The position numbers and the translations under genes were made by a program. The notes beneath the pieces were generated by a model that was not told where the DNA came from, made no database searches, and saw only the letters and a program-made list of their open reading frames with translations. A DNA stretch of 64,000 bases from Schmidtea polychroa (taxonomy: Eukaryota), in the NCBI GenBank assembly GCA_044892525.1, contig CM097885.1, positions 2,296,001 to 2,360,000 on the forward strand, read 5' to 3'. Shown here one piece after another: positions 1-64,000 of the stretch (position 1 is the first letter of the stretch; the number at the start of each line of letters is the position of its first letter).

Positions 1-941
1 ACAATGGAATGCAAGCAATGAGAGATGAGGATATCAAATTGCGTAACGAAATTATCAATATCAATGTACAATTTTATTTGTAATTAATTTAATTGATATT
101 TGTGATTGTAGGTGAAATTGTGCAATATTGAAAGGAAAGAGGCGGAGAACAGAGCAGAAATAGAAGAATTGAATGAAGAAATGGTGGCAGTGAAGAATGA
201 GAATCGCTCATTGAGAATGGAGATGGAGACAAATATTGGATCAATCAATCAAGTTTTATTATTGATTTGATTTGTTATTGATTTGTTATTGATGTAAAGC
301 AGGTCAGACATCAAATTGAGGTGATTGAATCAAAATGTCAACAGCAAATTGATGAGTTGAAAGAGAAATGCGAGCAGTCGCTGCAACAGGAGAATGCAAA
401 TGTGATTTATTGATTTTTTAAAATGTTTGAATTTGAGATTCAGTTGCAGCTTAAAATGGCGAAATGCGCCAATGAAATTAGGCTGATTGAAAACAAATTA
501 AGAAATGAAAAATATATAAATTGCGGATTTTTTGAATGGCAAATCGATAAATTATCACAACATAAAAGAGATGTATATATTTACAGCAAGGCATTTTATT
601 CGGGGCCAATCGGTTACAAAATGTGCTTGAGGGTGTTTATTGGGGGTATTTGGGGTAATTGGTTTGCAATTGATTTCTGTTTGATGCGTGGGGTCAATGA
701 TGAGCAATTGGATTGGCCGTTCAAAAAATCAGTGATAATCGATGTAATCGATCCAACAAATGGCAGCATTTATAAGAGCAAGTCAATGAAATATTCAGAT
801 TGGCCTGATAATGCCGGATGGAAGAAGCCGTCAAATGACAGAAATTATCCAATTTACTTTTATTATCGTGATTACTCAATCTATGAATTCGTAGCCAAAA
901 GTGATAATTTGCTGCTCAGGTGCAAAATTGAAAATCTGTGA
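1..941 (+). CDS. TRAF-family gene, 3' part (coiled-coil exons + MATH/TRAF-C domain); 5' end lies outside the window; may be a pseudogene
   Basis: ORF 423-941 has MATH motifs (FEWQID, YSKAFYSGPIGYKMCL, LMRGVNDEQLDWPF). Upstream coiled-coil exons are separated by ~50-nt GT-AG introns. It is collinear with the paralog at 43280-44207. An in-frame TGA near 411 is not cleanly explained by an intron. Confidence 0.8.
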
Positions 942-1937
942 CAAATTTAAACAAACACTTCGATAAAAAATTGATTTATTTTGGCTTTTGTTTTGTTTTA
1001 ATATTTGCCTTGGATTGGTGAATAAATTTGTCTGGATCAGTTTATTGATAAATTTGCCAAATTATAAACTGATTGCAACATTATTAATGCTGTGGATCAG
1101 TTTTAACCGCATTTAATGTTGATTGGATCAAATTGGATCATTTAACCCTTTGATTCCTGGCCTAATTTCTCCCATTTCCTGAGCTACTAGGCGCAAAACA
1201 ATTTTCACTTATCTACTCATTATGCTTGTAACCTTTGAACCGTTTGAGATAATCAAGCCAAATTCGGTATACGTCCTCAGTATCAAACTGCTACATCTTT
1301 TGCACCAGCTTTATGCGCTGAAGTCGAAGGCTGTGGCTTAGTTTTTCGTTTCGGCGGCATTGCTTTAAAAAATAAAAAATTATTTGTACGACAAAAGTTT
1401 GGAATAATTAAATATTTATATATCTATTTTACATACTTACTAAACATAATGAAAAAAGTTGAGTAACTTACCTATTTATTGTTATTATAATAATATTTAT
1501 AACCGAATAATAATAATATAATATCAATAAAAATAATTACCGAATTTTTTTTAAAAATGTATTTTACAAAATGCAAATACTTTCCTTTTCAACTTTCCCA
1601 AAAATCTATTTCTATAATCATAAACGTACTTAAAATACGTGCGCCGTTTATTTCTGTTCGCCCCTAAATATATATAATAACAAGGTATATCATCCCCTAG
1701 AGCAGGGGTTATACGAAGTGCGACCCGCAAGAACATTTAATGGGGCCCACTGATTATTTTTTTGCTATTTTTATAAACATAATGTAAGATCCTTTATTTG
1801 CAAGCACATATATTTGCGAAAAAACATTTTCAATTATGCACTCAAATAAATCGAAGACAAGATCTAAAATGAGTGACAGTCATTTGTTGCCTGTGATCCG
1901 AATTAACACGACATCGTTTGAGCCAAATTTTAATGAT

Positions 1938-2987
1938 AGTAGTAAGATGTGTCACCTCCAGGACATGTCACCTCCAGGACACATATATATAAGTAGGTCA
2001 AGTTAAAATTAAGTAGATCAAGTTAAAATTATGTAGGTCACGACTATATAGGTATTAAAATATGTAGGTCAAGTTACTTTAAATATATGTTACCTCCAGG
2101 ACACTATATAAATAAATAAGTCAAATTAAGTAGGTCACGACTATATAGTTTATAAAAAATATGTAGGTCAAGTTATTTTTAACATGTATCCCTATAATAT
2201 ATACATCATTCAAAAGATATTTGAGAGTAGAGTACAATGATCATACCTTCAAAGGTGTATGGTGAATCCCTAACCTTCAAAAGGTGCAAAACCCTCGAAT
2301 TTTTTCAAACTCTATAATACATGTCATTCAAAAGGTAATTGAGATGTGAGTATGATGGTCATACAATCAAAGGTGTATGGTGAGTCCTTCACCTTCAAAG
2401 GGTCAAAAAATTTCGAATTTTTTCAAACTTTATAATATATATACATCATTCAAAAGGTATTTGAGAGTAGAGTGTGATGGTCAAACCTTCAAAGATGTAT
2501 GGTGAGTCCTTACCCTCAAGTGTCAAAAACTTTGATTTTTATTCAAACTGTAAATTGATCATTTCAACAAATTTTCAATCCCCAAAATAAATTTCCCAAC
2601 TCAAAAATTTCCCAAATTTTAAAAATTCCCAAAAACAATTTTCCCAACTCAAATTTTTTTCAAAAATTAAAAAGTCCCAAAAATGAAATTCCCCAAATTT
2701 CCCAACTCAAAATTTTTCAAATTTTAAAAAGTTTTCAAAACTATTTTCCCAAATTTTCCAACTAAATAGTAAAAGAATGTTTTACAAATTTTTTTTTTTC
2801 CTCGAATACATCAAACCAAAAATTTAACAAGGTTCGTCACACAAATCTAATTCTGAAATCAGACAAATGCATTTAATAAAAATTAAAATCATCGACATAC
2901 ACAACCGCCGCCCGTCCGCCGCCCGCCGCCCGCCCCGAAGGGGCTGGCGCGGTAGTTTGTAAATTTGGTTTAGTTTGAATATTATTA
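1938..2987 (+). repeat. Left TIR of Polinton-1 (imperfect extension to ~3174)
   Basis: Reverse complement of ~19439-20488. Contains TAGGTCA-motif repeats, three ~120-bp tandem units (~2200-2550), TTTCCCAA repeats and a GC-rich box. Confidence 0.95.
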
Positions 2988-3238
2988 TTTGATACATAGT
3001 TTTATTATTTACAATATTCAAAGTATTAATAACAAAGGTAAAGAAATAAATGTTTATAGTATGATACTCATTAATATACATTGAACATGCTTTACATTTG
3101 CGAACATTTTAAATTTGAATTTTAAGGATTACTTTCGATAGATTATATTGAATAATGGTTCATTAAAAAGGTCTCATTTTTTTTTTTCAAAACAATTCAA
3201 CACATGATATTATTACCTGTATTTCCGTTCACTATACA

Positions 3239-4201
3239 CATGATATTATTACCTGTATTTCCGTTCACTATACAAAACAATTCAACAAAAAAAAAATATT
3301 TGAAATAAAAGTTGAGAATGAAGGTTAAATTTGTCTGCGGTAGAAAAATATGGAAAGTAATTATTTTGTAAATACCAACTTAGGAAAATTAAAACAAACC
3401 GAAATAAAAATGCATTATTCAAAACGATAAAATAGAAAATAATTATTTTCTGTATTTTTATTCCCATCTTTTCACTTTAACACGATTGCAGATCTGATAT
3501 GGCGAGGGTCATTGATGACTACCTACAATCTTGGCCATCGATGGACATCTATTTAACTTTTGGTGGCCAACTGTAAACGGGTTCTTATTTTTAAAATTTT
3601 TTTTAAAAAATGCTCTAAAAATAAAATATTTTATTCCCATACAAATAAATTCATTATTTTAAAAAATTTTTGTCAAATATCAATAAATTAAACATGATAT
3701 TATTACCTGTATTTCCGTTTACTATACAACACAATTCAACAAAAAAAAAAAAATAAATATTTGAAATAAAAGTTGAGAATGAAGGTTAAATTTCATAAAA
3801 CAAGGTTAAATGAATTTCTACATCTAAGCTCTAATTTGTCTGCGGTAGAAAAATATGGAAAGTAATTAATTTGTAAATACCAAATCAGAAAAATCAGAAC
3901 AAACCTGAAATAAAAATGTATTATTCAAAACGATAAAATAGAAAATAATTATTTTCTGTATTTTTATTCCCATCTTTTCACTTTAACACGATTGCAGATC
4001 TGATATGGCGAGGGTCATTGATGACTACCTACAATCTTGGCCATCGATGGACATCTATTTAAATTTTGGTGGCCATCTGTAAACGGGTTCTTATTTTAAA
4101 AAATTTTTTTTTTTAAAAATGCTCTAAAAATAAAATATTTTATTCTCATACAAATAAATTCATTATTTTATAAGAAATTTTGTCAAATATCAATAAATTA
4201 A
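3239..4201 (+). repeat. Two-unit tandem duplication (~450-510 bp units) inside Polinton-1
   Basis: catgatattattacctgtatttccgtt starts at ~3203, ~3239 and ~3693. Segments 3239-3692 and 3693-4201 are near-identical apart from a short indel. Confidence 0.9.
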
Positions 4202-4268
4202 AGATAAAATATAATTTCTCATAATTTTATTTGAATAATAATCAAAAGATCCAAAAAGTGAAAAATTG

Positions 4269-4784
4269 CTAATGATGCAAAGGTGGCACAATAATGACTG
4301 GCTTATCGGCATGATGAAGAACGTAATCACTTACACTGCCCAGAAATGTTCGCCTTAATAAACCTTCTCCTCGATTTGCCATTAGTATGACATCAGCCCG
4401 ATGGTCGTGACAGACAGAGATTATGCATTCTCCAACTCTTGAATCCACCCGGATGAAGCCTTTGCATTTCCAACCCTTTTCAGTTAATTTATGTATATAA
4501 TCTATCACTAACGCTTTGCCTTTGTCAATTTGCTTTTGAATTTTCGCATCCAAATCTTCCATCGGCAGCCAGGCAGCCTCCATTCCGATTCCTACAGCAA
4601 TCGTGTTACATATGGGCTCAACTATGTGAATCAAATGAACGACATCATATTTTCTCATCATATTGTTTGAATACTAGTCCAATGCTCATCGGCTGACTTC
4701 ACTTTTGTCGATCGGAATGATTATTATTCTTTCTGATTCATTTTTCATTTCCACCGAGGTTTTTGATCGTTCCGAATCGGTCAT
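4269..4784 (-). pseudogene. Universal stress protein (UspA domain), intronless, two in-frame stops in the N-terminal part
   Basis: C-terminal USP signature ADVILMANRGEGLLRRTFLGSVSDYVLHHADKPVIIVPP. The frame extends to ATG 4784 as ...RIIIIPIDKSEVSR*ALD*YSNNM, with TGA and TAG where R and W would be expected. Confidence 0.88.
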
Positions 4785-5366
4785 TTTTAAATTTCGTTGG
4801 TAAAATATTTCTTATATATCAAATGGACTTGATTGTGGTGTTAGATAATCTCTGACGTAATATTTTAACTAATCACAATTTAAAGTCTATTTGCACATGT
4901 AATGTAAACATTTCAATTTTACAGCAAATAAAAATTATTGAAATTAAAATTAATAAAATAAATTCACAAAAAATAAAAAAGAAATTATTGAATTAAGCCG
5001 ACAATGGGCTTTAGGTTATGAACTATTCTTTATACAATTCCTTTTTAACTCTGATTCCAATTTTCTTACATTTCTATTCGACTATTTCTGTTTTTTTTTT
5101 TTAGATTTTTGTGAAAAGTTGTGGGTTAGGCTGAAAATTAATTAGTAAAAAATTGGCACTTTTTGTGTTGTCGAAATAATTGAAATAAATATTTTAAAAA
5201 ATGTAAAAACTGAAACGTTAAATATCATTGCAAGTTTGCTTGTCTTTTTATTATATGTATCGTGTTGAAATATCTAATTTTTCTTATAATCTATCTATCG
5301 ATCATCTTGTTGCTTTTGAATAATAGTATAAACATAATTATTTTTTCATTTTAATTATTTTCAACC

Positions 5367-5751
5367 ATGTCGGAAAAAGGTAAAATATGAATTTTATGTT
5401 TATTAATTTTTTTTTTATTTAGCATATATAATCAACTTTTTGATTGAAAAATTAGAGGAAATATCTAATGTAAAAATTAGAGAATTTATGAATGTTTCAG
5501 AGAAATTAAAATGGCCGTATTCAGACGATGAAATTAATGAAGATGATATGTCATATGAATCTGAAAATATTTCCCAGCAAGAAGATGAATATACTGATTT
5601 GCCTAGTGAAGAACTTAAGTCATGTATTGAGAATTCTACAACAAATAAATTACCAAATGAATCTAAACAAGAAGATGAATCTATTGTTTCTACTAATTGT
5701 ATTGATCATATTGTTGAAAATATAATGAAAAGAGATTGTATTGAAGATTAA
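5367..5751 (+). CDS. Acidic hypothetical protein, 2 exons (5367-5379, 5423-5751)
   Basis: ATG TCG GAA AAA G|gt, 43-nt intron, ag|CA joins in frame with ORF 5440-5751, which otherwise lacks an ATG start. Confidence 0.6.
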
Positions 5752-5823
5752 TAAATTTAAAACTTTAGTTATTTTCAATGATTTAAAAACACCAAAACAC
5801 TAATAAAGATGTATTAAATAAAT

Positions 5824-6415
5824 TTAACATGAACAATGTTCCTCTTCAAACTTATCTTCGGCTTTTATAATTTTCCAAATTGGTTTGATTCGGTCTCTGC
5901 TTACATTATACCCTTGAATTAATATGGTAACCATGCAGGTTATTTTGCTCATCTTACCACCATTGGAAATCATATCCAAATCGTTTCTAATGAACATATC
6001 TTCATCATCAAATTCAATATTTTCATTGATCCTCTGAAATAATTGTCCCAATAGCATCTTGTCGTGAAACTTGATTTTGGAAAGTCTCACATTGTAGAAA
6101 CATTTTTCCAGAGTTACTGGTTCCTAACAATAAATAATAATAATAAAATCCAAAATAATTTATAAAAACTTACCTTAAATGTATAGGAAATTGGACAATA
6201 CAAATAATTTAGTTTGTATTGCATGAATTCGACTAGTTTTTTTGTATCCACTCGAACATTGACCAAGGTTTCCGTGGATAATGTCGCTTCTTTAAATTTC
6301 CTTTTTCCGAATTCCTGAGCGGCATCTGCATTTTTTCTCTTCAAAACTCCTAGATTAAAAAACTAATAAATGGAATATGTGTAAACGACAACAAACCTGT
6401 AATTTGATTATCCAT
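5824..6415 (-). CDS. Conserved Polinton hypothetical protein, 3 exons (6415-6397, 6349-6174, 6123-5824)
   Basis: 47- and 50-nt GT-AG introns join ORFs 6114-6344 and 5824-6090 in frame (CPISYTFK|EPVTLEK). A homolog with the same intron occurs in Polinton-2 (YPITYSFK|EPVTLKQ). Confidence 0.75.
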
Positions 6416-6617
6416 TTGTAGTTATAATATTTAATAATTTGAACCAGATATTTTATACTAATTTCATTGTAAACAAGTTTCAAGTGAAAGGCATGATCAA
6501 AACGTGATCAACTAGTTCATTTTATGCTAAATAACAAAGTCTGAAATGATTTATTGTACACAAAGAAATATTATAGGTTAATTAAGGTTATCACAAAACA
6601 AATATAATTATATTTTA

Positions 6618-6986
6618 TTACAACAATACATTTTTTCGCAATTCCACAAGTAATGCATGAATTATTTCTCGTTTCTGTAGATTTACAAAACATGTACAAC
6701 TATCATCCCCACAAGTATTCTGCATATTATTTTTACAAAAATCACAATTTTCAACATCATCGGTATAACATGTAATCGTAGCATGATCCATATGAATTAA
6801 ATCTATTACATTTATTCCAGTTATTTCATAAATTTTGTAAAACACAACTTCTGGAGCACAATACATTAAGGAATTGTTCAAATTCGGATAAAAATCTTCA
6901 ATTTTATCAATCAAAATTTTTAGTATAGTTTCTAAACAAAAATCAGTAAATTTAAAATAAAAACAGTTACCTTCATGTTCAATCAT
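6618..6986 (-). CDS. Conserved Cys-rich hypothetical protein (neighbour of the TBP-like gene); probable 39-nt intron 6970-6932
   Basis: Motif FYP..CAPE..KI..TGIN plus C-terminal CxxC/Cys cluster. Homologs at 40645-41052 and 49134-49519. Confidence 0.75.
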   Translation of the reverse strand: MIEHEGNCFYFKFTDFCLETILKILIDKIEDFYPNLNNSLMYCAPEVVFYKIYEITGINVIDLIHMDHATITCYTDDVENCDFCKNNMQNTCGDDSCTCFVNLQKREIIHALLVELRKNVLL

Positions 6987-7491
6987 TGTTGAAAAAATAT
7001 TCAAGCAAATCCTCGTTACTTATATTTGAAGAAATTGTTAAAGATCCAATCAAATCCTTTACATCGTTTATAATTCCTTCAACAATAGTATGAAAATCTA
7101 AATTTTTAATACCTAGTACAACTATTTTACCACTCGAAAATATATTTACACATAGTGGATTATATTTTGTATAACGCAGAGCGGGAAATAATTCAGGCTC
7201 ATATATACAATCTCCATCTAATAACTTTGCTAAATTATTCAAATTAATAGATTGTTCAACCTTGGTAGCTATAGTAAGACTTTGAACTTGAATATCTTTG
7301 ATATTATATTGCAAATTCTCGAATTCGATAGGCTTCTTACAACCCATTATACGACATTTACCATTTTTGAAAAATATAATAGTATATTTTCCAGTTTTGT
7401 CAACATATTGTTGTGGTTTACACTTGGGGAAATTCATCATACCAACAGTTTCCAAAGACACACGACCTCTATAATTAATATTTGTCAACAT
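6979..7491 (-). CDS. TATA-binding protein (TBP)-like protein encoded by Polinton-1
   Basis: Two TBP-type repeats: TIIFFKNGKCRIMGCK and IYEPELFPALRYTKYNPLCVNIFSSGKIVVLGIK, compared with canonical TBP YEPELFPGLIYRM..PKIVLLIFVSGKIVLTGAK. Confidence 0.9.
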   Translation of the reverse strand: MLTNINYRGRVSLETVGMMNFPKCKPQQYVDKTGKYTIIFFKNGKCRIMGCKKPIEFENLQYNIKDIQVQSLTIATKVEQSINLNNLAKLLDGDCIYEPELFPALRYTKYNPLCVNIFSSGKIVVLGIKNLDFHTIVEGIINDVKDLIGSLTISSNISNEDLLEYFFNND

Positions 7492-7546
7492 TTCTACTGA
7501 ATATTTAAAAAATCAAGTATATATATATATATGTTATATTATAGAG

Positions 7547-7996
7547 CAGTGCTCTTCAACCTTTCGCAGTCGTCGGAACCCTTCCAAAAACTTTTGCAGT
7601 CGTCGGAACCCTTCCAATAAAAATTTCCCCATGTATATGTGGGCATGTATATATGTATTCAATTGGGGTTGTCGATGTGGTAATTTATAAAAAAATAATG
7701 CACTTTATAATATAAAATTATTTTATTTAAATAATTAATGGCAAAAATATAAAGTTTAACATAAAAAAAATAGAAATTTGATATTAAATGGTACTCAATG
7801 ACTAGGTTGAGCCTGTTTTTTGCTACAAATTACATTGAAATCTGGTACAATTCTTTTATACTATAAAATATAAATTATTATATGTTTATTTATATTGAAA
7901 ACTTTTTTTATAAGAAATCATAAAATTTGTTCGCGGAACCCATAATTTTTTATACGGAACCCAAGGGTTCCGCGGAACCCAGGTTGAAGAACACTG
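7547..7996 (-). mobile_element. hAT (Charlie-like) MITE, 450 bp, inside Polinton-1
   Basis: TIR CAGTGYTCTTCAACCT with 8-bp TSD TTATAGAG (7539-7546, 7997-8004). Minus-strand remnant IVPDFNVICSKKQAQPSH* resembles a hAT transposase C-terminus. Confidence 0.9.
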
Positions 7997-8065
7997 TTAT
8001 AGAGTAATTAAATCAATTTATTCTTTACGATATAAACAAAATTAATTTTTAAATAAATATTAAAA

Positions 8066-8692
8066 ATGGAACTAAGAAATGATGCTGTATATCAAATAGT
8101 CGGACCAAGTGGTAGCGGCAAAACTTTGTTTGTTTGCAAATTACTAAAATCACATTTATTTAAATCAAAATTTAACAAAATTTATTGGCATCGAGGTGCT
8201 GATCAAGAACACGGATTGACTCAATCAAGTTTCTGTAAATTGAAAAATATGAAAATAGTAGAGGGATTTGATAAAAATTGGTCCAGTAGACTAAAGAAGA
8301 GGGATGTCATAATTATTGATGACTTGTATCAAGAAGCTAATAAAGAAAAGAATTTCAATAATTTATTTACCAAAATCAGTAGACACGTTGGTGTAACTGT
8401 TATTTTTATAACTCAAAATCTATTTCATCAAGGTGGTGCACATCGAACACGTAATTTAAATGTACAATATTTAGTTATTTTCAAGAATCCTAGAGATGTA
8501 ACAGTGATTGATTTTCTTGCACGTCAAGCATACCCTAACAATCGTAATTTTCTTATCAGTGCATTTCAAGATGCTACAAAAATACCTCATGGATATATAT
8601 TTCTTGATTTCACACAACAATGTCCCGATGATTTACGAGTAAAAACAGATATTTTCAACCCAAAAGGTGCCATGGTTTATAAACAAAGTTGA
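8066..8692 (+). CDS. A32/FtsK-like DNA packaging ATPase
   Basis: Walker A GPSGSGKT, Walker B IIIDD, SRH and ITQ motifs. Confidence 0.93.
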   Translation: MELRNDAVYQIVGPSGSGKTLFVCKLLKSHLFKSKFNKIYWHRGADQEHGLTQSSFCKLKNMKIVEGFDKNWSSRLKKRDVIIIDDLYQEANKEKNFNNLFTKISRHVGVTVIFITQNLFHQGGAHRTRNLNVQYLVIFKNPRDVTVIDFLARQAYPNNRNFLISAFQDATKIPHGYIFLDFTQQCPDDLRVKTDIFNPKGAMVYKQS

Positions 8693-8710
8693 AAACCTCT
8701 ATGAATAATA

Positions 8711-9244
8711 ATGTTTCTAAAAGCAAGGGTGAAAAATATTAGGAAATTAAGAAAAAGTATTAAAAAGAGTATTAAAGTTCAAAAGGTTCCACCAACAACT
8801 AGTTATACACCATCTAAAAAACTTGTAACTGAAAATTTCTCTGCAATGAATCTTATTTCGAAAAATCCTAAACCTAAACGTGAAACCCGTAAAACCCGTA
8901 AAGCCGGTAAAAAAGTAATTAAAAATCATCGCAGTTTTCCATTTTTTAATGCATTGTTAAAGGCCCCGAGTATGAAAAGAATGAATATATTGCAATCATT
9001 CCCAAATTTTGTTGTCGATGATTTACTCAATATTATACTTAAAGTAGTCAAAGGCAAAATTAAAATCAGTAAATCAAAAAAGCATTTATTGAGCAAACAT
9101 AGGAAACCTTTGTTATCATTAGTAAATAATAAAAATCGTAAGCAAATGAGGAAAATTATATATAAACAACAAGGTGGATTTATTGGTGCATTGATACCTC
9201 TGGCATTATCATTATTAGGTGGAGTTGTAGGAAATCAATCATAA
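8711..9244 (+). CDS. Highly basic virion core-like protein with a C-terminal GG|F adenain-type site and hydrophobic tail
   Basis: K/R-rich and ends KQQGGFIGALIPLALSLLGG. A homolog in Polinton-2 ends KQQGGFLGTLIPIVLS. Confidence 0.7.
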   Translation: MFLKARVKNIRKLRKSIKKSIKVQKVPPTTSYTPSKKLVTENFSAMNLISKNPKPKRETRKTRKAGKKVIKNHRSFPFFNALLKAPSMKRMNILQSFPNFVVDDLLNIILKVVKGKIKISKSKKHLLSKHRKPLLSLVNNKNRKQMRKIIYKQQGGFIGALIPLALSLLGGVVGNQS

Positions 9245-9305
9245 ACAATGGGTGCTAATCCTTCATTACCTAATTTAAATTTTAATTTTAAATCTTCTTG
9301 CTGTA

Positions 9306-10433
<1,128 letters not shown>

Positions 10434-11438
10434 ATTTTTATACTATTTTACCGAGCAATAGTTGCCCATTAATTCATCTAGACAATCAAGCCAGTAAATT
10501 TATGGTCAATCTCCAGAATCCGATTTCTTTAAATGGTGACTGGGAAGTTGCACTGCAAGATTTTACATTCGTGTACAACACATTCCCATTTTATAGTCAA
10601 TGTAAGATTGATTTCAAAAGGAATATTGTGAAAACATGTAGCGGTATCTTTATTATCAGTAATTATGATAAAACATATCATATTCCGAACCAAATATTAG
10701 ATTCGCATTGCTATATATTTTACAAGGATGGATTAAATATCAGTTGTGATTTTAAACCATTTACAATAACATTCGAAACTATTGAAGATGCCAAACGAAT
10801 GGGTTGCAATAAGCTGAAAAATATTGTTATGGAGACCGAGTATTTATTACGTTTTAATCTATTTGAAGCAAACAGTATAGTGAAAGAAGAAATCAAAATA
10901 TCTGTGTCGTATAATGATGAAGTTGAAGAATCATTCACCTTTGCTGATGAATTATATTTTGATAAACTTGATGTATTACTTAAATATTTAAAGTTCAATT
11001 GTTCACACATATTTAAAAATTTGGAAATTGTGAAAGATTTGATGTTTACCTTCAGTTTGAATGAGGATATTTGCGAAGTTACATTTGATAAAAATTTGGC
11101 AAATTCACTTGGATTAGATAAGCAAAAATATCGAGAAAAATCGACTGGTATACGCAAACCTAGAATACTAGAACATCATCAACAAATGTTCATATATACT
11201 AACATTATCGAACCCATAATTGTTGGTGATTCCAGTGTTCCTCTTTTGAAATCGGTATGGATTGGAAAATATGAACATGATGAAGTTGTCAATATAAATA
11301 TCGATAATCCCATGTATTTACCAATAGCAAGTTCATGTATAAACAATATAGAAATAAATATTCGTGATGATAGTGGAAAACTTATAAACTTTCCAAAAGG
11401 TTCAAAAACTCATTTGACATTACATTTTCGTAAAGTAG

Positions 11439-11807
11439 ATGGCTAATTCTGATATTATTAGTATGTATAGTGATAGCCAATCTGGCGGTGAATTACCATA
11501 TTTTATTGGTAAACAGTACGGATCGGGATGGTTGAGAACAATTGGTAGATTTGCATTGCCTATTCTTAAACGTATTGGTAGTTTTGGTATGAAAACTGCA
11601 AAAGATGTTATTATGAATGAACAGAAAATATTACCATCTCTAAAATCAAATGCTTTAGCTGAATTAGGGAAAGTTTTACCCGGGGTTGCAGGTATGTTTC
11701 AAAAAGAAAAACCTCCAGCTCCAGCTCCAGCTCCAAAACGTAAAAGACATGGAATATCACGTATAAACAAACGAATGAAAGGACATGGAACTATATTTGC
11801 AAAATGA
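11439..11807 (+). CDS. Small virion protein with GG cleavage-like sites and amphipathic helix
   Basis: QSGGELPYFIGKQYGSGWLRTIGRFALPILKRIG is highly conserved with 33107-33508 and lies between the two capsid genes. Confidence 0.75.
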   Translation: MANSDIISMYSDSQSGGELPYFIGKQYGSGWLRTIGRFALPILKRIGSFGMKTAKDVIMNEQKILPSLKSNALAELGKVLPGVAGMFQKEKPPAPAPAPKRKRHGISRINKRMKGHGTIFAK

Positions 11808-13027
11808 TTTGTGGTAAATCTGAATTATGCATATTTGATAGACCATCGCCCCAGGCTGTAATAGAATTTGGGGCATTTGAGGAAGTTTTTCCTATGAATT
11901 CAATTACCGATAGTAGAAATGATGTAGAATTTTACATCAATGGTTCTCAAACAGAATATTTAGATTTGAATGATACTTTATTGACTGTTCAAATCAAGGT
12001 TATAGATAAAGATAAAAAGGCTTTGGGTGATGCTGATGCTACAATACCTAATAATTTTTTGTTTCATACACTTTTTAAAGATGCTATTCTTGGATTTAAT
12101 AATATCAAGATTGAAGGTGGCAACAATACATATATCCACAAGGCGATAATAGAAACTATTTTAAATTATAATACCGACACCAAAAATACATGTCTTACTC
12201 CTATGGGTTATGCAGCAAGTGATGACGAACGGAAAAAATGGATTAAAGGCTCAAAGATTTTCACCATGTGTTCATCATTACAACTCGATTTTATGGATCA
12301 ACCGAAATATTTGCTTCCAGGAGTTAATGTCCACATTCGATTGAAAAGATCCGATTCTGCATTAACTCTTACTAGTGCTACAGGTGCACCAATATGTCAA
12401 TTAGTTGATGCAAAATTATTAGTGAGAAGAGTTCGAGTAGACCCATCAGTATTAGCGGGTCATCAATTAGGTCTTAATTCGAAACATGCAATTTATCCAT
12501 TAAAAACAAAGGAAATTGTACAATTTGCAATTGCTAAAGGTGCTTCATCATTCTATAAAGAACAGATATTTGGTGATAGAAGAATGCCTAATTTTATTCT
12601 GGTAACATTTCAAAGTGAAGCACAATATAATGGATCATATACTGCTTCCAGCTCAATTTTCAAAAACTTTGCTGTTACTTCATTAACTCTGTCGAAAAAT
12701 ACTGATTATCGAGAAACATATACTCAAGATTTCGACACTGATAATTACTGTTCTACATATATGCAAAGTATTGTTAGAAATCTGGGATATTTAGATAAAA
12801 ATTTGAATTGTGGAATAACTCTTGAAGAATTCAAAACAAAATACCCATTTTTCACATTTGTTTTAGCCCCTGATTTTGATTTAAATCAGAGTCAATTACC
12901 ACAAAACGGTAATTTACGATTGGATATAAAGTTTGCGAGAGCCATTACAGAACCTGTGCATGTTATAATATATGGAGTATTTGAAAATGAAGTTCAAATT
13001 ACTGCAAACAGGACCGTGCTGGTATAA
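11804..13027 (+). CDS. Major capsid protein (double jelly-roll, PY/hexon-like)
   Basis: 407 aa with KSELCIF, EYLDLNDTLL, DFMDQPKYLLPGV and GNLRLDIKF motifs; lies upstream of the protease. Confidence 0.9.
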   Translation: MICGKSELCIFDRPSPQAVIEFGAFEEVFPMNSITDSRNDVEFYINGSQTEYLDLNDTLLTVQIKVIDKDKKALGDADATIPNNFLFHTLFKDAILGFNNIKIEGGNNTYIHKAIIETILNYNTDTKNTCLTPMGYAASDDERKKWIKGSKIFTMCSSLQLDFMDQPKYLLPGVNVHIRLKRSDSALTLTSATGAPICQLVDAKLLVRRVRVDPSVLAGHQLGLNSKHAIYPLKTKEIVQFAIAKGASSFYKEQIFGDRRMPNFILVTFQSEAQYNGSYTASSSIFKNFAVTSLTLSKNTDYRETYTQDFDTDNYCSTYMQSIVRNLGYLDKNLNCGITLEEFKTKYPFFTFVLAPDFDLNQSQLPQNGNLRLDIKFARAITEPVHVIIYGVFENEVQITANRTVLV

Positions 13028-13054
13028 ATGTATACAGAAATACAGAAAGTTGTC

Positions 13055-13430
13055 ATGGAGTAAGTTGTTTTTATACTGTTTAATTTATTAAAATAGTTCT
13101 GTTCAGGTTAATCGAATTGGAAAACAAATATTAGGAAATGAATTTTTAGGAGTTTTTCCTCTCGATAAAATACCATTTTTGAAAAATAATCAAGCCATAA
13201 TCGTCAATACCCATTCATCTCATCTTGGCGGAGAGCATTGGATTGCAATCTATGTAAAACCAGATAAGATACATGTATTCGATCCTATGGGTTTCTATTA
13301 TCCTGCTTTATTGGTTTCGAAACTACAAACAATGGGCAAACCTATTGTATATAATAAAACAATGTATCAACACCCTTTAACTCGTACGTGCGGACAACAT
13401 TGTTTAGGATGGCTTATGTCTATTAAATAA
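13055..13430 (+). CDS. Adenain-like cysteine protease, 2 exons (13055-13059, 13097-13430)
   Basis: GEHWIA, FDPMG and Q..TCGQHC motifs. A 37-nt intron (gtaagt...ag) after ATG GA gives MDSVQVNRIG...FLGVFPLD. Confidence 0.9.
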
Positions 13431-13674
13431 TAAATGTTTTTATAAAAATATGTTTTTATTATTTTATAATTATTATTATGTTTTGTTATTATTATTATTA
13501 TTATTATTATGTTTTATTATTTTTATAATTATTATTATGTTTTATATTATTACAATAATAACAAAGTCCGTCATGAACGGTGCATGCTCCGTGCATGATT
13601 AACAAAGGCATATTATTACGTTATAAACAATTGTAATACAAATTTCATCATAATTATTTTATTACAATTTTAAA

Positions 13675-14304
13675 ATGTCATCAATTAATACTAAAATCAA
13701 TGTGGTTCTTTCGAGAAATGGTAAGGATTTTTATTTATTTATTTATATTAAATAATTAAATTTACAATTAGAAACTCGTACCGTTAACTCGTCAGTCTTC
13801 AATAGGCGATTAGGTTCTGGAAATGATGGAAATGGTATATTTATAATTATTATAAATACTTTAATTATTATTATTATCTTTATTATTTAGACAATTATTT
13901 TGGTGATTGGGCCGCAATTACCGAAAATGACGACATATTAGATATTTCAAACATATTCCAAAATGGTAATTTATTAGTTTAATTAAAATTGTATTACCAT
14001 TAACATTTTAGAATCTTCTGTTTCTCATAACAAGAATTTTCCAATAATAAATGCCGCAGTAGTGGATACCTCCGTTGCGTATAATTTGAATGCTCCCATC
14101 CCTATTGGGGACTCAGTTTCGAATAACGAATCAAAATGTATGTTTCATTTTATTAATATATAGTTTTTAATTAATTAATAACTTAATAATAATATAGATT
14201 TTATGTAAATATAATGTAAATATAACTTTATGTAAATTATTTCAGTTATCATTAAAATAGTAATTGTAATAGTAATAATTATAATAGTAATTGTAATAGT
14301 AGTA

Positions 14305-14373
<69 letters not shown>

Positions 14374-17300
14374 TTAATAACTTAGCATTATTTAACATTA
14401 ACTAATTATTTTATAGTTGATAATATTATAGACAAATTTTAAATGAAAGATTAAATTACATTTATTATTATTATTATTATTATTAAATAAATAATACATT
14501 TTCATTCAATAAATAATTATTTAACTTTTATTAGGCAAATTTTATCCTAAATATTGTAATTCGTCTATGGGTCATGACAATAAATGCCACAAAAATATGA
14601 AGAAATATTATCGCCAACCTTTTAATGGCATCAACTTTTTTATTTGCCCCATATGCAAAACTTCCCAGAGTGTAAGGTATAAGGAATTTTATAGTCAACA
14701 TTCTCAGCACTTAAATTCTTTCAAAACAAATAAACAAGAACTGTTTAAAATAATAAATAAGAATAACATTGAAATTGTAAATATTTTAAATAATAACACA
14801 AAAAAGAAATCTAATAAAAGACCTGCTGAACATAGGGTGTCTAAAATTAAAAATAAAATTATAAAAACTGAAGTTATTGAGATCAGTGACGACGAAATTA
14901 TTAAAAATGAAGTCATTCTACTCAGTGATGACGAATGTAATAATATTACATATACTATAAATCATGATATTATAAATGATAATATTGATACTATAAATGC
15001 TATAAATGAAAATATAAATAATGATAATACTATAAATACTATAAATCAAATAGGTGGATCATCTTTAGCGATTGAGCCGATAATAGAATCAAATTTAAAT
15101 GGCGCCATTCGAACTATTCGATTTAATATTGCCGATTCACAATTAATTAAAATTATAATAACGGATAAAATCACTGAAAAGTTAACATCTGAAATAAATA
15201 ACATGGGTAGCGTCAAAATTCAATTCGCTATTCTTATAAGATTTGAAAAAGATGGGGAAATCCGTGACAACTACTTTTCAAATAACGCCGAGATCTTTTC
15301 GGATAACTTTTTAATTGAGGGAGTTAATAAGTTAAACGAAAAAATTGAAAAGTTTACCTATTTAGGTAGTGGCTGGAGAGTAATTAATATCTTAGAGATT
15401 GATTTCATTCTGACTAAATTTGCTCCTATTTGTCGCCTATCTGGTCATAGTTACATTCGTACACCCGCAGATTTGAAATCTAAAGGAGCAATTATTAATG
15501 TTAAAAATAAGGATCATAAGTGTTTCCTTTATAGTATTCTCGCGCTCTTGAAAAAGATGAAATAGGTAGCCACCCTGAAAGAGTTTCAAAATATGAAAAT
15601 CTTTTAAATATTCTTAATTACAATGAAGTCACGGATTGTCCGATGAAATTGTGTAATATACCTAAATTCGAAAAGAAAAATTTAGACTTAAATCTTGCCA
15701 TAAATGTTCTGGCTTATACCCCTACTGTGATAGTTGATGATGATCAGGTTCCTAATGACTATGTTTTTAAACACCCCCACTTAAGTATAATTCACAGATC
15801 AACGGTTACTATCGGTACTCCAATTTATTTATTACTCTTGGAAAATAAGGATAATTATCATTACACCGCAGTGACCAACATTACACGTTTAATGAACTGC
15901 CATCGTAATAATGACTGTAGTATTCAAATAAGATGCAAATGGTGCCCACATTGTCTTAACGGTTTTCGATTAGACAATGCTTTCACTAAACATGTGGCCC
16001 TATGCAGTAAAAATCAAACGGGTACAACCCTTTACACTTTACCCGAAAATAAATATTTAGAGTTTCAAAATCATTCAAAGAGAATCACCCCACCCTTTGT
16101 TATTTATGCCGATTTTGAATCGGTTTTACCTAAAGATGTTAAACATCATCAAATACATTTACCTATTTCAGCAGGTCTTTTATTAATAAATAATCTTAAC
16201 AATAGAAAATCGTATTACGAGTTTTATGGTCTTGATTGTATACCTCAATTTCTTAAAAAAGTAGAGGAAATTGCTGTCACAATTGTCCTACCTTATTATG
16301 AGCTTGAAGTGAAAAAACGGTTAAGACCTATGACTTTTGCTGAGGAACGACAATTCAAATCTTGTAGGAACTGCTATCTTTGCAAGAAGGTTTTATCCCT
16401 TGCTGTTCGAGATCATGACCATTTTACTGGTAATTATCTCGGTGCAGCCTGTAGGAAATGTAATATGGCTCGCAGAATTTATAAACAGCTGCCGATTGTA
16501 TTTCATAATTTACGAGGCTACGACTTACACCATATTTTAAAATATGGTCTCAATGGCTTTCCTTCTTGGAATTTGAATATAATACCCACAAGCACAGAGA
16601 AATTTATCTCGATGATTGTTCACATTAAAAAATTAGCTGTTCGTTTTATCGACAGCATACAATTTGTTAATTGTTCTTTGGCTAAGGCTGTAAAAACTCT
16701 AACTGATCTTCCTTTGACTTCGTCGGTTTTTGATAGGCTAATAATAGATGCTAAAGCCATATTTCCTTATGATTATGCGACTGATTTGGATGTACTTGAA
16801 ACCACTTATGAATTGCCTCCTATTTGGTCTGGTGTTACTGAAGATGAGTATGCTAAGGCTCAACTTATTTGGACTCAACAACGTTGTACTAAATTGACTG
16901 ACTATATGTTAACTTATCAAAAATTGGATGTATTCCTCCTTGCGGACTATTTCCAACAATTTCGTGCCAAGGCCATTGCATACAATGGTCTAGAACCTCT
17001 AAACTTTTATGGTATTCCGGGTATGTCATGGGCCTCAGCGCTTATGACATTAACTGAGCCTATAGAACTTTTACAGGACATGGAAATGTTCAATTTTTAC
17101 GAAGGAGGAATACGTGGTGGGTTAACATTTGTTAACAAACATTACGTTGCTGCTTCTGATAATACAGAATTATTATATATTGATATAAATAATCTGTATG
17201 GTTGGGCTCTTAGCCAAAATCTTCCTTTTGCTGATTTCACTTGGGTGTATGATGGATTGAATGATGTATTGCTTGAGTGCATGAATGCTGACATTGAAAT

Positions 17301-18468
17301 CCTTCCCTATGGTTATACCATAGAAGTGGATATAGATATTCCAGAAATTTTTCATGATTTCTTAAATGACTTTCCTCTTGCTCCTGAGAAAATGTGCCCG
17401 CCTGGTTCGAAAGTTGAGAAGTTGATGCTCACGCATTGGCCAAAGAAGAACCATGTTCTTCATTGGAGGCTTCTCAAGCTTTATTTGTCTCTTGGTGCCA
17501 AAGTTGTACACATCCATAGAGCTACAAAATTCAAGCAAGCACCGATTTTTAAAAATTATATAAATAAAAATACACAGCTAAGAGCTGAAGCAAGCAGTGA
17601 ACTGTACAGAGATTTATTCAAATTGTATAATAATAGCTTGTATGGTAAATCCGTTGAAAACCTTAAGAAGAGATTAAATTTACGACTATGTAATTCCGCG
17701 GAAAAATTAATTACATATTCATCAAAACCATCATTTAGAAAAACCATCAAAATTGATGATGATCTTTTTGGTGTACATCTCAATAAGGAGTCTATATGTT
17801 TGGATAGACCCAGCTACATCGGACAATCAGTGCTGGATTTATCCAAACTAAGGATGTATCAATTACAGTACATAGAATTATCAAAATATAGGAGTCAGTT
17901 TAACTGTGATATAAATATAGTTGCGGGTGATACCGATAGTTTCTTCTTAGAGGTCAAAAATGTAAAGCTTGACGTTCTTTTGCCAGCGATGATTTCGGAT
18001 GACTTGTTAGACACATCAAATTATGATCCCTCTCATCCTTTATATTCTAGGAGACTCGACTCAGTTATAGGAAAGTTTAAGGATGAGAGTAAGGGTGTAG
18101 GATATAGTGAGTGGGTTTTCTTGCGACCAAAGTGCTACAGTCTTTTAGGAAATAAATCTACTATGAGAGCTAAGGGCGTAAAATTACCAGGTACAGATAT
18201 AAAACATCACTCTTATTTAGACTGTTACAACAACAACACAGTTATTTCTGTACCTCAGACTAGAATAGGAACCCGAAATCATCAGCTTTTTACCTTTAAA
18301 AACTCAAAGATTGCTTTAACTAATCATGATGATAAAAGAGCTTGGGTAGAGAAAAACTCTAGTTTTGCATATGGTCATTATTTAGGGGTTGATGTCATTG
18401 ATAATGACGATAATGATATTCAATCAGGAGCAGATCCCGATCTCATCAATCAACATCTACAAGATTAA
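13675..18468 (+). CDS. Protein-primed DNA polymerase B; predicted 5 exons (13675-13720, 13772-13834, 13891-13965, 14012-14137, 14535-18468); one frameshift at ~15551
   Basis: Exo motifs YADFES, FHNLRGYD and YQKLDV; Pol motifs DINNLYG, KLYNNSLYGK and GDTDS; HNH/EndoVII-like insert DHDHFTG..AACRKCN. ORFs 14567-15565 and 15643-18468 join if one A is added to the run at 15551. Confidence 0.93.
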
Positions 18469-18841
18469 TTTAATTCTGTGATCGGACTTGTTTGAATTTT
18501 TGTAAAATAGAAATTATTGTAAAGTCTCTTTTTCGTTTTATAATTATCGGTTTTATTTCTTTGATTTTTTTTTTTTTTTTTTTTTAATAATTTGATGTGT
18601 AAAAGTATTTTATTAGAATGTAGTTTGTTAATAAAAATAATAATAAAAATAATAATACTTACTATATTGTGCACAAACATTATATCTTCAAATATATAAC
18701 CATTGGATAGAGCTCTTCAAGACCTTTTTAATGAACCATTATTCAATAAAATCTATCGAAGATAATCCTTAAAATTACCATTATTGATTTTAAATTATTT
18801 TCTTGTTTAATAAATGAGTTGTTTTAATGTATCTTTTATAA

Positions 18842-19399
18842 ATGTGTGCAGAATATAAGTATTTTCATAAATTTATTAAGAAATTACTGATGACCACGAG
18901 ATCATTCAAGTTTTTAAACTACACCGTTGAAGATTTTATGAACAATTATGATACTCTCACTGAAAAGGAAACCATAAAAATTTTAGAAATTTTCAAACAT
19001 TCCTCCATTGGATATTTGATTGATTTATTTAATTACAATAAATGCATTTTGAAGTTATCGATTTATTTGATGCATTTAGACAAAGCAATAGTAGATAATG
19101 ATTCATTGAATGAATGCTTTTGGAATTGTATGGATTTAAGGCTGGAACCAGGATATAGTAGTAGATTGATTTATGAATGGATATCGAAATCCGAATTGAT
19201 TGAAAATAAGCTAAGGAAAAAACTCAATGATGGTAGGAAAATGTATTTAACTTGTTACATTTGTAAAGAAAATCAAGTATCGGTTTTGTTTTTACCTTGC
19301 GGACATGTAATTGTATGTTCTAAATGCCATGATTCAAATGTTCGCAAATGTAAAGCATGTTCAATGTATATTAATGAGTATCATACTATATACATTTAA
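18842..19399 (+). CDS. IAP-type C3HC4 RING finger protein
   Basis: C-terminal CYICKENQVSVLFLPCGHVIVCSKC....KCKAC; no BIR motif is recognisable. Confidence 0.85.
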   Translation: MCAEYKYFHKFIKKLLMTTRSFKFLNYTVEDFMNNYDTLTEKETIKILEIFKHSSIGYLIDLFNYNKCILKLSIYLMHLDKAIVDNDSLNECFWNCMDLRLEPGYSSRLIYEWISKSELIENKLRKKLNDGRKMYLTCYICKENQVSVLFLPCGHVIVCSKCHDSNVRKCKACSMYINEYHTIYI

Positions 19400-19438
19400 T
19401 AAACATTTATTTCTTTACCTTTGTTATTAATACTCAAA

Positions 19439-20488
19439 ATAATATTCAAACTAAACCAAATTTACAAACTACCGCGCCAGCCCCTTCGGGGCGGGCGGCG
19501 GGCGGCGGACGGGCGGCGGTTGTGTATGTCGATGATTTTAATTTTTATTAAATGCATTTGTCTGATTTCAGAATTAGATTTGTGTGACGAACCTTGTTAA
19601 ATTTTTGGTTTGATGTATTCGAGGAAAAAAAAAAAAATTTGTAAAACATTCTTTTACTATTTAGTTGGAAAATTTGGGAAAATAGTTTTGAAAACTTTTT
19701 AAAATTTGAAAAATTTTGAGTTGGGAAATTTGGGGAATTTCATTTTTGGGACTTTTTAATTTTTGAAAAAAATTTGAGTTGGGAAAATTGTTTTTGGGAA
19801 TTTTTAAAATTTGGGAAATTTTTGAGTTGGGAAATTTATTTTGGGGATTGAAAATTTGTTGAAATGATCAATTTACAGTTTGAATAAAAATCAAAGTTTT
19901 TGACACTTGAGGGTAAGGACTCACCATACATCTTTGAAGGTTTGACCATCACACTCTACTCTCAAATACCTTTTGAATGATGTATATATATTATAAAGTT
20001 TGAAAAAATTCGAAATTTTTTGACCCTTTGAAGGTGAAGGACTCACCATACACCTTTGATTGTATGACCATCATACTCACATCTCAATTACCTTTTGAAT
20101 GACATGTATTATAGAGTTTGAAAAAATTCGAGGGTTTTGCACCTTTTGAAGGTTAGGGATTCACCATACACCTTTGAAGGTATGATCATTGTACTCTACT
20201 CTCAAATATCTTTTGAATGATGTATATATTATAGGGATACATGTTAAAAATAACTTGACCTACATATTTTTTATAAACTATATAGTCGTGACCTACTTAA
20301 TTTGACTTATTTATTTATATAGTGTCCTGGAGGTAACATATATTTAAAGTAACTTGACCTACATATTTTAATACCTATATAGTCGTGACCTACATAATTT
20401 TAACTTGATCTACTTAATTTTAACTTGACCTACTTATATATATGTGTCCTGGAGGTGACATGTCCTGGAGGTGACACATCTTACTACT
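19439..20488 (-). repeat. Right TIR of Polinton-1
   Basis: Reverse complement of 1938-~2987. Confidence 0.95.
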
Positions 20489-20857
20489 AATGATATAATA
20501 TCAAATAAAAAGCAGTTGCATAAATCCAACTCAAATTTGCAGTATTTTTATTAAAACGTTTAAAAATTAAAAATATTTTCTGTTGGTTATTTTAAAATAA
20601 TATATGCAACTTATATTATAAATTACTTTTTTTTATTCAAAAATTTTATGCCCAATGTCTTATTCCATTTGGAACCTGGTGTGTGACCCGAAAATTATAA
20701 TTTTGATTAATTCTTGAAGAATTTGGCCCTAAAGAGAAAAGGTTTGATAACCCCTGCCCTAGAGCTATGACGCTAGATCATCGGGCCGGAAAACTGGCTT
20801 CTCGGACATATATGCCTAATTTTGAAACCGGTTTACCAGCTTGTCGGGCTAAAAGGG

Positions 20858-22300
20858 TTAATGAGCATTGTAGAGATTCATTTATTAATTTATTTTGAAT
20901 CAATTTTTATTGTTGCTCATGATTTTGATTTCAAATATTTTGAAATTTTTACTTTTTCATTTTATATTCAAAATATTTATTTTCTATTTGGAAACATTTT
21001 TAATTTTTATTTTCTTTCCAATAAGTGAAATTTTTGCATTTTAATTTCCCTTCAATTGTTACGCTACTTCGTTTACAACCCGCTTTTTAAGGTCAAGTCA
21101 CAATTATTGATTTTCACGCTTATTGATTGTCGGGATCATTGATTTTAATTTTTTTTATTGATTTAAAAGTGTAATTATTGATGTTAAAGAGGAATTTTAT
21201 TTTTTTGTTTTATCTCACTTCAGTACAGGGTTTGATATTTTAGAAGTATTATTTCGAAATAAATATACCCAATGACGTCACCTATATCTTTGCTGACCAC
21301 AACATTTTTGTATCTCTTCAAGATTTTTCTGTCAAAAAATTAAAATTTTTCAAAAGAAAAATCTTGACTAAAAAAAGTATCTTTGAGATATTTGGAAACT
21401 TTCTTTTCGTAAAATATGGAGAGTTAGAAGCCCTACAACTTTACTAACCATGATTTGTTGAAATGTTTATTGGAAAATGGTCAAAAATACAAAATAACAA
21501 ATATTTTGTACCTTAAATGGCGCCAGGTTCCTGGAACCTTATCATGCAAAAGGCTCTAAATTTTCCTTTGTAAAATGTTAGAGTTTTGAAAGAAATACAT
21601 TTTTGTCAAAGAAAGCACTTTCATAATTTTTGAAAAGAAGGTTAAAATCACGTTCGGAACTCAGTATAATTTAAATTTTTTAAGTCCTGCCATATGAGTT
21701 ATCAAGCTACTCTCCTTTCAAGGTCAAATTTTTTTATTGATATAAAAGTGCATTTATCAATTTTTTTGACTAGTCAGAGGTGTTTTTGGTTATCGAGCTA
21801 CTCTCCTTTTAAGGTCAAATTTTTTTATTGATATAAAAGTGCATTTATTGATCTTTAAGTGCAATTTAACTATAGTTAGAGGTGTTTTTGGTTATTCCTT
21901 ATATTGAGACTATATTTTGTCCAGACATACTACACTATAAAAATGTATTCTTTGACTACAAATAAGAATTCCTACAAAAATTGTTGAAAAGATTTCTTTT
22001 CGATAGACTTTTTTCATTTTAAGCAACATTTTTGGTAACATTAGGAACGCGACATAATTTTTCGAGACATCCTTCTTCATTAATTTGCATCTTGATTCAG
22101 CTATGAAAATTCCTTGATAACATTCTCAAAATATTGAAATATTTCAATGAAAATTTAAACTTTCCTTATTAGTTTTCAATGGAGATGTTGAATCTTTGTT
22201 CAAATGTCTAAGATTATTGTGCGAAATATGAATTTTTGTTTAAATAGACTCATTTTTTTAATATATAGAGCCCATATGAATAGAGATGTTAATACCAATA
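20858..22300 (+). repeat. Paralogous block of the TRAF segmental duplication (matches ~45950-46180 and ~46970-48080)
   Basis: Long near-identical stretches, e.g. ttttaaggtcaagtcacaattattgattttcacgc at ~21086 and ~46974. Inverted fragments at ~50070-50190 suggest part of it is also an interspersed repeat. Confidence 0.85.
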
Positions 22301-22603
22301 TTGTTTATTATTATAATTACTATTTATTTTTAAATTATTATTTATATTTTTTATTGAACGAAATATCTCATTGGAAATATATTGATAAAACTTGTATTAT
22401 CGATATATGAAGAACATCGAAATCTTTACTGATTCATTTCATTTTTAATACATATAAATGTCGATTGAAAGGAAATCAGATGAGAAAATAATTATATTTA
22501 ATTTTATATTTATTTAATTTTTTTAGGTTATTTTAAATTTATTAATTAAATATTATTTTTAAATTAATATTTATTTATATTTTATAAAATTAATATTCAT
22601 TGA

Positions 22604-23220
22604 CAGGCCCCAGTAGACGGGGGGTCAGGGGTCTTTTGACATGGGCCTCTTAATTTAGCGGGCCCCAAACAGCACTATTTTGATACTAGACCAAACGATC
22701 AACGAGTTGATTTTGCACTTTTACGTATGGCAAAAAAAGTTTTCTTAAGATAAAATCTAATTTAACTATAGAAGGCCTTATTTTTGGTGTAATTTTCACT
22801 TTTCCTCAGATTTTCATTTTATACTGCAAGTGCACAAATAACTGCTGATATGATTTCAAAATTATTACAGATTATTAGGCTTTGAGTTATTACAGGAGTT
22901 CAAATTATTATATAAAAGTTTATTAGTAGCTAAAAGTTTAATTATTATTAAATTATAAAGTTAAATGTTAGTGTTTTAATATTTTTGATAATTGAACTCT
23001 ATAATTGGATTTTTTACAACTATATAAATAAAATTGGGAAAACGGGTAATTTTTTTTGTTTAGCTTTGATATTTGATAATAAACAAAAATAAATAAATTA
23101 TGGCGGTAATTAAAACATGAAGAGGACCTATGGAAGTGGTGCTAGCAAAAGACAAAACAAAAAACTTAGGGGCCACATACGATTCAGACCTGGGCCTCCA
23201 AGTGTCTCCAACAGGGTCTG
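22604..23220. mobile_element. hAT (Tip100-like) non-autonomous element, 617 bp
   Basis: Ends CAGGCCC...GGGTCTG with 8-bp TSD TTCATTGA (22596-22603, 23221-23228). Internal MKRTYGSGASKRQ resembles a transposase N-terminus. Confidence 0.8.
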
Positions 23221-25281
23221 TTCATTGATATTTCTGCACAAAGGAATTTTTTATATTTTGAATAATGATAGAAAATAGCCTATAAAATCTAAAAATTATC
23301 ATTAATAAATTACAATCACTTACTTTAATGTAATTTACAATAAAACACATTCTTTTGAAAAAAAGTAAAATTCCCTACAAATTTGTCATAAATTATGATT
23401 AAAATACCCTGTAAAAAGGAAAAATTAACTATAAATATCCCTTTTGGTATCAAAATAATTTACAATAAATAGACAAATTGTTTAATACTTTATTATGATA
23501 ACACTGAAGAGCTCCTGTAAATAAACTCAAAATTTAGAAAGTAATAACGAAGTGTAAAATTGAGATTTTCTATGAAATTTTATAGATTTTCAATATTTCA
23601 TAAGCTATTGATTTATTGATATATTGATATATTGATTTATCGATTTATTGATATATTGATATATTGATTTATTGATTTACATTGCTGTTTCAAATTGTTG
23701 AAAATGAAATCTGATTTTATTCATTTTCTGCTTATATTATTGGTTCAAAATAAGATTTGTTTTATTTACTACATTTTTCATTTACCAAATAAGGCAACCT
23801 TATCAATAAAAAAACGACATCTCAAATTTTTATAAAAGTTTTAGATTGGCTTTGTCTATTTTGACAGAATTTCAGTTTTCTAAGATATTTATTTGATGGA
23901 AATTTAATTACATTCACAATCATTTATTATTTTTAAAAAATTATTAAGCGGCCGTGCGGGCACATGGTTTTTGTCACCTTAAAGGTTAGTGTTCCTATCA
24001 ATCGATTATATTATGCGATAGCTCAATTTGAAGCCCAGTGCAAGACCTTTTAATAAGCAATAGATATCAAAATTAACATCAGTAGTTTTAATTTAAACTC
24101 TCTTAGTTTAAACTCTTTTTTGCTTAAATTTGATTAATTGCTTCACATGGCAAACACGTGTGGACCGATTCTCGTGCTTGTTAATTATGGTTTGTTGGAT
24201 TGTTTGTTTAGAGGAGTATCATAAATGACTTATAAATGATATCTGGGCACATTTCATCTCTTACTGCCAGCTGGACGCAGCCAACTAAGCCTGACCTCTC
24301 GACCTGATCTTGTGGCTGCTATTTATGAGGTGTACCTAATGTAACCAAATCCAAAGGAACAATAGAAAAATAAAAATACATTTACTAATAAAATATTCGT
24401 TGTTAATGATTTTTGACATTGTTCAGTTAAAACTATGAGCATAGATTGTTTTTAAATAATCTTGGCCATTTTATCCCATTGCTCGCCATATTAGATCTCG
24501 ATCCATGTTTCTGTTATCCTGCAATTCTAGTGTTTTGACGATCTTTTCTATCGTTTTATTAATCTAGTTTGAACCTATTTTTAAATTTCCTTATCCAATT
24601 GTGGGCCACTCCCAACCTTTATAACCTTGACGATATCATTAGATTGACTGCCACAACCTTACAACTTCTAAATAATTCAAAATATTACATTCTTAATATT
24701 TACAACTTCCCAAGTTGCTCTAATAATTTTGAATTTCTTAAATCTCTTCAAAAAAATATTCAAATTTCAGATTAAAATCTTTTTGAAAATTTGCATTTTC
24801 ATATTAAAAAATATTTTCAATTACATTTCTCAAAAATTTATACGCTGTTTTCAAATATTGATTTAAATAATTTTTTAAAATTTTAAAAAATATTAATTTT
24901 GTTTTTTTACAAAAATTTTGGAAATTAAGTTACAAATAAATTCGGAAAACACTGACAAATTAACATTATTCTTAAACCCAATATTTATAAAATATTTCTT
25001 TATCTACATCAAAAACAAATGTAAATATTGAAATTTCAAAAGTAAGAGGAAATAATTATTATTTATAATTATGATTTATGAATGTTGAAAACCTTTGAAA
25101 TATTTAATTGATTATTTTCATAATTATTGATTTGAAACTTATTCGAGTCTGATAAAATATTTCGATTTTTAACAATTTCACATATTAAGTTTATTGATTT
25201 ATCTATTTTACTATATTCTAATTTCTGGATCATTGAAATATCCAGTTATCAGATCGTGGATCATTCCCAACATTTATAACC

Positions 25282-26084
<803 letters not shown>

Positions 26085-26186
26085 AATAGTCTAAAGAATA
26101 CTTTACAATAACAACGTAAAATAAATGATACAAATAAGAACTAAAACAATAATTACATTAAATAAAATTTTATTTCAATACAAAAT

Positions 26187-29100
26187 TTATTCAAGAACAT
26201 ATTGATGTTCCCTTTCATATGGAAAGTGTGGGTGACCATAATCATCATTTGGGAAATATGGTTGAACGTATTGATCATTTTCTTTGTCCGGATCACTAAC
26301 TTCAGCATTGTTACTATGACCCATAACCGTGTTAACTATTTTATAATGACCATATGCTACACTTTCATTTTTATTTACCCAATGCCTCTTATCATCATTA
26401 TTAGTTAGGGCTAATTTTATATTTTTTATTGTGAATAACTGATGATTTTTACTTACTATTCGAGATTGTGGTACTGAAATCATCGAATTATTATGATAAC
26501 AATCAAGGTACGATTGATGTTTTAAGTCGGTACCCTTCAATGTTATTCCCTTAGCCTTGTTGCTCTCTTTATCACCCAAAAGGCTATAGCATTTAGGCCT
26601 TAAAACACCCATTCCTTATATCTACCCCCTTTATTTTCATCTTTGAATTTACCAATGACGGAATCAAGAGCTCTTGAATATAATTCATGAGATGAATCAT
26701 AATTCGATGTATCCAGTATGTTATCTCTTACCATAGCTGGTAAAAGCACATCTAATTTGCATCCTTTAACCTCTAAAAAGAAGGAATCAGTGTCACCTGC
26801 AATAATATTGATTTCACAGCTAAAATCATCTCGATATTTTTGTAAATCAATATATTGCAACTGATACATACGTAATTTGGATAGATCCAGTACAGATTGA
26901 CCAATGTAACTAGGTCTATCCAAACACACTGAATCCTTATTTAATAGAACGGCTATTAAGTCATGATCTATTTTATAAGTCTTTTTAAATGTGGGTTTAG
27001 AGGAATAAGTAATCAGTTTAGAAGCTGAGTTACACAATCTCAAGTTCAATCGTTTCTTCAAATTTTCGACTGTCTTTCCATATAAACTATTGTTAAGAAG
27101 CTTAAAATAGTTTTTATCAAAAGTATTTGTTGACACAGCTCGAAGTTGGGTGTTTGTGTCAATGTAATTTTTGAATATAGTAGACTGATGAAATTTGATA
27201 GCCCTGTGAATTTGAGTAACTTTTACTCCAAGAGAAAGATAAAGTTGTAGAAGTTTCCAATGAAGAACATAGTTCTTCTTGGGTAAATGTGTAAGCATCA
27301 ACTTCTCCACTTTAGATCCTGGAGCACACATTTTTTCAGCTGCAACCGGAAAATCATTAAGTTTATCGTGAATAGATGTTGGAATATCTAGATCCACTTC
27401 CATAGTATACCCATATGAAAGTGAATCTAGATCAATAGATTCACAGTCTTTTAATAAATTAATTAATTCAGGCTCATCCGTCACCCAAGAAAATTCACCC
27501 CTAGGTAGTTTTTGGCTAAGAGCCCAGCCGTACAAATTATTAATATCGAAATATAGAAGTTCAGTATTTTCATTTGTATTAACATAATGTTTGTTTACAA
27601 ATGTCAACCCCCCCCCCTCTTATACCACTCTCAAAGAAATTAAACATCTCCATGTCTTGAATTAACTCGATGGGTTCGTCTAAAGTCATCAGAGCTGAAT
27701 TCCAAGACATACCGGGAATGCCCAAGAAGTTTAAAGGTTCAAGACGATTATGAGCTAAAGATTTATTTCGAAACTGCTGGAAAAAGTCAGCTAAAAGAAA
27801 GACATCTAGTTTTAGATAGACCATCATATAATCACAAATGTTATTACAGTTGGTTTCCCTCCATATAATTTCAGCCATAGAATATTCGTCTTCAGTAACA
27901 CCATCCCAAATTGGCGGTAATTGGGGAGTTGACCGAAGCACTTCGAGACTAGTGGCAAAATTATATGGGAAAATTCCTTTATTATTAACAATGGTTCCCC
28001 TAAATTCTGATCGTGTTATCGGTAAATTAGTAAGAGTTTTAACAGCGTCATTTAACGAACTATTAATAAATTGGCAGGAATCGATAAATTTAATATTTAA
28101 ACCACCTATTCTCGCAGATAATGTTAAGAACTTTTCAGTTGTCGTTGGAATGCATGAAATATTCCAAGATTTAAAGCTACTCAATCCGTATTTGAGGATA
28201 TGATGAAGATCATACCCTCGCAAGTTATGGAAAACAATTGGAAATTCATATCTTATTTGACGAGAATTATTACAAGTTGAACAAGCTGCTCCCAAATATT
28301 TACCAGTAAAGTGATCATGATCTTTAGACGGGTTTACTAAAGTTTTCTTGCAAAGATAACACATAACTGCGGAAGAAAAAGAAATAAGGTCAGCATCTGT
28401 AAAAATAATTTTCTTTTTCGAATTTTTATAAAAATAAGGTAAAACTGTTTTCATACCAATTTTTTCAATCTCTTTAAGGAAACTAACAATTCAATCTAAC
28501 CCTAAAAAACTTTTATATAATTTAGTCCCTGTGAAATTATTTATTAGCAAAAGGCCTGCAGAAATCGGCAAGTGCCTTTGAAAGTATCTATTATAAGTAG
28601 GTAAGATAGCCTCAAAGTCAGCGTAAACCACAAAAGGGGGAGTAACTGTTTTAGACCAATCATTAAAATATAAATTCTTATTTAATGGTAAAGTATATAA
28701 AGTTGTTCCTAATTGATTTTTCTCACATAAACCTTTATGTTTATCTAAAGATTCAAGTGTACGGAAGCCATTTAAACAGCGATTACACCACAGACTTTGA
28801 ATTCGAGTACTAGTAACAGTAGAATTACGACAATTTAAAAGTCTATCAAGATTAGTGACTCCTATATAATGAAAAGAATCACTGCTTTCCAACAAAATTA
28901 AATTAATCGGTCTTCCGCCTACAACTTTCGATCTATGTATGATGTCAACATAAGGATGTTTTAATACTTCAGAATTATTTAAAATATCCACTAAAGCATC
29001 CTCATCGTATGCAAGAACATTAATCGAAAGCCCTGGATTTTTATCTTCAAATTTAGGTATATTACAAAGACGCATCGGTAAGTCAGAAGGATCAAAGACT

Positions 29101-31268
29101 AGATCAGACAAATTATAATTACTAATTCGATTTCTATGATTGCCATCAACGTCATCGTATTTCAAAATAGCCAACATGCTATAGATGAAACACAAATCAT
29201 CCGTATTGTTGATATTTATTACGCAATGTTTATTTAATAATGATTTAGGAGTTGGATGAGAACCCCTCCCACTCAATCTACTTATTTGAGAAAATTTTGT
29301 AATAACAAAATGTATTTCTTTAATTTTATTAATAATCCAATTACTTACCTTTTCATTAATTAAAGTAATTTTCTCATTGAGAATAGCAATACCTTCATCT
29401 AAAAAGGTATCACTCATGGGTCTTGCAGAATTTGAAATGACGAAAGATTGAAATTCTCCATCTTTTTCAAATTCCACTTCGATACAAAATTGAATCTTTA
29501 CAGAACCCATTTCTCTGGTAACATTATTAAATTTAAGGGCGTGGGTACGGTTAAAGAATTTAAATTTAAATTTTCAACCATCATTTTAACTATGGCATGT
29601 GATTTACGTAAATCATAATTTACAACCGGTTCTAATGATCCACCATATTGTATCGTACTATCATTAATTATTTCGGCATCAGAGTCAGAAAGAGTTATTA
29701 TATCAACTCCATTTTGTGAGTCAGATAGAAAATCTATATCCACATCATTTTCAAAATCAGGAAGAGTTACCATATTATTTAAAACTACATCATCGTCTTC
29801 AGAATCCGAGAGAATAATAATTTGATCATTATTATTTAAATTTTTAATTTTAGATGGACGAGGGTTACTTATAGGCAAATCAGATTTCCTTTTATTAATT
29901 GAGAAATTATTTGGTAATTTAAAAATTTGTTTTTTCTTTAAAAGATTAAATCGATTTAAATGATCTTTATGTTGATCATAAAAGTTAGAATAATTTAATT
30001 TTTCAGTGGAATTACAAATGGGGCAAACAAAATAAATAACACGGTTATGGGGTTGGCCATAGTACTTTTCCATAGTTTTATGACAATCTTTGTCATGAAA
30101 GGATGAATTACAAAACTTTGGATATAAGATACCTAAGTTTCAAAAGAAATTATCAAAGGATTGCATTATAAATAAAAATGAATATATGAAAATGAATATA
30201 TGAACATCACAAATTGATTATTAGAAATAAATATTTAAAAAATCAAAAATACTATACACACACATAAAATCTTTCATCCAATAAAATTAAAATGATTTGT
30301 TAAAAAGAATCTAATTGGTCAACTCGATTTTTAAAATTAATATATATACTGAGTGCATGAAATTATTATATTTAATGATGCAACAATATAAAAGTAATTT
30401 TATTATCATTATCTAGTATTGCTTAATTATTATTCTAGAAAGTTCAGTGAAAAAGATGGAGAAACAAGTAAATTCAGATATAATAAAGTTAATTCTACAG
30501 GAAAATTCAACATCGGCAGTTAATCTTATTAGAAAATCTCCTGTTCAGTTCCTACAATATTCTATGGAATATTTTAAATACCCAATAACTTATTCATTTA
30601 AAGTAAATATATTTATATCATTTAATCAAATATTAATTAAATTTTTTATTAGGAACCTGTAACTTTGAAACAGAGTTTATATAATATACAAATAGGTAAA
30701 ATTGGAGATATCGATAGAAAAAATATTTTAAAATTATTGTTGGCTATCAATAAAAATATTGCATTAAAATTTTTTTTTATTGATAAATTTAAATTGATTA
30801 AATAAAATAATTAAATTTAAATAAAATCATAAATTATTATTATCTTATAAATTCAAAATTGTTTTAATTTTTACTTTGAGTAAATTAAATTAAATTCAAA
30901 TTTGTAAAATAAATTAAAATGAAATATAATATTTAAATTAATATTAATTTAATTAAAATGAAAATATCTTTAAATACTAAAAAATATATATAATACTTAC
31001 ATTTTATCATGTTTGCATTAATTTTCTTGGAATTATTTCGAACCATTTTATCATTGTTGGTGTTTAAGTTTTTGTTGTTCATGTTATTTGAGTGGTTGCA
31101 AATCTTGCTATTGACGTTATTCATGTTATTTGAGTTGTTGTAATTGTTGTTGTTGTTGCAATTCATTACCTAGAAAACATTATAAGAGAATTATTAATTA
31201 ATTAATTACATAAAACTTACAAAAGTTTGGGTATTGATAAAAGTGACTTTTAAATGAATTGTTTTCAT
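26187..31268 (-). pseudogene. pPolB of Polinton-2; predicted exons 31268-31221, 31169-31001, 30132-26187; disrupted
   Basis: Fragments 29498-30073, 28491-29510, 27579-28454, 26600-27607 and 26187-26612 are collinear with the element-1 pPolB. In-frame TGA at 28491; frameshifts at ~29505, ~27610 and ~26605. Confidence 0.92.
30447..30800 (+). pseudogene. Truncated homolog of the 5824-6415 gene, antisense within the predicted pPolB intron
   Basis: QFLQYSMEYFKYPITYSFK|gt..ag|EPVTLKQSLYNIQIGKI aligns with EFMQYKLNYLYCPISYTFK|EPVTLEKCFYNVRLSKI. Confidence 0.7.
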
Positions 31269-31433
31269 TTATATACTACATATTACACAACAATGATTCA
31301 ATAAAATAGTAACCAATAAAATTCAAGAAACCAATCACATAATCACATACCATTAAATTATATTTACTAGTAGAATGACATAAAAAATTACAAACTAACA
31401 AGATAATATTTATTTGATTAAATTTTCTTATAT

Positions 31434-31819
31434 TCAAAGATCTTTCATTGACTTCAACCACGCTAAACAATGTTGCCCACATGTTTTTGTCAATCGACTT
31501 TGATAGCGAATTTTATTATATTCAATTGGCATTAACAATGATTGAAGTTTTGATATTAATAGAGGAGGATAATAAAACCCCATGGGATCAAATGCATATA
31601 TTTTTTCCGGTTTCACATAAACTGCGAGCCAATGCTCTCCCTTGAGATTACAAGATTGAGTATTTACAATTAAAGCTTTGTTTACATCAATATATGGTAT
31701 TTTATCTAATGGAAAAACTCCAAGAAATTCAGCTCCGAACAATCTTCGACCTATGTATTCAATCTGAATAGAACTATTATCAATAAATTAAAGTAATAAA
31801 AATGAAATTCTTACTTCAT
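31434..31819 (-). CDS. Adenain-like protease, 2 exons (31819-31815, 31773-31434)
   Basis: GEHWLA, FDPMG and TCGQHC motifs. A 41-nt intron follows ATG AA, at the same position as in element 1. Confidence 0.9.
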
Positions 31820-31881
31820 TTTTAATAATTATTGTTTCCTAATTTGGTTTATAGTTCAAGCCAATCATTTTCAAACTTTAT

Positions 31882-33110
31882 TTACACTAGTACTGTACGA
31901 TTGGATGTAATTTGAATCTCTTTTTCAAAGACGCCATAGACTATTACAGAAAAATCGATTCTGTTAGAGGTGTTCCAAATTTAATATCAAGTCTTAAATT
32001 TCCTTGCTGTGGCAATTGAGTTTGATTAAGATCAAAGTCTGGAGCCAATACAAATGTAAAGAATGGATACTTTTCTTTAAAGTCAGACATACTAATTCCA
32101 CAATTAATATTCTTATTAAGGTAACCCATGTTTCTAATTATTGACTGCATATAACTTGTACTATAATTATCATTTTCAAAATCTTGACTATATTTTTCAC
32201 GATAGTCGCTTCCTTTCAATAAAGTTATTGATTTTACATTATTGTGGTCGTACATTGAATAAGAATTTGTTAGTGATCCATTATTTCTTTTATTTCTTTG
32301 AAATGTTACAAGGATAAAATTTGGTAATTGCCGATCACCAAAGATTTGTTCTTTATAAAAAGAAGAAGATCCAGTAGGTAACGAAAACTCGACAACTTCC
32401 TTGCTTCTCAAAGGATAAATTGCATTTCTTGAAGCAAGTCCAATTTGATGACCAGCTAAAACGGATGGTTCAACTCGAACTCTTCTTACCATTAATTTTG
32501 CATCTAATAATTCAATTTTAGGTTCTACTTTTGTACATGTTAAACTATGTGATGGACTTGATCTCGTCAATTTAATTTGGACACTAACACCAGGTAATAA
32601 ATATTTTGGTTGATCCATAAAATCAAATTGTATTGGTGAACATAATGAAAATGGTTTAGATTTTGCAATCCACGTTTTTCTTATATTATCATCTTCACTG
32701 TACCCCATACCTTCTAAACATGTACGTTTTGTATCATGATTGTAATTTAATATGGTTTCGATTAATGCTTTATGAGCAAATGTATCATTTCCTCCTTCAA
32801 CTTTAATAGAATTAAAAATTAATTCAGCTTCTTTAAAAAGAGTTTGGAAAAAGAAATTGTTTGCAGTTACAATAGAATCATCAGAAATATTTTCACCTAC
32901 ATTATTTACAACTTTCAACTGAAGATAAAGTAAAGTATCATTCAAATCTAAATATTCGGTTTGAGATCCGTTAATGTAAAATTGAATTGAAGAGGTACCA
33001 GTATCCGTAATTGAATTCGTTGGATAAATATCTTCAAATGAACCATGCTCAATTACTGCTTGAGGTGATGGTCTATCACAAATACATAATTCAGATTTTG
33101 CACTAATCAT
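31882..33110 (-). pseudogene. Major capsid protein with a frameshift near the C-terminus (~31950)
   Basis: Homologous to 11804-13027. The missing tail VIVYGVFEKEIQITSNRTVLV* continues in another frame. Confidence 0.9.
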
Positions 33111-33508
33111 TTTTCGAATATAGTTCCAAAGCCTTTCATTCTTTTGTTTATATGCTTCTTTAATGTTTTTCTGCGTTTAATCATTCCACCTTTTTGTTCA
33201 TTCTCTTGTTTATTAAAAACATCAGATACTTTATTAATTACAGTAGGCAAATGTTGAATTACATCAGGTAGTGAATGTTTAATTTCAGATAAAACATTTG
33301 ATTTTAAAGCAGGTAGAATTTTTGAATTGTTATTTATTACATCATGTGCAGTTTTCATACCAAAATTACCTATGCGTCTAAGAATTGGTAAAGCAAATCG
33401 ACCTATTGTTTTTAACCAACCTGTTCCATATTGTTTACCAACAAAATATGGTAAATCTCCACCAGATTGACTATTACTATAAAAGTTTACAATATCAGGA
33501 TTATTCAT
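33107..33508 (-). CDS. Small virion protein (homolog of 11439-11807)
   Basis: QSGGDLPYFVGKQYGTGWLKTIGRFALPILRRIG. Confidence 0.78.
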   Translation of the reverse strand: MNNPDIVNFYSNSQSGGDLPYFVGKQYGTGWLKTIGRFALPILRRIGNFGMKTAHDVINNNSKILPALKSNVLSEIKHSLPDVIQHLPTVINKVSDVFNKQENEQKGGMIKRRKTLKKHINKRMKGFGTIFEK

Positions 33509-34532
33509 TTATTTTACGAAAATGTAGTGTTAAATGTGTTTTGGTGTCTTTTGAAAATTTAACTAAATTTCCACTATCGTTGCGAATATTAATTTCAATG
33601 TTGTTTATAGATGAAGATGAAATTGGAAGGTACATTGGGTTCTTTATTTCTAACTGTACAACCTCTCCCTGTTCATATCTTTTAATCCATATCGATTTTA
33701 ATAGAGGAACTCTTACATCACCAACATTTATTGGTTCAATGATATTAGAATAAATAAACATTTGTTGATGAATTTTAAATATTTTTGGAATTTTCACACC
33801 AAAAAAGTCTTTTTCATTATAAGTTTGATTCTTTAATCCTAAAGCTTTTGTTAATTTTTGATCAAAGGTAATATTTGAAATATCATCTACAAGTGTTATT
33901 TTTACCAATTCTTGATTTTGAAGATGTATTTCTTTAAATGGAGATGGATTAATTGTCATTAAATACCCTCGCAACTCTGATAAAGTAGTTAAGAATAATT
34001 CATCTTCAAAATAATGTTCGAATTTTGTCTTGATATCATAATTTATAGTTATCCCAATTTGTTCAATGATATTATGTTCAGTAAATTTAGGTAGTTTAAT
34101 TCGACAATGGTCAGTTTTGCTAATGATTGATATGGTTTTTAATTCAAACTTAGATGCATATTTGGTGTCAAGAAATGATATTTTAAATGGAACATGTGGA
34201 CAAACTATCACTAAGTTTTCATATCTTTCCAAGAACACATCAACATCTGGATTATATGTAGAATTTAAAATTTCTAAGATTTTGTTTTGATTATCAATTT
34301 TCAAGTATTTAGTTTCTTCGCATGATTTTTTAAATTCGTATTGTACCCATGAATTACTGTAATACGGAAAATGATTATACACAAATGTAAAATCAATCAA
34401 AGCTACTTCCCACTTCCCATTCAAATAAATTGGGTTTTGAAATTCAACTTTAAAATTACTAGCATTATTATCAGGATAAATAAGAGGACAACTATTACTA
34501 GGTAAAATCATATAAAACTGGTTTTCCTTCAT
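33501..34532 (-). CDS. Minor capsid protein (penton / PZ-like)
   Basis: FYMILPSNSC...LNGKWEVAL...LTLHFR; homolog of 10379-11446. Confidence 0.87.
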   Translation of the reverse strand: MKENQFYMILPSNSCPLIYPDNNASNFKVEFQNPIYLNGKWEVALIDFTFVYNHFPYYSNSWVQYEFKKSCEETKYLKIDNQNKILEILNSTYNPDVDVFLERYENLVIVCPHVPFKISFLDTKYASKFELKTISIISKTDHCRIKLPKFTEHNIIEQIGITINYDIKTKFEHYFEDELFLTTLSELRGYLMTINPSPFKEIHLQNQELVKITLVDDISNITFDQKLTKALGLKNQTYNEKDFFGVKIPKIFKIHQQMFIYSNIIEPINVGDVRVPLLKSIWIKRYEQGEVVQLEIKNPMYLPISSSSINNIEINIRNDSGNLVKFSKDTKTHLTLHFRKINE

Positions 34533-34537
34533 AATAT

Positions 34538-35661
34538 TTATTTAATCAATTGGTTTTCAGATATCCAGCTAGGATGTTTATAACCATGCCATTTCACATA
34601 GTATTGTTTATATTTCCCGTCCGATTTAGTTTTTAAAATCTCTTGAATTCTGAAGATTGTGGGTGATGGAATGACTTGTAGTTCTGGTTCGTAGAATTTG
34701 CCACTGACTTGATCGTTTTCATTCTCTGTAATAAAGTACATGACCGGATTTTGATTAGTATCTATTTTCGATATTTTAAAAACTTCATCACTCCAATTGT
34801 TATCCAAAATCCTTGATGAATGGAGAAGCACTGATTTTACTTATTCTAACATGGTCTCCTACTTTATATTTCGGCTTTTTTGTTTTTGATTTATCTTGTT
34901 GTGATATCCAAGTATCAATATTATTTGTTGAATAAATATCGATTGGTCTCATTCCATTTATTCCTCTATGAGGTGAAAAATTGTAACTATAAATTATTTT
35001 CGACAATACATTTATCCACGTTTTATTGCCTTGATATACAAAATATTTTTTCAAACGATCTCTTAAAGTACGATTGAATCTTTCCACGTGCGCTGCTTTA
35101 TATTGTGAAAATACTGAGTAATGATTTATTCCTTTTATAATTTCTTTAACTTTGCTATTATAAAATTCTTTACCAAAATTTAAAATTAATTAAAATTATT
35201 TAATTTATAATTTTACCCAAATCTATTTGTAAATTACGAGGCTGTCTGTCAGCAAATAATGTTTTTAATGCATCAGCCATTTCATTAGATGACTTAGATT
35301 TTGTTGGGATAGCACGAGCGTATCTACTAAATACATCAATACATGTCAAAATATATTTGTATCCTTTATTAATTTTTGAAAATGGAATCATTTCCATTAA
35401 ATCCATTTGCCATAAATCATTAACACCAAATGTTTTATAAGATCTCGTGGGGAATTTTTTTAACATTGGTTTATTTAGACTGTAGGCTAATTGATTAGAT
35501 AACCATTTTTAAGTTTCTTTCTTTGATTTATTTACTCTTTTTGCAAGTTTTTCTACACCACCAAAACCATCTGGATCTTTCGGGTTTGTCCAAATCGTTT
35601 TGAGTTTTTTCTCTAATATTTTCTTCTTTGATTTGACCTTTTTGGAAAATGTTTCCTTCAT
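34538..35661 (-). pseudogene. Integrase-chromodomain, disrupted
   Basis: Fragments collinear with the element-1 integrase. TAA near 35510 and a frameshift near 34805. The intron after DLG (~35216-35175) has a TG instead of AG acceptor. Confidence 0.9.
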
Positions 35662-35731
35662 TATTACAACATGATGTTAATATATTTAAATCTAAGTTAT
35701 GTTTATCCGGTAATGAATTCTTAGCACCCAT
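35528..35731 (-). CDS. Small MGxxxS protein overlapping the integrase start (homolog of 9248-9475)
   Basis: MGAKNSLP...TSCCNN...RSRWFWW in the same genomic position as in element 1. Confidence 0.6.
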   Translation of the reverse strand: MGAKNSLPDKHNLDLNILTSCCNNEGNIFQKGQIKEENIREKTQNDLDKPERSRWFWWCRKTCKKSK

Positions 35732-35828
35732 TATGATATTATATTTTAAGAATTTAATGAGGAAATTGTGCTTATAGCCGATAATACAATTGGAATTAAT
35801 GTACCTAAAAATCCGCCTTGTTGTTTAT

Positions 35829-38800
35829 TAGGGTGGGTCGAAAATTTTTTTTTTCTCCAAACATGCCTAAAAAGTTGTGCTTATGCTAGAAAATGAAATA
35901 TCCCTGCAAAAGACTGCTGTTTAAAAGGGTTTACAGGTCCCAACTTTTGTTTGTATGTATTAGTACTATCCCAGTAAAAATGCTCGCACACGTGCCATTG
36001 TAAATTCATCCTGCAAGCAGTCACACGCTTGCAGAAAGACCATTTTTGACATGCTCTATTCACAAGTCCAAGCTAACGCGTGCATGTATAGAGAGGTTAA
36101 TTCACGGAAGCACCTTCACACAAGCACTCACAAAGACAATTTCTTCTGAACAATACTAACACACACACTACAGTCAACACATAATCCACATGGATACTAC
36201 TAGTCAGTCTAAACTCAGATAATTTAATTTGTTTCGATTGGATGTCAAGTGTTTGCTGGACCTAATTAAAAAAGTTAACTTGATGATTCACTTTTATTTT
36301 GCCAGAGCTGAGTACAGAAGAGCAGTTATGAAGGGACAGAGAAATAAGCAATTTCGCAAAACAAGAAGTAAATCACGTCATTGTCTGTTTGGTCAAACTT
36401 GTGAACTACCCAGAAACCAATTACCTACTTGTGAAGATGTGTTTCGTGATTACTGTTACAATGAGAAATGTACGCAATTTCATACTGGCTTTAACGAACA
36501 AGCAACTCTTCTCGCAAATAAGGTGAAGGAAATTTATATGAAGGCAAGTATCCCAACTGTTGAGTTCAGTAGTATTGTGGTTCGTGTCAAGCGACTAATA
36601 TCAAAAGTGCGTGAATTAGAGAGGTATCCAGAATGCAAGAGGTCATCTGCCAAATTTCAAGATAAGTTAAGTTCGTTTTCCAAATTGTTTGACATATGTT
36701 GCTGCAAATGTTTTAATGATGGTGCTCGTGGAAGAAGTCAGTGTACATGCCGGTTGGCCTTGAAAATTCCTACCTTAGAGTGGGAGTTCTGGATTGACCA
36801 ACAAACTACCAGAAACATGAAAATCGGAAATACGGACAGACAGGAAACCTCAAAATTGAAGAGAAAACAAACGAAAAGCAGCCCTACAGGAAAAGGAAAA
36901 CAAATGAAAAATGAAATAATGGACACTGAAGTTAACGATCTACATCCGACCTCAAGAAGTGACACGGAGAGTGAAGCCGCTAGTGATGAAAGTAAAGATA
37001 AGTTAGACAATTCAACAGAAAGCTCAGAGTCAAGCGTAGAAGAATGTGATGAATTTCAAAATAGAAGACATTATCCTGAATTAAGTAAAGCTGTTGACAG
37101 ATGTGGTGTGAGCAACAGAGACACGTGTTTGCTAGTAAACGCTTTTCTGAAAGATATGGAACTGTTATCCTCTCAAACAATCATCGATCCCGCAAAATTA
37201 CGGCGTCAGAGAAAGTACTGGAGGGAGAGAGAAATTGAACAGCATTCAGCAGAAGCGAAAAACTTGATTTGCCTCGGTTTCGACGGGAAACAAGATTCCA
37301 CCTTACTTCATAGAAGGATCCTAAAAGAGGAGCATTATGTGATTGTCGCCTTTCCAGGGGATACATATATCGATCATGTTGTACCTCAAAGTAGTAAAGC
37401 TGTGGATATTGGCAAAGAAATCATGTCAATCATCGTTAGCACGCAGTCCTCACTGACCCTTCAAGCAATTGTGTGCGATGGAACCAATACAAACACCGGA
37501 AAAAATAATGGAATAATCAGAAGACTCGAAAAAAGCCTAGGGCGACCTCTACAATGGCTGATATGCTTGTTGCATGCAAATGAATTGCCATTCAGGAAGT
37601 ATTTTTCAGTCGTCGATGGTGGAGAAACAAAAGGTCCAAAAACGTCATGTGGTGAAATAGGAAGCGTTCTTGATTTTGATCCAAAAGACAAGCCCGTAGT
37701 AGCCTTTATGTCCCTTCCTGGAAAGGTCGTAGATATTAGTGAAAATGTCAAGAAAGAATTGAACACTGATCAATTGTATTTCCTCAGAGTATGCTTGGCA
37801 GTCCAGAAAGGGTACCACAACAACAAAGATGTCCCTTTTCTACAAATGGCACAACCAGGAAATTTGAATCACAGTCGCTGGCTAACGAAAGCTAATAGAA
37901 TTCTGCGACTATATATGTCCGAAACTGCTCCATCTGAACCTCTCATGCGAATAGTGAAATTTATTGTCAATTTCTATGGACCGTCATGGTTTTATATAAA
38001 GACTCACTCGTCATGCCAAGATGGTGCAAGAAATATTTTTTATATGCTCCAACTTCTGCAGGATTTGGATCCATCAGACCAAGAAATCATCTTTCCTATC
38101 ATTCAGAACAACAATTACTTCTCACATCCAGAAAATATACTCCTAGCTGCTGTTGGTGATGATGATGAAGAAATCAGAAAGTTTGCAACAGAAAAAATCA
38201 TAACTGCAAGACAAAATTTTCTCCCTTCCGAAGTGATTCGCACTATGGACAAGAATACTGTCTTTCTTCAGTCGTCTGCTACATCATATGTTGACATGAT
38301 TGACTGGACAAAATGTAATTTGACGCCTCCCCCTCTTTTATCTCATATATTGGATCATGAATTGAAGATGAATAAGAAAATTACATTAGAACATTTCCCT
38401 GTCATTCTCAAGCCGTTGAAAGAGCCATCAAAGATGTTTCTTCTGCCAGTTGCAAAGTGTTTGGTCACAAGTCCAGACATGGTATGGTACTACTGTGTAA
38501 AAAATCAAGGAAGGAATTGCCCAAGGTGCAAAGCAAAGCTGATTTCATGTGACTTCTTTTTATGCCCTCGCTAATACATTTCTAAACTTTTGGCTGGATG
38601 TTTTTAATAAAAAATAATTTCGAAAGTTGATTTTTGTCTTTGAAAAGGATAATTCAAATTTGGCCTTTCCTAATCACTGACGTTGTCAGGATATATTTCA
38701 ATGCGGAATGAGGACACAGAATATACTATCTCAGCCCAAGAGAGTAAATAATATACTTATAAGCTCTTAAGAAAGCTACATCTAAATATGGACAAAGGCG

Positions 38801-38999
38801 CAAAACACATTCCGACACTAGCCAAATTACATTGTTTTCACACTTATGTTGAACTGCATTTTCGGAGAAAAGTTGGGAGCAGTAAATGTCCATAAATCTA
38901 AGTAAAATGGTTTGATTCGATTTTTCTATACCAAAATACAACTTTTTAACCATGTTTCCTTTCTTGAACTCAAAATTTATTAACATTCGACCCACCCTA
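35829..38999 (+). mobile_element. hATm-type DNA transposon, 3171 bp
   Basis: TIR TAGGGTGGGTCGAA with 8-bp TSD TTGTTTAT (35821-35828, 39000-39007). Confidence 0.9.
36229..38552 (+). pseudogene. hATm transposase, one frameshift near 38395; 5' end uncertain
   Basis: GFDGKQD, CDGTNTNTG, WLICLLHANELP and SRWLT motifs. The catalytic-E segment PCHSQAVER is in a shifted frame ending at TGA 38552. Confidence 0.85.
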
Positions 39000-39441
39000 T
39001 TGTTTATACATTATTTTTCTCATTAGATTTCGATTTTTTGTGTTAACTAATGATAAAAGAGATTTCTTATGTCTTTTTAATACAAACCTTTTAGCTTTAC
39101 TAATATTTACATTACCACGAACTATGTTAACAATAGCTTCGAGTAAATCATCAATAACAAATGATGGAAAAGCTTGTAATATACTCATCCTTTTATTATT
39201 TGGAGCCTTTAGCAAGGCGTTAAAATATGGTAAGCTACGTTGTAATTTCATTGTTAATGATGTATTTTATTAATTAATTTGTTTATAATTTAATCCAACT
39301 CTTCTTTTTCATTGATTTTTTAGTCTTATTTATAGTTTTTTCTTTCCGTTTAGTATTTCTTTTGTTTTCTTTCTGCTTTGTAACTTTTCACGTTGAACTA
39401 TAACTTTTTTAAATGACATTTTTAAATAATAATAATGTATT

Positions 39442-40080
39442 TCATTTTTGTTTATAAATCGTAACACCTTTTTCATTGATAATATCTGTTCTAACACGTA
39501 AATCATCTGGACATTGTTGAGTAAAATCGAAAAATAAATACCCATGTGCTATCTTTGTTGCATATTGGAAGGATTCCATTAAATATCTTCTATCATTAGG
39601 ATAAGCCTGTCTTGCGAGAAAATCAATTATAGTTGCGTCTCGAGGATTTTTGAAAATAACTAAATATTGTACATTCAAATTACGCGTTCGATGACTTCCG
39701 CCTTGATGAAATAAATTTTGTGTTATAAAAATAACCGTTACTCCGATATGTCTACTGGTTTTTGTAAATAAATTATTAAAATCTTTCTCTTTATTTGCTT
39801 CCTGATATAATTCATCAATAATTATAGCATCACCTTGATGTAATCTAGATGACCAATTTTTATCAAATCCCTTCATTATATTCATTTTTAATTTACAAAA
39901 CTGATCTTGTGTCATACCATGCTCGTCATCAGCTCCCTTATGCCAGTATATTTTATTAAATTTTGATTTGAACATATTCGATTGTAATAATTTACAAACA
40001 AATAAAGTTTTTCCACTACCACTGGGACCTACAATTTGATAAACGGCATCATTTCTTAATTCCATCTTAATTAATCTCAT
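39442..40080 (-). CDS. Packaging ATPase of Polinton-2
   Basis: GPSGSGKT, IIIDE, SRH and ITQ motifs; close homolog of 8066-8692. Confidence 0.93.
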   Translation of the reverse strand: MRLIKMELRNDAVYQIVGPSGSGKTLFVCKLLQSNMFKSKFNKIYWHKGADDEHGMTQDQFCKLKMNIMKGFDKNWSSRLHQGDAIIIDELYQEANKEKDFNNLFTKTSRHIGVTVIFITQNLFHQGGSHRTRNLNVQYLVIFKNPRDATIIDFLARQAYPNDRRYLMESFQYATKIAHGYLFFDFTQQCPDDLRVRTDIINEKGVTIYKQK

Positions 40081-40154
40081 TTCATTAATATTATTGTTTA
40101 TATTTGTTTAAATTTATTATTATAAGTATATAAAAATTATTTAAATTTTATTAC

Positions 40155-40601
40155 ATGACTTCATTATTATTGAGCAACATTAATTATAAAGGTAAGTGTT
40201 TAGTCAAAAACATGAAATTCCCATTAGGTAAACCCCAACAAGTTGTGGATAGAAGTGGGAAGTATCCAATTATATTTTTCAAGTCGGGTAGATGTCGGAT
40301 AATGGGATGCAAGCAACCTCTTAAATTAGTTGATTTGAAATATAAGATACAAGATTTACAAATTCAGTCCATTACAGTAACTGCTGATATCGGTAAATTT
40401 ATAAAATTATACGAATTACAACATAAAGCTAAATGTATGTTTGAACCGGAAATATTTCCTGCCTTACGTCTTCAAAAGTATAATCCAGTTTGTGTTAATG
40501 TATTTTCAAGCGGGAAGGTTGTATTACTTGGAATAAAAACTTTAGACTATAATCACTATGTAGAGGACATTATCTCAGAAATTAAAATGTTAATTAATTA
40601 A
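40155..40601 (+). CDS. TBP-like protein encoded by Polinton-2
   Basis: IIFFKSGRCRIMGCK and MFEPEIFPALRLQKYNPVCVNVFSSGKVVLLGIK; homolog of 6979-7491. Confidence 0.9.
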   Translation: MTSLLLSNINYKGKCLVKNMKFPLGKPQQVVDRSGKYPIIFFKSGRCRIMGCKQPLKLVDLKYKIQDLQIQSITVTADIGKFIKLYELQHKAKCMFEPEIFPALRLQKYNPVCVNVFSSGKVVLLGIKTLDYNHYVEDIISEIKMLIN

Positions 40602-40644
40602 TTAATTTTGTTTGTATTGATTTTGTTTTTAGTAGTTAGAAAAA

Positions 40645-41052
40645 ATGTCAAAAGGTAAAGAATATATTTTTATTTATAATTAATAATCTTTATATTTAGT
40701 TTACTTATTTGAAGTAATTTTAAAGAAGTTTCAAGAATTATACCCAGGAATAAGAAATACCATAGATTATTGTGCACCAGAGTTACTTATAAATAAAATA
40801 TTTCGTTTAACAGGTATTAATATAGAACAACTTTTAGAGTTGCACTACGATATGGTTCTAAGGTCTGACACTAGATGCATTGAAAATTGCATTGTTTGCA
40901 AAGATTCTATGAGATTGTCATGCCCCAATGGGTGTCCATGCTGTCACGACTTTAAAAGGGATCAATCAGTCCATATCTTATTAGATGAAATGCGTAAAGC
41001 ATACTACACAGATGTATTTAACTTGAAAGAAAATATTTTATATAATTTTTAA
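40645..41052 (+). CDS. Cys-rich neighbour of the TBP-like gene, 2 exons (40645-40654, 40700-41052)
   Basis: MSK|VYLFEVILKKFQELYPGIRNTIDYCAPELLINKIFRLTGINIE...CIVC...CPNGCPCC, with a 45-nt phase-1 intron. Confidence 0.75.
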
Positions 41053-41085
41053 ATTTTTTATCAATATCATTTGCCTTTTACGTTG

Positions 41086-42147
<1,062 letters not shown>

Positions 42148-42795
42148 ATAACCATAACGAGATCATTAGATCACAGGCCAAAACCTCACAATTGCCGAAT
42201 AATACATTAATAACCCATTTAGCGTTACCCAGTAAAATTTTATTCAAATCTTTTTTTCTTAAAAAATTGATTGAAAATTTTTTGTTATTTTGTTAAAAAG
42301 TATTTGAAATAACAATATTGATTTTTTGTTGAATTTCTATTTTTGCTCTGATGATTTTGAATTTCTTTCTAATCGGTTCAAATAAATTCTAATGTCAGAT
42401 AAAATTTTTTAAATTAATATTTTTGAATTCTAATATTTTATGAAAAATATTTATTTTTATTTTTTGATCTATTTTTTAATTTGTATTTTCCGTTTAAAAT
42501 GTTATTTAAATTTAAATTAAAATTTTACTTTTTGTTATCAAATTATAATTTAAATAATTTTGTAAGATTTAAAATAAATGAGAAAAACGCTGAAAATTAA
42601 CTTTAATAATATTTCGAATTGCGCTCAAAGCTAAAATACAATATTTCTAAATTGTTTGTTTATCTAGATTAAAATACAAATTATAAATATTGAAATTGTA
42701 AACGTCAGAGGAAATAATTAATATAATAAGTATGATTTATGATTTATGTTGTAAAATGTTGAAATATTTTGATAATTTTGTTAATTTTAGATAAA

Positions 42796-44207
42796 ATGTT
42801 TGCAAGCGTATGGGAAATGATGAAGAGAAATAAATTCGAATTTGATAATGAAATCAGCAGTGAATTGATATGCAGAATTTGCAAATGTTTAATGATAAAG
42901 GCTTGCAATGCTCCTTGCGGTTGTCGCTTTTGTTCTGATTGCATTGAGCATTATTTGGATGGAACGGATAAATTCTGTCCAGGATCAGCAAAATATTGTC
43001 AAGTTCAAACGATTCTTTTCACTAAAAATGTTTCTGTGGATCATCCAGTCAATTTAAGAGTATCTGAGGTCATTGTTAAATGCCCAATACAAAATTGTGA
43101 ATTCAAAACTGAGTTGTGCATGATGGAGAGCCACATTAGAACATGCAACAAGCAGCCAATCAGTTGCCCGTTCAATAGAATTGGATGCGAAATGAATAAG
43201 GTGGTGAAGGACGAAATGAAAGTCCATCTCAATGAGAACAATGAAGGCCATAGCAAATTATTGATTGATCAGATTAGTAATTTGTGCAATGAGATGCAAG
43301 AAATCAGAGATGAGAATTTGAAATTGCGTAACAAAATTACCAATACCAATGTAAAATTTTATTTGTAATTAATTTTATTGATATTTGTGATTGGAGGTGA
43401 AATTGTGCAATATTGAAAGGAAAGAGGCGGAGAACAGAGCAGAAATAGGAGAATTGAATGAGGAAATGGTCGTATTGAAGAATGAGAATCGCTCAATGAG
43501 AAGGGAGATGGAGGCAAATATTGGATCAATCAATCAAGTTTGATTATTGATTTGATTTTTAATTTATACAAAACAGATCAAACAGCATATTGAGTTGACT
43601 GAATCAAAATGTCAACAACAAATTGATGAGATGAAAGAGAAATGCGAGCAGCGGCTGCAACAGGACAATGAAAAGGTGATTAATTGATTTATTGAAAAAG
43701 TTTGAATTTGAGATTCAGTTGCAGCTTGAAATGACGAAATGCACCAATGAATTTCGGCCGATAAAACGAAAAATACCAAATGAAAAATATATAAATTACG
43801 GATTTTTTGAATGGCTAATAGATAAATTTTCACAACAAAAGAGAAATGAATTGATTTACAGCGAAGCATTTTATTCGGGGCCAATCGGATACAAAATGTG
43901 CTTGGTGGTGAGGATTGGGGGTAATTGGGTTGTGGCTGGTTTCTGTTTGATGCGTGGGGAAAATGATGAACAATTGGATTGGCCGTTCAGACAATCGGTG
44001 ACAATCGATGTGAACGATCCAGCAAATGGCAACATTTATAAGAGTCAGTCAATAAGACATTCAGATTGCCCTGATGATACCGGATGGTGGAAATCGTCAA
44101 ATGACATAAATGTTCCAATTGCTGTTTATTATGGTGATTACTTAGTCTATAAATTTGCAGCCAAAAATGATATATTGCTACTCAGGTGCAGAATTGAAAG
44201 ATTATGA
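42796..44207 (+). CDS. TRAF-family gene (RING, TRAF zinc finger, coiled coil, MATH), multi-exon
   Basis: CRIC...PCGCRFCSDC RING-like motif, CP..NC..H..C..CP..IGC zinc fingers and a MATH domain in 43692-44207. Introns at ~43351-43396 and ~43538-43577. The junction near 43676-43700 needs either a 25-nt intron or a frameshift. Confidence 0.85.
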
Positions 44208-44392
44208 GAAATTTAAAAAAACATTTCAATAAAAAATTGATTTATTTGGCTTTTGGTCTGTTTTATTATTTGCCTTTTGTTGTTGGATCAATTTGTCTGG
44301 ATCAGTTATTGATGAATTTGTCCAATTATAAACTGATTGCAACATTATTGATGCTGTGGACCAGTTGTAAGCGCATTTAATATTGATTGGAT

Positions 44393-45946
44393 TTTTGGGC
44401 TGAAACCGAGAACTGAGAGTTTGTTTTAATCGATCGAAAATACCTAACACAAAACCGCAAAGTTGAAAAAATTTATGATCAAGGTTTAATATAAAATAAA
44501 TAAAATAAGTTACATCACACATTAAGAATCAATAAACCCCGTATAATAGAATAAAGAGATAAATAAATTTAACAGAAAAATTCAACACTTAAAAATTTCG
44601 ATAGAAAAATAATAAAATGTAAAATAGAATTATTTGAAAATTATTTAAACGATATAAAAATTAAATCGTCAAAATAATAAAATTAGTTAGCATTATGTAA
44701 ATTGTAAAGTTTATAGAATTAAATGGTTATGTAACTTATTAAATTTCAAGAATAAAAGTGTTTAAATTAATAAAAATTAATATAACTCAAATTATTTAAA
44801 TTATAAAATTTATAAAATTAAAATTAATAAAAAAATAAATAATTAATTAATTAAATTAATGAAATTAAAAATAAATAAATAATTGCACACAATCATGCAT
44901 GAATGCAAAATTAATTCAAAATTTCTCGCACTCTAATTGGACAGAGTGGCAGAGAATGCATGAATGCGCATTCAAAATCAGTATAAATACTGATTACAAA
45001 TTCATTTGAAAAAACCTTTTTTCAACATCACAACTAAAATTGCAGACAGTAAAGCTCTCAGTTTTCAATTTTATGCCATCGTGGATTTGGTAATTTATTT
45101 TTGTTATTGTACGAAATGATTTAATTTAATAAATTTTACATGCAATTAATTTTTTAGTTAAATTGTCTTTTGTTGTCCTTTTTAACTGTTTAATTTCATT
45201 TAGCTTTAAGTTTTAAATTATAATTTTTATTCGGTTCAACTTTTACGTTAATTAATTTTGAATAGTAGTTATAGTAGAACTGGAATCCAGTAGGCCACAG
45301 CATTAAGGGACACAAGTTGTTCCTATTGCGAGTAGCTCAGCTGGCTTTTCAGATTCACACGGATTGATCGGGCCATAACGAGGAGGCTTCTCCCCTGGTC
45401 CGTCTACGTAAGTATTTTCTAGTCAGAAATAGGTTAAGACTAAGAATACAGGCAGATCCCTGCTCAAATTTTTTGAAGTACAATTTAAATATTATGGGAA
45501 GCGTGGATTAACTTGGAAATAAGGGCCAATCCCTGCTCAAATTTTTTGCGAGATAGGTTAAATATTCATAAATATCAAGGAAAATACCTAGCAACATTTA
45601 TTAATAAAAAATTAAGCGCGCATCCCTGCACAAAACTTTGAAAGGAAACAATAGAAAACATCTAGAAATGAGGACCATAGCCGAATGAGATAGAAAAAAA
45701 GAAATAGAAAATGATCGATGACGTAAGACCTTCTATCGGCCGTCTAGAACCCGAAGAGAAAATACAATGGGGAGTAGTTTTAGCAATAGAGCTCACCTGC
45801 TCATTGTTTTTTCGCCTTTGTGTACAGTACCAACATGGTCATCGCCATGGGTACACAAATGGTTTAAAGTACAATAGTCATGGAGGTGCTATGATTACCC
45901 CTAACGTATTTAAAATTTAAAATGACACACCAATAAGTAACCAACA
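44393..45946. mobile_element. Probable solo LTR (~1.55 kb)
   Basis: Absent from the paralogous locus (~1125). Flanked by a GGAT 4-bp duplication. Ends T(T)TTGG...CCAACA match TG...CA with one mutation. Confidence 0.65.
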
Positions 45947-48488
45947 GGATCAAATTGGATGAGCATTGTGGAGATCCATTTATTGATCTATTTTGAATCA
46001 ATTTTTATTGTTGCTCATGATTTTGATTTCAAATATTTTGAAATAATTACTTTTTTATTTTATATATTAAAAATATTTATTTTCTATTTGGAAACATTTT
46101 AAATTTTCATTTACTTTCCAATAAGTGAAAGTTTTGCATTTTAATTTCCCCTCAATTGTTACCCTGCTTTGATTACAAATTCAAATTTCAATTGCTATTT
46201 TATATTTCTCATTCAATTTCCCTCAAATATCAATAATATCGGAATTGCCGCCAGAAATAAATGAGAAAATCAATGAAAATTAGCATTATATTGATATGAA
46301 ATTGAATTATTTATTGAACAGCTGCCATTATGAGCATGCAACACACATCGTCAGGGCATCTCACAATTGCTGTCATTATCTGATCTATTATATCAATGCG
46401 GATCAGATATTATGGCAGCCATGTTAGATTTCTATCAGATAATTTATTTGAATTTATTATAATAATTTTGCAATTGAGCATTTCTTATAATTGAAGGTGA
46501 AGAGAAATCAAAATTCATGAAAATTCACTTGAAAAGGCTGTGCCGAAAATTCGTGAGTATCAACAAACATCGATATATTACTGATTTATGGTCTTCAAGC
46601 TCACTTTTTAATAAATTCAGTGGAAAAAATATTCAGTGGTGAAATTAAAAAAAAAAGCTTATAATATTAATTTATCATTATTATTGTTAATTACTATTTA
46701 CTTTTTAATTATTATTTATATTTTGTATTAAACCGAAAATCTCCTTTAAAATACAATTGTGTTAAAATACAAAAATTGTGTTATTGATGTATCAAAAACA
46801 TCGAAATCTTTACCGATTTATAGTCTAATTCATATAAATATTGATTGAAAGGAGGTCAGGCGAGAAAATCGAAAGAAATTATAGATGTATTAGTATGTAG
46901 ATAGAGCCCCGGTGCCACCACTAGTTACCACGCACTGGTTAGCAATAGAGGCTACCCTCCATTACCACCGCCTTTTTAAGGTCAAGTCACAATTATTGAT
47001 TTTCACGCTTATTAATTGTCGGGATCATTGATTTTAATTTTTTTTATTGATTTAAAAGTGTAATTATTGATGTTAAAGAGGAATTTTATTTTTTTGTTTT
47101 ATCTCACTTCAGTACAGGGTTTGATATTTTAGAAGTATTATTTCGAAATAAATATACCCAATGACGTCACCTATATCTTTGCTGACCACAACATTTTTGT
47201 ATCTTTTCAAGCTTTTTCTGTCAAAAAATTAAAATTTTTCAAAAGAAAAATCTTGACTAGAAAAGTATCTTTGAGATATTTGGAAACTTTCTTTTTGTAA
47301 AATATGGAGAGTTAGAAGCCCTACAACTTTACTAACCATGATTTGTTCAAATGTTTATTGGAAGATGGTTTAAAATAGAAAGTAATAAATATTTTTTAAC
47401 TTTAATGGCGCCAGGTTCCTGGAACCTTATCATGCAAAAGGCTCTAAATTTTCCTTTGTAAAATGTTAGAGTTGTGAAAGAAATACATTTTTGTCAAAGA
47501 AAGCATTTTCATAATTTTTGAAAAGAAGGTTAAAATCACGTTCCGAACTCAGTATAATTTAAATTTTTTAAGTCCTGCCATATGAGTTATCGAGCTACTC
47601 TCCTTTCAAGGTCAAATTTTTTTATTGATATATAAGTGCATTTATCAATTTTTTGACTAGTCAGAGGTGTTTTTGGTTATTCCTTATATTGAGATTATAT
47701 TTTGTCCAGACATACTACACTATGAAAATGTATTCTTTGACTACAAATAAGAATTCCTACAAAAATTGTTGAAAAGATTTCTTTTCGATAGACTTTTTTC
47801 ATTTTAAGCAACATTTTTGGTAACATTAGGAACGCGACATAATTTTTCGAGACATCCTTCATCATTAATTTGCATCTTGATTCAGCTATGAAAATTCCTT
47901 GATAACATTCTCAAAAAATTGAGATATTTTAATTGAACTTTAAACTTTCTTTGTTAGTTTTCAATGGATATTTTGAATCCTTGTCTAAGATTTTTGTGCG
48001 AAATATGAGTTTTTGTTTAAATAAACTCATTTTTGTAATATATAGAGCCCATATGAACAGAGATATTAATACTAATGTTTTCGTTTTAAATGTAATTCAT
48101 AACAGAAATCTCGAATCTTTGTTTAAAGATAAAATATTTGTGCGGAAAATATAAAATTATGAATTATTTTCAAATGATTTTGAAGTCAACACAACAAGTT
48201 AGTAAGAAACATTTATTAAAAACCAAACTAATTGTAATGTAATTCCTCTTGATATTTATGTAGAGTGATACAATTAACTCGAAAAAAAATTTACTCAAAT
48301 TAACATTGCAGTTAACAATTGTCATATCTTATCCAATAATCAATATACCGACGAAAGCACGAAAACTTGATCTGGAGATTGCATGGAGATTGTTGAAAAT
48401 CTTGACCATCATCAGAGAGATCATTGCTGATAAGACGAAGGTACTTGTAGCGTATCAAAGATAAAGACGACGATAATAGTGGAAGCAG

Positions 48489-48830
48489 TCACTGAAGATC
48501 ATAATCCGAGAGGTATTGAGGGAGTTTACGTGTTCGCCTGGAGTGGAATGGTGGATTGTTTTGAAGGAGTTGAACATTTGGTGTATCTGGTAGGGTTGTC
48601 GGTTGTTCCATGCCTTCTAATATGTCTTTGTATATGTTATAGTCTTTTGTGATATGGTTGTTTGGGATTTCAGCGTATTCAAGGGTGCATAAGCCTGGTT
48701 TTAATCTGGAAAGGTTGATCATGACGTGGTTGTTGTCAATATCGAGTTTCGCTGCATTTTGGTACAGCTCTTTGATGCGAAACGAACCTTTAAATTTGGG
48801 TTTAAGGTTTTAAGTCGATATTTCTCATAC
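48489..48830 (-). mobile_element. Ty3/Gypsy integrase C-terminal remnant
   Basis: PKFKGSFRI (GPY/F-like), VINLSRLKP and terminal RRTRKLPQYLSDY. Confidence 0.6.
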
Positions 48831-49133
48831 ATGCGTGAGTTGCTGAGGAAAGTGACTGAGTTATATATGGTTTGTACGATGTGGAATATGTGAACGACGG
48901 ATTAGTATCTAAGCTCAAAAAATGCTTGCGTGTTAGATTGATCTCGTCTAATGGTGAGTCATTTTAGGCTTATTTGATTTATTGATTTTGACTCGATTTA
49001 ATAATTGCAAAGTTGAAAAATTCATTGTTTCTTTTTATATTGAATTTGATGATTTTGGAAAAAGAAAGGATTATTTAAACAATGGTTTTTAATTTTAATT
49101 TTAATTTAATTAATTTAATAATATATTTTTAGT

Positions 49134-49795
49134 TCAATTAATTAATTGATAAAAGTGGGAGTCAGAGGCACTACAATTTATACAATTCATTAACCATGAG
49201 ATATTTATTGTTTGTTTTCTTTTGTAATTAATACATTCTTGACAATTATAATAACAACATAAAGTTTTGAGTATTTCGGTTTGTTTTTTACAGCCATATA
49301 TCAAAAACTTATGATAAAAAATAATACTTTCTATATTGATTCCTGTTGCTCGAAATATTTTGTTGGATGCAAGTTCTTGTGCAAAATTCATAATATCATC
49401 TTTGATTTCCGGATAAATCTCAACCACTTTCGAAATAACAAGCTCAACCTTATATTATAAGACAAGATAAAATAAATGATAAAATTTAAAATGTTACCAA
49501 TTTCCGAAAGTTGAGTCATTGTAAAATAAATTTATTGTTAACGTTTCAAATATTTATAATTTTGGTAAACCAATCAAATCTTTTACATCTTGTATAATTT
49601 TGTTGACAATCAAATCATAATTTAGAGGTTATATTCCAAGTTGGAAAATAAATTTATACACAAAGGTTTATAAGACTCAAGTCTTAACCCAGGGTATATT
49701 TCTGGCTCATATATACATTTTGTTTTCTTTGACAAATATTGCAAATTATTTCTTTGGTAGATATCAATTGTAATAGAAATGGGGGCTCAATATTG
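49134..49795 (-). pseudogene. Remnant of a third Polinton: degraded TBP-like gene (~49530-49795) followed by the Cys-rich neighbour gene (49134-~49519)
   Basis: Minus strand reads KTKCIYEPEIYPGLRLESYKPLCINLFS at ~49650-49730, then EIYPEIKDDIMNFAQELASNKIFRATGINIE...CCYYNCQEC. Confidence 0.8.
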
Positions 49796-50279
49796 AAATT
49801 TAATATATTTTTTTAAAAAAGCCGCCAAAAATTTGAACTTAAAAATGGGGGAGCTCGATAACTCATATAGAAGGGCTTTAAAATATTTACATAAGACTGA
49901 GTTTCAACGTTATTTTTACCTTTTTTACAAAGTTACAAAATTGTTTTCTTCAACAAAAATGTACTTCTCTCAAACCTCTAACATTTTACATAGAAAAATT
50001 TACAGTATTTTGCATGATAAGGTTTCAGGAATTTGGTGCCATTTTAGGTACAAAATATTTATTACTTTGTATTTTTGACCATTTTACAATAAACATTAGA
50101 ACAAATCATGATTAGTAAAGATTCTTAGTCAAGATTTTTCTTTAGAAAAATTCATATTTTTTGACAGAAATATCTTGAAGAGATACACACTACCAAACGA
50201 TCTGCCAGCCAACGTCGTTGCCAACGAACAAGTCGATGCCTTAGACGAATATGGAAATTCCACTTTGTAAGGATTATTA

Positions 50280-50720
50280 CAATGTTATTAATACTTTATT
50301 TCGCCTTTCTGAAATTCTTATTTTCAAAGAATTATAAAGTATTTCCTTAAAGTAATACTTTTTTGCTTCATTTGAGTGAATAAAAATGCTAGTACACCCT
50401 CCGCAGTGAGTATCGTTGAAATACTTTTGCTCAGTTCTTTTACTGCCAATTCTGCCGGTTTTAATATTGCAATTAAATTACCCAAAACATTAAAGTTGTT
50501 TTCATTGAATAAATCTTGATTACACGCTTCTTCCAATGCATTTTTATGCTAACTTTAAGTTGCACTAGACTCTACATCATAGGTGTAAGTGAATTCCAAC
50601 TGGTTCTACAAAACAATATAAGTTTAAATTTTTTATCCTCTTTCTCTTCAATATTTCGTTGAAATATGTCATTTCTTACAGGCAATTTTCTGAAAAATCT
50701 GACAATCTCGCTGTTGGGGT
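50280..50720 (-). mobile_element. hAT transposase remnant
   Basis: EIVRFFRKLPVRND..., RTSWNS and LKPAELAVKELSK..TILTAEG fragments, with stops. Confidence 0.7.
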
Positions 50721-51492
50721 TAGCGAAAAAACCGAAAAAGTCATATATAAAATAAAGCATAACAAAAAAATGGGTAAAATCAATAAAACTTAATAAAAAT
50801 CAAAAATCAATATTGAACGGGGTATCGGGTATGGATGATAGACGAGTTCAAAAATTATAATGAAAATTTATTAAGGTATTCACAGGGAAAGTTAATGCGA
50901 AAAAACAAATTAATTAAAATTAATAAATTGTTAATGGAAAGTCCAAACCAATGGAAAGCTAGATTCCATGGGAAACCAGAGCGCCGAAAAAACCCGATGC
51001 GCAGTGAGACTTGAGTAGTGAGATAAAAGAAGGAATATTTTGAGCCCTAATCATTGGTAAACAAATTAAAACAATTAGAAAACACTCAAATATTGACATA
51101 GGAGGAAATATTTAATTGCAATTCTATAGATAATTGGCCTCTCAGAAACAGTATAATAATAGAGCTCAGAAATGAGCAAGCCGCGAGTTGGTCGAAGAGG
51201 GATAAAGAAAAAAGAGAAGCTAAGAAACCATGAGATCAGAGATAGATAAAGATTGAATAAAACTATTTTGTGTTGGGTTTCAATTTATTTGGTTGAATAA
51301 GAACACGATAAGTCAGAGAGAGAGAACCGACTTTCAAATAAAAACCTAACATAACTAAAGTTTTGCAGTATTTCATTAATGTTTGCATTTCTTACGAAAC
51401 TGTATTCTATATTATCAATAAATGATCTATATTTAAATTATGAATACATAACGATCTCTAGGCTCGAATAGGAACCCAGCGCAAATTGATTA

Positions 51493-51496
<4 letters not shown>

Positions 51497-51580
<84 letters not shown>

Positions 51581-51597
51581 CATCATCATCATCATCA
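51497..51597. repeat. (ATT)n/(ATC)n microsatellite
   Basis: Direct reading of the sequence. Confidence 0.95.
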
Positions 51598-52325
51598 TAT
51601 TTATCAATGTTATGATTATGATTAATGTTAGCATTATTATTATTACTTTTCCATCGTACATTTATCACCAGTATGGTTAGTCATTATCCTTATTATTATC
51701 GATCCGATTTTATCATCATTGGGCTTGGGTCGGTTTCCTCGCAATCATACTCTTATAAATTCTTGTCCTTCTAGCAAAAAACATTGTCACTCCAAAATAT
51801 TGAGGATCATCATTAGTGTCACTTGATTATTTATTTCTTTAAGTCATGACTAGCAACACAACGAAGAATCTTCAACATAAACCCCCTGTTTCTTGTGTTA
51901 GGACCAGAACGCGACCATCTGAACACATCAGGAGGAGATTTTTCTCTTAAAGAAGAAAATTGACCATTTGGGGGTACTTGGTTCACCATCGTCCAGATGA
52001 AGAAGTTTTAGCAAAAAGTCCTACGTCTAGAGAACTGCAAAGGCAATCTGCTGGAGGAAAATCAGGCTCAGTATACCCTGATAGAAGAGCAGCCACGGGT
52101 GTATTAGAAAAATGAACTCGAGGCTCAAATCAAAGGAATGCCAGAGCTCACCAATGCAATTTAAAAAAAAATCAAATTTTATTATTCATTCTATAAGGCC
52201 TGTTTAGGCATAATGGGAGAAGTTCTCAACCCTTCAGTATTCTAAAGCTTTTTTTGTTCTTCAAAGGACACTGTGTCTATGACTCAAGCGTTAAACGTGG
52301 AATTGTTGTCAGATGCAACCACATA

Positions 52326-53560
52326 TCAGAACATTGATTGGTGGAAGTTGTTTGATTTGACTTGTTGATTAATTCTCTGATAGATATCGATCGATAGGCT
52401 GGCGCTTAGTGTATTGTTTGTGGTGTGAATGTTGAGGATGTTGATAGACTGATAGTATATTGTTGTACGATTTGGTTGATGATTGAACAGGACGTCGGTG
52501 GAATTCAACTAATCTCCGGTAATGATCGATTGGTTGATGTATGATTGGTTTAATTCTCTGGTGTTGTTGGTGTTTGGTTGATAGGAAAGGTGAGGCTGAA
52601 TGGATACTAACGTGTTTGAGTTTCTAAGGGCATCATGCTTGTCGTAGGTTCTTCCCAGGATCGAGTATTTTTTCATGAAATGTGGGCTGAATCCTAGCTC
52701 TCTTTAGGTTGTTTTTATTGGTTTTTAGGTTGTCCTTCAGGCATATTAGTATAAATTTAGATTTGCTGGGTTTCGTATAGGTACGCATTATTTTCTCGCT
52801 TTCAGCTGATGATATAGCTTTCATTTTGGCAATTCTGGTTCTCGTTTCATTTTCAGATGCATGGACGGTTTTCATTGGCATCGGTTCTGTAGCTGTCACA
52901 CTGTTATCTGATGAAGGCCTGTTAGATGGGGATGCAAATACTTTGATAGACTTCAACATATCGAAAAGGTATCAATCTACAGTATCAATAAACAGTAAAA
53001 TCATTAAAGAAGAAGGACAAAATTCTCATTTCTTCAATTCTTTTTTGGGCTTTTTGAATTTAGGAAGCGTCATCTTATTGAGGTATCTTTCCGCTTTCTT
53101 CTTGAATTTGAAATCATATTTCACCACTACATTTGAATTGGTCTCTGTTGAATTGTTCATTCCTGGTAGAATAGGTTTAGATGAGGATGGCATAGGTCTT
53201 ATTTGGTCAAGCCAGTCTGGATCAGTCTTCATCAGGGGAGGGCCCGACTGTCACGATCAATCGCGCCTGTGTAGGGTGCATTCAATCGACTCTCACCTCG
53301 ACGTCGTCAGTCGTTCCGATCGCGTAAACAAGTTTCGCTGATCATCGTCGAGCCACAACTGGATAAGCCCCCAGCTCCGTTAGTGAATCACCGTCCTAAG
53401 CGCAAGCAGATTTCACGTTCTGAAGGAACAAATCGGAAGCAACCCAAACAGGCCGCCAAAGATCGCTATTTTGGCCAACACAATAGGTTCGACGGAGGTC
53501 GATCTTTAGACTTTATCCATAGGCCTACCGCGATAAATTAACCAAACCGAAGAATTCAAC
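52326..53560 (-). mobile_element. Probable degraded non-LTR retrotransposon 5' part (ORF1-like plus AP-endonuclease remnant)
   Basis: GC-richer block with broken minus-strand ORFs and IITGD/LNS and SIDI-like APE fragments near 52380-52530. Confidence 0.4.
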
Positions 53561-53982
53561 TTGGATAAACTTTTAAGGAGGCCAACGCTGACATTTTCTA
53601 GAAAGGCCACCCAACTTGACTTAGACATCCTGATTTCTTTTGTTCTTTTAGTTTGGTTTTATTCACTGTTTATATAATGCACTTAGTCTTATTATCCATG
53701 GTGATTTATTGAGTATCTTCGAGCACAACAAATCATCAGCTCGCTCAGCGGTTTCCTATAACCTAGTAATATTTGAAATAATACAATTTGTTATTAGTTA
53801 ATATTTAATATTAAACGAAATAGCAATAAATATAAAATAATTATATATTTATTTTATTGAAAAAATACTTTAATAAAAGATTTGTTTGATCGAATCAATT
53901 AATAAATGCATGCCGCATCTATTAAATTGCTTTTTATTTGAATTTGTTAATCGAGTTGTGAATTTTTCTGTCGATTTATTGA

Positions 53983-63278
<9,296 letters not shown>

Positions 63279-63349
63279 GTTAGTTTATTGATATTTATAT
63301 GCGTTTGGACCAGTTGTGATAGGTAACATGTGAGGATTTATTGATATTT

Positions 63350-63790
63350 GTTTCCTATCCTTGGGCAATGAGGGTTACTGTTGCTATCCTAGTGCAATAA
63401 GGGTTACTGTTGCTATCCTAATGCAATGAGGGTTACTGTTGCTATCCTTGGGCAATTAAGGTTACTGTTGCTATCCTTGGGCAATTAAGGTTACTGTTGC
63501 TATCCTAATGCAATGAGGGTTACTGTTGCTATCCTTGGGCAATTAAGGTTACTGTTGCTATCCTAATGCAATGAGGGTTACTGTTGCTATCCTTGGGCAA
63601 TTAAGGTTACTGTTGCTATCCTAGTGCAATTAAGGTTACTGTTGCTATCCTTGTGCAATTAAGGTTACTGTTGCTATCCTAGTGCAATATGGGTTACTGT
63701 TGCTATCCTAGTGCAATATGGGTTACTGTTGCTATCCTAGTGCAATGAGGGTTACGGTTGCTATCCTTATGTAATGATGGTTACTATTGG
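63350..63790 (+). repeat. 29-bp minisatellite, ~15 units, in a PTEN intron
   Basis: Head-to-tail ggttactgttgctatcct(a/t)(g/a)(t/g)gcaat(g/t)a(g/a) units without unique spacers. Confidence 0.92.
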
Positions 63791-64000
63791 TATACTAATT
63801 CATGCATCGACACCGATAATATCGATAATTTTATAATGTAAAATCTAATAATAATTAAATAAAATATTTGAATAATGTACGATTTGTGTTCAATAACTGA
63901 TTCACATAAAGAATAAAGAGGATATTGGGTATAAGGATTTATTTGTCAATAAAGAATATGCTTTAAGGAAAGGCGAGAAAGTGTATCGAGGAGGCCATCA

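Follow-up and report, generated by a model that had tools for sequence, protein, structure and literature searches.

Cellular TATA-binding proteins (TBPs) of solved structure (1YTB, 1C9B, 1MP9, 2Z8U) have a core of about 180 aa in which both repeats are complete and have a long helix H2 at their end, and the DNA is kinked by four phenylalanines, two per repeat, at positions known from the yeast and human structures. TBP-fold proteins are also encoded by giant viruses (Nucleocytoviricota) and mirusviruses, where they are full two-repeat proteins. The TBP mimics of beta- and gamma-herpesviruses, such as KSHV ORF24 and HCMV UL87, drive late genes from a variant TATT box and bind RNA polymerase II directly and not via TFIIB, while TRF2/TBPL1 and lineage-specific TRFs are diverged TBP-family factors for promoter subsets. 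Concerning Polintons (Mavericks), they are usually taken to be dependent on host transcription, and we know of no description of the timing of their genes. In cellular TBP, two glutamates of the C-terminal lobe contact TFIIB/TFB, and the H2 surface of the N-terminal lobe is used by TFIIA, TAF1, Mot1, NC2 and Brf1 (Ravarani et al., 2020). Almost all TBP-bearing giant viruses also carry a TFIIB-like gene and have mostly lost the glutamates, with about 40% conservation at one position (Ravarani et al., 2020).

A first-pass annotation of the window, a stretch of 64,000 nt of the Schmidtea polychroa genome, proposed that Polintons in it encode a TBP of their own, a gene outside the canonical Polinton set. 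Our literature search for TBP in Polintons found only one gene label in print, a "TBP" entry in the figure legend for the maps of MELD viruses (Starrett et al., 2021, PMC8502044; preprint 10.1101/697771), which are midsize linear dsDNA viruses with adintovirus-like genes. The likeness is by label alone, as the legends and one supplement give no account of architecture, distribution, promoter motif or function, and the term is absent from that supplement file. The association is thus not entirely without record in print.

TBP Genes of the Window

The features of the window are listed in Table 1. Both intact TBP genes reported by the first-pass annotation are ORFs that exceed the Pfam TBP cut-off of 22.9 bits (PF00352: E-value = 3.5e-17 and 62.5 bits in two stretches for TBP1, E-value = 2.8e-14 and 53.2 bits for TBP2), and their products, hereafter vTBP, share 53% identity. 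The third copy is present too, but only as a C-terminal half that is broken by a frameshift, positions 49780-49640 corresponding to TBP residues 72-119 and positions 49640-49569, in a different frame, to residues 126-149. Alignment of the vTBP profile with canonical TBPs by hhalign gave a probability of 98.8% (E-value = 1e-16), and an AlphaFold (AF2) model (pLDDT 94, pTM 0.80) retrieved TBP chains in 44/44 PDB matches at E<=1e-3, with TMq 0.58-0.67 and 21-26% identity over about 175 aligned columns. Pfam, hhalign and the model all match TBP as expected by the annotation, and by both the PF00352 threshold and the saddle fold vTBP is a member of the TBP family.

TABLE 1. Features of the window in order of position.
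Feature	Position	Strand	Description and evidence
orf122	6618..6986	(-)	Small Cys-rich ORF directly downstream of TBP1, with an 8-nt overlap
TBP1	6979..7491	(-)	Asymmetric TBP-fold gene, 170 aa; element 1; Pfam PF00352
MITE-like insertion	7507..7996	.	Inverted ends; TBP1/ATPase1 intergenic region; sequence
TATAAACA box	8031..8038	(+)	35 nt upstream of ATPase1 ATG
ATPase1	8066..8692	(+)	A32-type packaging ATPase, first gene of co-directional module; Pox_A32
TATAAACA box	8678..8685	(+)	Inside ATPase1 3' end, 33 nt upstream of orf177
orf177	8711..9244	(+)	Basic protein, matched to no family; ORF, Pfam scan
CATAAACA box	9240..9247	(+)	66 nt upstream of integrase ATG
Integrase	9306..10433	(+)	rve-type with chromodomain, broken by (ATT)n run at 9695-9803
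orf355	10379..11446	(+)	ORF at place of minor capsid (penton) gene, putative by position
orf122b	11439..11807	(+)	Small ORF ahead of capsid gene
TATAAACA box	11762..11769	(+)	42 nt upstream of capsid gene, within orf122b coding sequence
Major capsid protein	11804..13027	(+)	Double jelly roll; AF2 model
PolB region	14567..18468	(+)	Protein-primed; orf332 (14567-15565) and 941-aa ORF (15643-18468), different frames here
Element 2	25709..41515	.	Decayed Polinton between inverted repeats; repeats, gene pieces
Element 2 capsid gene	31944-33110
TATAAACA box	33145..33152	(-)	42 nt upstream of element 2 capsid gene
Element 2 orf355-family gene	33501-34532
Two TATAAACA boxes	34575..34612	(-)	50 and 80 nt upstream of element 2 orf355-family gene
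ATPase2	39442..40080	(-)	Divergent from TBP2 across 74 nt
TATAAACA box	40095..40102	(-)	22 nt upstream of ATPase2 ATG
TBP2	40155..40601	(+)	Asymmetric TBP gene, 148 aa; element 2; Pfam PF00352
orf122 relative	40705..40998	(+)	Downstream of TBP2; tblastn 33% identity/100 aa, E 4e-17
TBP relic	49320..49780	(-)	C-terminal half of TBP gene, frameshifted (49569-49780), and orf122 relative (49320-49505)

The two repeats are lopsided, much as the annotation had read them from the translations. The C-terminal repeat is complete in both model and alignment, with helix H2, both Phe positions and the acidic stirrup with its two glutamates. Specifically, in an alignment of 50 vTBP sequences with 13 invariant columns, E100 and F118 never vary and conservation reaches at least 90% at E98, P99 and F102, so the pair of C-lobe glutamates by which TBP contacts TFIIB is present (E98, E100). 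In the shortened N-terminal repeat only one Phe position is left, F41, which is invariant as well, while the first one is occupied by Y, I, V, F, C or K, as read by eye from the alignment blocks. Helix H2 of this repeat is absent from the AF2 model, whose N-terminal half comprises strands 2-10, 28-31, 37-41 and 45-51 and a short helix 13-17, and the profile-profile alignment with canonical TBPs places 8+5 gap columns there. vTBP thus lacks the full repeat pair with a long H2 at both ends, and it does not have four DNA-kinking Phe. Additionally, R47 (at least 90% conserved) and M49 (invariant) align with V and T in GKxVCTG, the canonical S5 strand, and together with N4, N6 and F41 they are the predicted DNA-facing residues of the N-lobe, all invariant or nearly so.

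Compared with cellular TBPs, vTBP shares the Pfam family, the saddle fold and the features of the C-terminal repeat, but differs in its low identity, in the missing N-terminal H2, in the variable first Phe, in the exchange of V/T for R47/M49, in its length (145-170 aa across the family) and in its hundreds of copies, carried by a mobile element. Virus-encoded TBP-fold proteins gave 32 BFVD matches at E<=1e-3; those of giant viruses and mirusviruses are only 9-21% identical to vTBP and retain two full repeats, as does the TBP on one large-virus contig among our loci (L031). The herpesvirus proteins, at ranks 27 and 29, are weak matches to the model (E-value = 5e-4 to 7e-4, TMq 0.41-0.42) and are far larger, and vTBP is not a member of their family. 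The host genome also contains two intronless TBP paralogues (214 and 202 aa), which are host genes with two full repeats.

Gene Content and Order of the Elements

The elements carrying these genes are Polintons of the adintovirus-like kind, with a protein-primed PolB, an rve integrase, an A32-type ATPase and a double-jelly-roll capsid protein, and the lineage named by the first-pass annotation is borne out by these genes and by the terminal inverted repeats found in element 2. ATPase1 scored 32.4 bits for Pox_A32 (cut-off 22.8). The AF2 model of the capsid protein (pLDDT 81.6, pTM 0.83) has 159 BFVD matches at E<=1e-3, and the named ones among the 50 matches listed are mostly capsid proteins, from giant viruses, virophages, adomaviruses and a MELD virus. 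The integrase falls under the cut-off because of the repeat insertion (rve 21.7 bits against 32.6; Chromo 17.5 bits, also below its cut-off), while the cut-off is exceeded by relatives of 53% and 33% identity (rve 48.5 and 54.5 bits; Chromo 34 bits). Fragments of PolB in element 2 exceed the DNA_pol_B_2 cut-off of 25.8 bits (36.4 and 49.4 bits), and the PolB region of element 1 shares 59-73% identity with these pieces; in relatives PolB is a single ORF, with 1089 aa in L034 and 1405 aa in L091 (DNA_pol_B_2, 77 bits). Pfam scans of the element ORFs gave no protease family that could stand for an Adenain/Ulp1-type maturation protease, no match to TFIIB (PF00382, PF08271) and no RNA polymerase, the elements being about 15 kb long. 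Concerning the smaller ORFs, relatives of orf177 are present in 9 metagenome loci and those of orf355 in 11, besides its counterpart in element 2. orf122 has no Pfam family match and no relatives in the metagenome loci, and an atlas comparison gave weak zinc-ribbon leads (score <=0.86); its relatives in the window also lie downstream of TBP2 and of the relic TBP.

No terminal repeats were found for element 1. Those of element 2 (25709-26027 and 41197-41515) are 99% complementary, and the unique part of the arms is about 162 nt (25709-25870 and 41354-41515), the rest being a trinucleotide repeat. PolB and integrase of element 2 are each in three pieces, and over their length of about 3.9 kb the reading frame is broken about four times. 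The annotation had pointed out that the TBP ORF is still open in this decayed copy, which is correct for its 447 nt, but the openness is not significant, because we estimate that a break-free ORF as long as this one would be expected roughly two times in three.

TBP and ATPase genes are head-to-head in both elements of the window, as was noted at first, and in 20/20 further copies from the same genome. As a lineage trait this arrangement applies to the lineages of this genome only, since elsewhere the order is mostly same-strand: in 24 of the 27 metagenome loci that hold both genes TBP precedes the ATPase, with both on one strand, and in L057, L063, L072 and L074 it is downstream of the capsid gene. 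The intergenic MITE-like insertion of element 1 is absent from other copies, where 83-132 nt separate the two genes, and a public contig joins position 7506 directly to 7997. The suggestion that TBP was vertically kept is too simple, as gene position varies and as some copies combine an ATPase of 93% identity with a TBP of only 57%.

Distribution, Phylogeny and Selection

The vTBP family comprises 127 clusters at E<=1e-10 and 1024 at E<=1e-3, and PF00352 was present in 107/107 of the relatives found. Polinton ATPase, integrase, capsid or PolB genes were next to vTBP in 36/80 metagenome loci, and in 26/35 of those of at least 3 kb. This genome holds at least 150 near-identical vTBP copies (99% identity or more; 150/150 scored), with an open reading frame in 149 of the 150. 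In the tree, a branch of length 1.39 with an SH-aLRT of 98 sets the vTBP family apart; vTBP is thus a separate clade and is not nested in host TBP, the two host paralogues being opposite it together with a plant TBP. The dN/dS ratio between subfamilies is 0.08-0.33, at saturated dS (1.1-2.6), and the ATPases of vTBP-bearing lineages are as low as 35-39% identical. On this sequence evidence, vTBP is under purifying selection across deeply diverged Polintons. The possibility of a recent host retrocopy was rejected by the identity of 21-26% to solved TBPs, by the tree branch and by the dN/dS ratios.

Among 117 family members whose source was seen, none came from NCBI or UniRef, so routine annotation misses the family, probably owing to its location in masked repeats. 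Names were looked up for 20 proteins and four were named, of which one is a family member (JGI, "hypothetical protein") and the other three are non-family two-repeat NCBI matches, namely two archaeal TBPs and a plant protein. IMG/VR viral contigs gave 13 matches to TBP patterns with one relative, which was rejected as a family member: this TBP (L031) has the two canonical repeats, and its contig, that of a large virus, also carries genes for ribonucleotide reductase, PolB and heliorhodopsin; a scan of the same contigs with the capsid alignment gave no relative.

The YATAAAC[A/G] Box

A strand-specific YATAAAC[A/G] box, described here for the first time, precedes the ATPase, capsid and integrase genes and never the TBP gene. 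It is found about 20-60 nt before the start codons of ATPase, integrase, orf355-family and capsid genes. An unbiased count of 8-mers over 240 upstream regions gave 51 occurrences of TATAAACA (5.3 expected) and 24 of CATAAACA (1.6 expected); the motif occurs at -40..-21 in 43/227 regions against 1.9 expected per bin, while its reverse complement occurs 0-3 times per bin in the same 227 regions. By gene, the box was found at 26/28 ATPase, 10/10 capsid, 13/16 integrase and 9/15 orf355-family genes and at 0/70 TBP genes, and the picture is kept when the sequences are taken as 80%-identity clusters (ATPase 9/9, capsid 9/9, integrase 12/14, orf355 9/15, TBP 0/50). PolB-family ORFs with a usable start lack it (0/2), as do C-terminal fragments (0/2), and because such usable ORFs are few, the early/late split rests mainly on the TBP gene. 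All sequences of the motif set were chosen for encoding vTBP, so the link between box and TBP gene is one seen within vTBP-bearing Polintons. TBP genes have TATAWAWR upstream in 26/70 cases against 8/70 on the opposite strand; that a canonical TATA box is seen in only this fraction of them counts against the reading that we favor below. The box lies 17-50 nt before most ATPase start codons, and if transcription starts, as is usual, about 30 nt from the TATA box, the ATPase would have almost no 5' UTR, which also counts against it.

Possible Function of vTBP

The reading towards which we lean, if by a small measure, is that the viral TBP reads the YATAAAC[A/G] box, recruits host TFIIB and drives the late genes. 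vTBP would be functional as a TATA-binding protein that an adintovirus-like lineage of Polintons encodes for itself, with its gene transcribed first, from a host-type promoter. The protein would then bind YATAAAC[A/G] boxes in preference to TATAAAAG or random AT-rich DNA, with the unchanged C-lobe on the TATA half and the remodelled N-lobe on the AAAC half, where Arg47 and Met49 replace the Val and Thr of canonical S5; its specificity may have shifted at the box's 3' half. The retained glutamate pair would bring in TFIIB and RNA polymerase II, and TFIIB would be the host's, because no TFIIB family was matched among the element ORFs scanned; giant viruses differ in having an orthogonal TBP-TFIIB pair, whereas here the glutamates are kept and neither TFIIB nor a polymerase was seen among those ORFs. 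The morphogenesis and integration module would in this way be switched on by vTBP, and since the genes for capsid, packaging and integrase share a private box, expression of the late genes may be under the element's own control. The model resembles that of the herpesvirus mimics, where a nuclear DNA virus dependent on host Pol II brings a TBP-like factor of its own to a non-canonical, TATA-like late promoter. Loss of the N-lobe H2 would, in addition, free vTBP from host regulators. A bolder form, which is conceivable but falls somewhat short of what we would expect, is a minimal, self-contained core-promoter code, in which the rebuilt N-lobe reads YATAAAC[A/G] and not TATAWAWR, plugs into host TFIIB and is blind to the regulators of host TBP. 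A co-fold of vTBP residues 1-150 with the TFIIB core (P0244 residues 100-308; 92% identical to the host exon) scored 0.25 against a mark of 0.34. The host TFIIB gene is split by an intron, and loci L112 and L113, considered as TFIIB, were dropped since they look like Brf1 on sequence reading.

If true, a 15-kb element without a polymerase would run a two-step early-to-late programme as herpesviruses and giant viruses do, and this may help to explain how near-identical copies of it came to number hundreds or thousands in this genome. A conserved element TBP together with a private box before capsid, packaging and integrase genes offers a concrete, testable model of Polinton control, and vTBP can be regarded as a natural experiment on TBP, in which the TFIIB side is kept and the regulatory helix of the other lobe is lost.

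An alternative that we consider unlikely is that vTBP acts as a decoy or competitor, soaking up host TFIIB or sitting on host TATA boxes without assembly of a full complex; with an N-lobe unable to bind TFIIA or TFIID, host transcription would be damped or redirected. In this version vTBP would not activate the genes of the element, and a host factor, for instance host TBP or a forkhead-type protein, would recognize the box. Retention of the TFIIB-contact glutamates suits this alternative, as does the loss, in model and alignment, of the N-lobe surface for cellular partners (Ravarani et al., 2020). The near invariance of N4, N6, F41, R47 and M49 speaks against it, because conserved DNA-facing residues point to a specific DNA target rather than to loss of function, and so does the strict strand and position specificity of the box at the element's own genes. 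ATAAACA also matches RYAAAYA, the forkhead consensus, and a host factor, or host TBP itself, may therefore read the box; however, the 30 top words of the enrichment listing do not include GTAAACA, which is the stronger forkhead site.

A role as an architectural DNA bender, with the saddle bending AT-rich DNA at element ends or boxes for protein-primed replication, integration or packaging, seems to us improbable. The TBP gene does adjoin that of the packaging ATPase in 20/20 copies in this genome and in 27 metagenome loci, and in element 2 it stands at the element end beside the terminal repeat, but its position relative to the ATPase is not fixed, as the four loci with TBP downstream of the capsid gene attest, the boxes precede start codons and are not at the termini, and exactly the two TFIIB-contact glutamates, purposeless in a bender, are kept. 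A captured cellular TBP fragment without any role, preserved only by the youth of its copies, could account for the small differences within subfamilies (1-2.5%, pN/pS 0.37-0.62) and for the open but non-significant ORF of decayed element 2; we hold it to be very improbable indeed, since such a passenger would not persist across lineages with ATPases so diverged, and the low dN/dS between subfamilies, the 13 invariant columns and the well-supported clade tell against it. Finally, independent captures of deep homologues are argued against by the tree and by the common deletion of H2.

TBP genes and the elements that carry them

The window is AT-rich (GC 0.23–0.39 in 2-kb bins) and holds two Polinton-type elements plus a fragment of a third (Table). 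The TBP ORFs of elements 1 and 2 (TBP1 and TBP2), whose coordinates the first-pass annotation had given correctly, share 53% identity and both score above the Pfam TBP cut-off. The third relic that it listed does contain a TBP-family copy, but this is limited to a frameshifted C-terminal half. The product of the putative capsid gene was assigned on its predicted structure (pLDDT 81.6, pTM 0.83), for which a search of predicted viral structures gave 159 matches at E ≤ 1e-3. The named ones among the 50 listed are mostly double-jelly-roll capsid proteins encoded by giant viruses, virophages and adomaviruses, and a protein from a MELD virus is also present. The top-ranking match, 24% identical, comes from the annotation of a Cotesia bracovirus. 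Element 2 is an element of the same kind, with its PolB and integrase genes in three pieces each.

Features of the two elements, the relic and their surroundings
Feature	Position	Strand	Remarks
Host-type flanking ORFs	423-941, 4269-4661, 18842-19399, 42796-44207		
Cys-rich ORFs, one after each TBP copy	6618-6986, 40705-40998, 49320-49505		small; no family assigned
TBP1	6979-7491	-	170 aa; Pfam TBP E 3.5e-17, 62.5 bits, cut-off 22.9
MITE-like insertion	7507-7996		inverted ends
A32-type packaging ATPase (element 1)	8066-8692	+	Pox_A32 32.4 bits, cut-off 22.8
orf177 (element 1)	8711-9244	+	basic ORF
rve/chromodomain integrase (element 1)	9306-10433	+	
Two ORFs between integrase and capsid gene (element 1)		+	no assignment
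Putative capsid gene (element 1)	11804-13027	+	predicted structure
Protein-primed PolB region (element 1)	14567-18468	+	
Element 2	25709-41515	opposite to element 1	inverted repeats at both bounds
763-aa ORF (element 2)	36283-38574	+	GC 0.39
TBP2	40155-40601	+	148 aa; Pfam TBP 53.2 bits
Third TBP copy	49569-49780		frameshifted C-terminal half only
TFIIB-paralogue loci (own genome)	L119:4485-5387, L120:4575-5477	-	

The 763-aa ORF of element 2 is a foreign insertion of higher GC between the integrase and orf177 remnants, with no Pfam family and no counterpart in element 1. One trinucleotide repeat is common to 9695-9803, where it encodes a poly-Ile run within the element 1 integrase ORF, and to 41143-41353 and 25871-26027, where it forms much of the element 2 inverted-repeat arms. 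In element 1, orf332 and the 941-aa PolB ORF (14567-15643 region) are in different frames, and relatives have one ORF of 1089–1405 aa; the gene may be interrupted or spliced. A Cys/His pattern at this junction might represent an OTU-like domain, as in adintovirus polymerases. Host-type ORFs (TRAF/MATH-domain, universal stress protein, RING-finger) flank the elements.

Fold and conserved residues

An AlphaFold2 model of the Polinton-encoded proteins (vTBP), built on a 50-sequence alignment, reached pLDDT 94 and pTM 0.80. The 44 PDB matches with E ≤ 1e-3 were without exception TBP chains (about 175 aligned columns, TMq 0.58–0.67, identity 21–26%), and every one of the 35 solved chains found by a family profile search was also a TBP. 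The model shows a complete repeat in its C-terminal half (strands 65-77, 95-97, 104-107, 114-118 and 122-128; helices 84-91 and 134-168). Its N-terminal half consists of strands 2-10, 28-31, 37-41 and 45-51 and a short helix 13-17, and lacks a second helix (H2). Profile-profile alignment with canonical two-repeat TBPs (probability 98.8%, E 1e-16) places 8+5 gap columns where repeat-1 H2 would be, in accordance with the shortened N-terminal repeat first described from the sequence. Across the 50 sequences E100, F118, F41, N6, Y7, M49 and G50 are invariant and conservation at E98, P99, F102, N4 and R47 is 90% or higher, while the first Phe position of repeat 1 is variable in the alignment blocks inspected by eye; the claim that the C-terminal repeat keeps its stirrup and both intercalating Phe positions, and the N-terminal repeat only one, is thereby borne out. 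In strand S5 of the N-lobe, conserved R47 and M49 replace V and T of the canonical GKxVCTG.

According to Ravarani et al. (2020), two C-lobe glutamates of TBP touch an Arg and a Thr of TFIIB/TFB, and in eukaryotes TFIIA, TAF1, Brf1/2, Mot1 and NC2 dock on the N-lobe, of which a basic cluster in H2 forms part. For giant-virus TBPs they give a conservation of about 40% at one of these glutamates, and a TFIIB-like gene in almost all TBP-bearing giant viruses. Compared with giant-virus TBPs as described there, vTBP is the opposite case, as it keeps both glutamates and has lost the N-lobe regulatory helix. No TFIIB family was detected among the element ORFs scanned.

Virus-encoded TBPs are a known kind of protein, and what is new is their occurrence in an element group without an earlier description of one. 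A full-text literature search found no paper describing a Polinton or Maverick TBP, although supplements and figures may hold more, and the novelty claim is qualified by a label: the preprint of Starrett et al. (2021; PMC8502044; preprint 10.1101/697771) has TBP under “homologs of host proteins”. The text does not discuss it, and the term is missing from one supplement file. A Cymbomonas paper reports TBP genes that occur sporadically, in repeat elements resembling mirusviruses and not in Polintons.

Origin, abundance and distribution

The S. polychroa genome (781 Mb) has TBP loci of its own, among them two-repeat paralogues without introns (214 and 202 aa), and vTBP could be conceived as a host retrocopy. 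A rapid IQ-TREE run on 73 rows, made up of 31 family members, 40 two-stretch hits and the 2 host paralogues, was used for the family/host split only, given its short search and long branches. The family forms one side of a branch of length 1.39 (SH-aLRT 98), and the host paralogues stand on the opposite side with a plant TBP; on this position, the 21–26% identity to PDB TBP chains and the dN/dS values below, a recent host retrocopy was rejected. Nei-Gojobori estimates among four subfamilies of the genome (one pair not computable) gave dN/dS of 0.08–0.33 with saturated dS (1.1–2.6), and within-subfamily pN/pS was 0.37–0.62 at 1–2.5% divergence. Fold, tree and dN/dS support the structural and evolutionary part of the original interpretation. 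Four proteins labelled as two-stretch hits (P0093, P0094, P0102, P0119) fall on the family side; they are 169–365 aa long, with two matched stretches each, nest within the Polinton TBP clade and may be duplicated or fused forms.

Of 1.84 billion cluster representatives searched, 1024 matched at E ≤ 1e-3; 127 of them reached E ≤ 1e-10 and 6 reached E ≤ 1e-30. Roughly the top 95 in the list are short proteins aligned over their full length. A further search yielded 107 relatives, all with PF00352 and from ENA, JGI, Logan and MGnify only; ten additional family members looked up had no NCBI source, and a scan of IMG/VR found no related Polintons. In the S. polychroa genome at least 150 loci exceed the Pfam TBP cut-off (150 of 2998 candidates scored, all passing), and with TBP1 as query the 150 scored of 4070 candidates were all at least 99% identical, 149 without a stop; these numbers are lower bounds on a large, very recent amplification.

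Of 424 pattern matches on metagenome contigs, 186 encode relatives; 80 loci were retained. An ATPase, integrase, capsid or PolB gene is present in 36 of the 80 (tblastn with the window element proteins) and in 26 of the 35 loci of at least 3 kb. Eight of the nine remaining long loci were scanned and hold small accessory ORFs, with a PLA2-like gene adjoining the TBP gene in three and KilA-N too in one of these, an arrangement shared with the long loci L087, L091 and L093. The metagenome lineages are deep, with ATPases 35–39% or 60–76% identical to those of the window. In a distant lineage (L087, L091, L093, L106, L108, L110) the TBP gene is preceded on its own strand, at a distance of one or two ORFs, by a PLA2-like gene of the parvovirus type (PF08398), and KilA-N and C2H2 zinc-finger genes occur nearby.

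Gene order

The head-to-head arrangement with the ATPase, noted in the first pass for the two full elements, holds within the S. polychroa genome (20 of 20 additional fetched copies) but is rare in metagenomes, where, of 27 loci with both genes, 24 have TBP upstream in the same orientation and two have the pair divergent. In L072, and in L057, L063 and L074, which have no ATPase, it lies downstream of the capsid gene; TBP gene order is not fixed across lineages. Start codons are 83–132 nt apart in intact S. polychroa copies and 574 nt apart in element 1, because of the MITE-like insertion, which other copies do not have and across which a public contig joins both flanks. In three S. polychroa copies (L021, L022, L027) the ATPase is 90–93% identical to ATPase1 and TBP only 57%, which points to TBP-module exchange between lineages or unusually fast TBP evolution. 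Contigs of one public run end in A-runs of 17 and 14 letters at 8736, just past the ATPase stop codon, and at 7695, within the MITE; should the run represent RNA, poly(A) sites may lie there.

A shared upstream box

Alignment of the short divergent spacers revealed one block common to all four subfamilies. An unbiased 8-mer count covered the 90-nt upstream regions of 240 ORFs (at least 100 aa each) drawn from 37 sources, which comprise the two window elements and every metagenome locus of at least 3 kb; every sequence encodes this TBP, since it was fetched that way. The top 8-mers were variants of one word only: TATAAACA in 51 regions (5.3 expected), ATAAACAA in 47 (5.4) and CATAAACA in 24 (1.6). 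Of 227 regions, 43 have the motif [TC]ATAAAC[AG] (the box) starting at -40 to -21 relative to the ATG and 24 have it starting at -60 to -41, against 1.9 expected per 20-nt bin; it is nearly missing 3' of the ATG, and its reverse complement occurs 0–3 times per bin. The box lies so close to the ATG that leaders would be very short.

Scored in 100 nt upstream per ORF and per 80%-identity cluster, the box precedes ATPase (26/28 ORFs, 9/9 clusters), capsid (10/10, 9/9), integrase (13/16, 12/14), orf355-family (9/15, 9/15) and orf122b-family (5/8 ORFs) genes, but neither TBP (0/70, 0/50) nor PolB-family genes (0/2, plus 0/2 C-terminal fragments). The 8-mer stands at -35 (ATPase), -33 (orf177), -66 (integrase) and -42 (capsid) in element 1, and at -22 (ATPase), -42 (capsid), and -50 and -80 (orf355-family gene) in element 2. 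The window contains five occurrences of the 10-mer ATATAAACAA (1.65 expected; 3 of 100 shuffles reach five), always on the coding strand and within the two elements. Several boxes are inside the preceding gene's coding sequence and conserved nonetheless. TBP genes instead show canonical TATAWAWR (26/70; opposite strand 8/70) and initiator-like TCA[G/T/C]T (47/70; opposite strand 20/70), with both at 22–38 nt spacing in 11/70. ATAAACA matches the forkhead consensus as well.

A possible two-step programme

The first-pass observation is confirmed and extended, and the function proposed for vTBP would now have a specific target, as the element anatomy fits a two-step programme with the box as candidate sequence. 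A host-type promoter would drive vTBP, which would then read the private box before the packaging, integration and capsid genes and, once bound, bring in host TFIIB and Pol II. Crystal structures of TBP on DNA place the C-terminal repeat over the 5' half of the TATA element and the N-terminal one over the 3' half. The box differs from the cellular consensus in its 3' half (AAAC vs WAWR), and the altered 3' half and the altered N-lobe may correspond to each other, a suggestive match under which vTBP would act at the box.

Two other genome regions, C1:23.85-24.19 Mb and C3:38.2-39.1 Mb, hold at least 13 ORFs without introns, about 301–310 aa long, that combine a TFIIB zinc ribbon with one TFIIB cyclin repeat, some in tandem 7.9 kb apart. 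These expanded paralogues may or may not be related to the TBP-encoding elements; in 10-kb context they lie outside Polintons, with a PolB fragment near one only.
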